Shown here piece by piece: positions 1 through 64,000 of a DNA stretch of 64,000 nt. Numbering within the stretch: the stretch's first letter is position 1; each line of letters begins with the position of its first letter. Position numbers and translations under genes: made by a program. The notes under the pieces were generated by a model that did no database searches, was not told where the DNA came from, and was given only the letters and a program-made list of their open reading frames with translations. Source of the DNA: Candidatus Limnocylindrales bacterium (GTDB lineage Bacteria; Chloroflexota; Limnocylindria; Limnocylindrales; CSP1-4). Location of the stretch: NCBI GenBank assembly GCA_036278755.1, contig DASUKL010000114.1, positions 7,659 through 71,658 of the forward strand, in the 5' to 3' direction.

Positions 1-1299
1 GAAGGTGATGATCTGGGCCACGTGATCGGCGCCGTACTTGCGGGTGACGTAGGCGATGACCTCGTCGCGCCGGTCGTCCTCGAAGTCGACGTCGATGTCC
101 GGCATCGTCACCCGGTCGGGGTTGAGGAAGCGCTCGAAGGGCAGGTCATAACGGATCGGGTCGACCGGGGTGATGCCCAGGGTGTAGGTCACGATCGAGC
201 CCGGCGCGCTGCCCCGGCAGGTGGTGGCGATGCCCTGCTCCCGGGCGAAACGGGTGAAGTCGGCCACGATGAGGAAGTAGCCGGCGTAGCCCATGCGCAG
301 GATGACGCCCAGCTCGTACTCCAGGCGGTCGCGCAGCTCGGGCGTCACCTGGCCGTAGCGCTCGGCCAGGCCCCGCTCGCACTCGGCCCGCAGCCAACTC
401 TCCACGGAGTGCCCCTCGGGCACCGGGAAGTGGGGGATGCGCAGCTGGCCCAGCGGCAGCTCCAGGTCGCACATCTCGGCGATGCGCCGCGTGTTGGTGA
501 TGGCCTCGGGCACGTCGGCGAAGAGGGCCGCCATCTGGGCCGCGTCCTTGAGGTAGAACTCGGTGCTCTCGAAGCGCATCCGGTTGGTCATGTCCACGGT
601 GGCCGCGGTGCCGATGCAGAGCAGCACGTCGTGGGCCTCGTGCTGCTCCTGGCGGACGTAGTGCAGGTCGTTCGTGGCTACCACGGGCAGGCCCACCTGC
701 GGCGCCAGGCGGAGCAGCTGCTCGTTGAGCCGGCGCTGCTCGGGCAGACCGTGGTCCTGCAGCTCGAGGTAGAAGCCGTCCGGGCCGAAGATGTCGGCGT
801 AGGAGCCGGCCAGGTCGTGGGCCGCGGCCTCGTCGCCGACCTCCAGGGCCCGGGCGATCTCGCCGTTGAGGCAGGCCGAGAGCCCGATCAGGCCGGCGCT
901 GTGCCGGGCCAGGTAGTCGCGATCGATCCGCGGCTTGTAGTAGTAACCGTCGAGGTGGGCGCCGGTGACGATGCGGCACAGGTTCCGATAGCCCACGTCG
1001 TCGCGGGCGAGGAGGATGAGGTGGTAGGGCTGGGCGTCGGCCTTGCCCTCACGGTCGGACATCGAGCGGCGGGCGATGTAGGTCTCGACGCCGATGATCG
1101 GCTTGATGCCCCGGGCCCGGCAGGCCTGGTGGAAGGCCACCGCGCCGTACAGGGCGCCGTGGTCGGTCAGGGCCAGGCTGTCGAAGCCGTGGGCGCTGGC
1201 CTGGCTGACGAGGTCATCGATGCGGCCCAGCCCGTCGAGCAGGCTGAATTCCGAATGGACGTGCAGGTGGGTGAAGTCGTTCGGCGCGACGCCGGGCAC
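1..1299 (-). CDS. dnaE: DNA polymerase III alpha subunit DnaE, N-terminal PHP domain region (partial, continues beyond window start)
   Basis: Reverse-complement translation gives VPGVAPNDFTHLHVHSEFSLLDGLGRIDDLVSQASAHGFDSLALTDHGALYGAV...GADHVAQIITF, the classic PHP/DnaE N-terminus. GTG start at 1299 (alternative GTG at 1380); in-frame stop upstream at 1396-1398. The plus-strand ORF 22..1404 is its antisense shadow. Confidence 0.9.
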   Translation of the reverse strand, partial: MPGVAPNDFTHLHVHSEFSLLDGLGRIDDLVSQASAHGFDSLALTDHGALYGAVAFHQACRARGIKPIIGVETYIARRSMSDREGKADAQPYHLILLARDDVGYRNLCRIVTGAHLDGYYYKPRIDRDYLARHSAGLIGLSACLNGEIARALEVGDEAAAHDLAGSYADIFGPDGFYLELQDHGLPEQRRLNEQLLRLAPQVGLPVVATNDLHYVRQEQHEAHDVLLCIGTAATVDMTNRMRFESTEFYLKDAAQMAALFADVPEAITNTRRIAEMCDLELPLGQLRIPHFPVPEGHSVESWLRAECERGLAERYGQVTPELRDRLEYELGVILRMGYAGYFLIVADFTRFAREQGIATTCRGSAPGSIVTYTLGITPVDPIRYDLPFERFLNPDRVTMPDIDVDFEDDRRDEVIAYVTRKYGADHVAQIITF

Positions 1300-1303
1300 G
1301 AGA

Positions 1304-1402
1304 TCAGACGTAGTCCGAGCAGGAGAGGAAGTAGCCGCAGCGGCAGACGAGCTTGCAGCCCCGATCGACCAGCTCGGCCCCACAGTTGGCGCAGGTGGTC
1401 AT
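1304..1402 (-). CDS. Possible 32-aa four-Cys zinc-ribbon micro-ORF (MTTCANCGAELVDRGCKLVCRCGYFLSCSDYV) immediately upstream of dnaE
   Basis: ATG at 1402 and TGA at 1304-1306, 4 nt before the dnaE GTG. CxxC-N8-CxxxCxC pattern. No clear Shine-Dalgarno sequence. It is the tail of six-frame ORF 1304..2005. Confidence 0.3.
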   Translation of the reverse strand: MTTCANCGAELVDRGCKLVCRCGYFLSCSDYV

Positions 1403-1563
1403 GATCAGCCCCGGGTCCGCGCCGGCCCAGGCCGGTGGATCGGACGCCAGTCCCAGAGGCTGTGAGCCCGCCGCCTCGGAAGGGACGGTGGACCGGCCCG
1501 TCTCCGAGGATGCGGCGCCGATCCCCGGATCGGTCCGGCCACGCTCCGCTGCCCGCTCACTCA

Positions 1564-1582
1564 CCGGGCTAGGATAGCCCGG
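1564..1582. promoter_or_regulatory. Inverted repeat CCGGGCTA-GGA-TAGCCCGG in the divergent dnaE / bmp-operon intergenic region; candidate operator
   Basis: 8-bp perfect arms with a 3-bp spacer, read directly from the sequence, between divergently oriented genes. Confidence 0.3.
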
Positions 1583-1769
1583 TGGCCCGGGGAGGTCCCG
1601 AGCCCCGGCGCGCGCTCCCCGGCCGCCGCTCGTGACACGCCGATGGCGCGTCATCGCCTTGTCGCCGGGCGGCCGAGCCGCTAGGATGCGCGCCAGCATC
1701 GCCCCGGACGCGGTCCGGGGGCGGGCGACGCCCGGGCTCCTCCCGGGCGAGCCCCATGGAGGAGGAAGT

Positions 1770-2972
1770 ATGCGCACACGTTCCGTCGGGACCAGCCTGA
1801 TCGCGGTGCTGGCCCTGGTCAGTTCGGCCTGTACCACGGGGGCCTCCACCAGTCCCTCGACCTCGCCGTCCAGCGCCCCCGCCTCGTCAGCGGCCGCGTC
1901 GTCGGCCGCCGCCTCGACCCCCGCGACCACGTCCGCCGCGCCCTCGAGCGACCTCAAGATCGGCGTCGTCACCGACGTCGGAACGGTCGACGACAAGAAC
2001 TTCAACCAGTACTCCTACGAAGGTGCCCAGAAGGGCGCGGCCGACATCGGCGCCGTGGCGCCCAAGGTCGTCGTCCCGGCCGACGCCTCGCAGTACGCCC
2101 CCGACATCAACAACTTCATCAGTCAGGGCTTCAACATCATCGTCACCGTCGGCTTCAACCTGACGACCGACACGATCAAGGCCGCCAAGGCCAATGCTGA
2201 CGTGTGGTTCATCGGCGTCGACCAGGCCCCGCTGTGCATCACCGAGACCGGCGACCCGGACACCGCGGCCACGCCCAAGTGCGCCGGCGACCCGGCCAAG
2301 CTGCTCCCGAAGTACATCGCCATCAGTTACGAGGAGGACCAGGCCGGCTACCTGGCCGGGATCGTGGCCGCCGGCATCACCAAGGCCGACAAGGTCGGGG
2401 CCATCGGCGGCGTCAACCTCGTGCCGGCCGTGGTGCGCTACATCCAGGGCTATGAGCTGGGCGCCAAGTCGGTCAACCCGAACATCGAGGTCGACACGGC
2501 CTATGTCACCACCAGCGACTTCACGAAGGCCTTCAACGACCCGGCCACGGGCGCCACGTTCGCCAAGCAGTTCATCGCCCAGAAGGGCGTCGACGTCCTC
2601 TTCCAGGTCGCCGGCAAGACCGGCAATGGCGTCCTGCAGGCCGCCTGCGCGGCCAACATCGCCGGCATCGGCGTCGACGTCGACCAGTGGATCTCCCTCA
2701 ACGCGGCCAGCGACAAGACCTACGGCTGCATCGTGACCAGCGCCGAGAAGCACCTCAGCGACTCCGTCGAGAGCGCCATCAAGGGCATCTCCGACGGCTC
2801 GGCCAAGGGCGGCAACGTCCTCTACGACGCGGCCAAGGGCGGTGTCGGCGTGGCCCCCTTCACCTCCTCCATCAGCGTTCCGCAGGCCACCCAGGACGCC
2901 GTCACCCAGGCCCTCGCGGCGATGGCCGCCGGCACCCTGAAGACCTGCCCCAGCGACTGCGGCCAGCCGTAA
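1770..2972 (+). CDS. BMP-family (PnrA/Med-like) ABC transporter substrate-binding lipoprotein, probably nucleoside-binding
   Basis: GGAGGAGG followed by ATG at 1770. Signal peptide with lipobox LVSSAC. The Ser/Ala/Thr-rich linker is followed by DLKIGVVTDVGTVDDKNFNQYSYEGAQKGAAD...GVDVDQW, typical of the Bmp family. The longer six-frame ORF from 1632 is an N-terminal over-extension. Confidence 0.85.
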   Translation: MRTRSVGTSLIAVLALVSSACTTGASTSPSTSPSSAPASSAAASSAAASTPATTSAAPSSDLKIGVVTDVGTVDDKNFNQYSYEGAQKGAADIGAVAPKVVVPADASQYAPDINNFISQGFNIIVTVGFNLTTDTIKAAKANADVWFIGVDQAPLCITETGDPDTAATPKCAGDPAKLLPKYIAISYEEDQAGYLAGIVAAGITKADKVGAIGGVNLVPAVVRYIQGYELGAKSVNPNIEVDTAYVTTSDFTKAFNDPATGATFAKQFIAQKGVDVLFQVAGKTGNGVLQAACAANIAGIGVDVDQWISLNAASDKTYGCIVTSAEKHLSDSVESAIKGISDGSAKGGNVLYDAAKGGVGVAPFTSSISVPQATQDAVTQALAAMAAGTLKTCPSDCGQP

Positions 2973-3062
2973 GGCCCCGCCCATCCGTCCAGGCAGCTTC
3001 AGCCGAACGGGCCGCACGCAAGTGCGGCCCGTTCGCCGTTCCCGGCCCCGCATGAGGCGCCC

Positions 3063-4700
3063 ATGAACGCGTCCGACGCCACGCCCCGGCCCGCTCCACC
3101 GCCCCAGGCGGCGCCCGGCCCACCGTCCCCGGGAACCGGTCCGACCGCGGCCGACGCGCCCGCCCTGGAGATGCGGGGCATCACCAAGCGCTATCCGGGC
3201 GTGGTGGCCAACGACCACATCGACCTCGACGTGCGCCACGGCGAGATCCACGCCCTGCTGGGTGAGAACGGGGCCGGCAAGACGACGCTCATGAACGTCC
3301 TGTACGGCCTGGCCCAGCCCGACGAGGGGCAGATCCTGCTCGACGGCCAGCCGGTCCGCATCGCCAGCCCGGCGGACGCCATCCGCCGCGGCATCAGCAT
3401 GGTCCACCAGCATTTCATGCTCGTGCCCGTCTTCAGCGTGGCCGAGAACATCGTCCTGGGCGAGGAGACGATGGCCAACCCGGTCTTCCTCGACCTCCCC
3501 GAGGCGGAGCGGCGTATCCGCGCCCTCAGCGAGGGCTTCGGCTTCGACCTCGATCCCGAGGCCAAGGTGGGTCAGCTGTCGGTGGGCCAGCAGCAACGGG
3601 TCGAGATCCTGAAGGCCCTCTATCGCGATGCCCGCCTCCTCGTCCTCGACGAGCCCACGGCCGTCCTGACGCCCCAGGAGACGGAGGAGATCTTCGTCCT
3701 CCTCAAGCGTCTGGCCGCCGGCGGCCACAGCATCATCTTCATCAGCCACAAGCTGTACGAGGTCCTCGAGATCGCCGACCGGATCACCGTCATCCGGCGG
3801 GGCAAGGTGGTCGGGCATCGGGTGCCGGCCGAGACCGACGAGGATGACCTGGCCGAGTTGATGGTGGGCCGCGAGGTCCAGCTGACCGTCGACCGGGGCA
3901 CCTCGCACCCCGGCGAGCCGACCCTCGAGGTCCGCGGCCTGCGGGTCAAGGACGATCGCGGCAGCGAGGTCGTGCGGGGCGTGGACTTCGAGATCCGGGC
4001 CGGCGAGATCCTGGGCCTGGCCGGTGTCGCAGGCAACGGGCAGGACGAGATGGTGGAGGCCCTCGTAGGGCTCCGCTCGCCCACTGCCGGCACGGTCACC
4101 CTCGGCGGCCGGGACATCACCCGCCACAACGTCCGCTCCATCAACGAGGCCGGCGTGGGCTACGTCCCGGCCGATCGCCACCGCTTCGGGCTGGTCCTGC
4201 CGTTCCCCGTCTCCGACAACCTCGTCCTGACCGACTACTACCGCCGGCCCTACGCTCGGGGCATCGTCCAGGACGAGGCGGCCATCGACCACGCCTGCGA
4301 GGTCTGCATCGAGGACTACGACATCCGCACGCCCTCGGCCGACGTGCCGACCCGAACCCTCTCCGGCGGCAACCAGCAGAAGGTCGTCGTGGCCCGCGAG
4401 TTCCGCCGCGATCTCCAGCTCCTGGTCCTCGACCAGCCGACCCGGGGGCTCGACGTGGGCAGCATCGAGTTCATCCACAAGCAGGTCATCGCCAAGCGCG
4501 ACGCCGGCACGGCCGTCCTGCTCGTCTCGGCCGAGCTCGACGAGATCCTCGAGATGTCCGATCGCATCGCGGTCATGTATCGCGGCCAGCTGGTGGCCGT
4601 GCTCGACGGCCGCACGGCGGACAAGAACCAGGTCGGCCTGCTCATGGCCACCGGCGGTCACGCAGCGGGGCCCGCAGCGAGCTCCGGAGCCGTGGCATGA
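3063..4700 (+). CDS. ABC transporter ATP-binding protein with two fused ATPase domains (NupA/RbsA-like)
   Basis: Two Walker A sites (GENGAGKTT; GVAGNGQDE) and two signature/Walker B regions (LSVGQQQRVEILKAL...LLVLDEPTA; LSGGNQQKVVVAREF...LLVLDQPTRGLD). Pro-rich N-terminal extension; an alternative start at the MRGITKRY methionine (~3171) is possible. Confidence 0.9.
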   Translation: MNASDATPRPAPPPQAAPGPPSPGTGPTAADAPALEMRGITKRYPGVVANDHIDLDVRHGEIHALLGENGAGKTTLMNVLYGLAQPDEGQILLDGQPVRIASPADAIRRGISMVHQHFMLVPVFSVAENIVLGEETMANPVFLDLPEAERRIRALSEGFGFDLDPEAKVGQLSVGQQQRVEILKALYRDARLLVLDEPTAVLTPQETEEIFVLLKRLAAGGHSIIFISHKLYEVLEIADRITVIRRGKVVGHRVPAETDEDDLAELMVGREVQLTVDRGTSHPGEPTLEVRGLRVKDDRGSEVVRGVDFEIRAGEILGLAGVAGNGQDEMVEALVGLRSPTAGTVTLGGRDITRHNVRSINEAGVGYVPADRHRFGLVLPFPVSDNLVLTDYYRRPYARGIVQDEAAIDHACEVCIEDYDIRTPSADVPTRTLSGGNQQKVVVAREFRRDLQLLVLDQPTRGLDVGSIEFIHKQVIAKRDAGTAVLLVSAELDEILEMSDRIAVMYRGQLVAVLDGRTADKNQVGLLMATGGHAAGPAASSGAVA

Positions 4701-5827
4701 GTCGGGTCGACAGCGCCCTGCGCCGAGCCTGGGAGCTCCTGGCCATCCCCGTCCTGGCCATCTTCCTGGCCTTCCTCGTGGGCGCCGTGGTCATCGTCCT
4801 GTCCAGCGGCCTGGTGGGCAAGGGTTTCGACCTGGGCCTGCCGTTGACGGCCTACGCCGCCCTCATCCAGGGCTCGCTGCTGACGCCGACCGGCATCGTC
4901 GAGACGTTCGTCCAGGCCACACCGCTCCTGCTGGCCGGCCTGGGCGTGGGCCTGGGCTTCAAGGCCGGCCTCTTCAACATCGGCGCCCAGGGCCAGTTCC
5001 TCCTGGGGGCCGTGGGGGCGATCTGGGTCGGCACGGTCTTCGAGGGTGCGCCGGCCGTCGTGGCCATCAGCGCCGCCCTCCTGGCAGGCATGGTCGTGGG
5101 CGGCGCCGTCGGCTTCGTGCCGGGCCTCCTCAAGGCCACCTCCGGGGCCCACGAGGTCGTGACCACGATCATGATGAACTACATCGCCCTGGCCGCACTC
5201 TCGTGGCTCGTCACCGGGCCGCTCAAGCTCCCCGGTTCCCCCCAGCCGGTGACAGCCTCCGTGACCTCCGCTGCGCTGCCCATCCTCGTCGGCCGTGACG
5301 GCCACCTGGGCATCCTCATCGGCCTCGTGGCGGTGCCCCTCCTGTGGTTCCTCCTCTACCGCACGACCCGCGGCTTCGAGATCCGGACGGTCGGGGCGAA
5401 CCCCGACGCGGCGCGCTACGCGGGCATGAGACCGCGTCTCGTGACGGTCGTGGTCATGACCCTCTCCGGGCTCCTCGCCGGCCTGGCCGGGGCGGGCAAC
5501 GTCCTGGGCCTCAACCACCAGATGACGGCCACCTTCAGCACGACGGTCGGCTTCGACTCGATCACGGTGGCCCTCCTCGGGCGCTCCAACCCCTGGGGCA
5601 TCCTGCCGGCCGCGCTGCTCTTCGGGGCCATGCGGGCCGGGGCCGGCCTCATGCAGATCCAGGCCGGGGTGCCGGCTGAACTGGTCGACTTCGTCCAGGC
5701 CGTCATCCTCCTCTTCCTCGTCGCCAACTCGGTCCTCCGGCGCCTCTTCCGGCTGCGGGGCGTGACCGCCGAGCTGGGCACGACCGAGACCCTCTCCCGC
5801 TCCTACGGTTCGGAGGGCGTCCACTGA
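4697..5827 (+). CDS. ABC transporter permease (BMP/nucleoside system, NupB-like)
   Basis: Multi-TM hydrophobic protein. ATGA overlap with the upstream ATPase; same operon. Confidence 0.85.
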   Translation: MSRVDSALRRAWELLAIPVLAIFLAFLVGAVVIVLSSGLVGKGFDLGLPLTAYAALIQGSLLTPTGIVETFVQATPLLLAGLGVGLGFKAGLFNIGAQGQFLLGAVGAIWVGTVFEGAPAVVAISAALLAGMVVGGAVGFVPGLLKATSGAHEVVTTIMMNYIALAALSWLVTGPLKLPGSPQPVTASVTSAALPILVGRDGHLGILIGLVAVPLLWFLLYRTTRGFEIRTVGANPDAARYAGMRPRLVTVVVMTLSGLLAGLAGAGNVLGLNHQMTATFSTTVGFDSITVALLGRSNPWGILPAALLFGAMRAGAGLMQIQAGVPAELVDFVQAVILLFLVANSVLRRLFRLRGVTAELGTTETLSRSYGSEGVH

Positions 5828-5829
5828 CC

Positions 5830-6909
5830 ATGGGCCAGGTCGTCGCCTTCCTCTACGCCATCCCCGTCCTGGGCCTCCTGGCCCAGCTGGTCGGCTACCT
5901 CCTGGACAACCTCCAGTTCGTGGCCCACGGGGCGGTGGCCCTGGCCATCCCCATCGCCCTGGCCGGCCTGTGCGGGGTGATGTGCGAGCGCTCGGGGGTC
6001 ATCAACATCTGCATCGAAGGGGTGATGCTGCTGGGCGCCTTCGTGGGCTGGATCATGGGCGTAGTGGCCACGGCCATCCTCGGCCCGGGCACCCCGCTGC
6101 CGATCTTCGGCCTCACCCTGCCACTCCTCATCGCCCTCGCCGCGGCCCTCCTGGCGGGCATGCTGCTCTCCCTCCTCCACGCCTGGCTCTCGATCTCCGT
6201 GCGGGTCGACCAGATCATCAGCGGCACGATCATCAACATCGCCGCGGCGGGCCTGACCGGCTACCTCAACACCCTGATCTCGCAGCTCTCGCCGCAGGGC
6301 GCGGGGGCCTTCCAGCCACTGAGCCTGCCCGACACGGTCGTCGACATCCCCGTCGTGGGCTGGCTGCTCAACGCGGTGTTGGACCAGGGCCCCATCGGCA
6401 TCACCGCCATCGTCCTCATCGTCGTCATGCAGATCCTCCTCTTCCGCTCGCGCTGGGGGCTGCGCACCCGGGCCGTGGGCGAGCACCCCAAGGCGGCCGA
6501 GACAGTGGGCATCGACGTCATCCGCCTGCGCTATCGCAACGTCGTGCTGTCGGGCGCCGTGGCCGCCCTGGGTGGCGCCTACCTCTCCATGGAGATCACG
6601 AACTCGTTCCAGGCCAACATGACCGCCGGGCGCGGCTTCATCGGTCTGGCGGCCATGATCGTGGGGCGCTGGACGCCCATCGGGACGTTCGGGGCGGCCC
6701 TCCTCTTCGCCTCCTCGCAGGCCATCAGCCAGTCGATCGTCTTCACCGCCCCCTCGGGCAGCCTGGGCGACCTGTTGACGATCGTCCCGGCCCAGTTCTA
6801 CGACGCCCTGCCCTACCTCGTCACGATCGTCGTCCTGGCCGGGGTCATCGGCAAGAGCATCCCGCCCGCGGCCGACGGCCAGCCCTACGAGCGCGAGGCG
6901 GCGACCTGA
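5830..6909 (+). CDS. ABC transporter permease (BMP/nucleoside system, NupC-like)
   Basis: Multi-TM hydrophobic protein 3 nt after the previous permease. Confidence 0.85.
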   Translation: MGQVVAFLYAIPVLGLLAQLVGYLLDNLQFVAHGAVALAIPIALAGLCGVMCERSGVINICIEGVMLLGAFVGWIMGVVATAILGPGTPLPIFGLTLPLLIALAAALLAGMLLSLLHAWLSISVRVDQIISGTIINIAAAGLTGYLNTLISQLSPQGAGAFQPLSLPDTVVDIPVVGWLLNAVLDQGPIGITAIVLIVVMQILLFRSRWGLRTRAVGEHPKAAETVGIDVIRLRYRNVVLSGAVAALGGAYLSMEITNSFQANMTAGRGFIGLAAMIVGRWTPIGTFGAALLFASSQAISQSIVFTAPSGSLGDLLTIVPAQFYDALPYLVTIVVLAGVIGKSIPPAADGQPYEREAAT

Positions 6910-6918
6910 GCCCGGGCC

Positions 6919-7413
6919 ATGGATCCTGCTGACGAGGCCCGCACGCGGGCGATCCTCGACCTCCAGGAGGGCCGCGGCGAGGTGCCTCTGCTGGACGAGG
7001 CCGAGCGCCTGGACCTCCTCCGCCGGGCCCGGCGGATCGCCATCGTGGGCGCCTCGCCCGATCGTAGCCGCCCTTCGCACAGCGTCATGCGCTACCTCCA
7101 GGTCCAGGGCTACGACTGCGTGCCGATCAACCCCCTGGTGCGTGACGTGCTGGGCGTGCCGGCCTTCCCGAGCCTCGAGGAGGCGGTGGCGGCCACGGGG
7201 CGCTTCGACATCGTGGACGTCTTTCGCCGGCCGGAGCACGTCCCGGCCATCGCCCGTTCGGCCGTGGCCACCGGCTGCGGCGCGCTATGGCTGCAGCTGG
7301 GTGTCGTCGACTGGGAGGCCGCCCGCCTCGCCAGGGCCGGCGGCCTGGAGGTGGTCATGGACCGCTGCACGGCCATCGAGCATCGCAAGCTGCGGCCCGC
7401 CCGCCGAGGTTGA
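6919..7413 (+). CDS. CoA-binding domain protein (YccU/YneT-like)
   Basis: IAIVGASPDRSRPSHSVMRYLQVQGYDCVPINP...FDIVDVFRR matches the Rossmann-like CoA-binding family. Confidence 0.7.
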   Translation: MDPADEARTRAILDLQEGRGEVPLLDEAERLDLLRRARRIAIVGASPDRSRPSHSVMRYLQVQGYDCVPINPLVRDVLGVPAFPSLEEAVAATGRFDIVDVFRRPEHVPAIARSAVATGCGALWLQLGVVDWEAARLARAGGLEVVMDRCTAIEHRKLRPARRG

Positions 7414-7461
7414 GCCGAGGCCCGACCTCGAACCTCCGACGTCCGACCTCCGAGTCGGCTC
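7413..7461. terminator. Candidate bidirectional terminator between convergent genes (GAGCCGA ... TCGGCTC inverted repeat with internal CCGACCTC direct repeats)
   Basis: Inverted repeat seen in the 57-bp tail-to-tail gap. No U-tract. Confidence 0.25.
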
Positions 7462-7469
7462 CGAAACCA

Positions 7470-7748
7470 TCAGCGAGCTAGCAGGGCGAGGACCAGGAGC
7501 ATGATGCCGATGACGGCCAGGCTGCCCCAGATGCCGATGCCCCGACGCAGGTCAGTGGCCTCGATCTCGGCCTCGCTCGGCCCGTCAGGCACGGCCTGCC
7601 GCCCGCCGCGCCAGGCGTCATAGCGGCGCAGATTGGCCACCCGGCCCTGCAGCTCGCGCAACCGCTGCCACGTCTGCCAGGCCTTCCAGGCACCCCCCAC
7701 GAGCAGGATCAGGCCGATGATGATCTCCGCGATCTGCACCTGCGTCAT
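7470..7748 (-). CDS. Small (92 aa) two-TM membrane protein of unknown function, translationally coupled to gatB
   Basis: MTQVQIAEIIIGLILLVGGAW...GIWGSLAVIGIMLLVLALLAR with two hydrophobic helices. Its ATG overlaps the gatB stop (ATGA). Confidence 0.5.
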   Translation of the reverse strand: MTQVQIAEIIIGLILLVGGAWKAWQTWQRLRELQGRVANLRRYDAWRGGRQAVPDGPSEAEIEATDLRRGIGIWGSLAVIGIMLLVLALLAR

Positions 7749-9265
7749 CCCTCACCTCCACGCTCTGAGCCCCCGGTCCGGGCCACGGCCGCTGCGAGGG
7801 CCTGCCGGGCCAGGGCCGGATCGGCCTGACCGCGACTGGCCTGCATCACCCGCCCCAGGAGGAACCCGAAGGCCTGCTGCTTACCGGCCTGCAGGTCGGC
7901 CAGGGCCTGTCGCTGCTCGGCCAGGACTCGCTCGACGAGGGCTGCGATGGCCCCCTCGTCGGCGATGCGGCTGAGGCCCAGGCGCTCGACGACGGCCGTG
8001 GTCGTGCCGCCGTCCTCGGCCAGGGCAGCGAAGACTTCCTTGGCGCTGGCCGCCGTGAGGCGACCCGCGGCCTGCAGCCGGATCAGCTCCACGAGCTGGG
8101 GCCCCAACCATCCCGGGTCCAGGCCCGGCCGCTCCTCCCCGCCGGCCGCGTTGCGCGCGCGGAGGTACTCGCCAGTCGTCCAGGTGGCCGCCGTGCGCGG
8201 CTCGAGGCCGCCCGCCAGGAGCGTCTCGAAGAGCGCGCTGGCGGCAGGTTCGGCCACGATCACGCGCGCATCGTAGGGGCTGAGTCCGTGGCTCGTGACG
8301 TAGCGCGCGCGGCGGGCCGCGGGCAGCTCCGGGAGGTCGGCCGCGATCCGCTCCAGCCAGGCCGGGTCGGTGTGGAGGGGCGGCAGGTCCGGCTCGGCGA
8401 AGTAGCGGTAGTCGTCGGAGTCCTCCTTGAGCCGCATGCGGTAGGTCGCCCCCCGGGCGTCGTCCCAGCCGCGCGTCTCCTGGACCAGCGGTTGGCCCGC
8501 GTCGAGGGCCCGGGCCTGGCGTTCGATCTCATGCTCCACGGCTCGCTCCACGGCCCGGAAGGAGTTCATGTTCTTGACCTCCACCCGGGTCCCCAGGCCC
8601 TCCGTGCCGGCCGGCCGGAGCGACACGTTGGCCTCGACCCGCATCTCGCCCCGCTCCATCGCCGCGTCCGAGGCGCCCACGGCCAGCAGCACGGCCCGCA
8701 GCTCCTCCGCATAGCGGCGGGCCTCCTCGGCGCTGTGGAGGTCGGGCTCGGTGACGATCTCCATGAGCGGCAGGCCGGCCCGATCGAAGTCGACCAGGCT
8801 CACCCGCCGGCCCGTGGCGTCGGTGGCGTGCTGCAGGCGCGCCGTGTCCTCCTCGAGGTGGGCCCGCGCGACGCGTACGGTCACCTCGCCCCGGGACGTC
8901 TCGAAGGCCAGCCGGCCGTGGGCCGCCAGGGGCAGGGCGTACTGGCTGATCTGGTAGCCCTTGGGCAGGTCGGGGTAGAAGTAGTTCTTCCGCTCCCAAC
9001 GGGTCACCAGCGCGATCCGGGCCCCGATGGCCAGGCCGGTGGCGATGACCAGCTCGACCGCCCGGCGGTTGATGACCGGCAGGCTGCCCGGCAGGGCCAG
9101 GCAGACCGGACAGGTCCGGGCGTTGGGCGGGGCGTCGCGGATATCGCGAGCGCAGGAGCAGAACATCTTCGAGGCCGTCTTCAGCTCGACGTGGATCTCG
9201 ATGCCGATGACGGGCTCGTAGCGGGCAGCCGCCGGGGGCGAGGCGGACGAGGGCGCCGTGGCCAT
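7745..9265 (-). CDS. gatB: Asp-tRNA(Asn)/Glu-tRNA(Gln) amidotransferase subunit B
   Basis: MATAPSS...YEPVIGIEIHVELKTASKMFCSCA...RWERKNYFYPDLPKGYQISQY... is canonical GatB. Six-frame ORF 7745..11380 is a frame-fusion artefact; the true start is the ATG at 9263-9265. Confidence 0.9.
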   Translation of the reverse strand: MATAPSSASPPAAARYEPVIGIEIHVELKTASKMFCSCARDIRDAPPNARTCPVCLALPGSLPVINRRAVELVIATGLAIGARIALVTRWERKNYFYPDLPKGYQISQYALPLAAHGRLAFETSRGEVTVRVARAHLEEDTARLQHATDATGRRVSLVDFDRAGLPLMEIVTEPDLHSAEEARRYAEELRAVLLAVGASDAAMERGEMRVEANVSLRPAGTEGLGTRVEVKNMNSFRAVERAVEHEIERQARALDAGQPLVQETRGWDDARGATYRMRLKEDSDDYRYFAEPDLPPLHTDPAWLERIAADLPELPAARRARYVTSHGLSPYDARVIVAEPAASALFETLLAGGLEPRTAATWTTGEYLRARNAAGGEERPGLDPGWLGPQLVELIRLQAAGRLTAASAKEVFAALAEDGGTTTAVVERLGLSRIADEGAIAALVERVLAEQRQALADLQAGKQQAFGFLLGRVMQASRGQADPALARQALAAAVARTGGSERGGEG

Positions 9266-9267
9266 GC

Positions 9268-10458
9268 TCAGCCCAGGCCCTCCAGGAAGCGTCCGATGCG
9301 CACCAGGGCCTCCTCGAGGCGCTCGTAGCTGGTGGCGTAGCAGGCCCGCACGTGGCCGGCGCCGGAGGGACCGAAGCTGTCGCCGGGGATGACCGCGACC
9401 CGGCCCTCGAAGAGCAGGCGTTCGCTGAACTGCTCGGCCGAGAGGGCCGTGTCGCTGACCCGGGGGAAGGCGTAGAAGGCGCCCCGCGGCTCGAACGTCG
9501 CGAGGCCCAGGCGTCGCAGGCCCGCGACGAACATCGTCCGCCGGCGGTCGTACTCGTTGACCATCCGCTGGACGTCCTGATCGCCGGTGGTCAGGGCCAC
9601 CACGGCCGCGTCCTGGGCCGTCGTGGGGGCCGACATGATCTCGTACTGGTGGACCTTGACGATGCCCTCCAGGAGCTCGCGCGGGGCACACAGCCAGCCC
9701 ACCCGCCAGCCAGTCATGGCGTAGGCCTTGGAGAAGCCGCCGATGAGGACCGTCCGCTCGCGGGCCCCGGGCAGGGTGCTGAAGGCCCGATGCTGATGAC
9801 CGCCGTAGACGAGCCGATCGTAGATCTCGTCGCTGACGACCACCAGGTCGTGGCGGGCCGCGCTGTCGGCGATGGCCAGCAGGCTGGCCTCCGGCAGGAC
9901 GGCGCCGGTGGGGTTGCAGGGATAGCCCAGGAAGAGCACCCGGGTGCGCGGCGTGATGGCTGCCTCGAGGGCCGCCGGATCGAGGGCGAACTCGTCCTCG
10001 AAGCGGGTGGGGACGCGGACCGGGAGCCCGCCGTTGAAGATGACGGCCGGGCTGTAGGCCACGTACGAGGGCTCGTGGAGGATCACCTCGTCGCCCGGAT
10101 CGACGAGGGCCGCCATGGTCGCCGCCACGGCCTCCGAGGCGCCCACGGTGATGAGGATCTCGCCTTCGGGATCGTAGGTCAGGCCATACAGCCGCTCGAG
10201 GTGCTTGCTGAGGGCTCGCCGCAGCTCGAGGGTGCCGTAGTTGCTGGTGTAGTGCGTCCGGCCCGACCGCAGGGAGCGGACCCCCTCCTCGATGATCTGG
10301 GGCGGGGTCGTGAAGTCGGGCTCGCCGACGCCCAGGCTGATGACGTCGGGCATCGTGGCGATGACGTCGAAGAAGCGGCGGATGCCGGAGGGCGGGACGG
10401 CCGTCACCCGGGCCGCCAGGCGACCCCGGGCGGGCGGGGCGGCATGTTCGGTGGTCAT
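9268..10458 (-). CDS. Class I/II pyridoxal-phosphate aminotransferase (aspartate aminotransferase-like)
   Basis: Start MTTEH; PSGIRRFFD...SNYGTLELRRA...GFSKAYAMTGWRVGW (PLP-lysine region). ATGA overlap with the gatA stop at 10455-10458. Confidence 0.85.
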   Translation of the reverse strand: MTTEHAAPPARGRLAARVTAVPPSGIRRFFDVIATMPDVISLGVGEPDFTTPPQIIEEGVRSLRSGRTHYTSNYGTLELRRALSKHLERLYGLTYDPEGEILITVGASEAVAATMAALVDPGDEVILHEPSYVAYSPAVIFNGGLPVRVPTRFEDEFALDPAALEAAITPRTRVLFLGYPCNPTGAVLPEASLLAIADSAARHDLVVVSDEIYDRLVYGGHQHRAFSTLPGARERTVLIGGFSKAYAMTGWRVGWLCAPRELLEGIVKVHQYEIMSAPTTAQDAAVVALTTGDQDVQRMVNEYDRRRTMFVAGLRRLGLATFEPRGAFYAFPRVSDTALSAEQFSERLLFEGRVAVIPGDSFGPSGAGHVRACYATSYERLEEALVRIGRFLEGLG

Positions 10459-12032
10459 GGCGCGGTGGCCTCCAAGCTGGGTGCGGGCGTGGTGGGGTCG
10501 TCGAGGCGAGCCAGGGCGGCGGGCTCGATGGCCCGCCAGGGAGCGGTCGCGGTGATCGCCTCGTAGCCTCGACCGAGCCGGAAGAGGAGCGTCTCGTCCC
10601 AAGCCCGACCGATGAGCTGGAGCCCCACCGGCAGGCCCTCGGAGAGGCCGCAGGGCACCGACAGGCCGGGCAGGCCAGCGACGTTGACGGGCAGGGTGCA
10701 GGCGTCGTTGAGGTACATCGCCACGGGGTCGTCGACCTTGGCCCCCAGGGGGAAGGCGACGGTCGGGCTGGTGGGCGCGACGATGGCGTCGACCGCGGCG
10801 AAAGCGGCGTCGAAGTCGGCCTTGATGAGCGTCCGCACCTTCTGGGCCTTGAGGTAATAGGCGTCGTAATAGCCGGCCGAGAGGGCGTAGGTGCCGAGCA
10901 TGATGCGGCGCTTGACCTCCGGCCCGAAGCCTTGGCCCCGGGTGGCCAGGTAGTCGCCCAGGACGTCGCCCTGACGGACGCTGCGGCCGTAGCGCACGCC
11001 GTCGTAGCGGGCCAGATTGGCCGAGGCCTCGGCCGGCCCGATGATGTAGTAGGTCGCCAGGCCATAGCGGGTGTGGGGCAGGTCGACCTCGACGATCTCC
11101 GCCCCGGCCGACTCGAGGTCGCGCACGGCCTCCCGCACCCGGGCCTCCACGCCCGGCTCCAGGCCCTCGACGAAGTACTGCCGGGGCAGACCCAGGCGCA
11201 GCCCGCGCAGGACCGCCGCAGCCGCGTCGTCGTCGGAGGGCAGGTCAGCCGGCCAGTCGGGCACCTCCTGGGGGGCCGAGGTCGAGTCCCGGGCATCACG
11301 TCCGGCGATCGCCGCGAGCAGGGCGGCCGCGTCGCGCACGTCCCGGGCGAAGGGGCCGATCTGGTCGAGCGAGCTGGCAAAGGCCACGATGCCGTAGCGG
11401 CTGACCCGGCCGTAGGTCGGCTTGAGGCCGACGGTGCCGGTCAGGGCCGCGGGCTGGCGGATCGAGCCGCCGGTGTCCGTGCCCAGGGCCAGCGGCACGT
11501 GGAAGGCCGCCACGGCCGCGGCCGAGCCGCCGCTGCTGCCGCCGGGCACCCGGGCCAGGTCCCAGGGGTTGGCGGTGGGGCCCCAGGCCGACCACTCCGT
11601 CGAGGAGCCCATGGCGAACTCGTCCATGTTGGTGCGGCCCATGACGGCCGCCCCGGCCGCCCTGAGGCGCTCCGTGATGTGGGCGTCGTAGGGGCTGACG
11701 AAGCCCTCCAGGATGCGGCTCCCGGCGGTCGCCGGGCGGCCGCGCTGGAGGATGAGGTCCTTGACCGCGACGGGCAGGCCGAGGAGCCGGGGCAGGGCGG
11801 CCAGGGCGGCGGCTCCCTCGCGGCGGGCCGCGGCCAGGCGGGCGTCGGCGGTCGTGGCCGCCTCGGTGGCGCCCTGCTCGTCGAAGGAGAGCCAGGCATG
11901 GAGGCCCCGATCCTGGCGCTCGGCCAGCTCGAGGTGGGCGGCCAGGAGCTCCGCGGCGCTGAAGTCGCCCCGGTGCAGGCCGTCGGCCATCTCGTGGGCC
12001 CGGAGGCGGGTCAGGGCCAGGGCGTCGGCCAT
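10455..12032 (-). CDS. gatA: Glutamyl-tRNA(Gln)/aspartyl-tRNA(Asn) amidotransferase subunit A
   Basis: Amidase signature GGSSGGSAAAVAA...GTDTGGSIRQPAA; full-length homologue. Confidence 0.92.
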   Translation of the reverse strand: MADALALTRLRAHEMADGLHRGDFSAAELLAAHLELAERQDRGLHAWLSFDEQGATEAATTADARLAAARREGAAALAALPRLLGLPVAVKDLILQRGRPATAGSRILEGFVSPYDAHITERLRAAGAAVMGRTNMDEFAMGSSTEWSAWGPTANPWDLARVPGGSSGGSAAAVAAFHVPLALGTDTGGSIRQPAALTGTVGLKPTYGRVSRYGIVAFASSLDQIGPFARDVRDAAALLAAIAGRDARDSTSAPQEVPDWPADLPSDDDAAAAVLRGLRLGLPRQYFVEGLEPGVEARVREAVRDLESAGAEIVEVDLPHTRYGLATYYIIGPAEASANLARYDGVRYGRSVRQGDVLGDYLATRGQGFGPEVKRRIMLGTYALSAGYYDAYYLKAQKVRTLIKADFDAAFAAVDAIVAPTSPTVAFPLGAKVDDPVAMYLNDACTLPVNVAGLPGLSVPCGLSEGLPVGLQLIGRAWDETLLFRLGRGYEAITATAPWRAIEPAALARLDDPTTPAPSLEATAP

Positions 12033-12036
12033 GGGC

Positions 12037-12336
12037 TCAGGCCGGCTCGTCGAGGATGGCCGGCACGACGAGGTGGTCGCCCAGCCGCTCGGGGGCCCCG
12101 GCGAGGGCCTCGTCGACGCTCAGGCCGGGAGCCGCGACATCGTCGCGGAGGATGTTCTCCAGCTCGATGGTCTGGGCCGTGGGGGCGATGGCCTCGGTGT
12201 CGAGCTCGGCGAGGATGGCGTACTGCTCGAGGATGTGGTCCAGCTGGCCCTGGAGGCGATTCAGCTCCGCCTCATCCAGGCCGAGACGGGCGAGCAGGGC
12301 GACGTGGGCGACCTCGTCGCGGCTGAGTCCGGGCAT
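12037..12336 (-). CDS. gatC: Amidotransferase subunit C
   Basis: 99-aa protein MPGLSRDEVAHVALLARLGLDEAELNRLQGQLDHILE... immediately upstream of gatA. Confidence 0.85.
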   Translation of the reverse strand: MPGLSRDEVAHVALLARLGLDEAELNRLQGQLDHILEQYAILAELDTEAIAPTAQTIELENILRDDVAAPGLSVDEALAGAPERLGDHLVVPAILDEPA

Positions 12337-12379
12337 GGAGGTAAGGATAACGGTGCGGCCCCGACGGCCGAGGCAGGCG

Positions 12380-12470
12380 GCCGCCCGTAGAAGAATGGTT
12401 TGCTGCTGTATGAGCCTTTGCGATAGTCAAAAACATAAAACGCCGAGTCCGATCCATCCGAGCACGATTG
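12380..12470 (-). promoter_or_regulatory. Low-GC stretch upstream of gatC; probable promoter region of the gatCA-aminotransferase-gatB operon
   Basis: Local AT-enrichment (…agaagaatggtttgctgctgtatgagcctttgcgatagtcaaaaacataaaacg…) in otherwise ~70% GC DNA, directly 5' of gatC. Confidence 0.3.
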
Positions 12471-12509
12471 ATGATGGAGCCCGAAGGCTCACCGTCGGCC
12501 GGCCCGCGC

Positions 12510-14343
12510 TCAGGCGTCCCGGCCGGCCGGGGGGACGAGGCGCAGCCCCAGCTCGGCCAGCTGGGCCGGTTCCGCCGGGGATGGCGCAGCCAGCATGAGG
12601 TCGCTGCCCGACTGCGTCTTGGGGAAGGCCATGACCTCCCGGATGTTGAGCTGGCCGGCGAAGATCATGGCCCAGCGGTCGATGCCCAGGGCGATGCCGC
12701 CGTGGGGCGGCGCGCCGTAGTCGAAGGCCTCCAAGAGGGCCCCGAACTTGGCCTCCATCTGGGCCGGGGCATGGCCCATGAGGGCGAACGAGCGGGCCAG
12801 CAGCTCGCGGCGATGGATGCGCACCGAGCCGCCGCCCAGTTCCCAGCCATTGAGGGCCAGGTCGTACTGCTGGGCCCGGGCCTGGCCCGCAGGATCCGCA
12901 GGATCGGGCCGGGCGTGGTCGCCGGAGGCCGTCCGGAGGAGCGGCTCGTCCTCGGTAAGGGGGGCGCTGAAGGGGTTGTGGGTGGCGTCCCAGCGGCCGC
13001 CCTCGGCATCCCAAGCGTACATCGGGAAGTCGTAGACCCAGACGTAGCTGAGGGCCTCAGGATCGGCCAGGCCGAGTCGCGCGCCGAGCTCGACGCGCAG
13101 GCCGCCCAGCGCTTCCTGGGCCACGACGTCGGCGTCCGCCACGCCCAGCACGAGGTCCCCCGGCTGGGCCTCGCAGGCCACGGCCATGGCCCGCGCCCGC
13201 TCCTCGCCGAGGTGCTTGAGGGCCGGCGAGCGGAGCGAACCATCGGCTTCGACGGCCAGATGGACGAGGCCCTGGGCACCATGGCGACGGGCCGACTCGA
13301 CGAGCTCATCGATGGTCGAGCGACTGGCCCCGGCCAGACCGGGGGCGGCCAGCCCGAAGACCCGCCCGCCGGCCGTCAGGGCCCGCTCGAAGACGGCGAA
13401 GCCCGAGCCGGCCACGACGGGCCCGAGGTCGTGGAGCTCGAGCCCGAAGCGGACGTCGGGCTTGTCCGAGCCGAAGCGGTCGAGCGCCTGGCGATAGGTG
13501 AAGCGGGGGAAGGGGATGCGGGAGATGGCCCGCTGGGGGACCGTCGCGGCCGAGACCTCGATAGCCATGGCCTCCACGAAGGCCATCACGTCCGCCTCGC
13601 TCACGAAGCTCATCTCGAGGTCGAGCTGGCTGAACTCGGGCTGACGGTCGCCCCGCCCGTCCTCGTCGCGGAAGCAACGGGCGATCTGGAAGTAGCGGTC
13701 CATACCGGCCACCATGAGCAGCTGCTTGAGCTGCTGGGGGCTCTGGGGCAGGGCGTAGATGTTGCCCGGCTGGAGCCGAGATGGGACGATGAAGTCGCGG
13801 GCGCCCTCGGGGGTCGACTTGATGAGCATCGGCGTCTCGACCTCGACGAATCCGTGGGCCTCGTGGACGGCCCGGATGGCCTCCACCAGGCGCGAGCGCA
13901 GGAGCAGACGCGCGCGCATCGGCTCGCGGCGCAGGTCGAGGTAGCGGTAGCGGAGGCGGAGGGCTTCGTCGACTTCCTGCTCGGGCTCGTTGATGGGGAA
14001 GGGCGGCGTGGCGGCCGGGCCCAGGACCTCGACCGTGCTGGCCCGCAGCTCCACCGCACCGGTCGCGAGGCGGGGGTTCTCGGTGCCCGGCAGGCGGAGG
14101 GTCAGCACGCCTGCGACGCGCACGACGAACTCGGCCCGCACCTCAGAAGCCACGGCGTGGGCCGCCGGGGCCTGGCTGGCGTCCACCACGACCTGGGTGA
14201 TGCCGTAGCGGTCACGGAGGTCGAGGAAGATCAGCTGACCCAGGTCGCGCCGGCGGTGGACCCAGCCGGCCAGGGCCACCTGACGCCCGGCATCGGCCGG
14301 CCGGGCGGCGCCACAGGTCATGGTGCGGAGGGACGTATCCATC
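12510..14343 (-). CDS. aspS: Aspartyl-tRNA synthetase (bacterial type; possibly non-discriminating given the adjacent gatCAB)
   Basis: MDTSLRTMTCGAAR... anticodon-binding OB fold, class II motifs FRDEDGRGDRQPEFSQLD and GGGSVRIHR...GAPPHGGIALGIDR. Six-frame ORF over-extended; start at ATG 14343 (alternative 14322). Confidence 0.9.
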
Positions 14344-14376
14344 GCGGCGCTCCTGTCGCGGGGCGTGGGATCGGGC

Positions 14377-15663
14377 TCAACCATGGTGGTGCGAGGCCTG
14401 GGCCCGGCTGAGCTCGCGGGCCAGGTCGGCCACGTTGGCCACGTGCTGCGTGCCGGCCTGCAGGTCGCGGACCTGGACCTGGCCGCTGGCCAGCTCGTCG
14501 CCGACGATGACCGCGAAGTGCGCGCCCTCGCGGGCCGCGCCCTCGAGCTGGCGGCCGAGCCGTCGCGCCCCGAGGTCGGCCCGGGCCGCCAGGCCGGCCG
14601 CGCGCAGCTCGGTGGCCAACCGGAGGCGGGCCACGGTGGCCGCCGGATCGGCGCCCACGACCACCGCCGCGACACCCGGTGCGGGCGCCTCCTCGCCCGC
14701 CGCTGCCAGGGCCAGGGCCACCCGATCCAGCCCCAGGGCGAAGCCGATGGCCGGCGTCGGCTTGCCGCCCAGCAGCTCGACCAGGCCGTCGTAGCGGCCG
14801 CCACCGCCCAGGGCATCCTGCTGGCCGCCGGCCCCGCGGCGCTCATATTCGAAGGTCGTCCGGGTGTAGTAGTCGAGGCCCCGCACAAGGGTGGGGGCCA
14901 GGGTCACCGGCGCCTCCAGCGCAGCCAGGTGCTCCCGGAGCGCGGCGAAGTGATCGGCACAGGCGGCGCAGAGATGGTCGCCGATGCGCGGCGCGGCGGC
15001 GATGAGCCCGGCCAGGGCCGGCTCCTTGGAATCGAGGAGGCGCAGGGGGCTGGCCGTCAGGCGCTCGCGTTCGGCCGGTGGGAGCGACGCGGCGTGGTCC
15101 TCGAAGTAGGCCCGCAGGCGTTCGACATAGGCCGGCCGGCAGGCCTGGTCGCCGATCGAGTTCAGGCGGACCACGACGTCGTCGAGGCCGGCCTCGCCGT
15201 AGAAGCGCAACCCGAGCTCGACGATCTCGGCGTCGATGGCCGGCCCCGGATCGCCGATGGCCTCCACGTCCCACTGCCAGAACTGGCGGTAGCGACCGGC
15301 CTGCGGCCGGTCGTACCGGAACATCGGTCCGGCCAGCCAGACGCGGACCGGTTGGGGCAGGGTCTGCAGGCCGTGCTGCACGTAGGCCCGCACGATGCCG
15401 GCCGTGGCTTCGGGCCGGAGGGCCCACTGCTCGCGCTCGCTGCCCCGGCTGGGCACGACCCGGAAGAGCTCCTTCTCGACGATGTCCGTGACGGCGCCCA
15501 CGCCCCGTTCGAAGACCTCGCTCTGCTCGAAGAGCGGCGTCTCGATGGGGGCGTAGCCGTAGCGCCGGCCGAGATCGGCGGCGATGGCCTCGAGGCGGGC
15601 GAAGACGGCCCGTTCGGCGGGCAGCAGGTCACGGGTGCCCCGCGGGGCGCGATAGCTGGACAT
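14377..15663 (-). CDS. hisS: Histidyl-tRNA synthetase
   Basis: MSSYRAPRGTRDLLP...RPEATAGIVRAY...FRYDRPQAGRYRQFWQWDVEAIG...GGGRYDGL are canonical HisRS motifs; start at ATG 15661-15663. Confidence 0.9.
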   Translation of the reverse strand: MSSYRAPRGTRDLLPAERAVFARLEAIAADLGRRYGYAPIETPLFEQSEVFERGVGAVTDIVEKELFRVVPSRGSEREQWALRPEATAGIVRAYVQHGLQTLPQPVRVWLAGPMFRYDRPQAGRYRQFWQWDVEAIGDPGPAIDAEIVELGLRFYGEAGLDDVVVRLNSIGDQACRPAYVERLRAYFEDHAASLPPAERERLTASPLRLLDSKEPALAGLIAAAPRIGDHLCAACADHFAALREHLAALEAPVTLAPTLVRGLDYYTRTTFEYERRGAGGQQDALGGGGRYDGLVELLGGKPTPAIGFALGLDRVALALAAAGEEAPAPGVAAVVVGADPAATVARLRLATELRAAGLAARADLGARRLGRQLEGAAREGAHFAVIVGDELASGQVQVRDLQAGTQHVANVADLARELSRAQASHHHG

Positions 15664-15768
15664 CGAGGCAAGTCTACCGAGCGGCGGACCGGGGCTGGGG
15701 CCGGGCGGCTCCGTCCGAGCCGGATCGGAAGCCCAGGCCGGTCCCGCCTGTGGTACCACTGGGCCGTG

Positions 15769-16095
15769 ATGGAACCGACCCCGCCGCCCCCGCCGATCGT
15801 CCACGTCCTGCCCTGGCTGCGCCCCCTGGGCGAGCGTCTGCTGGCCGGCTGGCTGGCCATCACCCTGGGCCGCCACACGTTCGCCTGGCGCCCGCTCGAC
15901 GCCGCCGAACTGGCCCACGAGGCCTGTCATGTGGCCCAGTGGCAGCGCTACGGACCGCGCTTCATCGCCCGCTACGTGCGGGCCTCCTGGCTGGCCTGGC
16001 GAGCGGGCGGTTCGGCCTACCGCGACAACGCCTTCGAGCGGGCCGCCCAGGCGGCGGCGCGGGCCGCTCAGCTGAGGTCGCGCTGGACGGTGTAG
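15769..16095 (+). CDS. Small (108 aa) hypothetical protein with an HExxH-V-x-Q zincin-like motif (DUF4157-like?)
   Basis: MEPTPPPPPIVHVLPWLRPLGERLL...AITLGRHTFAWRPLDAAELAHEACHVAQWQRYG... ; high GC3. Convergently overlaps the relA 3' end by ~28 bp. It is the tail of antisense six-frame ORF 14320..16095. Confidence 0.4.
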   Translation: MEPTPPPPPIVHVLPWLRPLGERLLAGWLAITLGRHTFAWRPLDAAELAHEACHVAQWQRYGPRFIARYVRASWLAWRAGGSAYRDNAFERAAQAAARAAQLRSRWTV

Positions 16096-18347
16096 ACGTC
16101 CTTGAGCCGCTCCAAGCGGGCCATGACCCGGGCCAACTGGGCCACCGAGGCGACCTGGAAGGTGGCCCGCACGGTGGCCGTGTGATCGGGGTTGGTCTGG
16201 ACGTTGGCGGCCACGATGTTGACCTTGTGCTCGGCCACGACGTTGGTGATGTCGCTCAGCAGGCCGGTCCGGTCGTAGCCCTCGATGCGCACGGCGATGG
16301 GGTAGGTCTGGAGGACCTGGCCCTCCCACTCGACCCCGATGAGGCGATCGACATCGCGCTCGTTGACGGCCGTGGGGCAGGAGCGGAGATGGACGGTGAT
16401 GCCCTTGCCGCGGGTCACGTAGCCCACGATGGGATCACCGGGGATGGGATGGCAGCAGCGCCCGAAGCGGACCAGCAGGTCGGACATGCCATCGACCCGA
16501 ACGCCGCCGGTGCGCGTCGGAGGCGGCGGGGCGACGGTCGGCAGGACGGCCTCGTCGGCGTCGTCGATGACGCCCAGGCGCATGACCACGCCGGCCGCGC
16601 TGACCGCCCCGTAGCCGATGGCGGCGTAGAAGTCATCCACGGAGCCGAAGCGATAGGCCTCCGCCATCTCGGCGATCCGTTCCGGCCCGATGCGCTCGAG
16701 CGAGGTGCGGCCCAGGCGCCGCAGCTCGCGGTCCAGTGCCTCACGGCCCTGGACGATGTTCTCGTCCCGCTCCTGGCGCTTGAACCATTGGCGGATCTTC
16801 TCCCGCGCGTGACTGGTGCGGACGATGTTCAGCCAGTCACGTGACGGTCCGTGGTTGGCCTTGGTCGTGACGATCTCGACGATGTCCCCGTTCTGGAGCT
16901 TGTAGTCGAGCGGCACGAGGCGGTTGTTGACCTTGGCCCCGATGCAGCGATGGCCGACATCGGTGTGGATGCGGTAGGCGAAGTCGAGGGGCGTCGAGCC
17001 GGCCGGCAGGTCCTTGACCTCGCCCTTGGGGGTGAAGACGAAGACCTGGTCCTGGAAGATGTCGAGCTTGAGGCCCTCGACGAACTCCTGGGCGTCGGCC
17101 ACCTCGCGCTGCCAGTCGATGAGCTGACGGACCCAGGCCAGCTTGGCGTCGTACTCGCGGTCGACCCGCGAGCCCTCCTTGTAGCGCCAGTGGGCGGCGA
17201 TGCCCATCTCCGAGACGCGGTGCATGGCGTGGGTCCGGATCTGGACCTCGAGGGGCTTGCCATCGAGGGCGATGACGGCCGTGTGGAGGCTCTGGTACAT
17301 GTTGCCCTTGGGCATCGCGATGTAGTCGTCGAACTGGCCGGGGATGGGGCGCCAGATGGAGTGGGTCACGCCCAGGGCGGCGTAGCAATCGCGCACGTCG
17401 TCGACGAGGACCCGCACGGCGTAGGCGTCGTAGATCTCGCTGAAGTCCGCGCCCTTGCGCTCCATCTTCTTCCAGATGCTGTAGAGGTGCTTGGCCCGAC
17501 CCGAGAGCTCGGCCTCGATGCCCGCCTCGGCGAGGGCCGTGCGGAGGGTCTCCATGGCCCGCTCGATGTAGGTCTCCCGGGCCCGGCGGCGCGTCTCCAG
17601 CTGGGCCGCCAGCTTGCGGTAGGCCTCCGGCTCGAGGGCCTTGAAGGCCAGGTCCTCCAGCTCCCACTTGATCTGCCAGATGCCCAGGCGCTCGGCCAGG
17701 GGGGCGTAGATCTCCTGGGTCTGGCGGGCGATGCGGTGCTGCTTCTGGCGTGGCAGGGCGCCCAGGGTGCGCATGTTATGGAGCCGGTCGGCGAGCTTGA
17801 TGAGGACGACCCGGATGTCGTCGGCCATGGCCAGGAACATCTTGCGGATGTTCTCCGCCTGCCGCTCCTCGGCCGAGAGGGTGCTGAACTTGGAAAGCTT
17901 CGTGACGCCGTCGACGAGGCGGGCCACGTCCGGCCCGAAGCGCTCCTCGATATCCTCCAGGGCGTATTCGGTGTCCTCGGGGATGTCGTGCAGGAGGGCG
18001 GCCTGGATGGCTACCGGATCGAGGCCCAGGTCGGCCAGAGTGAGGGCCGCAGCGAGGGGGTGGCTGACGTACGGCTCGCCCGAGGCGCGCCGCTGGTCTT
18101 CGTGGGCCAGGGAGGCGAACTCGTAGGCCTGGCGCACGGCGGTCAGGTCGGCCTGGGGATGGTGCTCGAGGATGGCCGCCTCGAGCTGGTGCTCCTGGGC
18201 GTCGAGGGCCCGCCGGGTCAGGTGGACCGTGGGCGAGGCACGACCGGCCGCGCCACGCCCGGACACGGCGCGTCCAGCAGGCGTGCGCGCGGCCGCGGCG
18301 CGTGGGCGGCCGCCGGCGGTCCGATGGGGAACGGGTTCGATGGCCAT
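16068..18347 (-). CDS. relA: Bifunctional (p)ppGpp synthetase/hydrolase RelA/SpoT family
   Basis: HD domain (HPLAAALTLADLGLDPVAIQAALLHDIPEDT), synthetase, TGS and ACT regions. Real start MAIEPVPH at ATG 18345-18347; the six-frame ORF is over-extended. Confidence 0.9.
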   Translation of the reverse strand: MAIEPVPHRTAGGRPRAAAARTPAGRAVSGRGAAGRASPTVHLTRRALDAQEHQLEAAILEHHPQADLTAVRQAYEFASLAHEDQRRASGEPYVSHPLAAALTLADLGLDPVAIQAALLHDIPEDTEYALEDIEERFGPDVARLVDGVTKLSKFSTLSAEERQAENIRKMFLAMADDIRVVLIKLADRLHNMRTLGALPRQKQHRIARQTQEIYAPLAERLGIWQIKWELEDLAFKALEPEAYRKLAAQLETRRRARETYIERAMETLRTALAEAGIEAELSGRAKHLYSIWKKMERKGADFSEIYDAYAVRVLVDDVRDCYAALGVTHSIWRPIPGQFDDYIAMPKGNMYQSLHTAVIALDGKPLEVQIRTHAMHRVSEMGIAAHWRYKEGSRVDREYDAKLAWVRQLIDWQREVADAQEFVEGLKLDIFQDQVFVFTPKGEVKDLPAGSTPLDFAYRIHTDVGHRCIGAKVNNRLVPLDYKLQNGDIVEIVTTKANHGPSRDWLNIVRTSHAREKIRQWFKRQERDENIVQGREALDRELRRLGRTSLERIGPERIAEMAEAYRFGSVDDFYAAIGYGAVSAAGVVMRLGVIDDADEAVLPTVAPPPPTRTGGVRVDGMSDLLVRFGRCCHPIPGDPIVGYVTRGKGITVHLRSCPTAVNERDVDRLIGVEWEGQVLQTYPIAVRIEGYDRTGLLSDITNVVAEHKVNIVAANVQTNPDHTATVRATFQVASVAQLARVMARLERLKDVYTVQRDLS

Positions 18348-18367
18348 GGCGGCTCCGAGTGTAGCGG

Positions 18368-19450
18368 CTAACCTCGGCCCGACCACCGCCCGCGGGCCCG
18401 GCGGAGGCGGTCCCACAGGGGTTCGATGACCAGATCCCAGGTCCCCGGATGGCGCAGAGGCTGGCCGCCGAACGAGCGCTTGAAGGCACTGAAGCCGGCC
18501 CACGCCGGGTCGGCGGCCGGGTCGCCGCGCTCGGTCACGCCCCACAGGTCGAGCGTCCGTACCCCGTCCGCGGCCAGGGCCCGCATGGCCTCGGCCAGGG
18601 CGGCGTAGGGCCCGTAGAGATGGCGCACCGCCGGGTCGCGGCTCGAGGCGCCGTAGAGGTAGTAGGCCCGCGGACCGATGCGCGGCAGGGCCAGGCCGGC
18701 GATGGCCCGGCCGGAGGCGCGGGCCAGGACGAGGTACCAACCGTCCTGCTTCGCGAAGGCCGCCGCCGCGCGGGCCAGGAATCCCGCTGAGCGAGCCCGG
18801 AAGGCACCACGCTGGGCGGTCTCGGCCAACAGGCCGGCGAAGGCCTCGAGCGGCTCAGGATCCGCGTCACGGATGACCTCGACGCTGACGCCCTCGCGCT
18901 CCGCCCGCCGGGCCAGGCGCCGGGCATCGGCGTGCCAAGTGGCCCACAGGTCGGGGCCACCGTCCCGCAGCTCGACGAGGCGGGTCGTGGTGGCCTGGAG
19001 GTCGGTCTCGGCCCGGCGCAGGCCCAGGCTCGCGAGCAGCGGGGCCGGATCCGGGCCCTCGGGCACGGCCCGCGGGTCGAGCTTGACGACGATCGAGCGC
19101 TCGGCTCGAGCCAGGGCGCCCAGCCCACCCACCAGGGCGGCCAGGAGTTCCGGGCCGTCGGCGGCCTCGCGTTCCCAGAGCGGTCCATGGGGCAGGTAGA
19201 GCATCGTTCGCCCGAAGCCCAGCGGCCGGACGAGCCCCTGGGCCAGGCCGCGCAGCCGGCTGTCGCCCGCGTCCCGGCCTCCTTCCACGAGCAGCAGACG
19301 GCGGGGCGACTCGCCACTCGGGGCGACCACCTCGCCCCAGGCCCAGGTCTGCAGCGGATCGCCCTCCGGCCGCACGGCCACGAAGCCCTCCCAGGCCGCC
19401 CGGTCGGCCTCGGTCGCCGGGCGCACGGTCAGCGCGGGCCGAACGGCCAT
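18368..19450 (-). CDS. FemAB-family aminoacyl-tRNA-dependent peptidoglycan bridge-forming transferase, paralog 1
   Basis: MAVRPALTV...PLQTWAWGE...YYLYGASSRD...TLDLWGV match the FemX/FemA/FemB family signatures (QLT-WAE, YLYGASS, TYDFGG). Confidence 0.8.
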   Translation of the reverse strand: MAVRPALTVRPATEADRAAWEGFVAVRPEGDPLQTWAWGEVVAPSGESPRRLLLVEGGRDAGDSRLRGLAQGLVRPLGFGRTMLYLPHGPLWEREAADGPELLAALVGGLGALARAERSIVVKLDPRAVPEGPDPAPLLASLGLRRAETDLQATTTRLVELRDGGPDLWATWHADARRLARRAEREGVSVEVIRDADPEPLEAFAGLLAETAQRGAFRARSAGFLARAAAAFAKQDGWYLVLARASGRAIAGLALPRIGPRAYYLYGASSRDPAVRHLYGPYAALAEAMRALAADGVRTLDLWGVTERGDPAADPAWAGFSAFKRSFGGQPLRHPGTWDLVIEPLWDRLRRARGRWSGRG

Positions 19451-19470
19451 GGCCTCCTCATCCGGTGGCC

Positions 19471-21057
19471 TCAGGCCGGGTCGCCCCAGCCCGAGGCGGT
19501 CAGCGCCTCGCGCACGGCTGCCGCCTCGTCCCACGGCCGCGCCCCGTCGGGGCCCTCGATCGTCTTCTCGTGGCCCTTCCCGGCGAAGAGGACCACGTCC
19601 CCCGGCCGGGCGGCCTCGACGGCCGCGACCACGGCCGCCCACCGATCGGGGATGAGCCACAGATCCTGACCCTCGCGGGCACCGGCGGCCCTGGCGCCCT
19701 CGGCGATGGCCTCCAGGATGGCCCCTGACGGCTCGCCCCGGGGATCCTCGTCGGTGAGGACCGTGAGACGGCAGCGCTCCGCCGCCACGCGGCCCATGCT
19801 GGGCCGCTTGACGCGGTCCCGCTCGCCGCCCGAGCCGAAGACGGCGATGAGTCCGCCCCCGCCGGCGGCCGCCAGCGGGGCCAGCTCGTCGAGCACCTGG
19901 GCCAGGGCCTCGGCCGTATGGGCGTAGTCGACGACGGCCACGAAGGGCTGCCCGGCCTCCACCCGCTCCATGCGGCCCGGCACCCGGACCAGTCCGCCCA
20001 GGCCGGCCGCCACGGACTCCGGCTCGAGGCCCAACGCCTCGCCCACGGCCACCGCAGCCAGGGCATTGTGGGCGTTGTGCCGGCCCGCCAGCTGGAGCTG
20101 GATCCGTCCCTCCCCGCGGGGCGTGTGATAGCCCAGGCCCAGGCCCCGGACGCCCTCCTCGATGGCCAGCAAGCGCACGTCGGCCGCCTCGGCCGTGCCG
20201 TAGGTCAGGCAGGCCGCACCGGCCTCACGGGCCGCAGCCAGGAAGGCCTCGGCCTGGGGGTCGTCGAGGTTCACCAGGGCGTGCTTGCCGAAGCCCTTCT
20301 CGGGGTCGGCCGGGCCGACCGCCAACTGCTCGAAGAGGCGACGCTTGGCGGCCCGGTAGGCCTCCACGGTGCGGTGGAACTCCAGGTGCTCCGAGGTGAC
20401 GTTGGTCAAGATGGCCAGGTCGAAGGCCACCTCGGCCAGCCGACCCTGAGCCAGCCCGTGCGAGCTAGCTTCGACGACCGCCCAGCGGTCCCCGGCGGCG
20501 AGCATGGCCGCGAGGTGGCGCTGCAGCTCGGGCGCCTCCGGCGTCGTCGTCCGGCCGGGATTGCCCAGGTTGCGACCGCCGACCACGACGTCGACCGTGC
20601 CCAGGAGGCCCGTGGGCCGGCCGCTCGCTTCGAGCACGGCCCGCACCAGATAGCAGGTCGTGGTCTTGCCGTCGGTGCCGGTCACCCCGACCACGCCCAG
20701 CTCGTGCGAGGGATCGCCGCTCACCCAGGCCGCCGCCACGGCCAGGGCCGGCCGCGCCGCGCTCACGACGAGCTGCGGCACCGGCAGGCTGGGCAGGAGC
20801 CGCTCCACGACCACCGCCGACGCGCCCGCGGCGATGGCCTGGGGCACGAAGTCGTGGCCGTCGAACCGCTCGCCGCTGAGGGCCACGAAACAGTCGCCCG
20901 GCCCCATCTCACGCGAGTCCGCGTCCACCCGGCCGATCACCACGTGCGCCGGGCCCACGTGGCTCCCCTGACGGTCGACCCCCGGCACGACCTGGCGAAG
21001 GAGATCCCGGCTCTCGAGGGCGGCGACCAGGCTCCCCAGCGCGCGCGGCCGCGTCAC
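19471..21057 (-). CDS. murE: UDP-N-acetylmuramoyl-L-alanyl-D-glutamate--diamino-acid ligase MurE (variant DEDPR motif)
   Basis: GVTGTDGKTTTCYL (P-loop), DYAHTAEALAQVL, GSGGERDRVKRPSMG; motif LTDEDPRGE in place of the mDAP-type DNPR. GTG start at 21057 overlaps the upstream Fem stop (GTGA). Six-frame ORF 19471..22167 is a fusion artefact. Confidence 0.88.
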   Translation of the reverse strand: MTRPRALGSLVAALESRDLLRQVVPGVDRQGSHVGPAHVVIGRVDADSREMGPGDCFVALSGERFDGHDFVPQAIAAGASAVVVERLLPSLPVPQLVVSAARPALAVAAAWVSGDPSHELGVVGVTGTDGKTTTCYLVRAVLEASGRPTGLLGTVDVVVGGRNLGNPGRTTTPEAPELQRHLAAMLAAGDRWAVVEASSHGLAQGRLAEVAFDLAILTNVTSEHLEFHRTVEAYRAAKRRLFEQLAVGPADPEKGFGKHALVNLDDPQAEAFLAAAREAGAACLTYGTAEAADVRLLAIEEGVRGLGLGYHTPRGEGRIQLQLAGRHNAHNALAAVAVGEALGLEPESVAAGLGGLVRVPGRMERVEAGQPFVAVVDYAHTAEALAQVLDELAPLAAAGGGGLIAVFGSGGERDRVKRPSMGRVAAERCRLTVLTDEDPRGEPSGAILEAIAEGARAAGAREGQDLWLIPDRWAAVVAAVEAARPGDVVLFAGKGHEKTIEGPDGARPWDEAAAVREALTASGWGDPA

Positions 21058-22211
21058 GGAGCGCGGGCGGGCACAGCCGGCGCGGGGCGGCGGTCGGCGG
21101 CCAGTCCCGCCAGCCGACCGGTGATCCGGCCCGCGGCATAGCGCCACGGCCTCATGACCCGCTCCCGGTTGCCGCTCAGCTCCAGCCACTCCCCGCCCAG
21201 CAGCTCCTTGAAGCGCAGCAGGCCGTACATCGGCTCGCCCGCCTGAGGCCGACGGCGGCGGCCGGCGACGTCCACCCCGGCCAGGTCGACCTCGGCCCGC
21301 CCTTCGCGGAGGGCGAGCTCGAGGGCCCGCCACAGGATCAGGTGGGTCGTGCCCGGGTAGGCCCGCCGCCGCTCGACCACATCGCCGGCATGGGCATAGG
21401 TGAAGCGATCGCCGTGACGATAGAACATGGCCGCACCGAGCAGCTCGTCGTCGGGCGAGCGGACCTCGAGGATGAAGCCCAGCCCGGCGGTCACCGCATG
21501 GCCGCCCCAATCGAGGAAGCCTTCCGCCGGTCCCAGCCTGAACCGGCGTCGGGCCGCCGTGGCGGCCAGGATGGCATACAGGCGCTGGAGCGCCGCGCCG
21601 ATCTCGGCTGCGGCCAGCGGCCCGCCGGCCGGCGGCTCGATCCCCTCGCCCGCGCCGCCCGGGGCGTCGAACCGTCCGTAACCCAGGACCCGCACCCCGC
21701 GTCGCTCGGCGCCGCGGATCTCGTAGCGCACGGTGGCCGGTAGCTCGGCCAGGAGGGCGGCTTCGTCGAGGCCCGGCGGCAGGGCTCGGCGGAGGCGGTG
21801 GCGGGAGGGCTGGATCTCCTCGATCTGGCGGAAGCCCCGGGCTCGCAGGAGGTCCGGGTAGCCGGTCTCGACGGGCACCTCGGCGTCGCTCGAGACGACG
21901 TCGACCCCGTGCTCGCCAAGCCAGGCGGCGATGGCGTCGAGTCGGTCCGCGGCCGCTTCGAGCGGACCGCCCGACCAGACGGGCCCCCGCGAGATGTAAG
22001 CCCCCGCGCCCCCGATCCAGCGCCAGGGCCTGACCAGGACGAGGACGGGGTGGCCGCCATCGATCATCAGGTACCGCGGACGCCAGCCGTGGCGGCCGCG
22101 ATACTCGCCCCAGGCCCGCGACTGGTACACGTCCCCGCCGGGCACGGCTACGGTCAGCTCGTCCCACCGCTCCAGTTCCTCCGGGGTCGCCGCCCGGACC
22201 TCGAGGCTCAT
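21054..22211 (-). CDS. FemAB-family transferase, paralog 2
   Basis: MSLEVRAATPEELERWDEL...VYQSRAWGEYRGRHGWR...EVDLAGVD; stop overlaps the murE start. Confidence 0.8.
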   Translation of the reverse strand: MSLEVRAATPEELERWDELTVAVPGGDVYQSRAWGEYRGRHGWRPRYLMIDGGHPVLVLVRPWRWIGGAGAYISRGPVWSGGPLEAAADRLDAIAAWLGEHGVDVVSSDAEVPVETGYPDLLRARGFRQIEEIQPSRHRLRRALPPGLDEAALLAELPATVRYEIRGAERRGVRVLGYGRFDAPGGAGEGIEPPAGGPLAAAEIGAALQRLYAILAATAARRRFRLGPAEGFLDWGGHAVTAGLGFILEVRSPDDELLGAAMFYRHGDRFTYAHAGDVVERRRAYPGTTHLILWRALELALREGRAEVDLAGVDVAGRRRRPQAGEPMYGLLRFKELLGGEWLELSGNRERVMRPWRYAAGRITGRLAGLAADRRPAPAVPARAP

Positions 22212-22224
22212 CGTCGAAGGGGCC

Positions 22225-23406
22225 TCACAGGGCCGCCGACAGCCGCCGTCCAGCGAGGGCCCGTCCGGCGGCGAAGCCGGCCATCCGGAGGGCGGCCCCA
22301 CGCAGGCCGGCCGGGCTCCAAAGGCTCGTCCCGACGTACGACACGGCCCGGCCGCCCCACTGCTGCTTGAAGCCCAGCAGGCCCCAGGTGGGGTGCTCCG
22401 GCCCATCCGGCAGGCGCGGATCGCCGAAGACGTTGACGCCGCCCATGTCGTAGGTCCGGAAGCCGGACTCGCGGGCCCACTCGATGATGGCCCACTGCAG
22501 GGCGAAGTTCGCTGGCACCCGGCGCCGGTCGGCCTCTCGCTCCCCGGTCTGGAAGAGGAGGGCCCGGCAGCCGCAGTGATGGACCACCGTATGGGCCAGG
22601 TCGAGCCCCTCGCGCCGAGCGAAGAAGAGCGTCGCCGCGCCGGCCTCGACGAGGGCCCGCGTGGAGGCCACGTGGTAGGCCTCGGGGCGCAGCACGAAGC
22701 CCTTGCGCTGGCCGGTCAGGGAGATGATCTCGTACGAGTCGTGGTAGGCCGCCTCGCGGACCTCTGGGGGGCTGTCGCGATCGACCCGCTCGACGACCAC
22801 GCCGGCCCGGGCGGCACGGCTGACGTTGCGGGCCACGTTATCGCTGAGGAGGGCGTGCTGCGCCTCGGAGCTGGCGGTGAGGGGCACGATCACGCCCGTG
22901 GCCGAGACCTGGATCTGGACCGGGCTGGCCCAGAAAGCGGCCTCGCCGAGCGTCCCGGCCTGGGGGCCGTCCAGGGCCCAAGCCGGGTCGACGATCAGGA
23001 GCGACGCTCCCCTCGCCCGAGCCACCCGGCGGAGGACGCGCAGGGCCAGGAGGGCCGCATCTCGCCCCTCCCGGAGGAGGACGGGCCCCAGCGGGGCGTA
23101 GAGCAGCCGGCCGGCCAGCGGGCGGGCCGCCGCGGCCAGCGAGAGGGGCAGGAATCGAGGCCGGGCCAGATCGGTCAGGGGCAGGCCCAGGAGGCTGGCC
23201 GCGGCGATGGGGCCGGCCCCGTCCTCCATCAGGAAGCGGTGCACGGTCCAGCCGCTGGTGGTCCGTTTGAACTCGCCCCAGGCGTGGCTCTGGAGGGCTT
23301 CGCCCCGCGGCATCCGGACCGCGAAGGCGTCCCAGGTGACGGCAGGCTGGTCGGTGAGATCCAGGAGGCGCACGTTCCCGGGGCCAGAGGTCGGGGGCGG
23401 GGACAT
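22225..23406 (-). CDS. FemAB-family transferase, paralog 3
   Basis: ALQSHAWGEFKRTTSGWTV...TYDMGGVNVFGD...GLLGFKQQWGG. Confidence 0.8.
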   Translation of the reverse strand: MSPPPTSGPGNVRLLDLTDQPAVTWDAFAVRMPRGEALQSHAWGEFKRTTSGWTVHRFLMEDGAGPIAAASLLGLPLTDLARPRFLPLSLAAAARPLAGRLLYAPLGPVLLREGRDAALLALRVLRRVARARGASLLIVDPAWALDGPQAGTLGEAAFWASPVQIQVSATGVIVPLTASSEAQHALLSDNVARNVSRAARAGVVVERVDRDSPPEVREAAYHDSYEIISLTGQRKGFVLRPEAYHVASTRALVEAGAATLFFARREGLDLAHTVVHHCGCRALLFQTGEREADRRRVPANFALQWAIIEWARESGFRTYDMGGVNVFGDPRLPDGPEHPTWGLLGFKQQWGGRAVSYVGTSLWSPAGLRGAALRMAGFAAGRALAGRRLSAAL

Positions 23407-23411
23407 GCGGG

Positions 23412-24566
23412 CTAGTCTAGCCCAGGGTCGCGGCCGTCCAGGACCCGGCGGGCAGCCCGCGCCGCGTCCGCCAATCGGGCCCTGGGCCGGAGGACGATGC
23501 GCCGTGCCCGCGTCTGCCAGACCCAGCTGGCGCCGTAGCCGGCCTTGTGCTGGTAGAGGCCCCAGCCCGGGTCGGCCGGCCCGCTGGGGATGGCCCGCTG
23601 ACCGGGGGTGTCGACCCCCCCGAGCATGACCGCCTCCGCGCCGCCGGTCAGGGCCTCGCGGATGACGGTCCAGCGGAGCAGATGCATGACCCCCGGCACG
23701 TTCCGCCGTTCGCTGATGAGGTCACCCGAGAAGGCGGTCGCGTACGTCCCGCCCTGGAGGTAGAGGAGGATGGCCCCCAGGAGGCGGCCGTCGCGCTCGG
23801 CCACCAGGAACCGGGCCTGGCGGGCGGCCAGCAGCCGGCGCCACCAGCCGAGGTAGCCGGCCTGGGGCCGCAGTTCGAAGCCCCGCCGCTCGGCCGTGGC
23901 CTCGAGGAACCCGGCGAAGGCGTCCAGGGCCTGGCCGTCGGGGTCATCCCGGACGATCACGCCCGCGGCCTCTGCGGCCCGGATCCGCTGACGGGTCGAC
24001 TTGGAGCAGGCGGCCCGCAGGCCGGTCTCGGTGCTGCCCGGCGGCAGGGCCAGGCGCATGACGTGGATCGACGGCTGGGCCTCACGCGCCGGGCGGAAGC
24101 CGGCCAGGGCCATGGCCCGTTCGTAGTCCGGGTCGGCCGGCAGCTCGGGGTCGACGGTCAGGGCCCCCAGTCCCTCGGCCCGCAGTCGGTCGGCCAGGGC
24201 CGTCGCCCGAGCCGCCACGGCCAGCGGCGGATCGCCGGCCGAGATGGGGCCGCGCCGGCAGTGGGCCTCGCGACCGGCGAGACGCGACCGACCCTCCAGC
24301 ACGAGGGCCACCCGGCCGTCGCTGAAGGCGGCGAAGCGTGGTCGGCCACCCCGGGCACGGATGTGCTCGGCCCAGGTCGTGCCCTGGAGGACCTGGCCGC
24401 CAGGCGCATCGACGGCCAGGGCGTCCCAGCCGGGCGGCGCCTCGTCGTCGAGCCTGACGACCTGCGGGAGCGGGGCGAGGCTCATCGACGGCTCATCCCC
24501 TTGGGCGGGCGGACGGTCGACATCGGGCTCGTGGTCGTCGTCGGGCTCATCGTCGTCATCGGCCAT
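23412..24566 (-). CDS. FemAB-family transferase, paralog 4 (acidic N-terminal extension; alternative start MSLAPLPQ at ~24485)
   Basis: VLQGTTWAEHIRARGGRPRF...VMLGGVD...GLYQHKAGYGAS. Confidence 0.75.
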   Translation of the reverse strand: MADDDDEPDDDHEPDVDRPPAQGDEPSMSLAPLPQVVRLDDEAPPGWDALAVDAPGGQVLQGTTWAEHIRARGGRPRFAAFSDGRVALVLEGRSRLAGREAHCRRGPISAGDPPLAVAARATALADRLRAEGLGALTVDPELPADPDYERAMALAGFRPAREAQPSIHVMRLALPPGSTETGLRAACSKSTRQRIRAAEAAGVIVRDDPDGQALDAFAGFLEATAERRGFELRPQAGYLGWWRRLLAARQARFLVAERDGRLLGAILLYLQGGTYATAFSGDLISERRNVPGVMHLLRWTVIREALTGGAEAVMLGGVDTPGQRAIPSGPADPGWGLYQHKAGYGASWVWQTRARRIVLRPRARLADAARAARRVLDGRDPGLD

Positions 24567-25614
24567 CCGGAGGACTGGCGCGGCGCACGGCGCTGGCGGC
24601 GCGGCCGACGACCTGCTCGAGGGCCGCCCCCAGGGGCTCGATGATCAGCTCCCAGCCGCCCGTGTACGTCGTCTCTTGGCCCCCGAAACCGCGCTTGAAC
24701 TGGGCCAGGCCGGGCGCGTCGGTGCCCCACATGTCGTAGCGCCGGAAGCCGCCTGCCGCGGCCCGCCGCATGGCCTCCCACTTGAGCAGGTAGTTCGCGT
24801 GGAGGGCCGCCCCGGCCTCGGTCATGCCGCCGTACAGCTCCACCGTCCGGTCGCCGCAGCGCACCAGGAGGAGGCCGGCCAGGGTCTCGCTCCCTGGCTG
24901 GCTCCCAGCGGCAGCGTGGCTCTCGGGCGCGCCGTCGCCTCCGGCGAGCGGGCGCTGGGCGAGGAGCAGGCCAGCCGCCCCGCGACGGTCGAAGGCGGCG
25001 TAGACGGCCCGCACCCGCGCGGCCCGGAAGCCCACCCGCCGGGCCGTGGCCTCGTGGATGGGCACGAAGGCGTCGAGGCCGCCCGCGCCGGCGTCGGCGA
25101 TCACGACCCCCTCGCGCGCCGCCTTGTGGACGTACTGGCGCCACTTGGGCCGCAGCGCGGACCACAGCTCGGGCTCGGGGCGGCTCACGTCGACGATCCG
25201 GGTGACGTTGATCTCGAAGGACGGCACTCGGCGCCACCCGGCACGGCGCAGGCCGTCCTCCAGCGGGTGCCCGAGCGGCAGCTCGGGATCGATGAGGACT
25301 CGGCTCAGCCGCAAGCCTCGTCCGGCCGCCCGCAGGGCCCCGGTGAGAGCCGCGATGGCTCCGCTGCTCAACTCGGCGGCCACGGGCCCCCGATGGCCGT
25401 AGGCCCGCGACCATGGCCCCCAGCGCGGCCGATGCAGGAGGAGCTGGATGCCCACCGGCCCACCGGGACCCGGCGCGACGACCCGCTCGACCCGCCAGCC
25501 GCCGCTGGCATTGGCCTCGGCCCAGGCCGTGAGCTGGGGGAACGAGCCATACGGCGCGCCCGCGACGAAGGCGTCCCAGGCCCTGTCGTCGGCGGCGAGG
25601 TCGGTCGGCCTCAT
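24556..25614 (-). CDS. FemAB-family transferase, paralog 5
   Basis: FPQLTAWAEANASGGWRVERV...RYDMWGTDAPGLAQFKRGFGG; start overlaps the murJ stop (ATGA). Confidence 0.8.
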   Translation of the reverse strand: MRPTDLAADDRAWDAFVAGAPYGSFPQLTAWAEANASGGWRVERVVAPGPGGPVGIQLLLHRPRWGPWSRAYGHRGPVAAELSSGAIAALTGALRAAGRGLRLSRVLIDPELPLGHPLEDGLRRAGWRRVPSFEINVTRIVDVSRPEPELWSALRPKWRQYVHKAAREGVVIADAGAGGLDAFVPIHEATARRVGFRAARVRAVYAAFDRRGAAGLLLAQRPLAGGDGAPESHAAAGSQPGSETLAGLLLVRCGDRTVELYGGMTEAGAALHANYLLKWEAMRRAAAGGFRRYDMWGTDAPGLAQFKRGFGGQETTYTGGWELIIEPLGAALEQVVGRAASAVRRASPPDGR

Positions 25615-27308
25615 GCTCCGGAGCGGCCGAGATGGAGGGCCGAGCGGGCCAGGTCGAGGCTGGCCTGGAGCTCCGGCAGCCGGAGGAGCCGACTGATGGC
25701 GACGAAAGCCAGGGCCGCGGCCAGGAAGGAGACGGCCGCCTCGCTCAGGAGGAGGAACCGCCCGGGCTCCGCCCCCACGGCCTGGAGGATGCCGTTGCGG
25801 ACCAGCTGGGCGACGGCGGCAGCCCCCAGCGCGGCGGTCCCGAAGAGGAGCCCGGCCCGGCTCATCTCGACCAGGTCGAGGCCCGGCAGCCAGCGGGCCA
25901 GGAGGATCAGCAGGAGGATGGCCTCGAACCAGGCCCCGGCAGCGATGCCCACGGCCAGGGCGTCGAGGCCCAGCGGGCCGACGGTGGCCACGGCCACGGC
26001 CACGTTGACGACGACCGAGAGGATGGCCGCCATGACCGGGGTCCGGGTGTCCTTGCGAGCGTAGTAGGCCCGGGCCAGGACGACGATGAGGGCGTGCCCG
26101 GCCAGGCCCACGAGGAAGACGGCCAGCATGCCCGCCACCACCGGCACATCGGCATCGCGGAACTGGCCATAGTCGTAGAGGAACGTCGTGGCCTCGCGCT
26201 GGAGGACGACACCCACGGCCGTCAGGAAGAGCATGACGTACAGGAGCATGCGCAGGGAGCGCACGATCATGGCCGAGAAGTCACGACCGGCGCCCAGGGC
26301 CGCGGCCCGCGAGAGGGTCGGCAGGAGGATGATGCCCAGCGGCAGGCCGATGACCCCCAAGGGGATCTGCATCGCGGTGAAGGCCAGGTTGTAGGCCGTC
26401 AGGGCCCCGATGCCGAGGCCCGCGGCGAGGGTCGTGTTGACCAGGAAGGTGATCTGCGTGGCCCCCAGGCCGATGGCCCGGGGGATGAGCAGCACCAGCG
26501 CCTCGCGGGCGGCCGGGTCGCTCAGGTCGATCGTCCCGAGCTCGAAGTGGAAGCCCCGCTGGCGAACCAGGCTCGGCACTTGGATGGCGGCATTGAGGAA
26601 GGCTCCCACGACGACGCCCACGGCCAGCGCGCCCACACCCAGGAGCGGCGAGAGGAAGAGCGCGGCGGCGATGATGGCCACGTTGTAGAGCAGCGGCGCG
26701 ACGGCTGCCACCGTGAAGCGGCCCAGGGCGTTGAGGGCCGAGGAGGCGATCGCACCCAGGGTCAGGAAGATCGGCGAGAGGAGCATGAGCCGCGTCATGG
26801 GCACGATCCGGGCCAGCTCGTCCGGCCCGTAGGACGGCGTCAGGAGGGCGACCAGCCAGGGCGCGGCGACGAAGGCCGCGACGGCCAGCACCAGGAGGCC
26901 GCCCAGCATGAGGTTGCTGATGGTCGAGACGACCCGCCAGGCGCGCGCATCCTGGTCGTGGGCGAAGAGGCCCGCCAGGACGGGGATCACGGCCGCGCCG
27001 AGGGCCCCCGCGGCCACCAGCTGGAAGACGAGGTCGGGGATGCGGAAGGCGGCATAGTACGTATCGAGCTGCGTGCCGACACCGAAGACGGCACTGAAGA
27101 CGACCGTCCGGATCCAGCCCAGGACGCGGGAGGCGAGGTAGGCCCCGCTGACGATGAGGCCGGCCCGAGCCAGCATGCCCGCCGATCCGAGCGACCCGGC
27201 CGAGCCCGACTCGGCCGAGCCCGATGCGCTCGGCGACGCGGCCGGCTCGGGGGCCCCCAGTGGCTCCTCCTCGGGCCCGACGGACGTCTCGGCCTCGAGG
27301 CCGCTCAC
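25611..27308 (-). CDS. murJ: Lipid II flippase MurJ (MviN)
   Basis: ...GAYLASRVLGWIRTVVFSAVFGVGTQLDTYYAAFRIPDLVFQL... and 12-14 TM helices. Low-complexity N-terminal 44 aa; true start may be MLARAGL at ~27176. Confidence 0.85.
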   Translation of the reverse strand: MSGLEAETSVGPEEEPLGAPEPAASPSASGSAESGSAGSLGSAGMLARAGLIVSGAYLASRVLGWIRTVVFSAVFGVGTQLDTYYAAFRIPDLVFQLVAAGALGAAVIPVLAGLFAHDQDARAWRVVSTISNLMLGGLLVLAVAAFVAAPWLVALLTPSYGPDELARIVPMTRLMLLSPIFLTLGAIASSALNALGRFTVAAVAPLLYNVAIIAAALFLSPLLGVGALAVGVVVGAFLNAAIQVPSLVRQRGFHFELGTIDLSDPAAREALVLLIPRAIGLGATQITFLVNTTLAAGLGIGALTAYNLAFTAMQIPLGVIGLPLGIILLPTLSRAAALGAGRDFSAMIVRSLRMLLYVMLFLTAVGVVLQREATTFLYDYGQFRDADVPVVAGMLAVFLVGLAGHALIVVLARAYYARKDTRTPVMAAILSVVVNVAVAVATVGPLGLDALAVGIAAGAWFEAILLLILLARWLPGLDLVEMSRAGLLFGTAALGAAAVAQLVRNGILQAVGAEPGRFLLLSEAAVSFLAAALAFVAISRLLRLPELQASLDLARSALHLGRSGA

Positions 27309-28291
27309 GAGCCGGTGTCGCCTCGACCAGGTCCCCCCGTGGCCCGCGGATGGGCCGCCAGGTAGGCCGAACGGAGGCGGGCCGGGGCCACGTGGGTGTA
27401 GATCTGGGTCGTGGCCAGGCTAGCGTGGCCCAGCAGCTCCTGGACGACGCGCAGGTCGGCCCCGCCGTCGAGCAGGTGACTGGCGAAGGAGTGGCGCAGG
27501 GTGTGGGGATGGACGCCCTGCGGCAGGCCGGCCCGCGCGGCCAGACGGTCGAATCGGTAACGCAGCCCACGCACGCCGAGCGGCCCACCGGCGGCGTTGA
27601 GGAAGAGGCGGCCGTCGTCGGCCGGCGCGGGTCGACCGGCGCCGGCGGCGCGCTCCAGGGCCGCCTGGCGGAGGCGGGGCCGGCCGGTGGCCAGATAGTC
27701 GATCAGGGCCGCGCGAGCCGGTCGACCCAGAAGGCAGATGCGCTCCTTGCGGCCCTTGCCCAGGACCCGGACCTCACCGCGCCGCAGGTCGACCTCGTCG
27801 ATGGTCGTGCCGGCCAGCTCGCTGATCCGCAGCCCAGCCGCGTAGGCCGTCTCGATGAGGGCCCGATCACGCAAGGCGAGGGCCTCCGCGAGCGAGCCGG
27901 CCCCCGCCTCTGGATCCTGGGTGCGGTCGATGAGACGCTCCACGTCGCCGACCTCGAGGACCTGCGGCAGGCGGTGCGGACGCCGCGGGGCGCTGAGCGC
28001 GGCCCAGGGGTCGCCGGCCACCCAGCCCTCCCGCTCGGCGTGGCGATAGAAGGCCCGCACGGCGGCCACCCGGGCCGAGATCGTCGTCCGCGCCAGGCCG
28101 CGCCCGTCGAGCTCGGCCAGGTAGGCCCGCAGGGCACCACGGCCGGGCTGGCGCCAATCGAGTCCCGGGCGCTGGGCCAGCCAGGCCAGGTACTGCCCGA
28201 TGGCCGTGGCATACGCCCGGCGGGTGTGGGGCGACGTATCGCGGGCGGCCAGCGCCTCCAGGAACCGCTCGAGCGCCGCCGCGCCCGTCAC
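27305..28291 (-). CDS. xerC: Tyrosine recombinase XerC/XerD family
   Basis: N-terminal SAM-like region (RRAYATAIGQYLAWL), catalytic R...HTLRHSFASHLLDGGADLRVVQELLGHASLATTQIYTHV. GTG start overlaps the topA stop (GTGA); stop overlaps the murJ start (ATGA). Six-frame ORF over-extended to 28816. Confidence 0.85.
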   Translation of the reverse strand: MTGAAALERFLEALAARDTSPHTRRAYATAIGQYLAWLAQRPGLDWRQPGRGALRAYLAELDGRGLARTTISARVAAVRAFYRHAEREGWVAGDPWAALSAPRRPHRLPQVLEVGDVERLIDRTQDPEAGAGSLAEALALRDRALIETAYAAGLRISELAGTTIDEVDLRRGEVRVLGKGRKERICLLGRPARAALIDYLATGRPRLRQAALERAAGAGRPAPADDGRLFLNAAGGPLGVRGLRYRFDRLAARAGLPQGVHPHTLRHSFASHLLDGGADLRVVQELLGHASLATTQIYTHVAPARLRSAYLAAHPRATGGPGRGDTGS

Positions 28292-30708
28292 GCCGCCGGT
28301 GCCGAACGCCTGACCGACGTGCGCCCCGCCGCGGGCCGCTTCGACGAGCGTCCGGTGCGGCCGGCCGCCGGGCGTCGGCCGCGGCTCGGACCACGCTTGC
28401 GGACCAGCGCGCTGGGCTCCGGTGGGCCGCCGGGGAGGCGTAGCCCGACGAGCTCGGTACCCGCCGCAGGCAGCTCGATGGTGGCGCCGCAAGCCAGGCA
28501 GATGGCGCCCTCCGCGCGGCGCGCCACGGGGCCCTCGTCGGCGTCGTGGAGCGCGCCCAGGGGCTCGAAGTTCGTGGTGAAGTCGCAGGCCGGATAGCGC
28601 GAGCAACCCCAGAAGACATTGCCCGTGCGTCGTGCCCGGCGGGCGGTCAGTTGCCCCTCGTGGCAGGTGGGGCAGGTCACGGCGAACGGCAGCTGGTCGG
28701 GCGGCGGTGGGCCCGACTTCTGGATGAAGTCGCAGGCGGGGTAACGCGAGCAGCCGAGGAACGGCCCGAAGCGACCCTGGCGCATGGTCAGCTGACCCTC
28801 GCCACACTTGGGACACGGCTCGCCGGCGCCGGGCAGGGCCTCGGGCTCCTCGCCCGGCAACGGCCGCGTCTCCTTGTGCTCGGGATACATCGAGCAGGCC
28901 AGGAATCGCCCGTTGCGACCAAGGCGGATGACCATGGGGTGGCCCAGCGAGCAGACCTCGTCGCTGGGCTCGGTGGTGAAGTCGGCCCGGCGGAGCTCCT
29001 GGCGCTTCTCGGCCACGCGAGCCTCCAGCGGTCCGTAGAACTCGCGCAGGAGCGGCACTGAGGCCAGCTCGCCGCGGGCCACCTCGTCGAGGCGCTCCTC
29101 CATGCGGGCCGTGAAGGCCAGGTCGACGAACTCACCGAAGTGCTCCACGAGCAGGTCGGTCACGATCTCGGCCACGATCTCCGGATGGAGCCGGCGGGCT
29201 TCGACCCGCACGTAGCCGCGATCGATGATCGTGGAGATGATCGAGGCATAGGTCGAGGGCCGACCCACACCGTGTTCCTCGAGGGCCTTGATGAGGGTGG
29301 CCTCGGTGAAGCGCGGCGGCGGCTCGGTGAAGTGCTGGCTCGGGGCGACGTCGGCCACGTCGGTCGCCTCGCCCTCCGCCAGGGCAGGCAAACGCCGCTC
29401 CTCCTCGTCGTCGGCCTGCTCGTCGTCATGGCCCTCGGTGTAGACCCGGGCGAACCCATCGAAAAGCGTCCGCGTGGCGCTGGCCCGCAGCCCGTAGCGA
29501 CCGGCGGCCAGCTCGGCCGTCGTCGTCTCGAGCCGCTTGTCGGCCATCTGCGAGGCCAGGGCGCGCTGCCAGACGAGACGGTATAGGCGCAGCTCCTCCG
29601 GTTTGAGGCTGGCCGCGACGGCGTCGGGCGTTCGGGCGAAGCTCGTCGGCCGCACGGCCTCGTGGGCCTCCTGGGCGCCGCGGACCTTGGTCTTGTGAAC
29701 GCGGCCCTTGAGCAGGGCGTAGTCATCGCCGAAGCGCTCGCGGATCACGGCCCGGGCCTCGTTCATGGCCACGCTGGCCATGGCCGTCGAGTCGGTCCGC
29801 ATGTAGGTGATGAGTCCGACCTGCCCTTCGGGAGTCTCCACACCCTCGTACAGGCGCTGGGCGATGGACATCGTCCGCTTGGGGCTGAACCCGAGCTTGC
29901 GGCTGGCCTCCTGCTGGAGGGTGCTGGTGGTGAAGGGCGGCGCCGGGCTGCGGCGCGACGTGCGGCTGCCGAGCCGCTCGACCAGCGGCCGCAGGAGGCG
30001 CAGGGCCGCGGCATGCTCCTCGGCCGCCCCGCCGTCACCGATCTCGGCCGCCTGGCCGTCGATCTTCACCAGCTCAGCCGTGAAGCGGTCCCCGCGCTCG
30101 GTCACGAGCTCGACCGCGAGGGTCCAGTACTCGCGGGCCTCGAAGGCCCGGATGGCACGCTCGCGCTCCACCACGAGGCGCACCGCGACCGACTGGACCC
30201 GGCCCGCAGAGAGGCCGCCGCGGACCTTGCGGGAGAGGAGCGGGCTGAGGGTGTAGCCCACCAGGCGGTCGACGATGCGGCGCGCCTGCTGGGCCTCGAC
30301 GAGATCGCCGTCGATGCTCCGGGGATGGGCGAAGGCCTCCCGGATGGCCGACTCGGTGATCTCGCTGAAGGTCACCCGTCGCTGCTTGTCGGCGGGCACC
30401 GAGGCCGCCTCGGCGACGTGCCAGGCGATGGCCTCGCCCTCGCGGTCGAGGTCCGTGGCCAGCCAGACGGCGTCGGCCTTGCGGGCCTCGCGGGCGATGG
30501 TCTCGACCTGCTTGCGCCGGTCGTCGGGCACGACGTAGTCCGGCCGGAAGTCGTGCTCGACATCGACCCCGAACTTGCCCTTGCCGGGATTCTCGGGGAG
30601 GTCGCGCACGTGGCCGTAGGAGGCGAGGACGTGGTAGTCGGGGCCGAGATAGCGCTCGATCGTCCGGGCCTTGGCCGGCGACTCCACGATGACGAGGTTC
30701 CTTGACAT
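28288..30708 (-). CDS. topA: DNA topoisomerase I
   Basis: TOPRIM domain (MSRNLVIVESPAKARTIERYLG), catalytic Tyr region, three C-terminal Cys4 zinc ribbons (CPKCGEG...CSRYPACDF) and a basic tail. Start at ATG 30706-30708. Confidence 0.92.
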   Translation of the reverse strand: MSRNLVIVESPAKARTIERYLGPDYHVLASYGHVRDLPENPGKGKFGVDVEHDFRPDYVVPDDRRKQVETIAREARKADAVWLATDLDREGEAIAWHVAEAASVPADKQRRVTFSEITESAIREAFAHPRSIDGDLVEAQQARRIVDRLVGYTLSPLLSRKVRGGLSAGRVQSVAVRLVVERERAIRAFEAREYWTLAVELVTERGDRFTAELVKIDGQAAEIGDGGAAEEHAAALRLLRPLVERLGSRTSRRSPAPPFTTSTLQQEASRKLGFSPKRTMSIAQRLYEGVETPEGQVGLITYMRTDSTAMASVAMNEARAVIRERFGDDYALLKGRVHKTKVRGAQEAHEAVRPTSFARTPDAVAASLKPEELRLYRLVWQRALASQMADKRLETTTAELAAGRYGLRASATRTLFDGFARVYTEGHDDEQADDEEERRLPALAEGEATDVADVAPSQHFTEPPPRFTEATLIKALEEHGVGRPSTYASIISTIIDRGYVRVEARRLHPEIVAEIVTDLLVEHFGEFVDLAFTARMEERLDEVARGELASVPLLREFYGPLEARVAEKRQELRRADFTTEPSDEVCSLGHPMVIRLGRNGRFLACSMYPEHKETRPLPGEEPEALPGAGEPCPKCGEGQLTMRQGRFGPFLGCSRYPACDFIQKSGPPPPDQLPFAVTCPTCHEGQLTARRARRTGNVFWGCSRYPACDFTTNFEPLGALHDADEGPVARRAEGAICLACGATIELPAAGTELVGLRLPGGPPEPSALVRKRGPSRGRRPAAGRTGRSSKRPAAGRTSVRRSAPAA

Positions 30709-30837
30709 CGGCCGGGAGTGTAGCACCGGCCTCTTGGCCCACCCTTCACCCCGACTCGACCGGCTCTTCACCCCGCGGGGCGGGCGCCGGGCCGGCGAGG
30801 ACGGCTCCCGCCCGGTGCTCAGCCTGGGGATCCGGGC

Positions 30838-31173
30838 TCAGACCTCCCGGATGCGGCGCAGGAAGTCCTCGTCCAGCTCGAGCTCCGGCCCCTCCCCCGC
30901 CGGCAGCTGGAGGACCTCGTCCTGGGCCGGTCGAGCCGCCTGGCCGGGCTGCCGCTCGGACGGGATCTCGATGAAGCGGATGTGGCCGATGGGGATCACG
31001 AAGGTGTTCTGGCTGGCATCGATGAAGACCGGCCGCTTGCCGTCCACGGTCCGCAGGTTGGTGCACACGAGGCACACGTCGCCGGCCGCCGGGAGGGCCG
31101 GCAGGTCGGCCAGCAGCGGCTGCTCACCCTGCATGTGGATCACGGCGTCGCGGATCACCCCGCCCCCTGCCAC
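30838..31173 (-). CDS. Small hypothetical protein (~111 aa), translationally coupled to the upstream CAP-domain gene
   Basis: GGAGG 6 nt before GTG 31173. VAGGGVIRDAVIHMQGEQPL...VCLVCTNLRTVDGKRPVFIDASQNTFVIPIGHIRFIEI... then an acidic tail. No recognisable family. Alternative ATG start at ~31128. Confidence 0.4.
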   Translation of the reverse strand: MAGGGVIRDAVIHMQGEQPLLADLPALPAAGDVCLVCTNLRTVDGKRPVFIDASQNTFVIPIGHIRFIEIPSERQPGQAARPAQDEVLQLPAGEGPELELDEDFLRRIREV

Positions 31174-31175
31174 GG

Positions 31176-32906
31176 TCAGCCTCCGTAGAAGTCCGAGTTG
31201 TAGACGACCCGGCCGCCCGACGACCAGAGCCCGATGCCGACGGAGTGGAAGGCGGGGCTCATGAGGTTGCGCCAGTGGCCGCCGTTGGTCGCCTTCTCGT
31301 CCTGGAAGAAGAGGACCACCCGGATGGCGCCCTGGTAGGCGCCGCCGCTCCACTGACCCAGGTTCTCGCCCCAGGTCGGGTTCGTGTAGCCGCAGGCCCG
31401 GAGGCGATCGCCGGGCCCGGTGTACGGGCTGCCGCCGTAGTGCTCGAGCAGGCCATGGGTGGCCAGGTAGCGGGCCCATGGTCGGGTGGCGCAGTCCGAG
31501 ATGCCGCTGCTGAGCTTGAGCGGCGCGAGGCCGTTGCTGCCGCGCCCGGTGCACGAGCCGTCACTGTGGACCCAACCGCCGGTATGGGTGCAGTTGAGGA
31601 GGTTCAGGTAGTACAGCTCGACCGACTTCAGCGGGGCGCTCGAGGTCGGGGGGGCCTTCGGCTTGGGGGTCGCTGTGGTCACCGGCTTGGGCTTGCTGGC
31701 CACGGCGGTCCTGATCACCGGCTTGGGCTTGGCCGCGGTGGTGAAAGCGAAGTCGCTGACCACGGCGCTCGGGTCGGCGGCCATCGTCACCCCGGCCGAG
31801 GAGATGGCGCTGCCGTCGATCGTCACGCTGTAGGTGTGGCTGTAGCCGAGCGGCGAGCGTGGGGTCCAGGCCACGACCGTGTCACCTTCGTACCAGGCGA
31901 ACGTGCCCGCGCTGGTGGCCAGGCCGCTGATGTGGAAAGCCGCCTCCGTGGCGGCGGGCTGCATGGCCATCGTGAAGCGAACGCTGATGACCTGGCTGCG
32001 GGCCACGTCCTTGCTCTTGTCCGACGGCCGGGCCCGGATCACGGCCGGCCGGGCGAGGGTGCTGATGGCCAGCTTGACGGGAGCAGCCATCGTGACCCCG
32101 TCGGGGTCGGCCACCGAGGCCGCCAGATGGAAGGTGTAGTCGGCGTCGGCGTCGAGCGGTCCGGCCGGCAGCCACTGGAAGTGCTGGATCCCGTCGCCGG
32201 CCGGCCCGGCATCGACGACGGAGACGATCCGACCGGGCGCGGCCGGCGTCACGGAGAAGGCCCGGCGCACGGAGTCCTGATCGACAGGCTCGGAAAAGGC
32301 GATGTCGACCCCGCTCTTGGGCGTCGCCCGGCTGCCGTCACCACCCATGACGGAGAGGGTCGCCGTGGGCCGGGCCCGGGTGAGGAACGTGGCGCTGACG
32401 CCTGCCCCGAGGGCCTTGCCGGCGCGATCCTGCGCCGTGCCCGCGATGCGCACGGCGTAGAGCTGACTGGGATCCCAGGCCGTCTGCGGGCTGACGTCGA
32501 GATGACGGCCGTCGCTCGTCCAGTGGAGCACCACGGGCGTGGCCGGATCGACGGACAGGGCCTGGCGCACCGAGGCCTGGTCCATGGGCGTCGTGAAGTC
32601 GAACGGCACGGAGCGCCCCACCCGGAAGCCGGTGACCAGGGGTGACGAGAGGCGGACGACGGCGCCGGGATCGATGGTCGGGGTCAGGTGCGCGTTGGCC
32701 GCTGGGGTCGCGGTGCTGGCGGCGGCGAGGCTCAGGAGCGCCACGGCGATGACCGCTGCCCCAGCCCGGACGAGGGGCTGTCGGCGGGCCAGCGGGGCGA
32801 GGTAGAGGGCACCGAGCACAGGCAGGCCGAGAAGGGCCGCGATCGCCTTACGCAATAACCGGACTCCCGTCGTTCGGCCTGGACCGCCGCTGGGGCGACG
32901 GCCCAT
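31176..32906 (-). CDS. Secreted/membrane-anchored protein with three Ig-like (Big-type) repeats and a C-terminal CAP/SCP/PR-1-like domain
   Basis: N-terminal hydrophobic segments. Three repeated ~100-aa modules (…SVDPATPVVLHW…, …SVTPAAPGRIVSV…, …HISGLATSAGTFAW…). C-terminal CTHTGGWVHSDGSC...GGHWRNLMSPAFHSVGIGLW typical of the CAP superfamily. Confidence 0.65.
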   Translation of the reverse strand: MGRRPSGGPGRTTGVRLLRKAIAALLGLPVLGALYLAPLARRQPLVRAGAAVIAVALLSLAAASTATPAANAHLTPTIDPGAVVRLSSPLVTGFRVGRSVPFDFTTPMDQASVRQALSVDPATPVVLHWTSDGRHLDVSPQTAWDPSQLYAVRIAGTAQDRAGKALGAGVSATFLTRARPTATLSVMGGDGSRATPKSGVDIAFSEPVDQDSVRRAFSVTPAAPGRIVSVVDAGPAGDGIQHFQWLPAGPLDADADYTFHLAASVADPDGVTMAAPVKLAISTLARPAVIRARPSDKSKDVARSQVISVRFTMAMQPAATEAAFHISGLATSAGTFAWYEGDTVVAWTPRSPLGYSHTYSVTIDGSAISSAGVTMAADPSAVVSDFAFTTAAKPKPVIRTAVASKPKPVTTATPKPKAPPTSSAPLKSVELYYLNLLNCTHTGGWVHSDGSCTGRGSNGLAPLKLSSGISDCATRPWARYLATHGLLEHYGGSPYTGPGDRLRACGYTNPTWGENLGQWSGGAYQGAIRVVLFFQDEKATNGGHWRNLMSPAFHSVGIGLWSSGGRVVYNSDFYGG

Positions 32907-32987
32907 CCCCCTGGCCTGATGGCGCCGCGCAGCCTACCAGAGGGCCAGCGGTCGTGCAGGTCAGGGCACGGCGGTCCGATGGTGCTT

Positions 32988-34148
32988 TCAGGCACCGGCG
33001 AGCAGCGGACCGGCGGGCAGGTAGGTCGCGCCACTGGCCTGGGCCCAGCCGCGGAGCTGGAGCAGACCGAGCGCGCTGGCCACCGTGGCCGGGGCCAGGC
33101 CGGTGGCGGCCACGAGCTGGTCGAGGTCGGCAGGCCCGGCGCCCAGGCGCTGCGCCACGGCCCGTTCGGCCGGGCCGAGGCCTTCCTGCCCAGGTTCCGC
33201 ATGGCGTCTCGGCGACGCCTCCGGCCCGGGCGCCAGGGCCAGGCGGGGGTCGATCCCGGCGTCGGCCAGGGCCTCGTCGAGGCCGATCAGCGGCCGTGCT
33301 TCGGTCTCGCGCAGGAGACGGAGGCAGCCCGCGGTCCGGACCTCACCCGGTCGACCGGGGGCGACGAGCAGGTTGCGGCCCTGTTCGAGGGCATGGTGGG
33401 CCGTATTGATCGCCCCGCTGCGGGCCGGCGCCTCGACGACCATGACCGTGTCCGCCAGGCCGCTGAGGATCCGGTTGCGGCGGGGGTAGGTGCCGCGCGT
33501 CGCGGCGGCTAGAGGCCCGAGCTCGGAGACGACGGCCCCGCCGCTGTCGACGATGTCCCGCATCAGCCGCCGATGGGCCCGTGGGCCTGGGGCCCGATGG
33601 CCGGCTCCGATGACGGCCACGGTCCGGCCGCCGCGGGCCACCACGGCGGCGTGCGCGGCGCCATCGATGCCGATGGCCAACCCCGAGACGACCACGACCC
33701 CGACCTCGGCCAGCCGGTCGCCCAGCCGACTGGCCAATAGCCGCCCAGCAGGCGTCGGCCGACGGGTCCCCACGACGGCCACGGCCCGGACCGCCTCGAG
33801 GGACGCCACCTCGCCCCAGCCATGCAGGGTGACGGGCGGGTCGGCCAGGCCCCGAAGGCGGGCCGGCCAGCGCTCGTCGAGGGGCGTCAGGGTCCACAGC
33901 CCCAGCCGGCGGAGCGGGGTCTGGAGGCTCTGTGGGTCGGCGGCCGCCTGGACCAGGGCCGCACGGACGACGTGCCGCAGCCGCAGCTCGGCGGCCAGTG
34001 GACCCAGCCGGCCGGCACGGATCGCGGCCAGGGCAGGAGCCGCGCCGCCGAAGTGGCCGACCAGCCGGCCGAAGGTCAGGAGGCCGACCCCTTCCACCAG
34101 GGACAGGCTGATCCAGGCCGCCCGCTCCTCGGGATCCAGGCCGCCCAT
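32988..34148 (-). CDS. dprA: DNA processing protein A (Smf)
   Basis: Rossmann-like DprA core (VAVVGTRRPTPAGRLLASRLGDRLAEVGVVVVSGLAIGIDGAAHAAVV...RNRILSGL) plus a C-terminal winged helix. Confidence 0.88.
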   Translation of the reverse strand: MGGLDPEERAAWISLSLVEGVGLLTFGRLVGHFGGAAPALAAIRAGRLGPLAAELRLRHVVRAALVQAAADPQSLQTPLRRLGLWTLTPLDERWPARLRGLADPPVTLHGWGEVASLEAVRAVAVVGTRRPTPAGRLLASRLGDRLAEVGVVVVSGLAIGIDGAAHAAVVARGGRTVAVIGAGHRAPGPRAHRRLMRDIVDSGGAVVSELGPLAAATRGTYPRRNRILSGLADTVMVVEAPARSGAINTAHHALEQGRNLLVAPGRPGEVRTAGCLRLLRETEARPLIGLDEALADAGIDPRLALAPGPEASPRRHAEPGQEGLGPAERAVAQRLGAGPADLDQLVAATGLAPATVASALGLLQLRGWAQASGATYLPAGPLLAGA

Positions 34149-34154
34149 CGCCGC

Positions 34155-35738
34155 TCAGGCCGCCAACCGGCCGAGGGAGCCGCCATCGCCGGAACGGAGG
34201 GCGGCCGCGGCCAGGATGGAGGGCTCCTCGACCGCCTCCAGGCCGGCCAGATCCGCGATCGTACGGGCCACTCGCAGCAACCGGTGGGTGGCCCGCGCGG
34301 AGAGTCCGGTGGCCGTGGCCAGCTCGCTCAGCCGCTCGCGGGCCGCTCCACCCAGCCGTGCGGCCCGGACGAGCGAGGTGCCCACCAGCTCCGCGTTGAC
34401 CAGGCCCTGATTGCGAGCCAGGGCCCGTGCACGTGCCGCTGCGATCCGCTCCGCGACGACCCGGCTGGCCTCGGCTGGCCCGCTGGAGAGCAGGTCGGCC
34501 GGGGGCACGCGCCGCAGCTCCACCCGCAGGTCGAGGCGGTCAAGCAGCGGGCCACTGACCTTGCGCTGATAGCGCTCCGGCTCGTTCAGCCCACAGCGGC
34601 AGGCAACCTCCGGATCGCCGTCGTAGCCGCAGCGGCAGGGATTCATGGCCGCCACCAGCTGGACGCGGGCCGGATAGGTCACCTGGCCGCTAGCCCGCGC
34701 GAGGTGGATCGTGCCCTCCTCCAGCGGCTGACGGAGGGCGTCGAGGACGAAGCGGTCGAACTCGGCCAGTTCGTCGAGGAAGAGGACGCCGCGATGGGCA
34801 AGGGAGACGAGGCCCGGCATCAGCCGCGGCCCGCCACCGACCACGGCCACATAGGAGCTGGTGTGGTGCGGCGCCCGGAAGGGCCGGGCCCGGCGCAGGG
34901 TCGGCTCGGGGCCCAGGAGGCCGGCCACGCTCTCGATGACGGCCAGCTCGAGGGCCTCGCTCGGCCCGAGGGGTGGGAGCAGGCCGGGGATCGTCCGGGC
35001 CAGCAGCGTCTTGCCCGCCCCTGGAGGCCCGACCATCAGCAGGTTGTGGCCGCCGGCCAAGGCGATCTCCAGGGCCCAGCGCGCGGCGGCCTGACCGCGG
35101 ATGTCGGCCAGGTCGACCGCCTCGGCGCTGGCCGGGTCCACGGGCGGCGCGACCTCTCCGAGCCCCCCTGCCGTGGGTGCCGAGACGAGCACCGGCGGTC
35201 GCCGGGTGGCAGCCTGCGCCCGCCGGCCGCGTGGTCCGGCCACGAGCCGGACGGCGTCGTCGAGCCCGTCCAGGCCGTAGGCCTCGACGCCCGCGACGAG
35301 GCGCGCCTCGCCCACGTTAGGCGACGGCACCCCGACCCGCCGATGGCCCCGCCGGACGAGCGTGGCGACCATCGGCAGGACCCCGGCCACGGGCCGGATC
35401 GAGCCGTCGAGGGAGAGCTCACCGAGCAGGGCCAGGGGCCCGCCGCCAGCCCGCAGCTGACCCGAGGCGACGAGGATCCCCACGGCGATAGCGAGGTCAT
35501 AGGCCGCGCCGCGCTTGCGGCGGTCGGCGGGGGCCAGGTTGACCGTGATGCGGCTGGCCGGATAGTCGTAGCCGGCGTTGCGAACGGCCGCGCGGACGCG
35601 TTCCCGAGCCTCTGACAGCGCCGCGTCGGGCAGGCCCACGATGTGGCACGAAGGCAGGCCCGGGGCGACATCGACCTCGACCCGGATCAGGGCCCCGTCG
35701 AGGCCGTCGATGACGGCCGTGATGAGCGTGGCGAGCAT
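34155..35738 (-). CDS. comM: YifB/ComM family Mg-chelatase-like AAA+ ATPase
   Basis: N-terminal Lon-like domain, Walker A GPPGAGKT, sensor motifs, C-terminal Mg-chelatase helical domain. Directly upstream of dprA. Confidence 0.88.
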   Translation of the reverse strand: MLATLITAVIDGLDGALIRVEVDVAPGLPSCHIVGLPDAALSEARERVRAAVRNAGYDYPASRITVNLAPADRRKRGAAYDLAIAVGILVASGQLRAGGGPLALLGELSLDGSIRPVAGVLPMVATLVRRGHRRVGVPSPNVGEARLVAGVEAYGLDGLDDAVRLVAGPRGRRAQAATRRPPVLVSAPTAGGLGEVAPPVDPASAEAVDLADIRGQAAARWALEIALAGGHNLLMVGPPGAGKTLLARTIPGLLPPLGPSEALELAVIESVAGLLGPEPTLRRARPFRAPHHTSSYVAVVGGGPRLMPGLVSLAHRGVLFLDELAEFDRFVLDALRQPLEEGTIHLARASGQVTYPARVQLVAAMNPCRCGYDGDPEVACRCGLNEPERYQRKVSGPLLDRLDLRVELRRVPPADLLSSGPAEASRVVAERIAAARARALARNQGLVNAELVGTSLVRAARLGGAARERLSELATATGLSARATHRLLRVARTIADLAGLEAVEEPSILAAAALRSGDGGSLGRLAA

Positions 35739-35843
35739 GGTTCCAGGCTAGCGGCCGACACTCCACACCGGCTCACCGCGCGATCGACGCCGCCTTCCCT
35801 CCCTGCTCCACTGAGCCGCGGCGGGCGTCTCGGGGAACGCCGC

Positions 35844-37046
35844 TCAGGTGCGGGCCGGGACCCCGCTGGCGGCAGCCACGAGGCGCGAGGCCGGGGCCGG
35901 GGCTGGGGCAGACTTATCGATGACCCGCACGAACTCCAGCACCGCCCGCCCGAGCACGGTGTCTTGCTTGTCGACCATGAACGGATGGCCGCTGTTGAGG
36001 GCGCTGATGGCGCCCCGGTACTCGTTGACGATCTGATGGTCGATCTTCCGCCGCAGGGCGCCCTCGGCCGTCCGGGCCGTGATGCCGGTGAAGGCGTTGC
36101 TGCGGTTGAGGACGAGCTCCATCTTGTCGGGCGGCAGGCCCAGGTTGGCCATCGTCTCGAGGATCAGGCGCACGTTCTTGAGGCAGGACAGGTCGGCGGT
36201 CATGACGACGAAGATTGTGTCCGCGGCGGTGATGACGTCGAGGCTGTTGTCGTCGAGGCGCTTGTCGATGTCGACGATGACGTAGTCGTACATATCGCGC
36301 AGGGTGGCCAGGATGCGGGCCATGTGATGGGACTCGGCGCTGACCAGGTCGGCCGTCTCCGGCGATGGGGGGGCCAGCAGCAGGTCGACCCCGGAATCGT
36401 GCTTGACGACGACGGAGCGGATGAGCTCCTGGTCGATCGAGGAAGCACTCACCACGTCGACGATCGACTTGCGATCGAGGCCCAGGTCGAGGAACACGCG
36501 ATGGTCGCCGAACTGGAGGTTGCCGTCGACGAGCACGACCCGTCGGCCCAGCTCCCGGTGGAGGGCGATGGCGGCGTTGATGGCCAGGGTCGTCGTGCCG
36601 ACCCCGCCCTTGGCCCCGTAGTAGGCCTGGACCCGGCCCAGGGGCGGTCGGCCGACGAGCTGCTCGCGGGGCGCGAAACGGGCCAGGAGGGCCTTGATGC
36701 GGGCCAGCAGCTCGGCCGGGTGGAAGGGCTTGACCTGGAGGTCGTCGGCCCCCGCCCGGAGGCCCTTCACCTTCTGCGTGGCGTCGGTGTCGGCGGTCAG
36801 GAGGATGATCGGCACGTGGCCCCCCCCGACCTCGCCGGCCCGGATGCGGCTGGTCAGCCCCAGGCCGTCGATCTTGGGCAGGAGGATGTCGACCAGGAGG
36901 AGGTCCGGCGCATCCGACTCGAAGCGGCTCAGCCCTTCCTCGCCATCGGTCGCGAGGCTGACCTCGTAGCCTTCCTGGCGCAGGGTATAGGTCAGCAAGC
37001 GCTGGATGTTGGGGTCGTCGTCGACGACGAGGATCCTGCCGGGCAT
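35844..37046 (-). CDS. Response-regulator receiver domain fused to a ParA/MinD-type ATPase (CpaE-like), orphan
   Basis: MPGRILVVDDDPNIQRLL...LLLVDILLP (REC domain with phospho-acceptor Asp), then deviant Walker A GAKGGVGTTTLAIN. True start at ATG 37046; six-frame ORF over-extended to 37112. Confidence 0.8.
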   Translation of the reverse strand: MPGRILVVDDDPNIQRLLTYTLRQEGYEVSLATDGEEGLSRFESDAPDLLLVDILLPKIDGLGLTSRIRAGEVGGGHVPIILLTADTDATQKVKGLRAGADDLQVKPFHPAELLARIKALLARFAPREQLVGRPPLGRVQAYYGAKGGVGTTTLAINAAIALHRELGRRVVLVDGNLQFGDHRVFLDLGLDRKSIVDVVSASSIDQELIRSVVVKHDSGVDLLLAPPSPETADLVSAESHHMARILATLRDMYDYVIVDIDKRLDDNSLDVITAADTIFVVMTADLSCLKNVRLILETMANLGLPPDKMELVLNRSNAFTGITARTAEGALRRKIDHQIVNEYRGAISALNSGHPFMVDKQDTVLGRAVLEFVRVIDKSAPAPAPASRLVAAASGVPART

Positions 37047-37094
37047 CGTTCCCCTTCGCTGGGTCGGCACTCGGTCGAGGGCTGTCCGGTCGAC

Positions 37095-37126
37095 CGCGGT
37101 GCGGTGTCGCACCGATGATACCGCGG
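37095..37126 (-). terminator. Candidate stem-loop downstream of the stomatin gene (CCGCGGTGCG-GTGT-CGCACCG...CCGCGG)
   Basis: GC-rich inverted repeat seen between the SPFH gene end and the REC-MinD gene start. No U-tract. Confidence 0.25.
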
Positions 37127-37167
37127 CCTTCGCGCCGCGCCGACCCCCCTCCGAAGTACCGGTCGCC

Positions 37168-38055
37168 CTAGCCCTCCTGGGCTGGCGCCATACCCTTGTC
37201 CACGAAGCCGCCGATGCCGCTCAGGAGGTTGGTGAACTCGAGGGGGATGACGAACTTGGTGGCCGGTCCGGCGCCCAGCTGCTTGAGGGCTTCCAGGTAC
37301 TGGAGGGCCATCGTCTTGTCGTCGACGCCCTTGGCCGCGTTGAAGATGCGCTCGAGGGCCTGGCTGAAGCCTTCGGCATTGAGGATCGCCGCCTGGCGCT
37401 GGCCCTCGGCCCGCAGGATGGCGGCCTGCTTCTCGCCCTCGGCGACGTTGATGTTGGCCTGCCGGGCACCCTCCGACTCGGTGATCACCGCCCGCCGCGT
37501 CCGCTCGGCCGAGAGCTGGCGGTTCATCGCCTCCTGGACCTCCCGGGGCGGCACGATCTCGCGGATCTCGACGGTCGTGATCTTGCCGCCCCAGCGCTCG
37601 GTCTGCTCGTCCAGCCGGGCCCGCAGGACCTCGTTGATCTGATCGCGCTTGGACAGGACGTCGTCGAGCGGGATGTCGCCGATGACCGCCCGGAGGGTGG
37701 TCGTGGCGATGCCCTGCAGGGCGCCGGCGAAGTTGACCACGTTGACCACGCTCTTGAGCGGATCGGCGATACGCCAGTAGATGAGGAAGTCGATGTTGAT
37801 GGGGGCGTTGTCCTTGGTGATCGCCGTCTGTGAGGGGACCTCGATGAACTGCTCGCGGAGGTCCACACGCATGGGCCGGTCGACGATCGGCACGATGAGG
37901 TTGACCCCGGGGCCCCGGACGAGGCCCTCGTTGGTCCGACCCAGCCGGAAGATGACCAGCTGCTGATATTGCTGGACCACGCGGATCGCGAGGTACAGGA
38001 AGATGAGGACGAAGACGATGATGACGGCGACGATGCCGGTGCCGACGGGACCCAT
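37168..38055 (-). CDS. SPFH/band-7 (stomatin/prohibitin-like) membrane protein
   Basis: N-terminal TM, SPFH core (QQLVIFRLGRTNEGLVRGPGVNLIVPIVDR...), coiled-coil C-terminus. Confidence 0.88.
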   Translation of the reverse strand: MGPVGTGIVAVIIVFVLIFLYLAIRVVQQYQQLVIFRLGRTNEGLVRGPGVNLIVPIVDRPMRVDLREQFIEVPSQTAITKDNAPINIDFLIYWRIADPLKSVVNVVNFAGALQGIATTTLRAVIGDIPLDDVLSKRDQINEVLRARLDEQTERWGGKITTVEIREIVPPREVQEAMNRQLSAERTRRAVITESEGARQANINVAEGEKQAAILRAEGQRQAAILNAEGFSQALERIFNAAKGVDDKTMALQYLEALKQLGAGPATKFVIPLEFTNLLSGIGGFVDKGMAPAQEG

Positions 38056-38112
38056 GGGGCGACCTCCCTCTGCTGCATGGCCGGTACCCGCCGGGGGGCG
38101 GGGGCCGGCTGG

Positions 38113-39510
38113 TCAGGCCGTCCGGGCCTGCGGTCCGGCCGACGGATCGACGGCCGGCTCGACGATAAGCGTGAGGCCATCCTGGCGGACGACCCGGACC
38201 TGGGCTCCCCGTGGGAGCGGACGCTCGTCGGCGGTCCGCGCCGACCATTCCTCGCCCCCCAGATAGACCGACCCGAGCGGCCCCAGCGGCCGCCGGACCT
38301 CGCCCAGGCTGCCCGGGCGGAGGGCCGTGCCCACCGTGCCGGCCGTGCCCCGCAGGCCATGGCTGCGCGCGGCGACCGCGGCGATGAGGGCGGCGAAGCC
38401 GAGACCCAGGGCCAGGACGACCCCGAGCACCGGCAGGGCCACCCCGACGTCAGGGGCGGCGGGGTTGGATGGAGCGGTGTAGAGGGCCGCCCCGCCGAGG
38501 GCGATGGCCACCACCCCGCCCACGGTCAGCAGGCCGTGGCTGGTGACCCACAGCTCGGCCATGAAGAGCAGCAGGCCCAAGGCGATGAGCAGCAGGCCGG
38601 CCACATTGAGGGGCAGGCTGCCGAAGCCGATGAAGGCCAGCAGGATGGCGATGCCGCCCAGGATGCCGGTCACGAAGTTGGGATGGACGACCTCGAAGAG
38701 GAGGCCGTAGAAGCCGACCGTGAAGAGCAGGAAGGCGATGTTCGGATCGGCCAGCAGGTGGAGGAAGCCCTGCAACGGGTTCAGCTCGATCCGATCCACC
38801 TGCGCCCCGGCCAGCTGGAGGATGACGGGCTCCTTGGCCACGCTGACGGTCCGGCCGTCGGCAAAGGCGAGGACCTCGCCGAGCGAGGCGGCGAGGCCGT
38901 CGACGACCTTCAGGCTGACCGCCTGCTGGGCGCTCGCCGAGGCGGCGTCCTTGACCGCCGAGACGGCCCAGTCGACGTTGCGGCCGCGTTCCTCGGCGAT
39001 GCTGGTGATCTTGGCCACCGCGTCGTTAAGGACCTTCTGGCCCTCGGTGCCGGTGATCGTGCCGCCGCTCTGATCCACCGGCGAAGCGGCGCCGATGTTC
39101 GTGCCGGGGGCCATGAGGGCCAGGTTCGCGGCCAGGGTGATGAATGTCCCGGCGCTCGCCGCGTGGCCCCCGGCCGGGGCGACCCAGACGATGACCGGGA
39201 CCTTCGAGGAGAGGATCGAGCCCACGATGTCCTGCATCGAGTCGAGCGACCCGCCGGGCGTATCGAGCTCGATGATGGCCGCCGCATCGCCCCGTTCCGC
39301 GGCCGTCGCCAGCCCGCCCTCGATGTAGGTGGCCATGACCTGGTCGACGATGCCGGTCGTGGGCAGGAGGGCCACGGTCGGACTGGCGGCCCGGGCCCCC
39401 GAGGTCAGGAGGGTGACCGCCAGGCCGCCCAGCAGGCAGGCCGCGGCGATGCGTCCGATGACATCGACGGGGTGGCTGCGCATCGTGCTCACGCTCCCTT
39501 GTCGGGTCAT
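38113..39510 (-). CDS. NfeD-family membrane-bound serine protease (stomatin operon partner)
   Basis: ClpP-like domain (IELDTPGGSLDSMQDIVGSILSSKVPVIVWVAPAGGHAASAGTFI), multiple TM helices, C-terminal OB-fold. Start MTRQGS at 39510 (alternative 39483). Six-frame ORF over-extended to 39795. Confidence 0.8.
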   Translation of the reverse strand: MTRQGSVSTMRSHPVDVIGRIAAACLLGGLAVTLLTSGARAASPTVALLPTTGIVDQVMATYIEGGLATAAERGDAAAIIELDTPGGSLDSMQDIVGSILSSKVPVIVWVAPAGGHAASAGTFITLAANLALMAPGTNIGAASPVDQSGGTITGTEGQKVLNDAVAKITSIAEERGRNVDWAVSAVKDAASASAQQAVSLKVVDGLAASLGEVLAFADGRTVSVAKEPVILQLAGAQVDRIELNPLQGFLHLLADPNIAFLLFTVGFYGLLFEVVHPNFVTGILGGIAILLAFIGFGSLPLNVAGLLLIALGLLLFMAELWVTSHGLLTVGGVVAIALGGAALYTAPSNPAAPDVGVALPVLGVVLALGLGFAALIAAVAARSHGLRGTAGTVGTALRPGSLGEVRRPLGPLGSVYLGGEEWSARTADERPLPRGAQVRVVRQDGLTLIVEPAVDPSAGPQARTA

Positions 39511-40397
39511 GGTAGCCGAAGCTCGGCGAGCAGCCGCTGACGCACCGCGGCCAGGCGCCGTTCGAGCCGCTCCACCTGCTCCCCGGCCGCGGGGGAGTCC
39601 AGACCAGCCGCCGCAGGAGCCAGGGCCTCGAGCTCGGTCGCCCAGCCCTCGAGGACCGCGACGAGGCGGCGTAGCTCGCTCGCCAGGGGCCCAGCGTTGG
39701 TGGCCACGATGCCTGCTCCCAGGGCTGGGTCGCCCCGTGCCAGGCGGGTGCTGCTGGCGAAGCCCTGGGCCGCCAGGCCGCGCGCCGCCGACCAATCGAG
39801 AGCCGTGGTGGCGGTCTCGGCCAGGGCCGCGCTGACGACCAGCGGCAGGTGGCTGATGAGGGCCACGGCGCGGTCGTGGAGGTCAGGGTCGTCCAAGCGG
39901 ACGGGACGGGCCCCGCAGCCGCGGGCCAGAGCTCGCACCCGGGCCAGGTCGCCCGGTCGCGCCGAACGACCAGCGACGAAGACCCACGGTCGGCCGGCGA
40001 GGAGGTCCGCGCTCGACGCGCCGAAGCCCGCCTGCTCGCGGCCGCTCAGGGGATGACCGCCCACGAACCGCAGGCCGGCCACAGCTTCGGCCCGGGCCAG
40101 GATGGCCACCTTGGTGCTCGACACGTCGGTGAGGGTGACCCGGCGGCTGGCCACGAGCGGGCCCAGGGCATCCACGAGATCGAGGTTGGCCAGCGGGGGC
40201 GCGGCGAGGACGACGAGGTCGGCGGCCTCCACGGCGGACCTCGCGTCGGGCAGGGGTCGCACGAGACCGGCCCGCGCGGCGCTGCGCAGGGCCGCCGCAT
40301 CGGGGTCCCAGGCGCTGACCGGCCAATCCCGCCGCTGGGCCACGGCTCGGGCGATCGAGCCGCCGATGAGACCGAGGCCGACGATCGCCACCCGCAC
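39507..40397 (-). CDS. tyrA: Prephenate/arogenate dehydrogenase
   Basis: MRVAIVGLGLIGGSIARA (NAD-binding GxGxxG), ...VGGHPLSGRE...; ATGA overlap with the nfeD start. Confidence 0.8.
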   Translation of the reverse strand: MRVAIVGLGLIGGSIARAVAQRRDWPVSAWDPDAAALRSAARAGLVRPLPDARSAVEAADLVVLAAPPLANLDLVDALGPLVASRRVTLTDVSSTKVAILARAEAVAGLRFVGGHPLSGREQAGFGASSADLLAGRPWVFVAGRSARPGDLARVRALARGCGARPVRLDDPDLHDRAVALISHLPLVVSAALAETATTALDWSAARGLAAQGFASSTRLARGDPALGAGIVATNAGPLASELRRLVAVLEGWATELEALAPAAAGLDSPAAGEQVERLERRLAAVRQRLLAELRLP

Positions 40398-40525
40398 CCC
40401 GGCAGTCTAGCCGGCGCCCGGCGCCCGGCGGCCTCGACCGCGGACCCGGTGCTACCATCGCCCGGCGCTCATCCCGAACCCCCCAGGCGGGATCAGCCCC
40501 GGTGCTGGGCGACAAGAGGGGAACC

Positions 40526-41209
40526 ATGCCCACACGCCTGCCTGCCGTCATCCATGTGCTGCTCGTCGACGACCAGCAGCTCCTGACCGATGCCCTGGCC
40601 CGGCTCCTCGAGCTCGAGGCCGACGTGGCCGTGGTGGGCGTGGCGGCCTCGCTGGCCGCGCTGCGCCAGCTGGAGGTGCCCCGCGTCGAGGTCGTCCTCA
40701 TGGACTACCGGCTCCCCGACGGCACGGGGGCCGAGGGCACACGCATCGTCCGCTCGCGCTGGCGCAGCGCCCGGGTGATCATGCTCACCGCCATCACCGA
40801 TGACGAGACGATCCTCGAATCGATCCAGGCCGGGGCCGATGGCTACCTCACCAAGGACCGCGCCGCCGAGGACGTGGTGGCTGCCGTGCGCGCCGCCCGG
40901 GCCGGCGAGATCCTGCTGCCGCGGCCGGTCGTCCTGGATATCGCCGAACGGGTCGCCGCCGCCCGCGGGGAGGCCGTCGCCCGGCGGCGGCCGGCGGAGA
41001 CCTTGACGCCCCGCGAGCTGGAGGTGCTGCGGGCCCTCGTCGAAGGCACCTCCTCACGCGAGATCTGCGCCCGCCTCTTCATCTCGACCAACACGTTGCG
41101 GACCCACACCCAGAACATCATCGGCAAGCTGCAGGTCCACTCCAAGCTCGAGGCCGTGGCCTACGCCCTGCGCACGGGCCTGATCGAGCCGCCCCGTCCA
41201 GAGCCCTAG
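40526..41209 (+). CDS. NarL/FixJ-family response regulator (REC + LuxR helix-turn-helix)
   Basis: AGAGGGGA Shine-Dalgarno sequence then ATG 40526. VLLVDDQQLLTDAL...VVLMDYRLPDGTG...LTPRELEVLRALVEGTSSREICARLFISTNTLRTHTQNIIGKLQV. Confidence 0.88.
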   Translation: MPTRLPAVIHVLLVDDQQLLTDALARLLELEADVAVVGVAASLAALRQLEVPRVEVVLMDYRLPDGTGAEGTRIVRSRWRSARVIMLTAITDDETILESIQAGADGYLTKDRAAEDVVAAVRAARAGEILLPRPVVLDIAERVAAARGEAVARRRPAETLTPRELEVLRALVEGTSSREICARLFISTNTLRTHTQNIIGKLQVHSKLEAVAYALRTGLIEPPRPEP

Positions 41210-41466
41210 CGGCCGCCGCCGTTCTCCGGACGGCGCCGCTCGCCGTCGCGCCGCTCCCCGTTCCGCCGCTCCGGTCCGGACTCGGGCGGGCCGGGGTCCT
41301 GGGCTGGATTGTGCCGCCGGTGGGCCACCCGCCGGGGCCCGGAGCGCCGGTCCGGCTCGAGGTAAGCGCCACAGCGCGGGCAGCGGCGCTCCTCCTCGAA
41401 CAGGGCGGTGATCGGGGCGGTGGTGAAGATCTTCCGACCGCAGGTCCGACAGACGAGCGAGGGCAT
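41206..41466 (-). CDS. Small zinc-ribbon protein (CxxC-N21-CxxC) with an Arg/Glu-rich disordered tail
   Basis: MPSLVCRTCGRKIFTTAPITALFEEERRCPRCGAYLEPD... followed by ...ERRNGERRDGERRRPENGGGR. Convergent with the LuxR gene; stops share 4 bp. Confidence 0.5.
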   Translation of the reverse strand: MPSLVCRTCGRKIFTTAPITALFEEERRCPRCGAYLEPDRRSGPRRVAHRRHNPAQDPGPPESGPERRNGERRDGERRRPENGGGR

Positions 41467-41535
41467 GGCGGGCAGGGTGGCACATCTGCCCTGGCTGCGC
41501 CAGCCCGCGGTCCGCGAGGGCCGCGAGCGACGATC

Positions 41536-42456
41536 TCAGGCTCGACCGACCGTCCGGCGATGGTGGCGCGGCGAGCGCCCCCAGCGCCGCCCGCGATCGA
41601 GGGACCAGGCCGCCCCGGCCAGGGGCATGAGGAGCGCGCCGTATAGCAGGCCGTTGCCGCCGTCGTGCCCATCGCCGCCCGGGCCATGGTCGCCGCTGGA
41701 CGAGCAGGGACGCGGCTCCGACGAGCCGTGCTGGTGACCCGGCGGGCCGTTGCCCGGGCAGGGCACCGGCGGGTGGCAGCCGCTGCCGCCAGGGCCGGGA
41801 TCGGCGCCATCGTGATGGGACGAGCAGGTCGGGGTCGGCGTGCCGGTCGGCCTGGGCGTGGCCTCCGCGGTCGGGCTGACCGTCGGCCTGGGTGTTGGCG
41901 TCGCCTTCGGCGTCGGCTCGGGAGTCGGCGAAGGCGTGTGGTTCGGGGTCGCCTTCGGCGTCGGCTGGGGAGTCGGGCTGGCCGGGGGCTTGGACGTCGC
42001 GCTTGGCCGCGGCGTCGGGCTCGGCCGGTGGGTCGGGCTGCGGCTGGCCGTCGGTCGCGGGGTCGCCTTCGGGGGTGGCGGCGGGTTGGTGGTGCCCTGA
42101 TCGGCGCCGGAGGTCGGTCGGGGCGTCGCGGAGGGGCTCCTCAGGGCCGCCGCCGTGGGCGTGGGCAGCGGGCCGGAGCTCGGGCTGGAAGCCGTGGCCA
42201 CCAGGGTCGGCGAGGGACTCGGGCTGGGAGCCGCTCCTGGCGTCGGCGTCGGGGGGAAGGGCGTGGCGAGGGCGATGGTGGTCGGCGAGGGAGGGGTGAA
42301 GACGAAGGCGGGCGTCGCGCTGGGGCTGGGGCCGAAGGTGGCGGGCGGGCCGCTCAGGCGACCTCCGGCGACGGCCAGGACGGCGGCCACGATCGCGACG
42401 TTCAGCAGACCCAGCGCCAGCACCAGGCGGGCTCGTTGGCCCGCCGTGAGATTCAC
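41536..42456 (-). CDS. Pro/Thr/Ser-rich cell-surface protein: N-terminal signal/anchor, ~200-aa PT-repeat linker, Cys/His/Gly-rich segment, C-terminal hydrophobic helix plus basic tail (GlyGly-CTERM-like)
   Basis: MNLTAGQRARLVLALGLLNVAIVAAVLAVAGG...(PTPKATP-type repeats)...CSSHHDGADPGPGGSGCHPPVPCPGNGPPGHQHG...GGNGLLYGALLMPLAGAAWSLDRGRRWGRSPRHHRR. High GC3 in this frame supports coding. The other frames are Arg-rich junk. Confidence 0.5.
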   Translation of the reverse strand: MNLTAGQRARLVLALGLLNVAIVAAVLAVAGGRLSGPPATFGPSPSATPAFVFTPPSPTTIALATPFPPTPTPGAAPSPSPSPTLVATASSPSSGPLPTPTAAALRSPSATPRPTSGADQGTTNPPPPPKATPRPTASRSPTHRPSPTPRPSATSKPPASPTPQPTPKATPNHTPSPTPEPTPKATPTPRPTVSPTAEATPRPTGTPTPTCSSHHDGADPGPGGSGCHPPVPCPGNGPPGHQHGSSEPRPCSSSGDHGPGGDGHDGGNGLLYGALLMPLAGAAWSLDRGRRWGRSPRHHRRTVGRA

Positions 42457-42588
42457 GGTCGATGGCTCCCCGTCTAACGCGACGCCCCCTCGGAGTGCGG
42501 GCTGGGCCGCTCGGGGTGGATGGTACCATCGGCGCCCCCCGGGTCACCCATCCGGACCGCCTCCCACGGTGACGCGAGGCACCGCCGA

Positions 42589-43212
42589 TCAGCCCGGCAG
42601 GCCCTCGGCGATCGCTTCGCTTCCGGCCGCGACGCGGTCCCCGAGCCGCCCCGTCCAGAGCGAGACATAGCGGGGCGCCGCGGCGTCCAGGTGGCTGCGG
42701 TAGAGCCGCAGGCGGTCCACCCGCCAGCCGATCACGGGGCCGTCGTCCACGACCGTCTCGAGCCACTGCGGCAGATCAGCCGGGGCGCGCCGGGCGACCG
42801 TGAGGTGGACCCGCACCGCTCCCGCCGGCCGGCCCGGGTCGACCAGGGCCAGGGGCGCCACCGCAGCCTCCACCGCTCGGGCCAGCGAGACCACCTGGGC
42901 CGTGCCCTCCGGATCGAGGCCCAGCCAGCAGACGCGCGGCCGGGCCGCTGCGCGGCCGAAGGCGCCGCTCCCGCTGAGCCGGACGTCGAAGGGGTCGCGG
43001 GTCGCCGCGAGGCGGGTCAGGGCGGCCCGGATGTCCGGCACGCGCTCGGGCGGCTGCTGGCCCAGGAAACGGAGTGTCAGGTGCAGCCGCTCGGGCGGCA
43101 CCCAGTGAGCCTCGGGGCGGCGATCACGCAGGCCCGCGAGCCGCTCCTCGAGGGTAGCCAGCGCCGGTCCCGGCAGGGGTGCGGCGACGAACAGGCGCCA
43201 TCCGCGGTTCAT
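42589..43212 (-). CDS. RNA 2',3'-cyclic phosphodiesterase (2'-5' RNA ligase LigT/ThpR family)
   Basis: Two H-x-T/S-x motifs (HLTLRFLG; HLTVAR) in a ~200-aa protein. Confidence 0.8.
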   Translation of the reverse strand: MNRGWRLFVAAPLPGPALATLEERLAGLRDRRPEAHWVPPERLHLTLRFLGQQPPERVPDIRAALTRLAATRDPFDVRLSGSGAFGRAAARPRVCWLGLDPEGTAQVVSLARAVEAAVAPLALVDPGRPAGAVRVHLTVARRAPADLPQWLETVVDDGPVIGWRVDRLRLYRSHLDAAAPRYVSLWTGRLGDRVAAGSEAIAEGLPG

Positions 43213-43750
43213 CCGGGCTGGCCGCCCTCGGCCTCGCCGCGGGCGCGGGCCGCGTCGGCCTCCAGGATCGCGTGGGCCGCTGCCGCGTCGCGCCAGCCGA
43301 CCATCTCGACGGTCTTGTCCTCGAGCAGCTTGTAGGTATTGAAGAAGTGCTCGATCTCGACCAGCCGGTGGGGCCGCACCTGGCGCAGCCGCCGCACGTG
43401 CGCCTGATGGGGGTCGCCCACGGCCACGCAGAGGACCTTGAAGTCGGGGCCGTGCTCGTCGCGCATCTCCAGCCCGCCGATCGGCCGGCCCCAGACGTGG
43501 CAGCCGGGGAAGGTCGGCTCATCGATGAGGAGGAGCGCGTCGGTGTGATCGAGATCCTCGGCCCGCGTGCCCACGACGAAGCCGTAGTCGAAGTTGTAGT
43601 AGACGGCCGAGGACAGGACGCGGTCGAGGCGGAAGACGCCGCTGCGCTCGTCGTACTCGTACTTGTTCCGCGAGCCACGCGGGATCTCGATGACGACCTC
43701 GACGATGTCGGGGAAGCGCCCTTCGTAGGTAGCCGGTGGCATGTCGTCCT
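43209..43750 (-). CDS. ppa: Inorganic pyrophosphatase (family I)
   Basis: IVEVVIEIPRGSRNKYEYD...YNFDYGFV...DGDPLDALL-like acidic cluster (DHTDALLLID). Start at ATG 43748-43750; ATGA overlap with the ligT start. Six-frame ORF over-extended to 44492. Confidence 0.9.
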
Positions 43751-43839
43751 CCGCCTGCTGCGGGCCGCCCGGTGGCGCGCCCGCCGATCGATCACCCCGC
43801 TGCCGTGGCCCGGAGGCCGGGTTCGAGGTCCCTCCGAGG

Positions 43840-45216
43840 CTACTCCGGGCCGTCGGCGCCGGAAAGTCGCCGAAGGTCCCGTCGCCGGCCCAGGGCCCGA
43901 CGGGTCTCGAGGCCGCTGAGTCGCCGGCGACCGTAGCGTTCGAGCTCGAAGTCGGCCGCCAGGAGGCTGGCCCCCAGCGGCAGGGATACCTGGCCACGGA
44001 GGCGAGCGAGGTGCGCGGCCGGGGTCTCCGTCGGCTCACGGGCCCGGCCGGGGTGACCCTCGAGGTCGGCCAACCAGGCCAGGTAGGCGCCACTGGCGTC
44101 GGTCGGCCGCGGCCTGGTCTGGCGTCGCCGGGGCCGCCAGCTCCCGAACCGCAGCCCCTCCCCCGGCAGGGCCAGCGAACGCTCCTCCGAGGGCCCGCTC
44201 CCGTCGAGCGAGCGGGGTCCGACCCGCCGCCGGGCGTCCCAGCGGGCGACGAGGACGATGAGCGCGATGAAGCCGACGATGAGCAGGAAGACGCCGCCCA
44301 CGGCCACCGCAGCGTCGGCGTTCGGCGAGCTGCTGATGGGCCGGACGGGGCCGCTGCTGGCGGCCGGCGCGGCCGAGGGCAGGACGGCGTGGAGCGGCAC
44401 GAGCTGGAGGAGGGCCACGATGCCCGCGGCCAGGGCCAGGAGCGGCAGGAGGGCGATCGCCAGGAGGGTCGCCAGTGGCCCGAACAGCCCATCGAGGACG
44501 AGGCCCAGGGGCGCCCCCAGGAGCAGCGCGGCCGGCACGGCCACGACGGCCATGGCGACGAGCACGGCCGCGGCCAGGAGCAGCCAGCTGCGGCGCAGGG
44601 AGAGGTCCACCCCGGCGGTCCGGCCGATCTCGTCGAGGCGGGCCAGGCCCATCGCCAGGAGGCCGGCCGTCACGAGCAGCAACGTGGCCGGGAAGGCGGC
44701 CCCCACGAACGTCGCCCGCACGCCCGGCGCGGCCAGGCTGCCCACGATCCAGGGCAGGGCCAGGAGCGGCAGGACCCAGCGCAGCAGCTGGCCCACGGTG
44801 ACGTCCTCGAGGCTCGGCTCGCGGTGGCGGGCGCCCCGCAGGACGGCCACGCCGGCCAGCAGGCCGGCTGCATGCTGGGCCACGGCCCGCCCGGGATCCC
44901 CGTCCAGCAGGGCCCCCAGGGCCGCGGGATCCGCCGCCGCACCGGCCAGGGCGGCCGCGATCGTGAGCAGCCCGAGCCCGCTGACCTCGACCCCGGATCC
45001 GGTGCCGCTGCGGATCCACCACAGGCCTAGCCAGGCCGGCAGGGCCAGGGTCAACGGGCCCAGGATGGGCCGACCCTGGGCCAGGCCCACCTGCCAGGCG
45101 GCGTAGATGACGGCGATCCAGGCGCCCTCGACGAGTCCCACGAGGGCCGGCAGGACCAGGTTCCGGGCGCGGGTCGACCAGGTCTCGCGCCTGGCGCGCT
45201 GCACGGCGGCCGTCAT
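43840..45216 (-). CDS. Polytopic membrane protein with C-terminal DUF4129-like domain (third component of the MoxR-DUF58 operon)
   Basis: ~8 TM helices, then EPTETPAAHLARLRGQ...LAADFELERYGRRRLS matching the DUF4129 T-P-x-E ... ERxRYG pattern. Confidence 0.65.
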   Translation of the reverse strand: MTAAVQRARRETWSTRARNLVLPALVGLVEGAWIAVIYAAWQVGLAQGRPILGPLTLALPAWLGLWWIRSGTGSGVEVSGLGLLTIAAALAGAAADPAALGALLDGDPGRAVAQHAAGLLAGVAVLRGARHREPSLEDVTVGQLLRWVLPLLALPWIVGSLAAPGVRATFVGAAFPATLLLVTAGLLAMGLARLDEIGRTAGVDLSLRRSWLLLAAAVLVAMAVVAVPAALLLGAPLGLVLDGLFGPLATLLAIALLPLLALAAGIVALLQLVPLHAVLPSAAPAASSGPVRPISSSPNADAAVAVGGVFLLIVGFIALIVLVARWDARRRVGPRSLDGSGPSEERSLALPGEGLRFGSWRPRRRQTRPRPTDASGAYLAWLADLEGHPGRAREPTETPAAHLARLRGQVSLPLGASLLAADFELERYGRRRLSGLETRRALGRRRDLRRLSGADGPE

Positions 45217-45226
45217 CCGCTCGCGC

Positions 45227-46458
45227 TCATCCGGCGACCTCCACGGCGTTCGGGGCGTGCCAGTCGGGTAGCACCCGGCCGACGGCCGCGGCCAGGCCGA
45301 CGAGCCGCGCCCGTGAAGCGGCTGCCGTGGCCTGACCGCCGAAGCAGAGCAGGTCGACCTCGGCCCCGCCGCTCCGCAGGCGGCGCAGGACGGCCAGGTA
45401 GGGCGATGGGTCGCGGCCGGTCAGGACGTGGAGGCTGGCGCCGCGGGGCAGGCTCGCCGGGAGCGAGCCGAGGAGGAGCTCGAAGGGGGCCGAGGCGAAG
45501 GGGCTGAGGCGGGCCAGGAGGTCGGCCGCCCGGGCCATCTGGTCGGGCCCCGAGCCCGGCGCCAGGTAGGCCAGGCGCTCGATGGTCCCGGTCCAAGCCG
45601 CGGCCCCCAGGCCGCAGGCCACGCCGTCGGCCAGCAGGGCCCGCACGAGCGATCCGGCAGCCACGATCAGCGACTCCACCACGTCCTCGTCGTAGGCCAT
45701 GCGCCAGTGTGGCCCCTCGACCGTCTGGACGTCGACGACGACGAGTGCCGTCCGGGTCTGGGCCGGGTCGAAGCGCCGGCTCACCGGATGTCCCAGGCGG
45801 GCCGTCGCCCGCCAGTGGATGCGGCGCAGCGGATCCCCGGGCTGGAAGGGCCGCACCCCGGCGAAGAGGGCGGGGTCCTCGATCAGGCCGCGCCGGGCCG
45901 GCCGCTCGCCGGGCGCCGGGCGATGGGCGCCCGTCGGCCGCAGGGCGACCGTCGGCGGGCGGACGACCAGCGTCGCGGGCAGCGGATCCTCACGGCTCGT
46001 GGCCGTCCGGCCGAAGAGGTCGGCCACCCGCACGCGGGCCGGACCGAAGCGGAACACGCCCCGCTGCCGGGCCAGGACGTGGCGATGACGGACGACCTGC
46101 TGGAAGGAGGCCACGGACCAGGCCTCGGTGATGGCCCCCAGGCCGGGCTGGTCCGTGCGAGCCAGCGACTGTTCGCGCAGGACGAGGTCGTCGCTGACGA
46201 GGTCTTCGGTGCGAACGAACGGCAGGGGCAGGAGCTTCTCGTTGCGCAGGACGAGATCGAGCGGCACCTCGTCGCCCACGACGGCCCGCTCCGAGCCCAG
46301 CCGGTGGGCGTAGGCCAGGCTCCGCAGGCCGCGCCGGCTCCACAGCCCGGTGAGGCCGACCGTCAAGAGGACGAGGACCCCGATGAGCAGGAGGCCTGGC
46401 GCTCCGGCCGCCGCCCCCAGGACGATGAGGACGAGACCGGCGCCGAGGGAGAGGGGCA
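45227..46458 (-). CDS. DUF58 protein (vWA-like fold; MoxR partner)
   Basis: N-terminal two TM helices then the DUF58 core (…FQPGDPLRRIHWRATARLGHPVSRRFD…); GTG start near the moxR stop. Confidence 0.7.
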
Positions 46459-46466
46459 CGCCCGGG

Positions 46467-47531
46467 TCAGGTGGCGGCGACCACGGGCAGGGGCACGTGG
46501 GCCAGGAGGCGCTCCAGGACGGTGGCGGCGGTGGCACCCCGTAGTTGGCGGTCGAGATCGAGCACCAGGCGGTGACCCAGGACGGCCGGGGCAAGGGCCC
46601 TGACGTCGTCGGGCCGGACGAAGTCCCGACCGTCGAGCAGGGCCCAGGCCTGGCTGGCCCGGTAGAGGCCCACGGCCGCCCGCGGGCTAGCGCCCAGGCG
46701 GACGTCGGGGTCCTCGCGCGTGGCCCGCACGAGGTCCACGACGTAGCCCTCGACGTCGTCGCTGACGGCGATGGAGCGGGCCCGCTCCCGGAGCTGCAGC
46801 ACGTCGGCCCGGGGCATCACGGCGCCGATGCCTTGCAGCGGTTCAGCCGCGACCTGGTAGCGTCGGGCGATGGCCCTCTCAGCGTCGCGCAGCGGGTAGC
46901 CCAGCGTGGCCTGGACCAGGAAGCGGTCCAGCTGGGCCTCGGGCAGGGCGAAAGTGCCCTCCAGCTCGATGGGGTTCTGGGTGGCCACGACGAGGAAGGG
47001 CTCGTCGAGCGGCCGGGTCTGGCCGTCGACGGAGACCTGGTGCTCCTGCATCGCCTCCAGCAGGGCGGCCTGGGTCCGCGGCGTGGCCCGGTTGACCTCG
47101 TCGACGAGGAGCACGTTGGTGAAGATCGGCCCGGGCACGAAGCGGAAGGCGGAGCCCTCAAGGATGCTGCTGCCGGTGACGTCAGTGGGCAGCAGGTCGG
47201 GCGTGCCCTGGACCCGGGCGAAGTCGAGATCGAGGGCCGCCGCGAAGGCCCGGGCGAGCAATGTCTTGCCCACCCCGGGCACGTCCTCGACGAGCGCGTG
47301 GCCGCCGGCCAAGAGGGCCACGGCCAGGAGGCGAAGGGCGGGCTCCGCGCCCACGACCGCTAGGCCGACGGCCTCCCGGAGCGCGCTCCAGGCACGCGCC
47401 CCGGTGGCGGTCTCAGTCGTTGTAGAGCCGCTCCTCGATGAGCTTCTCCTGGACCGTCCGACCGTTGGGGTCGAAGCAGGCGAACTCGAAGTGCTTCTCG
47501 TACTCGAGGTCCACGTTGTCCTGACCGCCAC
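46467..47531 (-). CDS. MoxR-family AAA+ ATPase (start uncertain; only in-frame start is the GTG at 47531, overlapping the upstream gene by ~118 nt)
   Basis: LLAGGHALVEDVPGVGKT (Walker A), LLVDEVNRATPRTQAALLEAMQE (Walker B/sensor). Expected start ~47420 has no canonical initiation codon. Confidence 0.85.
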   Translation of the reverse strand: MAVRTTWTSSTRSTSSSPASTPTVGRSRRSSSRSGSTTTETATGARAWSALREAVGLAVVGAEPALRLLAVALLAGGHALVEDVPGVGKTLLARAFAAALDLDFARVQGTPDLLPTDVTGSSILEGSAFRFVPGPIFTNVLLVDEVNRATPRTQAALLEAMQEHQVSVDGQTRPLDEPFLVVATQNPIELEGTFALPEAQLDRFLVQATLGYPLRDAERAIARRYQVAAEPLQGIGAVMPRADVLQLRERARSIAVSDDVEGYVVDLVRATREDPDVRLGASPRAAVGLYRASQAWALLDGRDFVRPDDVRALAPAVLGHRLVLDLDRQLRGATAATVLERLLAHVPLPVVAAT

Positions 47532-48507
47532 GGTTCTTCTCCACCGTCAGGACGGTCCAGTCGCGGAACCGCTGGGCCTGGTACGGGTTGAACTCGATGT
47601 TCACCTTGGCCACGATGTTGTACTTCTCGTTGAGGATGGTGATGATGTCGGCCTCGTAGTTGATGGCCGACGAGCCGCGCAGGTGATGGTTGCGCAGGCG
47701 CGAGGCCTTGAGTCCCTCCTTGTCGGCCGCGACGATCGAGACCATCGGCACGTCCTCGGTGAGGGCCAGGTCCTTGAGGCCGTTGACCACGACCGTGACC
47801 TTCTCCGTCTCGCTGGCGGGCTCGGGCAGGACGGGCACCTTCTGGAGGTAGTCGATCAGGACGAAGAGGCGGCGGTCGCCACTCAGGTCCTGGTGCTGGC
47901 GGATGAGCGTGCGCAGGTTGTCCACGGTGCTGGCCGTCTGCGAGCCACGCATGAGGAACAGGTTCTGGCCGTAGCGCGCCAACCGGTCGAGGGAGGGGCG
48001 GAGACGCGGGTTGTTGGCCAGCTGCTGGCCGTTCATCGTGCCCTCGGCCATCCATGTGCCGAGGATCTCCTGGCGCACGTCCTGGACCTTGATGGCCCCG
48101 GTCTTGTGGGGCAGATGGGCCAGCGCCGACTCCATCGAGATGAGGCGGTTGAGGAGGTACTCCTCATCGTGCTCGAAGCAGATGTAGAGCACGTTGGCCT
48201 GGCCGCCGGAGGCCACGTTACGGGCCATCTGGAGGGCCATGGTCGTCTTGCCCGTGCCCTGGGCGCCGCCCATGAGGAGCAGCTCGCCGCCGCGCAGGCC
48301 GCCGCCGATGGTCTTGTCCAGGGGCGTGAAGCCCAGCGGCACCGGCTGGTACTGGCCGGACTTGCCCGAGGTCACCACGTCGTTCAGGTTGATGAGCACG
48401 TCCAGCGCCGAACGCGGGTTCATGCTCCCGCCGTCAGTCACGAGGCGCCATTCCGCGGAGGACGCGGAGGATGGGGCGGCCGCAGGCTCGATCTCGGGTA
48501 CGGTCAT
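47413..48507 (-). CDS. Stand-alone RecA-superfamily ATPase resembling the DnaB helicase C-terminal domain / single-domain KaiC
   Basis: PLGFTPLDKTIGGGLRGGELLLMGGAQGTGKTTMALQMARN...LYICFEHDEEYLLNRLISMES...LFVLIDYLQKV. Noticeably lower GC and a K/N/I/Y-richer composition than its neighbours. Confidence 0.75.
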   Translation of the reverse strand: MTVPEIEPAAAPSSASSAEWRLVTDGGSMNPRSALDVLINLNDVVTSGKSGQYQPVPLGFTPLDKTIGGGLRGGELLLMGGAQGTGKTTMALQMARNVASGGQANVLYICFEHDEEYLLNRLISMESALAHLPHKTGAIKVQDVRQEILGTWMAEGTMNGQQLANNPRLRPSLDRLARYGQNLFLMRGSQTASTVDNLRTLIRQHQDLSGDRRLFVLIDYLQKVPVLPEPASETEKVTVVVNGLKDLALTEDVPMVSIVAADKEGLKASRLRNHHLRGSSAINYEADIITILNEKYNIVAKVNIEFNPYQAQRFRDWTVLTVEKNRGGQDNVDLEYEKHFEFACFDPNGRTVQEKLIEERLYND

Positions 48508-48619
48508 CGGCGCGAAGTCCCCTCAGCGACAGCTGGCTGGAGGGCGATGATAGCATCGGGCCGCGTCAGAGGAAGGTGCCTAAGCCACCAAATCCGCACA
48601 GCCGGGCGGCTCCGTCGGC

Positions 48620-50041
48620 TCAGGCGGCCGAGGCGGACCCCGAGGCGCCCTGCCCGGCGAGCGGCGCCTCGGCGAGGGCCTCCCAGTAGCGACAGATGAC
48701 GCGGATGCCCTGCTCGAAGTTGTCGAGGACGAGAGACTCGTTGGGGGCGTGGGCCTGGCAGTCGGGGTTCATGAACCCGAGCAGGACGACCGGCAGCCCC
48801 AGGGTCTTGTCGAAGACGGCCGTCACCGGCACCGAGCCGCCCTCGAAGATGAGGTAGGGGCGCTGACCGAAGACGGCTTCGATCACGCCCGCGGCCGCCT
48901 CGACGGCAGGGTGATGGGTGGCCGTCACGGAGGGCCGCCCGGTGTTGATGAGGTGGACCTCGACCTCCACCCCGCTCGGGGCGTGATCGATGACGTGGCG
49001 GCGGAAGAGCTCGAAGATCCGCTCCGGATCCTGGTCCGGGACGAGGCGGCAGCTGACCTTGGCGTGGACATGGGCGGGGATGATCGTCTTGGCCCCCTCG
49101 CCCTGGAAGCCGCCCCACAGGCCGTTCACGTCACAGGTCGGCCGCAGGCCCCGCCGCTCGAGGGGCGACCAGCCGGCCTCGCCGGCCAGCTCGGGGACGC
49201 CGATGCGCTGGCGGTAGGCCTCCTCGTCGAAGGGCAGCCGGGCGACCTCCTCCCGGATCCGAGTGCCGGGCTCCTGGACGGCGTCGTAGAAGCCCGCGAT
49301 GGCCACCCGCCCCTCCTCGTCATGGAGCGAGGCGAGGATGCGGGCCAGGGCGTCGGCCGGGTTGCGCACCACGCCGCCGAAGCCGCCCGAGTGGAGGTCG
49401 AGGTCGGGCCCGCGGACGTCGACCTGGGCGTACATCATGCCCCGCAACGAGCTGGTGATGGCCGGCAGGTTGCCGTCCAGGAACTCGGTGTCGCTGACCA
49501 CGGCCAGGTCGGCCGCCAGCTGCTCACGGTGGGCCTCGACCCAGCGCTCGAGGTTCTCCGAGCCCGACTCCTCCTCGCCCTCGAAGAGGAAGCGGAGGTT
49601 GATGGGCAGGGCCTGGCGGACGCTCAGCCAGGCCTCGACGGCGGCCAGGTGCATGGCCACGTGGCTCTTGTCGTCGGCCGCACCGCGGGCGTACACCCGG
49701 CCTTCCTCGACGCGCGGCTCGAAGGGCGGCTTGACCCACAGGTCCAGCGGATCCACCGGCTGGACGTCGTAGTGGGCGTAGACGAGCACGGTCGGCGCCC
49801 GGGGGGCGCGGAGCCAGTCCCCATAGACGACCGGCGGCCCATCCGTGGGCGCGACCTCGACGTGCTCCAGGCCCGCGTGGCGCATCCGTTCGGCGATGAA
49901 GGCCGCGGTGGCCTCCAGATCGGGCCGGTGCTCGGGCAGCGCCGAGATGCTGGGGATCGAGAGCAGCGCGACGAAGTCGGCCAGGCGGGCCGCCGCCCCG
50001 GCCTCGAGATGGGCGTCGAGGTCGCTGAACGTCTCGCTCAC
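48620..50041 (-). CDS. M20-family metallopeptidase (dipeptidase / ArgE-DapE-like)
   Basis: YAHYDVQP...RGAADDKSHVAMHLAA...FEGEEESGSENL...HSGGFGGVV are the M20 metal-binding and catalytic motifs. Confidence 0.85.
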   Translation of the reverse strand: MSETFSDLDAHLEAGAAARLADFVALLSIPSISALPEHRPDLEATAAFIAERMRHAGLEHVEVAPTDGPPVVYGDWLRAPRAPTVLVYAHYDVQPVDPLDLWVKPPFEPRVEEGRVYARGAADDKSHVAMHLAAVEAWLSVRQALPINLRFLFEGEEESGSENLERWVEAHREQLAADLAVVSDTEFLDGNLPAITSSLRGMMYAQVDVRGPDLDLHSGGFGGVVRNPADALARILASLHDEEGRVAIAGFYDAVQEPGTRIREEVARLPFDEEAYRQRIGVPELAGEAGWSPLERRGLRPTCDVNGLWGGFQGEGAKTIIPAHVHAKVSCRLVPDQDPERIFELFRRHVIDHAPSGVEVEVHLINTGRPSVTATHHPAVEAAAGVIEAVFGQRPYLIFEGGSVPVTAVFDKTLGLPVVLLGFMNPDCQAHAPNESLVLDNFEQGIRVICRYWEALAEAPLAGQGASGSASAA

Positions 50042-50139
50042 GGGCGGATCCTCCGAACGTCAGCGAGCGGGCCCGAAGGCCCGCTCGCAAGGGATGCTGT
50101 CCGGCGCCCCGACGGGCGCCGTTGGGACCGTCGCCGACC

Positions 50140-52137
50140 TCAGGCGGGGCTGGGCGACGGCTTGGGGGCCGGCGCCGTGACCGGCGGGGCGGGCATCTGG
50201 CGTGGCGTCAGTCCGGGCTCCAGGGGTCGCGGCGTGGGGCCGCCCTGCTGGCGCGGGTCGGGGATGTCGGCGAAGAGGCCCTCGAACGCTTCGCGCTCGA
50301 CCGTCTCCTCGGCCACCAGCTTCTCGGCCAGCGTCACGAGGCGATCCTTGTACCTCGTCAGGACGTCCATAGCCCGGGCATAGCCCCGGTCGATGATGGC
50401 CCGCACCTCTTCGTCGATGACCTTGGCCACATCGTCGGAGTAGTTGCGCTGCTCGCCGATCTCACGACCCAGGAAGACGAGCTCGTCGCGCTTGCCGAAG
50501 CTCAGCGGGCCGAGCTTCTCGCTCATGCCGAACTCGGTCACCATGCGGCGGGCCAGGTTGGTCGCCTTCTCGATGTCGTTCGAGGCGCCGGTCGTGGTGT
50601 CGCCGAAGATGAGCTTCTCCGAGGCGTTGCCCCCCAGCAGGCCGGCGATCTTGTCCTCGAACTCCGTCTTGCTCTGGAGATAGCGGTCCTCGGAGGGCAG
50701 GGCCATGGTGTAGCCCAGGGCCATGCCCCGGCTGATGATCGTCACCTTGTTGACCGGATCGCACTTGGGCAGGATGCGCTGGACCACGGCGTGACCGCCC
50801 TCGTGGTAGGCGATGATCGCCTTCTCCTCGTCGGAGATGATGCGGCTCTTCCGCTCGGGCCCGGCCACGACGCGCTCCAGGGCCTCGCTGAACTCGGTCG
50901 TGCCGATGACCTTCTTGTTGCGCCGCGCGGCGAGGATGGCCGACTCGTTGACGAGGTTGGCCAGGTCCGCCCCGGAGAAGCCCGGCGACTGGCGGGCGAT
51001 GACCTGCAGGTCGATGGACTTGTCGAGCGGCTTGCCTTTGACGTGGACCTTGAGGATCTCCAGGCGGCCTTTCATGTCCGGCCGATCGAGGATGACTTGG
51101 CGATCGAAGCGGCCGGGCCGCAGGAGCGCCGGGTCGAGGACGTCCGGTCGGTTGGTGGCAGCCACGACGATGACGTTCGTGTTCGTGTCGAAGCCGTCCA
51201 TCTCGACCAGGATCTGGTTGAGGGTCTGCTCGCGCTCGTCATGGGACCCGCCGAGGCCGGCGCCGCGCTGGCGGCCGACCGCGTCGATCTCGTCGACGAA
51301 GACGATACAGGGGCTGTTGCGCTTGGCCTGGTCGAAGAGGTCGCGGACGCGGCTGGCGCCGACGCCCACGAACATCTCCACGAACTCGGAGCCGGAGATG
51401 CTGAAGAACGGCACCCCGGCCTCGCCCGCGACGGCCCGGGCGAGGAGGGTCTTCCCGGTGCCTGGCGGCCCGACCAGCAACACGCCCCGCGGGATGCGGG
51501 CCCCCAGCGAGTTGAACTTCTCGGGGTATTTGAGGAACTCGACGACCTCCTGGAGCTCCGTCTTGGCCTCATCCACGCCGGCCACGTCGTTGAACGTGAC
51601 GACGGTCTTGTTGCCGAGGAACATCCGGGCCCGACTCTTGCCGAAGCTCATGGCCTGGTTGTTGGTGCCCTGGGCCTGGCGGAACATGATGAACAGGAAG
51701 GCGCCGATGACGACGACCGGCAGGACGGTCATGAGCAGCAGGCCCAGCCACTGGCTGGTCTGGGACTCGGGCTGGGCGAAGAGGGGCGGGATGCCGTTGG
51801 TGCAGGAAGCGCCCGGCTCGGCGCAGGCGGCCTGCATGTCGTCGGTCACGCCCTCCCCCAGGCTGCCCGGCACTTCGCTCTGGACTTCCGTCTGGCCGTC
51901 GGCCAGGGCCGAGGTCAGGGTGATGTCCAGCTGCGTGCCCTGCTGGACGACCTTGGCCACCTTGCCCTCCTTGACGAGGTCAAGGAAGGAGGTGACGCTG
52001 CCGGCGCCCGAGCCGGTGCCGGCGTAGGGGATCGTCGCTGTCTGGGGAGGGGTGAAGACGGTGATGAACAACAGCACCGCGATGCCCATCACCAGGATGA
52101 GCGTGACGATGCCATTGCGGAGGAAACGGGTATTCAA
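50140..52137 (-). CDS. ftsH: ATP-dependent zinc metalloprotease FtsH
   Basis: N-terminal TMs, AAA module ([32 protein letters not shown]), SRH, HEGGHAV zinc site. Apparent TTG start at 52137 with GGAGG upstream. Confidence 0.92.
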
Positions 52138-52312
52138 GGGATGCGAGCCTCCGGAGGCGAGGTCAGCGCCGACCGTGCGGACGCGATGCCGGCAGGCTGA
52201 TTATAGGTCGGCCGCCTGACCTGCCCTGTGGTACGCAAGGACCAGGGGGTCCGGATTGTCGGGTGGCAGGCCGCCGTGACCGCACCGGCAGCGACTGCGA
52301 AGGCTTCAGGGT

Positions 52313-52387
52313 TGGTAGCGGAGGGCGGATTCGAACCACCGACCAAGGGCTTATGAGTCCCCTGCTCTACCACTGAGCTACTCCGCC
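52313..52387 (-). tRNA. tRNA-Met (anticodon CAT), CCA encoded
   Basis: Reverse complement GGCGGAGTAGCTCAGTGGTAGAGCAGGGGACTCATAAGCCCTTGGTCGGTGGTTCGAATCCGCCCTCCGCTACCA folds as a cloverleaf: 7-bp acceptor (G1-U72), D arm GCTC/GAGC, anticodon loop CTCATAA, T arm GGTGG/CCGCC. Initiator versus elongator (or Ile-CAU) not resolved. Confidence 0.8.
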
Positions 52388-52449
52388 GCGGTCGCCGATT
52401 CTAGCCTGGAAGGCCGGATGGCTGCCACCCGTGGCTCGTCCGCCTGGGT

Positions 52450-52558
52450 CCGGGGGGCGGTGCCGCCGGGCGTGACGATCGGGGGCTGGGCCGGGGGGCC
52501 GTGCCGCCGGGCGTGACATTCGGGGGCCGGGCCGGGGGGCCGTGCCGCCGGGCGAGAC
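52450..52558. repeat. 41-bp tandem direct repeat, ~2.7 copies (CGGGGGGCCGTGCCGCCGGGCGTGACATTCGGGGGCCGGGC)
   Basis: Copies at 52450-52490, 52491-52531 and a partial at 52532-52558, differing at 4-5 positions. Each contains GGGCGTGAC / GGGCGAGAC. Confidence 0.7.
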
Positions 52559-52667
52559 AAGCGCCGAACGGACCGCCGCTTGGCAGGCGGATGGTGCGCC
52601 GGGCGTGACGGAGGACCGCTGGAGCGCCCCGCGGTCTCGCGTGGCGTGACGCACGACCGTCGGCGCG

Positions 52668-52770
52668 CCGGCCGATCACCACTTGTACCGCGGAGCGTGA
52701 CAGGGCGGCGCGGGCGCCGGCGGCCGATCACCACTTGTACCGCGGAGCGAGACAGGGCCGGCCGGGGCGC
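52668..52770. repeat. 51-bp direct repeat, 2 copies (GGCCGATCACCACTTGTACCGCGGAGCG[T/A]GACAGGGC)
   Basis: Copies at ~52668-52706 and 52719-52757. Continues the ~41/51-bp periodic GCGTGAC/GCGAGAC motif series (8 occurrences from 52471 to 52779). Confidence 0.6.
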
Positions 52771-52805
52771 GTGACGCAGCCCATGTACGCCGCCCAGGCG
52801 TTCCC

Positions 52806-53315
52806 TCAGGGGCCGAAGAGGAGGTCGAGCCAGGCTCCCAGCGGCGTCGCGGGGGCCGGCCTGGTGGCCCGGGCGCCGAGCGGGGTGATCGGTCGAGGCG
52901 ACGGTGCGTCGGAGGCCAGGGCGAAGGGCCGTTCTCCGGGGGCACCCACGCCGTAGGCTCGGGCCTGGAGGTGGATGAAGGTCTGGCTCTGAACGGTGGC
53001 GAGCTCGGTCTGCTCCTCGGCCAGGCGCTCCTCCTGCACCGCGTTGGCCGCCCGGAGCTGGGCGGCGTGGGCCTGGGCGGCCGAGGTCGTGGCCACGGCC
53101 CGGCCGAAGATGAAGATGATCCAGGCCATCAGCAGGAGGCCGACCACGAGCGCCGCCTGGCGAGCGTGGAGGCCGATGATCGGCGGGGCGACGAACGGGG
53201 GTCGAGGGCCGCCTCCCTGATCCTGCGGACCGCCGCTCGGCGGCCCTGTCGGGGAGGTTCCGCGGCCGCGGCTCCCGGAGGTTCGGCGCGGCAGCGGCGC
53301 GGGTCGCGCATCCAT
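52806..53315 (-). CDS. Septum-formation initiator family protein (FtsB/DivIC-like) with Pro/Gly-rich N-terminal extension
   Basis: Single TM (ALVVGLLLMAWIIFIFG) followed by a coiled coil (AAQAHAAQLRAANAVQEERLAEEQTELATVQSQ). Confidence 0.6.
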   Translation of the reverse strand: MDARPAPLPRRTSGSRGRGTSPTGPPSGGPQDQGGGPRPPFVAPPIIGLHARQAALVVGLLLMAWIIFIFGRAVATTSAAQAHAAQLRAANAVQEERLAEEQTELATVQSQTFIHLQARAYGVGAPGERPFALASDAPSPRPITPLGARATRPAPATPLGAWLDLLFGP

Positions 53316-53324
53316 CGGCGCGAT

Positions 53325-53344
53325 GCTAGCTGCGCGCAGCTAGC
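53325..53344. promoter_or_regulatory. Perfect 20-bp palindrome GCTAGCTGCGCGCAGCTAGC in the divergent divIC-like / helicase intergenic region
   Basis: 10+10 nt perfect inverted repeat with no spacer, 10 bp upstream of the divIC-like start codon. Confidence 0.35.
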
Positions 53345-53409
53345 GCTGTCAACCGCCGGCCGGATCTCCCCGCCCTTGACGACCGGTCCGTCCGTGGTAG
53401 GCTCGAAAG

Positions 53410-53423
53410 CGAACGTCCGTTCG
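53410..53423. promoter_or_regulatory. Candidate LexA (Cheo-type) SOS box CGAAC-GTCC-GTTCG overlapping the promoter of the MrfA-like helicase gene
   Basis: Perfect GAAC-N4-GTTC dyad 4 nt upstream of the GGAGG Shine-Dalgarno sequence and 14 nt upstream of ATG 53437. Confidence 0.45.
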
Positions 53424-53436
53424 TTTCGGAGGATCG

Positions 53437-55737
53437 ATGCGCCTCTACGCTCCGGCCCCCACCGAGCATGCCGTCGAGCAGCTGCTGTCCGATCCCGCCT
53501 TCCGGGCAGCGGTGGTCGCGGATCGGCTGGTGCCTGCTCGGCAGGCTGCCCTGGCCCCCTTCCCGGCCTGGCTCGATCCACGGCTGGTGGCGGGCCTCCG
53601 GGCCCAGGGGATCGAGGCCCTCTACAGCCATCAGGCGGAGGCCATGGAGGCCTTGCGGGCAGGGCTCGACGTGACCGTCGTCACGGCCACCGCCTCGGGC
53701 AAGTCGCTGTGTTACGACCTCCCGGTCCTCCAGGACGTAGCCCAGGATCCGGCCGTCCGGGCCCTCTACATCTTCCCCACCAAGGCCCTCAGCCAGGACC
53801 AGGCCGCCGGCCTGCACGAGCTGGCTCGGGCCGCCGGCATCGACCTGGCCGCGGCGGTCTACGACGGCGACACGCCGGCCCCCGTCCGCTCCTCGATCCG
53901 GGCCGCCGGGCAGGTCGTGCTCACGAACCCGGACATGCTGCACGCCGCGATCCTGCCCCACCACACCAAGTGGTTCCAGCTCTTCGAGCAGCTGCGCTAC
54001 ATCGTCATCGACGAGGCCCACACCTACCGCGGCGTCTTCGGCAGCCATGTGGCCAACGTCATCCGCCGGCTGCTGCGTCTGTGTGCCCACTACGGCTCCG
54101 CGCCGCGGATCGTCACCTGCTCGGCCACCATCGGCCGGCCCGACGCCCTCGTCGAGCGCCTCACCGGCCGGCCCAGCCGGGTCATCGAGCGGGACGGATC
54201 GCCGGCCGGCCCCCGCCGCATCCTGGTCATCGACCCGCCCCTCCTCGACGAGCGCCTAGGGCTGCGACGCGGGACGTTCGGCTTCGTCGAACAGGCCGCC
54301 CTGACCTTCATGCGGGCCGGACGCCAGACGCTGGTCTTCGGTCGCTCCCGCACCTCGGTCGAGCTGCTCCTGAGCCGGCTCCGGGAGGCCCTCCGCGAGG
54401 GTCACGGGCCCTCGGAGCGAATCCGCGGCTACCGCGGCGGCTACCTGCCCACGGAGCGGCGGGCCATCGAGGCCGGCCTGCGCGACGGCTCCCTGCTGGG
54501 CGTGGTGAGCACGAACGCCCTCGAGCTCGGCGTCGATATCGGCCGCCTCGACGCCGCGGTGCTGGCCGGCTACCCCGGCTCGATCGCCGCCACGTGGCAG
54601 CAATTCGGGCGGGCCGGACGGCGTGGCGAGGCCAGCGTGGCCATCCTCGTGGCCACGGGTGGCGCCGTCGATCGATTCGTGGCCCGTCATCCGGACTACC
54701 TCTTCTCCGCCTCACCCGAGGAAGCCCGGCTCGACCCCGACAACCTCCACGTGCTGCTGGCCCACCTGCGGGCGGCCACGTTCGAGCTGCCCTTCGCCCC
54801 AGGCGAGCGCTTCGGCGACCAGCCGGCCGACGAGCTGCTGGCCTTCCTGGCCGAGGAGGGCCATGTCCGCCAGGCGGGCGACGGACGCTGGTACTGGGCC
54901 AGCGAGAACTTCCCCGCCTCGGAGATCCCCCTGCGTACGAGCGCCACGGAGAACGTGGTCATCATCGACCAGGGCCCCCTGGGCCGAGGCGCCCGACCCG
55001 CGGTCATCGGCGAGGTCGACCTCTTCAGTGCCCCGACCCTCGTGCACCAGGGCGCCATCTACCTCCACGAGGCACGCCAGTACCACGTCGAGCGGCTGGA
55101 CTGGGAGGAGCGCAAGGCCTATGTCCGGCCCGTCGACGTCGACCACTTCACCCAGGCCGAGGCGGCCATCACCCTGAAGCCGCTGGAGACGTTCGCCACG
55201 GCCCCGGGGCCGGGCGGCGAGCGGGCCCACGGCGAGGTCATGGTCAGCTCCCTGGCCACGATCTACAAGAAGCTGCGCCTGGAGACCCTGGAGAACCTGG
55301 GTTGGGGGCGGATCCACCTGCCCGAGATCGAGTCGCACACGACCGCCTACTGGCTGGCGGTGGACCCGGCGGCGGTGGCTGGCTGGCGCCGCGATGCTCT
55401 CGACGCGGCCCTCGTGGGCGCGGGGCGGGCCATGCGGACCGTGGCCTGCGTCCTGCTGATGAGCGACCCACGGGACCTGGGCCTCGTCAGCCAAGTCCGC
55501 TCGCCGCACTTCGAGCGGCCGGTCATCTATCTCTATGACGGGGTGCCCGGCGGGGTCGGCCTCTCGAACCGGCTCTTCGCCCGCCACGCCGAGCTCGTGG
55601 CGGGCGCCCGGGCGCTGGTCGACGACTGCCCCTGCAGCGGCGGCTGTCCGGCCTGCATCGGGCCGCGAGTGGAGGCCGGAGGGGAGGCCAAGGCCGGCAC
55701 CGGGCGCCTGCTGGCGCTCTTCGCCGCGGGGTCGTGA
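53437..55737 (+). CDS. DEAD/DEAH-box helicase with C-terminal DUF1998 zinc-binding domain (MrfA/YprA-like DNA repair helicase)
   Basis: Motif I TATASGKSL, DEAH (VIDEAHTYRG), SAT (CSATIG), motif VI QQFGRAGRRG. C-terminal DUF1998 with DDCPCSGGCPACIGP four-Cys cluster. Confidence 0.85.
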   Translation: MRLYAPAPTEHAVEQLLSDPAFRAAVVADRLVPARQAALAPFPAWLDPRLVAGLRAQGIEALYSHQAEAMEALRAGLDVTVVTATASGKSLCYDLPVLQDVAQDPAVRALYIFPTKALSQDQAAGLHELARAAGIDLAAAVYDGDTPAPVRSSIRAAGQVVLTNPDMLHAAILPHHTKWFQLFEQLRYIVIDEAHTYRGVFGSHVANVIRRLLRLCAHYGSAPRIVTCSATIGRPDALVERLTGRPSRVIERDGSPAGPRRILVIDPPLLDERLGLRRGTFGFVEQAALTFMRAGRQTLVFGRSRTSVELLLSRLREALREGHGPSERIRGYRGGYLPTERRAIEAGLRDGSLLGVVSTNALELGVDIGRLDAAVLAGYPGSIAATWQQFGRAGRRGEASVAILVATGGAVDRFVARHPDYLFSASPEEARLDPDNLHVLLAHLRAATFELPFAPGERFGDQPADELLAFLAEEGHVRQAGDGRWYWASENFPASEIPLRTSATENVVIIDQGPLGRGARPAVIGEVDLFSAPTLVHQGAIYLHEARQYHVERLDWEERKAYVRPVDVDHFTQAEAAITLKPLETFATAPGPGGERAHGEVMVSSLATIYKKLRLETLENLGWGRIHLPEIESHTTAYWLAVDPAAVAGWRRDALDAALVGAGRAMRTVACVLLMSDPRDLGLVSQVRSPHFERPVIYLYDGVPGGVGLSNRLFARHAELVAGARALVDDCPCSGGCPACIGPRVEAGGEAKAGTGRLLALFAAGS

Positions 55738-57110
55738 CCACCGAGCTGGCACGCCCGAGCCCGACGCTCGGGCCCATGGAGCCCACGGCCGCGTCCACCC
55801 TGGCCGCCCGCTTGACCCGGCTCCGAGCCCTGGACACCCGCCTGCGGCCGGCGTCCGAGCTGCCCCGCCCGGCGGCCCGCGCCCCGGCGGGTCCGCTCGT
55901 CGCTGCGGCGCGCCGCACCCGCCTGGCCGAAGCACTGGGGGGCAAGCTGCTGGACACCCCGGCGGGATCGATCGTGGTCGTCGAGCGCGACGTGCCCTTG
56001 CCCTTCGACCCGCTACCGCTCCGGGCGCTCCCCTTCCCCATCGACGCCGACCGGCCCCTGATCATGCTCGACACCGAGACGACGGGCCTGGGCAGCGGCG
56101 CCGGGACCCTGGCATTCTTGGTGGGGCTCGCCTCCTGGAGCGGGGATCGTCTCCATGTCCGCCAACTCTGGCTGGCCGACCAGCCCGAGGAGCCTGCCCT
56201 CCTCGACGCCCTGGCTGCCTCTCTGCCACCGGACGGCTGGCTGGTCACCTACAACGGGCGGGCCTTCGACTGGCCCCTGCTCATCACCCGCTACCGGCTC
56301 CAGCGCCGCAGCCCGCCCCCGCTGGCCGGCCATCTCGACCTCCTGCCGGTGGCCCGCCAGCTGTGGCGCCACCGCCTACCCGATGCCCGGCTGGCCAGCG
56401 TGGAAGCTGGCGTGGCGGGCGTGCGGCGAGGCACGGACCTGCCCGGAGCCCTCGTGCCGGAGCGGTTCCTGCGCTTCCTCCGCGATGGGGATCCGCGGCC
56501 CCTCGTGCCGGTCGGTGAGCACAACCGCCAGGACGTCATCTCCCTGGGTCTGCTGCTGGTCGTCCTGGCCGAGGTCCTGGCCCGGCCCGAGGGCCGGAGC
56601 CGGGCGGCGGCCGGCGACCTGGTCGGCCTGGGGCGCGCCTTCGAGCGAGCCGGCCAGGCCGCTGAGGCGCTGGCCTGCCACGAGGCCGCCCTGGAGCGCG
56701 CCGCTCCGCTCGACCGTAGGGACGGACGGGCCGTGGCCCGACCCGGTGGTCGGCTGCCGACCCTCGATCCGGCCCTCGAACGAGCCCGCCTGCTGCGCCG
56801 CATGGGTCGACGGAGCGAGGCCCTCGAAGCCTGGCGGGCCATCGCCGCCGAAGGCGGGCGACGAGCGATCGGGGCCTGGATCGCCGTGGCCAAGGAGCTC
56901 GAGCACGGAGCTCACGACCCAGCCGCGGCCCTCGAGGCGGTGCGCCAGGCCGAGCAGCTGCTGGCCCGCCGCCGGGCCCTCGGCCTCTTCTTCCGCGAGG
57001 CCGAGCGCGACCTGCCCTACCGCCGGGCGCGGCTCCTGCGGCGGCTGGCCTCGGCGCCGGCTTCGGCTCCGCCCGCGGCCCCAGCCTCCGCCTCGGTCGC
57101 CAGCGGGTAG
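55734..57110 (+). CDS. DEDD-type (RNase T/DnaQ-like) exonuclease with C-terminal TPR-like helical region (MrfB/YprB-like)
   Basis: Exo I motif LIMLDTETTGL, then YNGRAFDWPLL (Exo II-like) and H-x4-D (GEHNRQD). Alanine-rich helical C-terminus. GTGA overlap with the helicase stop. Confidence 0.7.
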   Translation: MTTELARPSPTLGPMEPTAASTLAARLTRLRALDTRLRPASELPRPAARAPAGPLVAAARRTRLAEALGGKLLDTPAGSIVVVERDVPLPFDPLPLRALPFPIDADRPLIMLDTETTGLGSGAGTLAFLVGLASWSGDRLHVRQLWLADQPEEPALLDALAASLPPDGWLVTYNGRAFDWPLLITRYRLQRRSPPPLAGHLDLLPVARQLWRHRLPDARLASVEAGVAGVRRGTDLPGALVPERFLRFLRDGDPRPLVPVGEHNRQDVISLGLLLVVLAEVLARPEGRSRAAAGDLVGLGRAFERAGQAAEALACHEAALERAAPLDRRDGRAVARPGGRLPTLDPALERARLLRRMGRRSEALEAWRAIAAEGGRRAIGAWIAVAKELEHGAHDPAAALEAVRQAEQLLARRRALGLFFREAERDLPYRRARLLRRLASAPASAPPAAPASASVASG

Positions 57111-57949
57111 AGCGGGACGCGGGGGTCAGGCGCCATGGTCGGCCAACGGTCGCGGACCCAGACCAGGTCGGGATCGTCGGTACAGGCCATCGTGCGCCGA
57201 TCGCCGGCCAGGACGTTGAGGTACCAGGCGTCGTAGCCATGGGTCGCCACGAAGGGGTGATAGCCGTCCGGGACGAGGACCGTGTCGCGGTCGCGGACCG
57301 CCCACAGGGCGTCGCGGGGCCCCCCGATCCGGCTGTCGGCCCGCCGGTAGAGGCGCTGCACGCCCCAGGCTCGCGGATCACGGAAGCGATAGTGGTAGAG
57401 CTCCTCGAGGACGGCCTCGGCGGGCATAGCGTCGACGTCGTGCTTGTGGGGCGGCCAGCTGGACCAGTTGCCCGAGGGCGTGAGCACCTCGACCGCCAGC
57501 AGGCGGGCGGCCGGGAAGTCGGGCTTGACGATGTGGTTGATCTGGCGCGTGGCGTTGCCCGCGCCGCGGATCTCCACCTCGACGTCGGCCGGTTCGATGA
57601 TGATGGGCACGCCGGCCCGACCGCGCGCACGTCCTGACTGGCCCGCGGCCGCACCGACCGGAGCGCGGCCGATGGCCACCTCCACGGCGGCGGAGCCAGC
57701 GGACGCACGACCGACCAATCGGCCCGCGGCGGCGGGCGGCAGGTAGACCGCGGTCGGCAGCCCGTCGAACGGTCCGCTGCGCCCGACCAGCTGGCGCCGG
57801 CGCCCGTCGAGGTCGAGGTCCAGGCCGCCGCCACCGATGACGACGACCAGGGCCTCATCGGCGGGCCCGGTCAGTGGCTCCAAGGGCTGCCTGTCGCCCA
57901 GCCGCAGCGTCTCGAAGCTCAGGTACCGCCAGCCGGCCTGCGCAGGGTC
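57017..57949 (-). CDS. iolB: 5-deoxy-glucuronate isomerase-like (IolB/KduI cupin family); both ends uncertain
   Basis: …GWRYLSFETLRLGD… N-terminus, cupin core (HKHDVDAMPAEAVLEELYHYRF...). Six-frame ORF over-extended to 58087. The 3' end overlaps the convergent mrfB-like gene by ~94 bp. Confidence 0.6.
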   Translation of the reverse strand, partial: DPAQAGWRYLSFETLRLGDRQPLEPLTGPADEALVVVIGGGGLDLDLDGRRRQLVGRSGPFDGLPTAVYLPPAAAGRLVGRASAGSAAVEVAIGRAPVGAAAGQSGRARGRAGVPIIIEPADVEVEIRGAGNATRQINHIVKPDFPAARLLAVEVLTPSGNWSSWPPHKHDVDAMPAEAVLEELYHYRFRDPRAWGVQRLYRRADSRIGGPRDALWAVRDRDTVLVPDGYHPFVATHGYDAWYLNVLAGDRRTMACTDDPDLVWVRDRWPTMAPDPRVPLYPLATEAEAGAAGGAEAGAEASRRRSRARR

Positions 57950-58076
57950 CACCTGCGACCGGCCCGCCGCATCTGCCGCCAGATGCAGGCGGGCGGGAGG
58001 CAGGTCGTTGGGCGGCGCCGTGGGGGCCGGCGCGGCCGCCAACCCCGCCCGGGCGCGGACATCGGCCGGCCTCGGC

Positions 58077-59009
58077 TCAGAACCCACGGGCGCGGAGGTA
58101 GGCGCGGTTCCGGGTCTGGAGGGCCAGTATGGCCGCGGGCGTGTCCGCGCTGGTCAGGAAGCGATCCTGTTCGACGACCACCCAGCCATCGTAGCCCGAG
58201 GTGCGGAGAGCGGCCAGGAAGTCCTCGATGCTCGCCGAGCCCGTGCCGAGCTCGCAGAAGACGCCCCGCCGCCAGGCCTGCTCCATGCCACCCCCGTCGC
58301 TCCGCACCGCGTCCATGAGGGCCAGGTCGCAGTCCTTGACGTGGACGTGTCGGACTAGCGACCCGTAGTCACGCAGCAGATCGATGGGATCGACGCCCCC
58401 GAAGCGGGCATGTCCGGTGTCGAGGCAGAGACCGCACAGATGAGGATCGAGGGCCTCGGCCAGGCGCCGGATCTCGTCGCCGGTCTCGATGTACGAGCCG
58501 GCATGGGAGTGGAAGACCGGCTCGAAGCCACGGCCGCGGGCCAACTCGGCGGCCCGGTGGAGGTTGTCGACAAGGAGCTGGAACCGCTCCGCGGACAGCC
58601 AGGTCTCGGGATGCTCGGCCACCCGACCGGCCCACCGCATGCGGTCGGGTTCGATGGAGGAATCGGACAGGACGGCCTTGGGCCGCACGAGATCGGGCTG
58701 GGCCTCGGCCAGGAGATCCAGCACCCCGAGCATCCAGGTCCGGTCCTCGGCCACGCACTCGGCCCGGCTGAAGCGCTGCGGCAGGAAGGCGCCGACCAGG
58801 GAGAGCCCCCGCCGGCGCAGGCGCTCGGCCACGGCGGGCCCATCGCCCAGGAAGCCGGGCGGCCCGAGCTCCGTGCCGTCATAGCCGGCGGCCGCCATCT
58901 GATCGAGGACGAGATCGGGCCCCGGCAGGCCAGGATCGCCTTCGGTCATCTCGAACACGCCCCACGAGACGGGCGCGGCAGCGACCGTCGACAGACGCTG
59001 GGTGGTCAT
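58077..59009 (-). CDS. Sugar-phosphate isomerase/epimerase (xylose-isomerase-like TIM barrel; inosose dehydratase IolE-like)
   Basis: …VFHSHAGSYIETGDEIRRL…CLDTGHARFGGVDP…VKDCD… are metal-binding His/Asp/Glu of the AP-endonuclease 2/TIM family. Confidence 0.7.
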   Translation of the reverse strand: MTTQRLSTVAAAPVSWGVFEMTEGDPGLPGPDLVLDQMAAAGYDGTELGPPGFLGDGPAVAERLRRRGLSLVGAFLPQRFSRAECVAEDRTWMLGVLDLLAEAQPDLVRPKAVLSDSSIEPDRMRWAGRVAEHPETWLSAERFQLLVDNLHRAAELARGRGFEPVFHSHAGSYIETGDEIRRLAEALDPHLCGLCLDTGHARFGGVDPIDLLRDYGSLVRHVHVKDCDLALMDAVRSDGGGMEQAWRRGVFCELGTGSASIEDFLAALRTSGYDGWVVVEQDRFLTSADTPAAILALQTRNRAYLRARGF

Positions 59010-59086
59010 GACGCTCCCTTCGCGATCGGCTGGACGCGCGCCGAGGTCGCAGTATAGCCGGCGATCTGCAATCGATTACCCCCCTC

Positions 59087-60481
59087 CTATCCGCAGGGGC
59101 TGGTGCTGTCCGCACGCCTCAGGAGGCGGCCATCCCAGTGCAACCAGCGGATCACCCCAGCCTCGTCCCGGATGAACTCGCCGCGCCGGTCGAGCTCCGG
59201 CTCCTCGCCGGTCACGACGCGGTCTTCGTCGAGCTCCCGGAGCTCGACCGGCGCGGCATCATCAGGAGGCTGCCGGCCGGGCCGAGCGTGCGTCCTGACG
59301 ACAGCCTGCAGGGTGCCACGCTCACGCCGCACCACCACATCCCTCATGGTGCCCAGATAGTCGCCCGCAAATTCGCGTTGCCGCGATGGCGCGATCCTCG
59401 AGGTGGGGGGCGGATCCGTGGAGAGGCCCAGCAAGCGCCGGAACAGGTGACGTCGAAGGCTGCGGCTGAGGGCCGCGCCACCGTCCGCATTGGTCAGGAC
59501 CACGAAGCCGAAGCGTCGAGCCGGGACCAGGACGATCTCGGACAGCTGTCCATTCGTCTCGCCGCCGTGGCTGACCGTCCGGACCCCGTCCACCTCGTCC
59601 AGTTGCCACGACAGGCCCATGCTCAGGCAAGTGCTGCGCGCACCGACCTGCGGTCGCTCCATCTCCTCCAGGAGAGCCTTTGGGAGGAGCCGATCCCCGG
59701 TCGCGGTACGACCGTCGCCGAGATGGAAACGGAGGTAGGCCAGATCGTCCCGCACGTCCGTCACGACCCCGCCGTGAGCGGCCGCAGCGCGCTCCAGGGC
59801 CCAGGGCCGGGCCACGGTGGGCCGGCCATCCCTCATGTGGTGGCCCACCGCCACGCGATCGGTCACGACGTCGTCAGGCAGGAGCAAGGTGTGACCCATG
59901 CCCAGGGGCACCAGCAGGTCCTGCCGCAGCAGACGGTCGTAGGCGTCGCCGCGCAGCACCTCGAGCAGGCGGCCAAGGACCGCGAAATTCGCGTTGCTGT
60001 AGGCGAACAGCGCGCCGGGCGGCGCGTGCAGGCCCATGGTCGGGAGGGCCTCCACCAGACGGGCGAGCGCATCGTCCCCCCGCGCCCCGACCGGATGCAT
60101 CAGGAAGTGGTCCCCGTCCCAACCGCTCATATGGGTCAGGAGATGGCGGACCGTGAGGGCGGCGGCCCAGTCGTCTCGTCCGAGGCGGATGTCGAGATAG
60201 CGTCGCAGCGGGGCGTCGAGGTCGAGCTCACCAGCGGCCACGTGCTGCATGACGAGCGTCGCCGTCATCGTCTTCGTCGTCGAACCGATCTGGAAGAGGG
60301 TCCGATCCGTGACCAGCAGGGGGTGATCGACGTTCGTGACGCCTGCGCATCGGACGAGCTCCTGGTCGTCGAGGACGATGCCCAGGGCCGCACCGGGGAC
60401 CTGCCAGCGCGACATCTGCCGGTCCAGCAGGGCCTCGATCTCGGGGCCGACGAACGCGAGGGGCTCCCCCTCGATCGTCAT
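59087..60481 (-). CDS. Serine hydrolase of the beta-lactamase/penicillin-binding fold (D-aminopeptidase / D-stereospecific peptidase-like)
   Basis: S-x-x-K active site FQIGSTTKTMTA, YSN motif (FAYSNANFAVLG), HGG-type box (VSHGGETNG). C-terminal ~100-aa extra domain. Confidence 0.8.
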   Translation of the reverse strand: MTIEGEPLAFVGPEIEALLDRQMSRWQVPGAALGIVLDDQELVRCAGVTNVDHPLLVTDRTLFQIGSTTKTMTATLVMQHVAAGELDLDAPLRRYLDIRLGRDDWAAALTVRHLLTHMSGWDGDHFLMHPVGARGDDALARLVEALPTMGLHAPPGALFAYSNANFAVLGRLLEVLRGDAYDRLLRQDLLVPLGMGHTLLLPDDVVTDRVAVGHHMRDGRPTVARPWALERAAAAHGGVVTDVRDDLAYLRFHLGDGRTATGDRLLPKALLEEMERPQVGARSTCLSMGLSWQLDEVDGVRTVSHGGETNGQLSEIVLVPARRFGFVVLTNADGGAALSRSLRRHLFRRLLGLSTDPPPTSRIAPSRQREFAGDYLGTMRDVVVRRERGTLQAVVRTHARPGRQPPDDAAPVELRELDEDRVVTGEEPELDRRGEFIRDEAGVIRWLHWDGRLLRRADSTSPCG

Positions 60482-62100
60482 CTGCGTCGCCCCGAGGGCC
60501 TGACATGGCGGAGGACCGTCCCGGCCGGGACTCCGGTATCGACCCCATCATCGATGACGACCTGACCGTTGACGATGACCGCCCTGATCCCGACCGCGAA
60601 GCGATGCGGATCCTCGTACGTGGCGTCATCACGCACCGTGGATGGATCGAAGACAACGAGATCAGCTTTGGCGCCACGGCGGAGCAGGCCGCGGTCCGAC
60701 AAGCCGAGCAGGCTCGCCGGCAACGCCGACATCTTACGGACCGCGGCCTCCAGCGAGAGCAGCTGAGCATCGCGCACGTATCTCCCCAGGACACGCACGA
60801 ACGTCCCATAGCTGCGCGGGTGCGGGCGGCCACCGGCCGACGGGTCGAGCGTCCAGCCATCGCTGGCCACCGCGACCATCGGGTGCGACATCACCCGCCG
60901 CACATCGTCCTCGGCGATGCGACCGTCGGTCACCGTCTCGATCAGGCCTCCATTGCGCGCGAGCAGATCGAGAAGCAGGTCCACCGGTTCAGCCCCTCGG
61001 GTCCTGGCAGCCTCCGACAGGCGCTGACCCTCCAGGTCAGCGTCAGGTCCGTCCGGCACATGCCCCAGGAGGATGTTCTGCGGAAGGAAGTCATAGGCCC
61101 CCCGCTGGACCGAAGGTGACGTCCCGAGGATCTCCTCGCGCAGCCGAGCGCGCACCGCCGGCTCGGCGAGGCGGGCCTGGAGCCCCTCGACCCCATCCGC
61201 CAGGGCCCAGCGAGGCACCGTCGTCAGCAACGTCGTGCTGCTCGCATCGTAGGGATACTGGTCGGCCCGGACGTCCTGCCCACTCGCCCGGGCTTGGTCG
61301 ATGAGTTCGAGCGCCTGCTCGACCTGCCCCCAGTTGCGGCGCTCGAGCACCTTGAGGTGGCTGATCTCGACCGGCACTCGTGCCTCGGCGCCGATGGCGA
61401 TCGCCTCCCGCACCGCCTCGATCAGCCCATCCGCTTCGTTCCGCACGTGGGTCGCATAGAAGCCGCCGAAGCGATGAGCCACCTCTGCCAGGGCAACGAC
61501 CTCGTCGGCTGCGGCATAGCAGGCCGGGGCGTAGGAGAGGCCCGACGAGAGTCCGAATACGCCGGCCTCGAAGGCGCCGGCGACGAGGCCGCGCATCTCC
61601 TCCAGCTCCGCGGCACGCGGTGCACGACGTTCGAACCCCATGACCGCGATCCGTGTCGCACCGTGCCCGACCAGAAGGGCCACGTTACAGGCGAGGCTGG
61701 CCCGATCGAGGGTCGCCAGGTAGCCGCTTGCATCCTCCCACTCCCAGTCGAGCACATCGCCGTGGAAGGCCGTCGCCTCACGCAGCTCTCGGCGATGATC
61801 GGGACGCACCGGGAACGGCGTTGAGCCACAGTTGCCCGCGACCAGGGTCGTCACTCCCTGGCGGACCATCGCCAGGGCACGCGGATATGCCGGGATGGTG
61901 AAGTCGACGTGGGTGTGCAGATCGATGAATCCCGGCGCCACCACGAGGCCCTCGGCAGCGATGGTGCGCCGCGCTCGGACCTTCGATGCATCGGGGCCCG
62001 TGGCCATGATCGTATCCCCTGAGATGGCGATGTCGCCGCGCAGCCCGGGCCTACCGGAACCGTCTACGATCGTCGCCCCACGGATGACGAGATCATGCAC
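60478..62100 (-). CDS. N-acyl-D-amino-acid deacylase (D-aminoacylase), amidohydrolase superfamily
   Basis: VHDLVIRGATIVDGSGRP...APGFIDLHTHVDF (metal-binding HxH). Probable GTG start at 62100; six-frame ORF extends to 62196. ATGA-type overlap with the serine hydrolase start. Confidence 0.8.
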   Translation of the reverse strand: MHDLVIRGATIVDGSGRPGLRGDIAISGDTIMATGPDASKVRARRTIAAEGLVVAPGFIDLHTHVDFTIPAYPRALAMVRQGVTTLVAGNCGSTPFPVRPDHRRELREATAFHGDVLDWEWEDASGYLATLDRASLACNVALLVGHGATRIAVMGFERRAPRAAELEEMRGLVAGAFEAGVFGLSSGLSYAPACYAAADEVVALAEVAHRFGGFYATHVRNEADGLIEAVREAIAIGAEARVPVEISHLKVLERRNWGQVEQALELIDQARASGQDVRADQYPYDASSTTLLTTVPRWALADGVEGLQARLAEPAVRARLREEILGTSPSVQRGAYDFLPQNILLGHVPDGPDADLEGQRLSEAARTRGAEPVDLLLDLLARNGGLIETVTDGRIAEDDVRRVMSHPMVAVASDGWTLDPSAGGRPHPRSYGTFVRVLGRYVRDAQLLSLEAAVRKMSALPASLLGLSDRGLLRRGAKADLVVFDPSTVRDDATYEDPHRFAVGIRAVIVNGQVVIDDGVDTGVPAGTVLRHVRPSGRRR

Positions 62101-62269
62101 CGGATCGTGTCCCTTCCTTGAATACCTCGAGGCGATGCCCGGTGTCGGGCCCGGCACCGGAACGACGAGATAGCGGGGACGGGCAGCCCGAAACATCGTC
62201 GGCTATCGTTACGAGCCACGAAAGCGAATGCCGGGTCCACGACCTCGGGTCACCTTGGACATCAATCGA

Positions 62270-63367
62270 ATGAGGGGTGAGAACGTGCCGCGACCGATCG
62301 ATCGAGAACTGCTGGACAGTCTGCCGACGCCGTGTCTGGTGATCGATGCCGCGGCCGCTCGTAGGAATATCGAGCGGGCCGCGATGATCGCTCGCACTGC
62401 ACGGATGGCGATCCGCCCCCACTTCAAGGCGCACAAGATGACGACCCTGATGCGAGAACAGGTCGACGCGGGTGCGAGCGGCGTGACCTGTCAGACCGGA
62501 CGCGAGGCGCTCGTGCTGGCGCGGGCCGGGTTCCGGGACATCCTCGTGGCCAATGAGATCGTCGATCCTGAAAGCATCGCGGAGTTGACCCAGGCAGCGG
62601 ATCTGGCGACGGTCAGCGTAGCCGTCGATCAGCCTGAGCAGATCGACCTGCTCGCGGCGCGCATGGGCTCTCGACCGAGCAGCTTGGGTGTCGTCGTCGA
62701 ACTTGATGTGGGCGGCCACCGCTGCGGAGTGGAGCCCACCAGCCCGGAGTTGCTCGCGCTCGTGGACCGCGTCGGACAGGTGCCCGGGCTCGCATTCGCA
62801 GGACTGCTGGCGTATGAAGGTCACCTCAGTCTTCTGCCCGGCCGTCGCGCCAGGCGAACGGGGCTGAGGCAGGTGGTCAGGCTCATTTCCCTGGCCCGAG
62901 AGGCTTTGGCACGAGCCGGCTTCACGGCCGACATCATCACGGGCGGCGGGACCGGGACCCTGGACTTGCTTGGGGCGGCCGGCGCGCACACGGAGGCTCA
63001 GCCGGGGTCGTACGTGCTGATGGATGCGACCTACAGCCGCTTGCGGGTCCCGTTCGAGCCGGCCCTCTTCGCTGTCGCTCGCGTGCTGAGTCTGCGACGA
63101 GGGGAACGGGCGGTACTGGACGCCGGCCTGAAGTCCCTGTCCATGGAGTACGGCCTGCCCCGCTCGATGCGTAGAGGCTTGACGATCGTCGGGCTGGCTG
63201 ACGAGCACGCGCGCGCACGTCTCGGGGCGACGACTCGTCTGGAGCTCGGCGAGCCGATCCTTATCCAACCCAGTCACATCGACCCAACGGTCAACCTGCA
63301 CCCGCGCGTGTTCGTCGCCGACGAGGGGACGATCCACACGTGGGCCGTGGATGGCCGGCGTTCGTAG
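62270..63367 (+). CDS. PLP-dependent alanine-racemase-fold enzyme of the DSD1 family (D-serine dehydratase / D-threonine aldolase-like)
   Basis: PTPCLVIDAAAARRNIERA...IRPHFKAHKMTTLMREQ (PLP-Lys region), ...VDVGGHRCGV... Alternative GTG start at 62285 has a GAGGGG Shine-Dalgarno sequence; the six-frame ORF begins at 62228. Confidence 0.7.
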   Translation: MRGENVPRPIDRELLDSLPTPCLVIDAAAARRNIERAAMIARTARMAIRPHFKAHKMTTLMREQVDAGASGVTCQTGREALVLARAGFRDILVANEIVDPESIAELTQAADLATVSVAVDQPEQIDLLAARMGSRPSSLGVVVELDVGGHRCGVEPTSPELLALVDRVGQVPGLAFAGLLAYEGHLSLLPGRRARRTGLRQVVRLISLAREALARAGFTADIITGGGTGTLDLLGAAGAHTEAQPGSYVLMDATYSRLRVPFEPALFAVARVLSLRRGERAVLDAGLKSLSMEYGLPRSMRRGLTIVGLADEHARARLGATTRLELGEPILIQPSHIDPTVNLHPRVFVADEGTIHTWAVDGRRS

Positions 63368-63441
63368 TGCAAGGAGGCTCCCCGTCGACCTCCGCGGAGG
63401 AGGTCGACGGGGAGCAGGAGGAGGAGAAGATCAGGGTTGCC

Positions 63442-64000
63442 TCAGGGCAGCGTCTGGAGCCAGGCGTTCCAGCGGTCCGTAACGGTCTGCTGGTTCTTCT
63501 GGACCCAATCGACGTCCTGCGGGACGGTGTTCTCCCAGTTCCCGGGCGCTCCGGCGTGGTACTTCTGCTCCGAGGCAGGGATCGCCTGGGTCACGGCCGG
63601 CAACGGCATGTCGTAGCCGGTGATCTTCTGGAAATCCAGAGCTCGGCTGATCGCATCCTGATCAGCCCGGAAGAAGAAGTCGAGGAACGCCTTGGCCGCC
63701 TTCGGATGCGGAGCCTTCTTGAGGATCCCCCACCCGCCGATGTCCTGTGAGGCTCCCGGCCAGGCGAAGCCGACCGGCAGGCCTTCGCCCTGCAGGACCA
63801 CAGCGCGGCCCGAGTACGAAGCCCCGATGGTGACTTCCTCGTTCCGCCACAGCGTCTGAGCCTGATCCCCGGAGGTCCAGGCGTAGTCGATCGACGACTT
63901 GATCTCGTCGAGCTTGGCGAACGCACGATCGAGGTCCATGGGGTAGATCTGATCCGGCGGGACGCCATCGGCCCACAGCGCCGTCTGGAGCATGTAGATC
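63442..64000 (-). CDS. Extracellular solute-binding protein (ABC transporter, family 1), C-terminal part; N-terminus lies beyond the window end
   Basis: C-terminal 183 aa …DLDRAFAKLDEIKSSIDYAWTSGDQAQTLW…WENTVPQDVDWVQKNQQTV… typical of PotD/PotF-type binding-protein C-lobes. Confidence 0.7.
   Translation of the reverse strand, partial: IYMLQTALWADGVPPDQIYPMDLDRAFAKLDEIKSSIDYAWTSGDQAQTLWRNEEVTIGASYSGRAVVLQGEGLPVGFAWPGASQDIGGWGILKKAPHPKAAKAFLDFFFRADQDAISRALDFQKITGYDMPLPAVTQAIPASEQKYHAGAPGNWENTVPQDVDWVQKNQQTVTDRWNAWLQTLP

Follow-up and report, generated by a model that had tools for sequence, protein, structure and literature searches.

The window, i.e., the whole 64,000-nucleotide stretch of DNA analysed here, which comes from a published metagenome-assembled genome of Candidatus Limnocylindrales, an uncultured Chloroflexota bacterium of soil and freshwater, carries five genes for FemX-like proteins (Fem1 to Fem5) in one gene train with murJ and murE, and their products probably form a tRNA-dependent assembly line for a multi-residue lipid II side chain, most likely of mixed composition. 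The analysis established the family of the five proteins and its fold, the kept catalytic lysine, the operon layout, and a cluster that is conserved yet modular among relatives. The train runs on the minus strand in the order xerC-murJ-Fem5-Fem4-Fem3-Fem2-murE-Fem1-relA, as follows.

27305 to 28300, minus strand: xerC/xerD-like tyrosine recombinase that opens the train, start approximate (Pfam Phage_integrase, 129.6 bits, and Phage_int_SAM_1)
25611 to 27308, minus strand: murJ, lipid II flippase (PF03023, 266.4 bits; TIGR01695, 291.2 bits)
24556 to 25614, minus strand: Fem5, 352 amino acids (PF02388, 83.0 bits; NCBI HEX5466809.1, FemA/FemB family)
23412 to 24566, minus strand: Fem4, 384 amino acids with the long start (PF02388, 33.1 bits)
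22225 to 23406, minus strand: Fem3, 393 amino acids (PF02388, 60.5 bits; PDB matches 6SNR and W. viridescens FemX)
21054 to 22211, minus strand: Fem2, 385 amino acids (PF02388, 23.4 bits; predicted model with the FemX fold; NCBI name "hypothetical protein")
19471 to 21057, minus strand: murE, ligase for the third stem-peptide residue (TIGR01085, 450 bits; PDB matches)
18368 to 19450, minus strand: Fem1, 360 amino acids, downstream of murE (PF02388, 57.1 bits)
16068 to 18347, minus strand: relA/spoT homologue, after Fem1 (HD_4, RelA_SpoT, TGS and ACT domains)

A preliminary description of this DNA had given coordinates for five FemAB genes, and all of them correspond to intact ATG-to-stop open reading frames. 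It had placed the five between murJ and murE, which is correct for Fem5, Fem4, Fem3 and Fem2, but Fem1 is found on the other side of murE. The gene train that it proposed is real and longer than claimed, extending from xerC to relA, although the start/stop overlaps that it reported do not occur at every junction. The stop codon of xerC overlaps the start of murJ (GTGA), that of murJ the start of Fem5 (ATGA), and that of Fem2 the start of murE (GTGA). With the long Fem4 start, Fem5 and Fem4 overlap by 11 nt; comparison of the N-termini identified an alternative ATG at residue 28, which would yield a protein of about 357 amino acids, the length of its orthologue. The remaining genes are separated by gaps of 5 nt (Fem4/Fem3), 13 nt (Fem3/Fem2) and 20 nt (murE/Fem1 and Fem1/relA), and Fem1 is preceded by GGAGG. 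Judged by this spacing, translational coupling is probable. No promoters or terminators above chance were detected inside the train. The 64-kb window contains no further Fem gene, and a survey of the rest of it for wall hydrolases and transpeptidases returned housekeeping genes only.

The five proteins share 27–35% pairwise identity, in agreement with an earlier estimate by eye of about 25–35%. Three of them are already annotated by NCBI as FemA/FemB-family proteins. When they were compared with the Pfam FemAB model (PF02388, cut-off 24 bits), Fem1, Fem3, Fem4 and Fem5 scored above the cut-off and Fem2, at 23.4 bits, just under it. Fem2 is joined to the family by its sister paralog Fem4 (35% identity; pairwise E 1e-42 to 2e-42), by its homologues, most of which carry PF02388 among the matches listed, and by its predicted model. 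The closest paralog of Fem1 is Fem5 (34%). A joint profile of the five matched S. aureus FemX (E 9e-46), W. viridescens FemX (E 2.5e-28) and FemA (E 1.5e-13), and Fem5 alone matched S. aureus FemX (6SNR) with an E value of 2e-16. Scores against the FemX equivalog NF047883 (cut-off 500 bits) were 16.5–50 bits for four paralogs, with no match for Fem5 at E<=0.01; judged by these values, the five are relatives rather than orthologues of Weissella FemX. Assignment to a FemAB subfamily acting outside peptidoglycan, which the preliminary description had named as the finding that would count against it, did not materialize. The sole signal for the PEP-CTERM/XrtA-associated FemAB proteins (TIGR03019, cut-off 260.35 bits) was a 31.2-bit match of Fem5, and the surroundings consist of murJ and murE instead of EPS genes. 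Membership among the natural-product enzymes was likewise rejected on scores and context, the nearest solved structures being S. aureus FemX and W. viridescens FemX. The available sequence evidence supports the identification of all five as putative peptidoglycan-type Fem transferases.

The fold was tested on the weakest member, Fem2; the other four were related to 6SNR and 4II9 by full-length profile alignment only. The Fem2 model (pLDDT 93.6, pTM 0.90) retrieved W. viridescens FemX (1XE4; E 4e-20, TM 0.69/0.79) and S. aureus FemX (6SNR; E 1.7e-19) as top Foldseek matches, and as modelled Fem2 has the FemX fold with its two GNAT domains. The equivalent of Lys305 of W. viridescens FemX, a residue whose catalytic role has been described (PMC12945691), is invariant in the five-way alignment (K324 in Fem1) and in 142/142 sequences of the orthologue alignment, where the Asp108 equivalent is nearly invariant. 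Fem3 retains K36, W39, R211, Y215, F304 and K305. The equivalents of K36, R211 and Y215 are not present in every paralog; Phe304 is kept in Fem1, Fem3 and Fem5 and is mostly His in the Fem2/Fem4 group, and the orthogroups diverge at the acceptor-binding positions K36, W39, R211 and F304. Part of the motif content attributed earlier to all five was recovered: W-[AG]-E is present in 5/5, but YLYGASS can be made out only in Fem1 (as YYLYGASS) and, weakly, in Fem5, and the TYDxGG motif of Fem4 lacks the Asp. The subclass formed by FemA, FemB, S. aureus FemX and MurM is defined by an antiparallel coiled-coil insertion of ~50–65 residues in subdomain 1B (PMC8280954). The corresponding stretch of ~66 residues in 6SNR (coiled coil 235–297) is an insertion without counterpart in the five paralogs, and the Fem2 model has no such arm; the alignments thus place the five outside the arm-bearing subclass.

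Some of these features could be taken to mean that certain paralogs are decaying or non-catalytic duplicates, in which case the number five overstates the working set. Fem2 falls under the Pfam cut-off and is "hypothetical" at NCBI, the equivalents of R211 and F304 are mostly gone from the Fem2/Fem4 group, and in two related loci (L003 and L004) the second Fem gene is split over reading frames. However, five of five reading frames are intact in the window, the Lys305 and Asp108 equivalents are retained in every group, the FemX fold of the Fem2 model is predicted with confidence, and orthologues are still 68–78% identical across lineages. Decay is consequently a very improbable explanation.

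The acceptor is predicted from the murJ and murE genes of the cluster. MurJ exceeds the cut-offs of TIGR01695 (235.55 bits) and PF03023 (27.4 bits), which identifies it as a lipid II flippase. MurE scored above the cut-off of NF001126 (409 vs. 373 bits) and below that of NF001124 (429 vs. 476 bits). A meso-DAP-adding MurE is recognized by an equivalog-level match together with the motif DNPR, whose Asn and Arg contact the free carboxylate of DAP; the MurE of the window has EDPR in place of the E. coli DNPR, with the Arg kept and the Asn replaced by Asp. In T. maritima the motif reads DDPR, and the MurE of that organism adds Lys in vivo (PMC9434261). Given the murJ/murE context, the Fem proteins are predicted to transfer aminoacyl groups from aa-tRNA to the side chain of a peptidoglycan precursor. 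A non-peptidoglycan acceptor for some or all of them, such as a small molecule (as for VlmA, PacB, DhpH/DhpK and Orf11-type enzymes), a lipid or a protein, has in its favour that the fold is common to the natural-product aminoacyl-tRNA peptide synthases (9WQW/9WQY, E about 2e-16), a group that has been reviewed (PMC12945691), and to MprF-type domains. But peptidoglycan FemX enzymes were always the best match, the genes lie beside murJ and murE and no biosynthetic-cluster genes adjoin them, and the murJ/murE linkage is repeated in most of the roughly 90 loci compared, so we regard such an acceptor as highly unlikely.

In the assembly line that we favour, the five would be peptidyl transferases of the FemX type, supplied by aminoacyl-tRNA, and would extend the third stem-peptide residue with a peptide branch, the later cross-bridge. 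Their genes would be transcribed together with murE, whose product supplies the acceptor residue, and murJ, whose product flips lipid II once its branch is complete. Each paralog is an old, separately conserved type that most likely performs its own step, defined by chain position and/or amino acid, and with all five types at work the bridge could comprise several residues and would probably be mixed in composition. Which tRNAs serve as donors, what the acceptor is, in which order the enzymes work, and how long the bridge is and of which residues it consists are all inferred here. Bridge length cannot be read off from the count of Fem genes: in S. aureus two residues are added by each of FemA and FemB, and FmhA and FmhC swap residues without lengthening the chain (PMC6428869; bioRxiv 10.1101/2024.09.27.615381). 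A long or mixed bridge is plausible in this bacterium, and some members may instead edit its composition. A literature search for the peptidoglycan bridge of Limnocylindria found no paper.

The aa-tRNA supply genes near the cluster (hisS, aspS and gatCA), previously considered an intriguing but possibly coincidental context, proved to be conserved synteny. The segment relA-hisS-aspS, followed by gatC-gatA where the locus extends, also comes after two-Fem clusters and is unchanged there, and a functional tie to the five genes was rejected. The relA-hisS-aspS linkage exists in Bacillus too, whose peptidoglycan is cross-linked directly, with no bridge. A dedicated cell-wall tRNA was another rejected candidate: the 94-nt "tRNA-Gly(ACC)" called by ARAGORN at 42641–42734 was taken as a false positive because it did not reach the Rfam gathering threshold.

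Relatives were compared through a context sample of roughly 90 independent loci. The arrangement murJ-Fem(n)-murE recurs in most of them. In relatives xerC also occupies the same position. The relatives have one to four Fem genes of the same four orthogroups, most commonly two (15/27 complete loci). Orthologues are 46–78% identical, compared with 27–35% between paralogs, and the acceptor-binding positions differ by orthogroup; both observations support the earlier proposal of different specificities rather than recent duplicates. Fem1 has 553 homologues at E<=1e-10, and the best 120 of the 553 are 54–74% identical to it save one exact match. A scan of a genome collection with Fem3 as a single-protein query, which reaches close relatives only, returned one distant gammaproteobacterial match. 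The order Fem5-Fem4-Fem3-Fem2-murE-Fem1 is repeated in one second lineage at 68–78% identity, in which locus L092 runs from within Fem5 to Fem1 and L006–L008 add murJ and the complete Fem5 (the Fem4 orthologue in L006/L092 is 76% identical). Fem1-type genes follow murE in L017, L023, L049, L089, L091 and L092, and Fem3-type genes are located after murE in some relatives. The Fem5-type orthogroup (n=84) is the sole type in one-Fem relatives; its universality was rejected, as the 80-locus sample was drawn with a Fem5-type query and L089 and L090 lack the type. Locus L089, whose MurJ and MurE are both 73% identical to those of the window and whose distance is similar to that of the second five-Fem lineage, has only the Fem2 and Fem1 types; therefore, three of the five are dispensable in that background. 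The 250-nt spacer between murJ and Fem2 in L089 contains a 25/28 match to the Fem4-stop/Fem3-start junction of the window (E 0.11 in a small search), which is suggestive of a deletion scar. The cluster is thus lineage-wide but modular.

The minimal sets among relatives are the Fem5 type alone or the Fem2 type plus the Fem1 type. That they differ suggests that the window has more than one possible initiator; therefore, one long chain is no likelier than alternative or edited bridges, and the presence of two possible initiators argues against a single linear assembly line. Only one to three of the enzymes might build the bridge while the others substitute or add particular residues, an explanation that we consider possible and rather doubtful. 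Besides the initiators, it agrees with the patchy occurrence of the types among close relatives, with cluster sizes from one to five, with the absence of the Fem5, Fem4 and Fem3 types from L089, and with precedents for accessory Fem enzymes (bioRxiv 10.1101/2024.09.27.615381). It fits less well with all five lying close together in a single housekeeping train in which none has regulatory spacing of its own, with the lack of a hydrolase or bacteriocin gene adjoining the Fem genes in the window, and with the retention of the complete set in two diverged lineages. If it were true, the result would be a heterogeneous wall, or one modified under certain conditions, and not just a longer bridge, and the altered bridge chemistry could serve, e.g., escape from bridge-specific peptidoglycan hydrolases or phage endolysins, as with FmhA/FmhC, Lif/Epr, Zif and ScrI in Firmicutes. 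We also advance, tentatively, that the murE region in Limnocylindria is a modular, fast-changing "cell-wall chemotype" locus in which four old Fem types have been gained, lost, duplicated and moved, so that the bridges of close relatives differ. Five-Fem lineages would then make a bridge of at least five residues, or two alternative bridges with different initiators, and the driver could be selection by bridge-specific hydrolases or phage endolysins.

Among known enzymes, W. viridescens FemX (PDB 1NE9, 4II9), a UDP-MurNAc-pentapeptide:L-Ala transferase, has the same compact, armless two-GNAT architecture, but the five are only about 20% identical to it. Staphylococcus aureus is likewise a multi-paralog system (FemX, FemA and FemB plus the accessory FmhA and FmhC), its genome also has five family members, each enzyme has its own bridge position, and its FemX (6SNR) is the best sequence match to the Fem proteins of the window. 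However, the staphylococcal enzymes possess a coiled-coil arm of ~60 residues that the five lack. The S. aureus genes are scattered, with fmhB on its own and co-transcription limited to femA and femB (PMC6428869). They are not part of a murJ-murE train, whereas here five diverged paralogs share one operon. Two-enzyme bridge systems are known in Enterococcus faecalis (BppA1/BppA2) and S. pneumoniae (MurN, with MurM). Their sequential aa-tRNA-dependent additions to the lipid II side chain at position 3 resemble the commonest, two-Fem arrangement found here, but they comprise two genes instead of five and are not known to be linked to murJ or murE; in addition, MurM carries the coiled-coil arm (PMC8280954). 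Within the phylum, the peptidoglycan of Ktedonobacter racemifer contains Orn:Ala:Glu:Ser:Gly at about 0.7:1.8:1.0:0.8:1.9, with Ser at the bridge N-terminus (PMC3236041). This Orn-type wall with a Ser/Gly bridge shows that multi-residue mixed bridges exist in Chloroflexota, although K. racemifer belongs to a different class and the observation is a chemical one.

The kind of enzyme is already known and the cluster reveals no new mechanism. It does provide a concrete prediction, branched lipid II with a complex bridge, for an abundant soil and freshwater lineage in a class without a described cell wall. It also offers a compact natural set of armless FemX-type enzymes, in four orthogroups that differ at known acceptor-binding positions, which would be usable for studying how Fem enzymes choose chain position and amino acid. 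The linkage of murE, Fem and murJ genes would bring the addition, decoration and export of the third stem-peptide residue into one unit, and the variation from one to five Fem genes among relatives may be a route into the evolution of peptidoglycan chemotypes.

The G+C content of the window is about 73%, which gives rise to long spurious open reading frames on both strands. The genes of interest, a train on the minus strand, were picked out by codon-position G+C and family searches:

about 27305-28300, minus strand, xerC-like recombinase, first gene of the train
25611-27308, minus strand, murJ
24556-25614, minus strand, Fem5
23412-24566, minus strand, Fem4
22225-23406, minus strand, Fem3
21054-22211, minus strand, Fem2
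19471-21057, minus strand, murE
18368-19450, minus strand, Fem1
16068-18347, minus strand, relA/spoT

The coordinates of the five FemAB-family paralogs in the preliminary description were correct. Its placement of all five between murJ and murE holds for four, while the fifth, Fem1, follows murE. Overlaps were found at four junctions, xerC/murJ (GTGA), murJ/Fem5 (ATGA), Fem5/Fem4 (11 nt) and Fem2/murE (GTGA), and the remaining four are gaps of 5-20 nt. No promoter-like or terminator-like sites above chance were detected within the train. Three open reading frames of 400-900 codons, which overlie real genes on the opposite strand or in another frame (16851-18371, plus strand; 19918-21141, plus strand; 19471-22167, minus strand), were rejected as genes; their low-complexity products are rich in Arg, Gly, Ala and Pro, and they are high-G+C artefacts. 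Upstream of the train (28288-35747, minus strand) lie a comM-like gene (Mg-chelatase family), dprA, a gene for a Big_5 Ig-domain protein and topA, which are syntenic with the loci L002, L004 and L089 of relatives. The setting of the Fem cassette is a stable housekeeping block. Downstream, relA/spoT is followed by hisS, aspS, gatC and gatA, which had been considered a possible aminoacyl-tRNA supply for the Fem enzymes. This idea was not upheld: the order after relA is identical in relatives with two Fem genes, and it represents conserved synteny unrelated to Fem number. The only tRNA-Gly call in the window, a 94-nt tRNA-Gly(ACC) predicted by ARAGORN (42641-42734, minus strand), scores below the gathering threshold of the Rfam tRNA model, is atypical in length and anticodon, and is probably a false positive.

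The window proteins match the NCBI entries HEX5466804-HEX5466810, derived from a metagenome-assembled genome, exactly. The Fem enzymes fall into an established family, to which existing annotation already assigns most of them: Fem1, Fem3 and Fem5 are labeled 'peptidoglycan bridge formation glycyltransferase FemA/FemB family protein', and Fem2 'hypothetical protein'. Since Fem4 with its long start has no exact match in the NCBI protein collection, its annotated start probably differs. The first 27 codons of this long form (23412-24566, minus strand) encode an acidic N-terminal extension (MADDDDEPDDDHEPD...), which is missing in the 357-amino-acid orthologue of locus L092. The ATG at residue 28 may be the true start, in which case about 70 nt would separate Fem4 from Fem5, in place of the 11-nt overlap.

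Fem1, Fem3, Fem4 and Fem5 score above the Pfam FemAB threshold, and Fem2, at 23.4 bits, falls just short of the cut-off of 24. A joint profile of the five matched S. aureus FemX (6SNR, E 9e-46), Weissella viridescens FemX (FemX_Wv; 4II9, E 2.5e-28) and FemA (1LRZ, E 1.5e-13), with natural-product aminoacyl-tRNA peptide synthases ranking below these three. Fem2, the weakest member, was chosen for modeling; the model, built from 38 homologues, has a pLDDT of 93.6 and a pTM of 0.90, and it is structurally closest to FemX_Wv (E 4e-20, TM 0.69/0.79) and S. aureus FemX. A segment of S. aureus FemX about 66 residues long, which includes the coiled coil, is absent from all five paralogs and points to the compact FemX_Wv architecture in each of them. 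The outcome that the preliminary description had named as contrary to its reading, membership in a non-peptidoglycan FemAB subfamily, does not apply: the sole PEP-CTERM FemAB signal reached 31 bits, with the cut-off at 260. It is very improbable that the paralogs act on non-peptidoglycan acceptors. FemX_Wv numbering was rebuilt from the printed alignment and checked against residues named in the literature (PMC8280954). The equivalent of Lys305 is invariant in the five paralogs and in all 142 aligned sequences, and that of Asp108 is nearly invariant in the same alignment; that some of the five are dead enzymes likewise has only a slim chance of being correct. No further Fem genes were found in the 64-kb window.

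Pairwise identities among the five are 27-35%, in agreement with the 25-35% estimated by eye, with Fem2/Fem4 (35%) and Fem1/Fem5 (34%) as the most similar pairs. The signature motifs attributed to all five are less uniform: all five have W-[AG]-E, 'YLYGASS' can be recognised clearly in Fem1 only, and Fem4 lacks the Asp of 'TYDxGG'. When the 140 Fem sequences of the window and the relatives' loci were clustered, four orthogroups emerged. These were compared at the positions through which FemX_Wv is reported to bind UDP-MurNAc-pentapeptide (PMC8280954). The Fem5-type keeps K36, W39, R211, Y256 and F304 (window Fem5 itself has Asn at K36), and the Fem3-type keeps K36, W39, R211, Y215 and F304. 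The Fem2/Fem4-type has Arg at K36, mostly Gly at R211 and mostly His at F304, and the Fem1-type has lost K36 and W39 and keeps R211, Y256 and F304. Differences at these acceptor-binding positions would fit distinct acceptors, hence distinct steps.

The 92 loci taken from metagenome and genome assemblies show that the lineage has retained the layout (topA-)xerC-murJ-Fem(n)-murE-[Fem]-relA-hisS-aspS. Among the 27 loci with a whole cluster, a sample drawn with a Fem5-type query in which this type is over-represented, 6 have one Fem gene, 15 two, 5 three and 1 four.

Fem layouts in relatives
Fem5 only: L034, L038, L079 and others
Fem5 plus a Fem2- or Fem4-type: the commonest layout
Fem5-Fem4-murE-Fem3: L010
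Fem5-Fem4-murE-Fem1: L023
Fem5-Fem2-Fem1-murE: L054
Fem5-Fem4-Fem5'-murE-Fem3: L012
Fem2-murE-Fem1, without Fem5 type: L089/L090
Fem-murE-Fem-Fem1: L091

The full order Fem5-Fem4-Fem3-Fem2-murE-Fem1 was also found in a second lineage, at 68-78% protein identity, pieced together from L092 (part of Fem5 to Fem1) and L006-L008, which supply murJ and all of Fem5. The loci were recovered from four independent sequencing runs. Five is thus the top of a 1-5 range and not an assembly artefact, and the five-Fem set is kept in at least two diverged populations. In the close relative L089, MurJ and MurE are each 73% identical to those of the window, yet there are only two Fem genes. The 250 nt that separate murJ from the Fem2-type gene of L089 (6983-7230) may be the scar of a three-Fem deletion, as hinted by a statistically weak match of 7090-7116 to the Fem4-stop/Fem3-start junction of the window (23392-23419; 25/28, E 0.11, not significant). 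The cassette is also rearranged, besides being expanded and contracted: L067 (1497-3637) has the reversed order murJ, Fem2-type, Fem5-type, murE.

The main rival reading is a smaller bridge-building core accompanied by 'editing' transferases comparable to FmhA/FmhC, Zif and ScrI. It is favoured by the patchy Fem content of relatives and by their two different minimal sets, from which it follows that the window could have more than one initiator. We regard this alternative as possible, though rather unlikely.

Other features were observed in individual loci. A Fem gene is split over two reading frames in L003 (second Fem, 11113-12199), L004 (second Fem, 11117-12143) and L075 (first Fem, 1941-2975), which could be assembly error or true pseudogenisation; in L004, gene calling merged the 5' portion with the gene before it into a 548-amino-acid product. 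L026 (856-4132) carries a tandem pair of murJ-like stretches upstream of a three-Fem cluster. In L004, the Fem gene downstream of murE is directly followed by a PF00144 beta-lactamase/PBP-family gene (15066-16397), and a gene for an NlpC/P60 hydrolase (19671-20423) lies nearby; both are possible partners in bridge processing.

The window MurE is a clear MurE (TIGR01085, 450 bits), labeled DAP ligase by NCBI. Its motif is EDPR (TDEDPRGE; residues 437-441 in the 19471-21060 translation), while DAP-adding enzymes have DNPR, in which the free carboxylate of DAP is bound by the Asn and the Arg (PMC3829189). EDPR retains the Arg and has Asp in place of the Asn, a substitution shared with Thermotoga maritima MurE (DDPR), an enzyme that incorporates L- and D-Lys in vivo (PMC9434261). 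EDPR is also present in relatives with one or two Fem genes (L029, L034, L044, L053, L067 and L087). Orn-type walls occur among cultured Chloroflexota, and a Ser/Gly bridge is found in Ktedonobacter.

S. aureus, with FemX, FemA and FemB (PMC6428869) plus FmhA and FmhC, has five family members in its genome, which matches the number of paralogs here. A literature search found no description of a five-gene tandem Fem set fused with murJ and murE, of modular 1-5 Fem variation in an uncultured class, or of the arm-less FemX_Wv architecture used throughout such a set. We propose, with moderate confidence, that the five Fem enzymes use aminoacyl-tRNA to build a branch of several residues, probably of mixed composition, on lipid II, and that this assembly line is coupled to MurE and MurJ.

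Follow-up and report, generated by a model that had tools for sequence, protein, structure and literature searches.

A clade-restricted array of dyad-bearing boxes upstream of a tRNA-Met promoter in Limnocylindrales: a candidate cis-regulatory element

The closest described counterparts of the element that we report here come from several kinds of repeated sites. FIS recognises a degenerate 15-bp consensus with an AT-rich centre, and its bound sites form a bent or looped activating complex. In E. coli several FIS sites stand in helical register within the upstream activating sequences of rRNA and tRNA promoters, and a value of ~10.2 bp has been put forward for the helical repeat that FIS binding prefers (PMC8099737). 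A second counterpart is sopC of the F plasmid, whose 12 direct 43-bp repeats each contain a 16-bp inverted repeat bound by SopB, a dimeric protein (PMC3177203). The element described here shares with sopC the direct repeats of similar length, each with a short dyad, and with the VNTR loci of GC-rich bacteria the build of 40-50 bp head-to-tail intergenic units with some difference in copy number. The MIRU units of mycobacteria measure ~50-100 bp. The pneumococcal BOX element (boxA-boxB(n)-boxC) is modular and intergenic, with a variable number of ~45-bp boxB units; it is present in many copies per genome and gives stable RNA or DNA folds. Our element is likewise modular and intergenic, and the number of its internal units varies. 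Another kind of repeat with which we compared the element is the ToxI-like RNA, in which tandem repeats of ~36 nt precede a terminator and the gene of a ToxN-family toxin.

The element was found in an uncultured soil bacterium (Limnocylindrales) of the Limnocylindria, an abundant and uncultured class of soil and freshwater Chloroflexota whose transcriptional control is almost wholly obscure. We analysed one stretch of 64 kb, hereafter the window, which has a G+C content of 72.8%. Our main reading, to which we give a probability of about 40%, is that the element is a lineage-specific cis-regulatory operator array for a putative dimeric DNA-binding protein acting on the tRNA-Met promoter. In a more general sense, it is probably a docking array for a putative regulator and not junk repeat DNA, because it is kept more strictly than the silent codon sites around it.

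The locus and the anatomy of the array

On the minus strand the order is FtsB-like gene, a 418-bp spacer, tRNA-Met, a 175-bp spacer and ftsH, and the array lies in the first of the two spacers. The features are as follows, all of them on the minus strand:

52806..53315, minus strand: FtsB/DivIC-like gene, from the ORF and its translation
52436..52775, minus strand: whole array, eight units U0-U7, each opening with a 17-bp box
52754..52775, minus strand: U0, a short 22-nt unit, GTCACGCGCCCCGGCCGGCCCT, with the heptad only and without the right arm
52702..52753, minus strand: U1, a 52-nt unit, 90% identical to U2
52651..52701, minus strand: U2, a 51-nt unit with box GTCACGCTCCGCGGTAC and its own distinct spacer
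52610..52650, minus strand: U3, a 41-nt unit with box GTCACGC-CAC-GCGAGAC
52559..52609, minus strand: U4, a 51-nt unit whose box has a 1-nt deletion, GTCACGCCCGGCG-CAC
52436..52558, minus strand: U5-U7, three tandem 41-nt units, 76-100% identical among themselves
52421..52435, minus strand: weak ninth half-box, GCCACGGGTGGCAGC (GCCACGG...), read from the sequence and taken as a lead only
52398..52403, minus strand: -10 element TAGAAT of the tRNA-Met promoter, conserved in relatives together with its distance from the tRNA
52313..52387, minus strand: tRNA-Met (CAT), by ARAGORN and by Rfam (65.6 bits)
50140..52137, minus strand: ftsH, downstream of tRNA-Met, by Pfam matches

The upstream edge of the spacer is marked by the stop codon of the FtsB/DivIC-like ORF (52806-52808). 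An earlier note on this DNA had placed a divIC-like stop at 52806 and the 5' end of tRNA-Met at 52387, and both positions stand, the second by the agreement of ARAGORN and Rfam. The encoded protein of 169 aa has a disordered N-terminus, one transmembrane helix and a coiled coil, and NCBI HEX5466832.1 (locus tag VFW92_09200), encoded by a Candidatus Limnocylindrales MAG, matches it with 100% identity. The Pfam scan of the window's own protein gave no match; some of its homologues bear PF04977 DivIC or the name FtsB. The GTDB species representatives closest to the window belong to uncultured Limnocylindria (Chloroflexota), and their FtsH reaches no more than 80% identity. The tRNA-Met gene keeps 98-100% identity across most related loci, the synteny from tRNA-Met to ftsH is maintained across Limnocylindria, and ftsH is preceded by a conserved -10 region of its own (CGACCTATAATC at 52199-52210 in the spacer alignment). 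The MrfA-like helicase gene is transcribed divergently and begins at 53437. The Pfam scan of the neighbours covered ~20 genes between ~37 and 60.5 kb, which is part of the window, and the other neighbours of the array that it named are an M20 peptidase, a DnaB_C/KaiC-like ATPase, MoxR and others.

All eight units have the orientation of tRNA-Met, and together they span 340 bases. The box consensus, read on the tRNA strand, is GTCWCGC-nCs-GCGrnAC (17 bp), and it is followed in each unit by a spacer of 24-35 nt. The box is a partial dyad in which positions 1, 2, 5, 6 and 7 mirror positions 17, 16, 13, 12 and 11, the most symmetric being that of U3 (6/7 arm positions match). All six occurrences of the dyad skeleton GTNNCGC-N3-GCGNNAC in the window fall inside the array, against 0.36 expected for the whole window; each orthologous array contains 3-4 of them, and 670 kb of related Chloroflexota loci contain one. 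The weak half-box begins 41 bp past the start of the U7 box, covers the expected -35 position, matches the box at 10/15 positions and is conserved in the array-bearing relatives.

The earlier note had described the array through the heptamer GCGWGAC, and its count of eight sites on one strand plus one inverted copy is right, all of them within 306 bp. The exact sites on the plus strand are at 52470, 52511, 52552, 52603, 52644, 52695, 52747 and 52769, that is, six of the positions had been given 1 too high and the last had been given as 52779. The spacings are then 41, 41, 51, 41 and 51, as claimed, followed by 52 and 22 rather than 51 and 32. The single inverted copy (52634-52640) is the right arm of the U3 box. 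Over the whole window this heptamer is rarer than expected (31 found vs 44 expected), and 9/31 of its sites fall within those 306 bp; with the tandem copies collapsed to 5 unit families, the Poisson probability of such clustering is ~3e-9.

Regarding the repeat families, TRF recovered the 41-bp one (x2.8 at 52444-52560, 90% matches) as had been reported, whereas the second has a period of 52 and not of 51 bp (x2.1 at 52662-52770, 89% matches). Besides these two, only one tandem array in the 64 kb reaches a score of 70. The units had also been said to be contiguous and without unique spacers, which holds for the three 41-bp and the two 52-bp copies but not for U2, U3 and U4. These carry unrelated spacers behind a shared box, therefore the array is not simply a series of contiguous spacerless units. 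Between the four paralogous unit families the 17-nt box has 76% identity and the next 24 nt have 31%, which is the random level: the spacers of U2, U3, U4 and U5-U7 are unrelated from family to family, and the tandem copies U1/U2 and U5/U6/U7 are of recent origin. A 92-bp duplication of two units (U2U3 = U4U5) could not be established, the spacer identity being 40% (shuffle p=0.13). We agree with the earlier note that the array is not CRISPR-like. CRISPR arrays have near-identical repeats of 23-47 bp and unique spacers that turn over fast, whereas here the box has 17 bp and is only 76% alike between families, and the 24-35 nt spacers are conserved between lineages and include three duplicates. 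There were no cas genes among the Pfam-scanned neighbours.

The array does not code for protein, because units of 41 and 52 nt break any reading frame. Furthermore, the substitutions have no 3-nt periodicity (10/7/7 and 11/9/7), and long open frames are expected at 80% GC. We also considered a centromere-like or iteron-like site of partition or replication, resembling sopC of the F plasmid, which we hold to be very improbable. Its appeal is that direct repeats of ~41-52 bp, each with a short dyad, come close to sopC (PMC3177203). Nevertheless, this array is chromosomal and sits amid conserved housekeeping genes, ParA, ParB and Rep genes were not found among the neighbours scanned, the sequence has neither an AT-rich unwinding region nor DnaA boxes, the GC skew tracks gene orientation only, and the sister lineages do without the array. 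An origin of replication was rejected on the same absence of an AT-rich region and DnaA boxes and on the same skew.

Relatives, copy number and conservation

Relatives of the array were sought by a protein search with the FtsB-like sequence, followed by contig look-ups. The comparison set for the array consists of three to four lineages, and every sequence compared derives from short-read metagenome assemblies, among them those of the soil studies behind SRR32826132-143, SRR33232046/48 and SRR25158533. We found orthologous arrays in at least 3 related lineages and in more than 20 sequencing runs, with the same order of units and with the box spacing kept at 51, 41, 51 and 41. Nearest to the window are L266, identical to it across the 88 nt present, and L081 (protein 91% identical), of which only the distal 70 nt could be compared; there U0 and the start of U1 are present and the U1 box differs. 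Next comes the lineage of L082, L083, L262 and L263 (protein 80% identical), which includes NCBI MAG GCA_004322035.1 with the full locus. The third lineage, of the L264 type (protein 69% identical), is represented by 15 contigs from many sequencing runs.

Beyond these lineages the array is absent. The loci L084, L089/L090 and L091, at 67%, 58% and 57% protein identity, have a spacer of 55-90 bp and no array, and none of the 80 related genome loci has the array or any cluster of boxes; where the FtsB-like gene lies directly upstream in genome loci without the array, the spacer is only ~80-110 bp long. Taken overall, the spacer of the more distant relatives measures 55-110 bp. One of the array-less sisters is GCA_050695115.1. 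A search with the FtsH N-terminus for further array-bearing genomes gave a best match of 64% identity.

The units at the edges vary. U0 is degenerate in the relatives (GTCACGAC). The 52-bp unit exists as two fresh copies in the window, and in the relatives a good copy stands beside an old, diverged one; by this comparison, U1, whose place the diverged copy occupies in the relatives, is a recent duplication or conversion in the window's lineage. The 41-bp unit is present three times in the window and in L263 (where one copy has 42 bp), and twice in L082 and in the third lineage; L082 and L263 belong to one protein cluster, and short-read assemblies may misstate copy number. The assemblies L262 and L266 break within the array. 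We also looked at a possible turnover of the motif at U3 and rejected it: the orthologous box is in register, and the extra GTCACGC of the relatives is the adjacent upstream heptad. As judged from these sequences, the array is clade-restricted and slightly dynamic at its edges, and it is not hypervariable.

The gain of ~270-340 bp against the relatives' spacer of 55-110 bp, as well as the modular build with its variable number of internal units, could also come from a mobile or modular repeat of the BOX, MITE or MIRU kind, of which a relic or a non-autonomous copy would have entered, in the ancestor of the subclade, the interval that separates the FtsB-like gene from the tRNA promoter. We consider this improbable. 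No unit has a second copy in the 64-kb window, where a search with the 17-mer, allowing 3 mismatches, gave only chance-level matches outside the array. The JGI metagenome contigs (two-box pattern, 50 matches) and the viral contigs (single box, at least 120 matches) contained no array but isolated chance matches, mostly in CDS, and the 80 related loci contained no cluster. Furthermore, terminal inverted repeats and a target-site duplication were not seen, and there was no transposase or integrase among the ~20 Pfam-scanned neighbours. In the literature, the heptamer was found only in primer sequences.

As an alternative, the earlier note had proposed degenerate duplications of an attachment site next to a tRNA. 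This proposal finds no support: the array has no significant similarity to the tRNA (253/300 shuffles score as high against it), for which reason repeats derived from the tRNA were rejected too, and no integrase was found among the scanned neighbours. A tRNA-linked integrative element was rejected likewise, since the array lies 5' of the tRNA and the flanking genes are syntenic with those of the array-less relatives.

Regarding selection, the alignment of U2-U7 among orthologues has 212 columns and no gap. The identities of the array and of the fourfold sites in the flanking genes are given below, the relatives' flanking-gene values being taken from other contigs of the same lineage (L263/L262 and L264):

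Window versus L082: array U2-U7 83%; fourfold sites 67% (FtsB-like gene), 78% (helicase) and 67% (ftsH)
Window versus L087: array U2-U7 85%; fourfold sites 50% (FtsB-like gene) and 59% (helicase)
L082 versus L087: array U2-U7 93%; fourfold sites 77% (FtsB-like gene) and 65% (helicase)

The difference between the array and the pooled fourfold sites is significant by Fisher's test, with p=7e-12 for the window and the third lineage and p=0.002 for the window and the second. Of the other non-coding parts of the locus, the spacer between tRNA-Met and ftsH has 69% identity with 37 gapped positions, and in the first ~100 nt past the FtsB-like stop codon the window shares 48-66% identity with its relatives. 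Trees of the helicase gene and of the FtsB-like gene disagree, therefore recombination occurs in the region, and the neutral comparison is blurred by it. On the evidence of these alignments, the array is under purifying selection in the orthologues, above the neutral level. As the two comparisons with the window give almost the same value (83% and 85%) despite very different divergence of the flanks, the values suggest a plateau, in which only ~15% of the sites would be free to change.

A neutral minisatellite, in which slipped-strand or unequal-crossover duplications of a GC-rich intergenic segment became fixed in one subclade and the box reflects common descent, is unlikely in view of this conservation. 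It would account for the head-to-tail units detected by TRF (41 bp x2.8 and 52 bp x2.1), for the close relatives that differ in 41-bp copies (x3 in the window and L263, x2 in L082), for the 52-bp unit that was re-duplicated or converted in the window, for a distal end that is unlike even in the closest relative L081, for the sister lineages with the same promoter and without the array, and for the assemblies of L262 and L266 that break in it. However, the orthologous identity is far above that of the fourfold sites of three flanking genes, with 212 columns free of indels, and old paralogues keep the box at 76% and the spacers at random level, which common descent alone does not predict. Moreover, the length is constant in one lineage: the earlier note had raised the case of a hypervariable minisatellite with no conservation of the motif, whereas all 15 contigs of the third lineage have an array of the same length, with 9 SNP positions in boxes and spacers alike.

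The conservation is spread along the units. Among the orthologues, 86% of the box columns and 77% of the spacer columns are invariant; U2 has 79-85% identity to its orthologues without gaps, and the spacer of U4 has 90%. Conservation is thus not concentrated in the boxes, so something beyond isolated operators also constrains the spacers. This even conservation of the spacers is the main point that the operator reading at the DNA level leaves unexplained.

The same evenness keeps alive a role as unstructured RNA. The array could act within a transcript, either a small RNA of its own or the FtsB-like mRNA with the array as its 3' UTR, through repeated motifs that contain GUCACGC rather than through structure, for example as a CsrB-like sponge that titrates a protein or as an unstructured C-rich region for loading Rho (rut) that halts read-through into the tRNA promoter. 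We regard this as rather unlikely, although several observations point towards it. The whole 270-340 nt are conserved without indels, spacers included, which suits a transcript more than isolated operators, and the boxes are all oriented like the flanking genes. The scan detected no terminator-like site inside the array, nor between the FtsB-like stop and the array, therefore read-through is likely. The sense strand of U5-U7 has 54% C and 30% G, and it folds less stably than shuffles (z = +1.2 to +1.6), as rut sites do. On the other side, neither conserved structure nor covariation was detected, and the tRNA was the sole match of the Rfam scan, with nothing in the array even at E<=1. A hairpin drawn for the window's U2 is not maintained by the relatives. 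An identity of 85-93% is more than a rut function usually maintains, an unstructured RNA would offer no obvious use for the partial dyad of the box, and the skew of C over G is no greater than in the adjacent coding sequence. A separate small RNA would, in addition, have neither a promoter nor a terminator to delimit it, according to our scan.

Two more specific RNA candidates were rejected. A structured RNA is contradicted by fold z-scores of +0.6 to +1.6 on both strands, by an orthologue fold no better than that of shuffles and by RNAalifold on 7 sequences, where the covariation term was unfavourable (+2.4) and many pairs were broken in the window. A type III toxin-antitoxin system of the ToxI kind does not fit either, as the downstream genes are tRNA-Met and ftsH and there is no terminator.

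The tRNA-Met promoter, helical spacing and proposed action

The -10 element TAGAAT lies ~10 nt upstream of tRNA-Met, in the context GCTAGAATC / GGCTAGAATCGG. A GCGCTAGAATC-like sequence is found at an equal distance from the tRNA in many Limnocylindria loci, with or without the array. The promoter is unchanged in the array-less relatives, so its basal function does not require the array. We found no convincing -35 partner for TAGAAT. The array ends ~30 bp upstream of this element and thus lies immediately before the promoter of a stable RNA, as FIS-type upstream activating sequences do. If transcription starts ~7 nt past the -10 element, the array would cover about -45 to -385, its boxes spanning roughly -85 to -385, and the half-box about -44 to -30. 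The GTGACA and GAGACA hexamers embedded in the array had been compared with -35 elements, but the tRNA is on the other strand, and scanning the array for promoters gave no -35/-10 pair and no promoter-like site inside it. A sigma-54-like TGGCAG-N5-CGGC, seen by eye near the -35 position, is not kept in the relatives and was discarded.

The distance from box to box is either 41 or 51-52 bp, and the two classes are one helical turn apart. The box starts of U1-U7 have a resultant R=0.99 at 10.25 bp per turn and only R=0.27 at the canonical 10.5. The orthologous arrays have a register of R = 0.98-1.00 at 10.2-10.3 bp per turn. Against a null of random spacing the register has a probability of at most 0.0004, a figure to be read with the reservation that the spacings are not independent if the units arose by duplication. 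The independent spacings may number as few as two. What can be claimed firmly is that there are two spacing classes whose difference is one helical turn.

We favour a DNA-level regulatory array because the box alone is kept among the old paralogous units, is partly dyad and recurs at whole-turn spacing, and because the array abuts a promoter without a -35 element and is selectively maintained. The earlier note had suggested that sites for a DNA-bending or transcription factor are arrayed in front of a tRNA promoter; the promoter, the dyad box, the two spacing classes and the selection support this, and the binding itself we infer. As the box has partial dyad symmetry (GTnnCGC-N3-GCGnnAC), a putative protein may bind to it as a dimer. 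Eight operator-like boxes, together with one weak half-box over the -35 position, would hold this protein, and with the boxes 4 or 5 helical turns apart the bound molecules would lie on roughly one face of the helix. They could then form a cooperative, possibly wrapped, nucleoprotein complex that raises or gates the transcription of tRNA-Met and perhaps the read-through into ftsH. In the ancestor of one Limnocylindrales subclade a box with its spacer would have been duplicated in tandem to build up the array, which would still be gaining and losing units at its edges. No regulator gene was found beside the array among the Pfam-scanned neighbours. Furthermore, the box was located in the 64 kb only within the array, which gives no hint of a regulon or of a gene under autoregulation.

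A more ambitious version of this DNA-level reading is possible, although we put it forward only tentatively. An enhancer-like upstream activating array may have evolved independently, de novo by tandem duplication, and its boxes in a 10.25-bp register may wrap a lineage-specific protein oligomer that couples tRNA-Met, and possibly ftsH, to a physiological signal. This would make it a Chloroflexota analogue of the FIS-based control by growth rate.

The locus offers a selectively maintained non-coding element with a precise 17-bp candidate operator, and the array-less sister lineages with the same promoter provide a natural comparison with and without it. If the box binds a protein, it would be a handle for finding the regulator and, at the same time, an example of a recent regulatory array built by tandem duplication. 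If the array turned out to be neutral or RNA-based, it would still demonstrate that repeat arrays of very GC-rich genomes can be far more stable than the word minisatellite implies.

Comparison with known systems

The array differs from the VNTR and MIRU repeats in that it occupies a single locus and is not a dispersed family in the sequences searched. Its sequence and spacing are also conserved above the neutral level and its length is fixed in the 15 contigs of one lineage, unlike those of a VNTR. In the case of BOX, the likeness in build ends at copy number and folding, as the array has one copy in the sequences searched and no excess of folding. Compared with sopC, the array is chromosomal and lies beside a tRNA promoter, with no partition genes among the neighbours scanned, and its units differ in length (41, 51 or 52 bp) and have spacers that are unrelated to one another.

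Regarding FIS, the sites themselves are different: the array box is a GC-rich 17-mer with a CGC-N3-GCG core. The array has 8 sites over 340 bp with a pitch of 41-52 bp, whereas FIS systems have 3 sites at ~30 bp. Its sites arose by tandem duplication, unlike those of the FIS systems, and its host belongs to Chloroflexota, a phylum in which we know of no FIS. Because both the type of site and the phylum differ, the array is not a member of the FIS family. What it shares with the FIS upstream activating sequences of rrnB P1 and tyrT is the arrangement of multiple putative sites before a tRNA or rRNA promoter. The register of the array, which depends on few separate spacings, is good at 10.25 bp and poor at 10.5, and the repeat proposed for FIS is ~10.2 bp (PMC8099737).

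Gene trees on the two sides of the divergent promoter region

The trees of the MrfA-like helicase gene (53437-55737) and of the FtsB-like gene (52806-53315, minus strand) are in conflict when the window is compared with two related metagenome lineages, L262/L263 and L264. In the helicase tree the window groups with the L262 lineage, the amino-acid identity being 95%, versus 84% to L264. For the FtsB-like gene and the repeat array, however, the window is the outlier; its FtsB-like protein is 80% and 69% identical to those of L262/L263 and L264 respectively, whereas L263 and L264 share 82%. This disagreement suggests that recombination has had a breakpoint close to the divergent promoter region.

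Surroundings of tRNA-Met and other calls

41895-42000, tandem repeat of 48 bp x 2.2 with 78% matches, the third one in the window
42641-42734, tRNA-Gly (ACC) of 94 nt called by ARAGORN
52199-52210, CGACCTATAATC, the own conserved -10 region of ftsH, in the tRNA-ftsH spacer

The tRNA-Met sequence (52313-52387, minus strand) is 98-100% identical in most of the related loci, although its acceptor stem appears to be topped by a G1-U72 wobble and an A-G mismatch seems to adjoin the anticodon loop. Regarding the spacer, the -10 region is common to the window, L263 and the two array-less loci L084 and L091, but outside it the spacer has diverged, with indels.

The 48-bp repeat is contained in an open frame of high GC3 (41816-42100, plus strand) with no Pfam match. 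The tRNA-Gly call is probably a false positive; it had no Rfam support at the gathering threshold, and the DNA around it looks like ordinary GC-rich protein-coding-like sequence.

Candidate regulatory sites between the divergent genes

53325-53344, perfect 9-N2-9 palindrome GCTAGCTGC-GC-GCAGCTAGC
53410-53423, CGAACGTCCGTTCG, directly before the ribosome-binding site of the gene for the MrfA-like DEAD/MZB helicase

The palindrome, which is kept in the related loci L085 and L081, overlaps a minus-strand match to a sigma-70-like promoter, TTGACA-18-TAGCAT, the only one in the region, from which the FtsB-like gene would be driven. It is probably an operator for a regulator other than the one proposed for the array.

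The site at 53410-53423 is also kept in both loci, and it fits the Gram-positive-type LexA 'Cheo box', CGAAC-N4-GTTCG. This match, ahead of the helicase gene, suggests SOS-response membership for the operon (53437-57110) that the helicase forms with an RNase_H_2-like gene.

What the first reader, a model, noticed from the sequence alone, without database searches (positions are those of the whole stretch)
53405..57110. MrfA/MrfB-like helicase-exonuclease pair preceded by a perfect GAAC-N4-GTTC SOS-type box
A DEAH helicase with a C-terminal DUF1998 four-Cys domain is followed, with a GTGA overlap, by a DEDD exonuclease with a TPR-like tail. This is the architecture of B. subtilis MrfAB (YprAB), a LexA-independent mitomycin-C repair pathway.

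Here a perfect dyad CGAACGTCCGTTCG sits over the core promoter, 4 nt upstream of the Shine-Dalgarno sequence. This suggests that in this lineage the pair has been recruited into the LexA regulon. No lexA gene is in the window.
Basis: partly seen in the sequence, partly recalled or inferred. Interest (0 to 1): 0.65.

Follow-up and report, generated by a model that had tools for sequence, protein, structure and literature searches.

The report
LexA-repressed MrfAB DNA-repair operon
A two-gene DNA-repair operon (MrfA helicase plus MrfB exonuclease) in an uncultured Chloroflexota (class Limnocylindria) bacterium carries, right at its promoter, the same operator found on that class's own lexA genes. 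It is therefore almost certainly a DNA-damage (SOS) inducible operon, which is a sound but fairly ordinary result.

Summary
CGAACGTCCGTTCG lies at 53410-53423, 6 nt after a predicted extended -10 and 4 nt before the Shine-Dalgarno sequence of mrfA (53437-55737). mrfA overlaps mrfB (55734-57110) by GTGA.

MrfA aligns full-length to B. subtilis MrfA (E=1e-238). MrfB matches the MrfB exonuclease core and keeps the DEDDh residues.

The window comes from Chloroflexota, class Limnocylindria. In 78 of 79 orthologous loci from different species, a GAAC-N4-GTTC dyad with at most 1 mismatch lies at the mrfA promoter. Random 150-nt control stretches reach this in 5% of cases.

I recovered the class's own LexA. 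All 11 distinct lexA promoters sampled without bias carry a perfect box, mostly GAACATCCGTTC, between -35 and -10. The mrfA sites share even the ATCC spacer.

The LexA-operator reading is therefore well supported, although no binding or induction experiment exists.

"Recruited in this lineage" is not supported. Bacillales mrfA promoters carry the same kind of dyad: perfect in Paenibacillus, 1 mismatch in Peribacillus and Domibacillus, and degenerate in B. subtilis.

Verdict: a new member of a known kind, of modest interest.

The parts
53376..53381 (+). Predicted -35 hexamer TTGACG of the mrfAB promoter
   Evidence: Read directly from the sequence. It lies 16 nt upstream of the -10. TTGAC-like hexamers sit at the same place in many orthologous promoters. 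Predicted only; no transcription start data exist.
53395..53403 (+). Predicted extended -10, TGGTAGGCT (hexamer TAGGCT at 53398-53403)
   Evidence: It aligns with the strongly conserved TGCTAGACT/TGCTACACT of orthologous mrfA promoters. In 1.45 Mb of related sequence, 42 of 43 occurrences of TGCTA[GC]ACT lie upstream of mrfA.
53410..53423 (.). LexA-type operator (SOS or Cheo-type box) CGAACGTCCGTTCG, covering the expected transcription start
   Evidence: A perfect dyad. It is conserved with at most 1 mismatch in 78 of 79 orthologous loci, against 5% of control stretches. The same motif sits on all 11 distinct Limnocylindria lexA promoters sampled. Arm changes are never compensatory.
53428..53433 (+). 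Shine-Dalgarno sequence GGAGGA of mrfA
   Evidence: Read directly from the sequence. It lies 3 nt before the ATG at 53437. The MR... start is conserved in the orthologues.
53437..55737 (+). mrfA: SF2 DEAH helicase of the YprA/MrfA family (766 aa)
   Evidence: Pfam domains DEAD, Helicase_C, WHD_HRQ1 and MZB. Full-length alignment to B. subtilis YprA/MrfA (6ZNP): E=1e-238, residues 12-752 against 7-740. Walker A at 85-90, DEAH at 192-195, CPCSGGCPAC at 731-740.
55734..57110 (+). mrfB: DEDDh 3'-5' exonuclease with a helical (TPR-like) C-terminal tail (458 aa), overlapping mrfA by GTGA
   Evidence: Pfam RNase_H_2 at residues 111-276. E=3e-32 to the B. subtilis MrfB core, 8UN9. D113, E115, D179, H263 and D267 are invariant in 26 orthologues. 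TPR families hit 21 of 26 orthologues; the window protein scores E=0.017. mrfB follows mrfA in 73 of 80 loci. An RTGA overlap is present in 43 of 76 loci.

Best explanation
This is an SOS-regulated mrfAB operon. MrfA is a 3'-5' SF2 helicase with a zinc-binding MZB domain. MrfB is a DEDDh 3'-5' exonuclease with a TPR-like tail. The two genes are co-transcribed and probably translationally coupled through the GTGA overlap. By homology to B. subtilis MrfAB, they excise bulky adducts of the mitomycin-C type independently of UvrABC.

The proposed mechanism runs as follows.

- The promoter consists of TTGACG, 16 nt of spacer and TGGTAGGCT.
- It is followed 6 nt later by a 14-bp dyad that a LexA dimer binds, covering roughly +1 to +14. 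Bound LexA blocks RNA polymerase.
- After DNA damage, RecA bound to single-stranded DNA triggers LexA self-cleavage. The class's LexA keeps the Ala-Gly site and the Ser and Lys residues.
- The operon is then derepressed.

Shown here:
- the gene identities;
- the dyad and its class-wide conservation at the promoter;
- the identity of the motif with the operator on the class's own lexA genes.

Inferred:
- the promoter hexamers and the transcription start;
- LexA binding and damage induction;
- the substrate of the repair enzymes.
For: Gene identity:
- MrfA aligns full-length to B. subtilis MrfA at E=1e-238.
- MrfB aligns to the MrfB core at E=3e-32 with the DEDDh residues kept.
- TPR families hit the tail in 21 of 26 orthologues.

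Organism:
- The best hits are named Chloroflexota, Candidatus Limnocylindrales or Limnocylindria.

Conservation of the dyad:
- In 79 species-level orthologous loci plus the window, 17 sites are perfect, 62 have 1 mismatch and 1 has 2 mismatches. All lie within 150 nt of the mrfA start, mostly at -23 to -43.
- Random 150-nt stretches from the same loci give 0.27% perfect and 5.0% with at most 1 mismatch.
- G1, C4, G9 and C12 of the dyad are invariant. Spacer position 1 is always a purine and spacer position 4 always a pyrimidine, as in the B. subtilis Cheo-box consensus known from the literature.

Link to LexA:
- The class's LexA was identified: P0174 is HEX4743981.1, 'LexA [Candidatus Limnocylindria bacterium]'. 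Many relatives carry the same name.
- Seven LexA clusters chosen without reference to any box gave 11 distinct upstream sequences. All have a perfect GAAC-N4-GTTC at -31 or -32, between TTGACA and the -10.
- The mrfA-derived matrix scores these sites at 23.6-30.4 bits, against a median of 26.5 bits for the mrfA sites themselves.
- 35 of 80 mrfA sites share the asymmetric ATCC spacer of the lexA operator.

Operator-like position:
- The box keeps its place at the core promoter even where the promoter layout differs. It lies 10-15 nt after the -10 in most loci, and immediately before a GGTATCAT-type -10 in L037, L046, L063 and L079.

Literature:
- GAAC-N4-GTTC is the LexA motif of Firmicutes and Actinobacteria, with variants in Chloroflexi (PMC4951493).
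Against: - No binding or expression experiment exists. The organism is uncultured.
- The lexA loci come from other Limnocylindria assemblies, not from the genome that holds this window, whose own lexA was not seen.
- The promoter hexamers and the transcription start are predicted. The window's -10 (TAGGCT) fails the tool's consensus scan.
- recA and uvrA promoters of the class could not be examined.
- Most orthologous sites carry one mismatch in an arm, so affinity, and hence the degree of repression, may be modest in many species.
- The MMC-type substrate is extrapolated from B. subtilis. There, complementation by distant homologues failed.
Confidence: 0.85

Rival explanations
1. The dyad is the operator of a different transcription factor, not LexA, that happens to recognise GAAC-N4-GTTC. 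In that case mrfAB is not SOS-regulated.
For: No binding data exist. A second, unrelated palindrome (GTGACAG-N5-CTGTCAC) occurs in the same intergenic region in one subclade. Other regulators therefore probably act in this region.
Against: The same motif, including the ATCC spacer, sits inside the core promoter of every sampled lexA gene of the class. lexA autoregulation is the hallmark of LexA operators. The motif equals the experimentally defined LexA motif of related phyla. No regulator gene is conserved next to mrfAB; the conserved neighbour is a DivIC-like membrane protein.
Confidence: 0.06
2. The dyad acts as RNA: a 5'-terminal stem-loop of the mrfAB transcript that affects stability or translation.
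For: If transcription starts near 53410, the mRNA would begin with a 5-bp stem and a 4-nt loop close to the Shine-Dalgarno sequence (sequence).
Against: Among the 80 sites, 63 have an arm change and none is compensatory. Sequence is conserved, not pairing. In L037, L046, L063 and L079 the dyad lies upstream of the -10 and would not be transcribed. On lexA promoters it lies between -35 and -10.
Confidence: 0.02
3. The dyad is a chance palindrome with no function.
For: Within the window alone, 2 sites against 0.2 expected is weak evidence. The second site, at 48410, is demonstrably a chance hit in coding sequence.
Against: 78 of 79 orthologous promoters keep it with at most 1 mismatch, although the flanking intergenic sequence has diverged. 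Only 5% of control stretches do so.
Confidence: 0.01
4. The pair is an anti-phage defence module of the YprA helicase family (DISARM, Druantia or Dpd-like) rather than a repair operon.
For: [quoted passage not shown] PADLOC models SngC, BrxH, DruE, DpdF and DrmA hit MrfA.
Against: The PADLOC hits cover only the generic helicase core (residues ~46-421) and score at most 144 bits, against 797 bits full-length to B. subtilis MrfA. MrfB has no PADLOC hit. No partner genes are nearby: the neighbours are a DivIC-like gene, a tRNA, FtsH, KduI, a TIM-barrel gene and a beta-lactamase. The locus is a syntenic core-genome region in 80 species. The cited survey places MrfB-associated helicases in the repair branch.
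Confidence: 0.03

Closest known systems
[quoted passage not shown]
   Same: The two-gene order is the same: helicase, then exonuclease. MrfA aligns over its full length (E=1e-238) with the DExH core, winged-helix domain and four-Cys MZB domain. MrfB has the same DEDDh core and a TPR-type tail (PMC11194089, PMC7797055).
   Different: This locus has a 4-nt overlap where B. subtilis has a 15-nt gap. Motif II is DEAH rather than DELH. A perfect LexA-type box sits at the promoter, whereas B. subtilis has only a 2-mismatch relic, CAAACAAATATTCG, that has lost both invariant G's. The MrfB N-terminus and tail are Ala/Arg-rich and diverged.
LexA (Cheo-type) SOS boxes of Firmicutes and Actinobacteria, and of the Chloroflexi member Dehalococcoides
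   Same: The core is GAAC-N4-GTTC, with a purine at spacer position 1 and a pyrimidine at spacer position 4. The box lies on or next to the core promoter, and lexA is autoregulated.
   Different: This class prefers the spacer ATCC and A/T-rich flanks (AAAC-GAAC ... GTTC-GGTT). In this class lexA heads an operon with an AlkZ-like glycosylase and dinB. I could not read the Dehalococcoides paper (PMC135389 is not held) and know it only through the citation in PMC4951493.
Mycobacterium smegmatis SftH and other 'YprA-only' helicases
   Same: The same SF2 plus DUF1998/MZB helicase family (PMC3424565). The NCBIfam model TIGR03817 hits at 633 bits, below its cutoff of 874.
   Different: SftH-type genes lack the adjacent MrfB exonuclease. 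Here the exonuclease is present and overlapping.
YprA-family defence helicases (DrmA of DISARM, DruE of Druantia, DpdJ/DpdF)
   Same: They share the helicase core and, for some, the DUF1998 module.
   Different: This locus has no defence partners and no inserted domains. It is syntenic core-genome context, and it pairs with MrfB.

Membership tests
MrfA (YprA) helicase, criteria of Burby & Simmons (bioRxiv 10.1101/426304) | DExH-box SF2 helicase domain | tested here: met
   Pfam DEAD (E=2.9e-30) and Helicase_C. Walker A TASGKS at 85-90, DEAH at 192-195, QQFGRAGR at 388-395.
MrfA (YprA) helicase | C-terminal DUF1998/MZB domain with four conserved cysteines | tested here: met
   Pfam MZB, E=1.2e-17, residues 664-741. 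C731, C733, C737 and C740 align with the CPCHDGCPSC cluster of 6ZNP.
MrfA (YprA) helicase | Full-length collinearity with the solved B. subtilis protein, including the winged-helix domain | tested here: met
   phmmer E=1e-238, residues 12-752 against 7-740. Pfam WHD_HRQ1 scores 27.0 bits, exactly at its cutoff.
MrfA (YprA) helicase | 3'-5' DNA helicase activity and a role in mitomycin C survival | not testable with these tools
   Requires biochemistry or genetics. The organism is uncultured.
MrfB (YprB) exonuclease | DEDDh catalytic residues conserved (the criterion of Burby & Simmons) | tested here: met
   D113, E115, D179, H263 and D267 are invariant in 26 orthologues and align to 8UN9.
MrfB (YprB) exonuclease | C-terminal TPR domain (PMC11194089) | tested here: inconclusive
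   The window protein gives only TPR_12 at E=0.017, residues 297-333. In the orthologue set, 21 of 26 hit TPR_2 (best E=2.4e-7) and 18 of 26 hit TPR_12. No structure was predicted.
MrfB (YprB) exonuclease | Encoded immediately downstream of mrfA | tested here: met
   GTGA overlap in the window. mrfB is present in 73 of 80 loci. An RTGA overlap is present in 43 of 76 loci.
LexA (SOS) regulon member | The site matches the LexA operator of the same clade, as defined on lexA's own promoter | tested here: met
   All 11 distinct Limnocylindria lexA promoters sampled without bias carry a perfect GAAC-N4-GTTC. The matrix built from mrfA sites scores them at 23.6-30.4 bits. The ATCC spacer is shared.
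LexA (SOS) regulon member | The site overlaps the core promoter or the transcription start | tested here: met
   The box starts 6 nt after the predicted -10 in the window. In orthologues GAAC begins 10-15 nt after the -10, or the box directly abuts the -10. The promoter is predicted, not mapped.
LexA (SOS) regulon member | The site is conserved upstream of orthologues | tested here: met
   78 of 79 loci have at most 1 mismatch, against 5% of control stretches.
LexA (SOS) regulon member | LexA binds the site, and transcription rises after DNA damage in a RecA/LexA-dependent way | not testable with these tools
   Requires EMSA or ChIP, and expression data.
   lexA is absent from the window, and the rest of the source genome is not available.
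YprA-family defence systems (DISARM, Druantia, Dpd) | Conserved partner genes (DrmB/DrmC/methylase, DruH, dpd cluster) next to the helicase | tested here: not met
   The neighbours are a DivIC-like gene, tRNA-Met, FtsH, KduI, a TIM-barrel gene and a beta-lactamase. PADLOC hits are limited to the helicase core, and MrfB gives none.

The most novel reading that the evidence does not exclude
LexA control of mrfAB is ancestral to the lineages that use GAAC-N4-GTTC LexA boxes (Chloroflexota and Firmicutes), and B. subtilis, the only studied case, has largely lost it. In Limnocylindria the small SOS regulon would be built around lesions made by natural-product alkylating and crosslinking agents. Its visible members are a lexA-alkZ-like-dinB operon, mrfAB and a dnaB paralogue pair. 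That would make the SOS response of these abundant soil bacteria partly a defence against the genotoxic antibiotics of their neighbours.
Probability: 0.3. Interest if true: 0.5.

Novelty: new member of a known kind. Interest (0 to 1): 0.35.

Why it matters
- It gives a first, well-supported LexA operator (consensus about AAAC-GAAC-ATCC-GTTC-GGTT) and four candidate regulon members for Limnocylindria. This is an uncultured, widespread class with no experimental genetics.
- It adds MrfAB, known only as a mitomycin-specific repair pathway of B. subtilis, to the set of likely damage-inducible functions. I found no paper in the searchable library linking MrfAB/YprAB or DUF1998 helicases to LexA.
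- The Bacillales comparison suggests the model organism is atypical. That can be tested directly in culturable Paenibacillus.
- It does not reveal a new kind of system.

Tried and rejected
- **lexA or recA near the finding.** tblastn with E. coli LexA and RecA, and later with Limnocylindria LexA, found nothing in the window or in the 80 mrfA loci. The motif had to be defined elsewhere.
- **More regulon members by matrix scan.** Scanning the 80 loci (1.45 Mb) with the mrfA-site matrix gave only one other strong site, upstream of an HNH-like ORF in L067.
- **The promoter signature as a search handle.** I considered using TGCTA[GC]ACT plus the box to pull regulon members from metagenomes. I rejected this because 42 of 43 occurrences are mrfA itself.
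- **Taxonomic assignment of lexA contigs.** Tetranucleotide similarity was uninformative because GC content and contig length dominate it. Exact look-up of cluster names solved the problem.
- **The second GAAC-N4-GTTC, at 48410.** I rejected it as an operator. It lies in conserved coding sequence and is absent from orthologues.
- **Alternative readings of the dyad and the pair.** I rejected the RNA-hairpin reading and the defence-system reading.
- **The Dehalococcoides LexA paper.** PMC135389 is not held.
- **Literature links.** Searches for LexA together with MrfAB, YprAB, DUF1998, SftH or Rv3649 found nothing relevant.
- **Rfam.** Nothing in 52000-57500 except tRNA-Met.
- **Not attempted.** Structure prediction, which was unnecessary given the E=1e-238 match to a solved structure.

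Full report
**1. What is in the sequence**

The elements, in order, are:

- TTGACG, 53376-53381
- 16 nt of spacer
- TGGTAGGCT, 53395-53403
- 6 nt
- CGAACGTCCGTTCG, 53410-53423
- TTTC
- GGAGGA, 53428-53433
- 3 nt
- ATG at 53437

The 766-codon ORF ends with TGA at 55735-55737. The next ORF starts with GTG at 55734, giving a GTGA overlap, and ends at 57110.

The window has 72.8% G+C, and both ORFs have third-position G+C of 0.86-0.92, as expected for real genes.

Within the window, GAAC-N4-GTTC occurs twice against 0.2 expected. The count alone is not decisive. The second copy, at 48410, lies inside conserved coding sequence of a DnaB_C/KaiC-like ATPase and is absent from orthologues, so it is a chance hit.

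**2. The two proteins**

MrfA:
- Pfam domains DEAD, Helicase_C, WHD_HRQ1 and MZB ('MrfA Zn-binding domain', formerly DUF1998).
- It aligns end to end with the crystallised B. subtilis YprA/MrfA (6ZNP): E=1e-238, residues 12-752 against 7-740.
- Walker A is at 85-90, DEAH at 192-195, and the four-cysteine cluster CPCSGGCPAC at 731-740.

MrfB:
- An RNase_H_2 (DnaQ-like) core.
- It matches the solved MrfB exonuclease core (8UN9) at E=3e-32.
- The DEDDh residues D113, E115, D179, H263 and D267 are invariant in 26 orthologues.
- B. subtilis MrfB has a C-terminal TPR domain (PMC11194089). Here the tail gives only a weak TPR_12 hit (E=0.017). However, 21 of 26 orthologues hit TPR_2, with a best E of 2.4e-7.

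Both published membership criteria are met.

PADLOC defence models hit only the generic helicase core, at 144 bits or less. MrfB gives no PADLOC hit, and no defence partners are nearby. The defence-system reading is therefore rejected.

**3. Organism and synteny**

The closest MrfA relatives are named Chloroflexota, Candidatus Limnocylindrales or Limnocylindria.

A scan of one genome per species returned 80 orthologous loci at 67-77% identity, nearly all labelled as Limnocylindria or unclassified Chloroflexota MAGs.

- mrfB follows mrfA in 73 of 80 loci.
- An RTGA overlap is present in 43 of 76 loci.
- A small single-pass membrane protein is divergently transcribed from mrfA in 78 of 80 loci. 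It gives consistent sub-threshold DivIC/FtsB hits.

The rest of the window is ordinary chromosome: aspS, relA/spoT, murJ, topA, dprA, comM-like and ftsH.

**4. Phylogenetic footprint**

In the 79 loci with enough upstream sequence, plus the window, the best GAAC-N4-GTTC match within 150 nt of the mrfA start is:

| Match | Number of sites |
|---|---|
| Perfect | 17 |
| One mismatch | 62 |
| Two mismatches | 1 |

Most sites lie at -23 to -43. Random 150-nt stretches of the same loci give 0.27% perfect and 5.0% with at most one mismatch.

The surrounding intergenic DNA has diverged freely, apart from the -10 element TGCTAGACT/TGCTACACT. In 1.45 Mb of related sequence that element is almost exclusive to this promoter, accounting for 42 of 43 occurrences.

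Within the dyad, G1, C4, G9 and C12 are invariant. The spacer begins with a purine and ends with a pyrimidine, and the flanks are A/T-rich.

All 63 sites with an arm change are uncompensated, so it is sequence that is conserved, not pairing. This excludes an RNA or cruciform explanation.

**5. Is it the LexA motif of this clade?**

The literature places GAAC-N4-GTTC in Firmicutes and Actinobacteria, with variants in Chloroflexi (PMC4951493). That is only a lead.

No lexA or recA lay in the window or in the 80 loci. I therefore scanned the metagenome collection for CCGAAC-N4-GTTC followed at a suitable distance by DNA coding for G-[YFM]-P-P-x-x-R-E-I. This returned 120 loci, all carrying lexA.

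After clustering, an exact look-up identified one family as 'LexA [Candidatus Limnocylindria bacterium]' (P0174 = HEX4743981.1). A sister family was identified as 'LexA [Chloroflexota bacterium]'.

That retrieval presupposed a box, so I then searched with P0174 alone.

All 11 distinct upstream sequences carry a perfect GAAC-N4-GTTC at -31 or -32, lying between TTGACA and a GGTAnnnT-type -10:

| Box | Number of the 11 sequences |
|---|---|
| GAACATCCGTTC | 7 |
| GAACATGCGTTC | 3 |
| GAACATGTGTTC | 1 |

None of the GAACATCCGTTC sequences would have matched my CCGAAC search pattern.

The weight matrix built only from mrfA sites scores these lexA operators at 23.6-30.4 bits. The median for the mrfA sites themselves is 26.5 bits.

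Thirty-five of the 80 mrfA sites even share the asymmetric ATCC spacer, in one orientation or the other.

The class's LexA keeps the Ala-Gly cleavage site and the Ser and Lys residues (sequence; my reading).

recA could not be reached.

**6. Mechanism**

In the window the box begins 6 nt after the -10, so it spans about +1 to +14. In most orthologues GAAC begins 10-15 nt after the -10.

In L037, L046, L063 and L079 the promoter has a different layout, and the box directly abuts a GGTATCAT-type -10. This is exactly the layout of the lexA promoters. A site that keeps its place on the core promoter while the promoter is rebuilt behaves like a repressor operator.

I infer the classical cycle. A LexA dimer occludes RNA polymerase. 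RecA bound to single-stranded DNA induces LexA self-cleavage. mrfAB is then derepressed.

The window's site is perfect, whereas most orthologues carry one mismatch. This suggests comparatively tight repression here.

**7. Not a peculiarity of this lineage**

I rebuilt the B. subtilis MrfA sequence from the alignment, searched with it and read five Bacillales mrfA promoters.

| Organism | Dyad at the mrfA promoter | Position |
|---|---|---|
| Paenibacillus chitinolyticus | AGAACAGCCGTTCT (perfect) | 5 nt after TATAAT |
| Peribacillus | AGAACGCATATTCG (1 mismatch) | abutting GATAGAAT |
| Domibacillus | AGAGCGTTTGTTCG (1 mismatch) | abutting TTAAACT |
| B. subtilis and a related Bacillus | CAAACAAATATTCG (2 mismatches) | abutting GTAAACT |

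In the B. subtilis group the dyad has lost both invariant G's.

The link between mrfA and a LexA-type box therefore spans two phyla. The B. subtilis site looks like a decayed operator. Whether this reflects common ancestry or repeated gain is open.

'Recruited in this lineage' is not supported as stated. The preprint I read shows independence from UvrABC and does not test LexA.

**8. Novelty and interest**

MrfAB, LexA boxes and SOS control of repair genes are all known. What is new is the link between them, together with a defined LexA operator for an uncultured class.

I found no paper in the searchable library connecting MrfAB, YprAB or DUF1998 helicases with LexA. That library is incomplete, and regulon databases were not searchable.

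A specialist would find the result plausible rather than surprising. I rate it a new member of a known kind, with interest 0.35.

**9. Limits**

- Everything regulatory is comparative inference.
- The promoter elements are predicted. The tool's consensus scan finds only the divergent promoter.
- The lexA loci come from other assemblies of the class.
- The repair substrate is extrapolated from B. subtilis.

Noticed in passing
window 52806-53315 (-), promoter 53323-53352, palindrome 53325-53344: A 169-aa protein is divergently transcribed from mrfA in 78 of 80 Limnocylindria loci. It has a single transmembrane segment and a coiled coil, and gives sub-threshold but consistent DivIC/FtsB ('septum formation initiator') hits in 8 of 10 orthologues. 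Its promoter is TTGACA, 18 nt, TAGCAT, then 7 nt to the ATG, which suggests a leaderless mRNA. A perfect 20-bp palindrome, GCTAGCTGCGCGCAGCTAGC, overlaps the spacer and the -10. The LexA box lies about 58 nt beyond its -35, so it is probably not LexA-controlled.
   Followed up: partly
window 48410-48421, inside ORF 47413-48507 (-): This is the only other GAAC-N4-GTTC in the window. It lies in the 5' coding part of a DnaB_C/KaiC-like ATPase gene, whose promoter-like TGCTATCAT is at 48547-48555. It is not conserved in 30+ orthologues, so it is a chance hit.
   Followed up: yes
L201-L222 (e.g. L201 10001-13022): In Limnocylindria, lexA heads a conserved operon: lexA, an AlkZ-like gene (PF06224, the family of interstrand-crosslink glycosylases) and dinB (IMS). 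lexA itself appears leaderless, with its start 7-9 nt after the -10.
   Followed up: partly
L201:4146, L205:5963, L206:4506, L207:1802, L208:1738: A LexA-type box (for example ACTCGAACGGACGTTCTAAC) lies about 27 nt upstream of the first of two tandem dnaB paralogues. One of the pair often carries an intein. The pair sits about 5 kb from lexA. A LexA-controlled replicative-helicase paralogue would be unusual.
   Followed up: partly
L067:14912-14931: This is the only other high-scoring box (28.7 bits) in the 80 mrfA loci. It lies 35 nt upstream of a 244-aa ORF with a Cys-rich N-terminus and an HNH-like C-terminus (HHRNG...N), possibly a mobile or prophage gene.
   Followed up: partly
L042, L048, L050, L052-L055, L059, L061, L064, L066, L068-L072, L074, L077, L078, L080: about 20-45 nt upstream of the mrfA -10: One subclade has a second conserved palindrome, GTGACAG-N5-CTGTCAC, between the divergent promoters. 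It is unrelated to the LexA box and may be the site of another regulator. It is unexplained.
   Followed up: no
L223-L228 (Bacillales mrfA loci), about -44 to -146 from the mrfA start: Cheo-type dyads sit at Bacillales mrfA promoters. The dyad is perfect in Paenibacillus chitinolyticus and has one mismatch in Peribacillus and Domibacillus. In the B. subtilis group it is a two-mismatch relic (CAAACAAATATTCG) abutting the -10. In P. chitinolyticus an acetyltransferase gene lies between mrfA and mrfB.
   Followed up: partly
window 52313-52387 (-): A tRNA-Met gene lies between ftsH and the DivIC-like gene. It explains the short, near-identical 'protein' matches of a spurious ORF across loci.
   Followed up: yes
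window about 30717-30725 (-): The only TGCTACACT outside mrfA promoters lies just upstream of the topA start (MSRNLVIVESPAKARTI). An earlier count gave the reverse-strand index 33276 by mistake.
   Followed up: no
L081-L200: The metagenome scan returned lexA genes with CCGAAC-N4-GTTC boxes from many high-G+C lineages, including a Solirubrobacterales family. Several have two or three tandem boxes. This is a ready data set for comparing LexA operator layouts.
   Followed up: no
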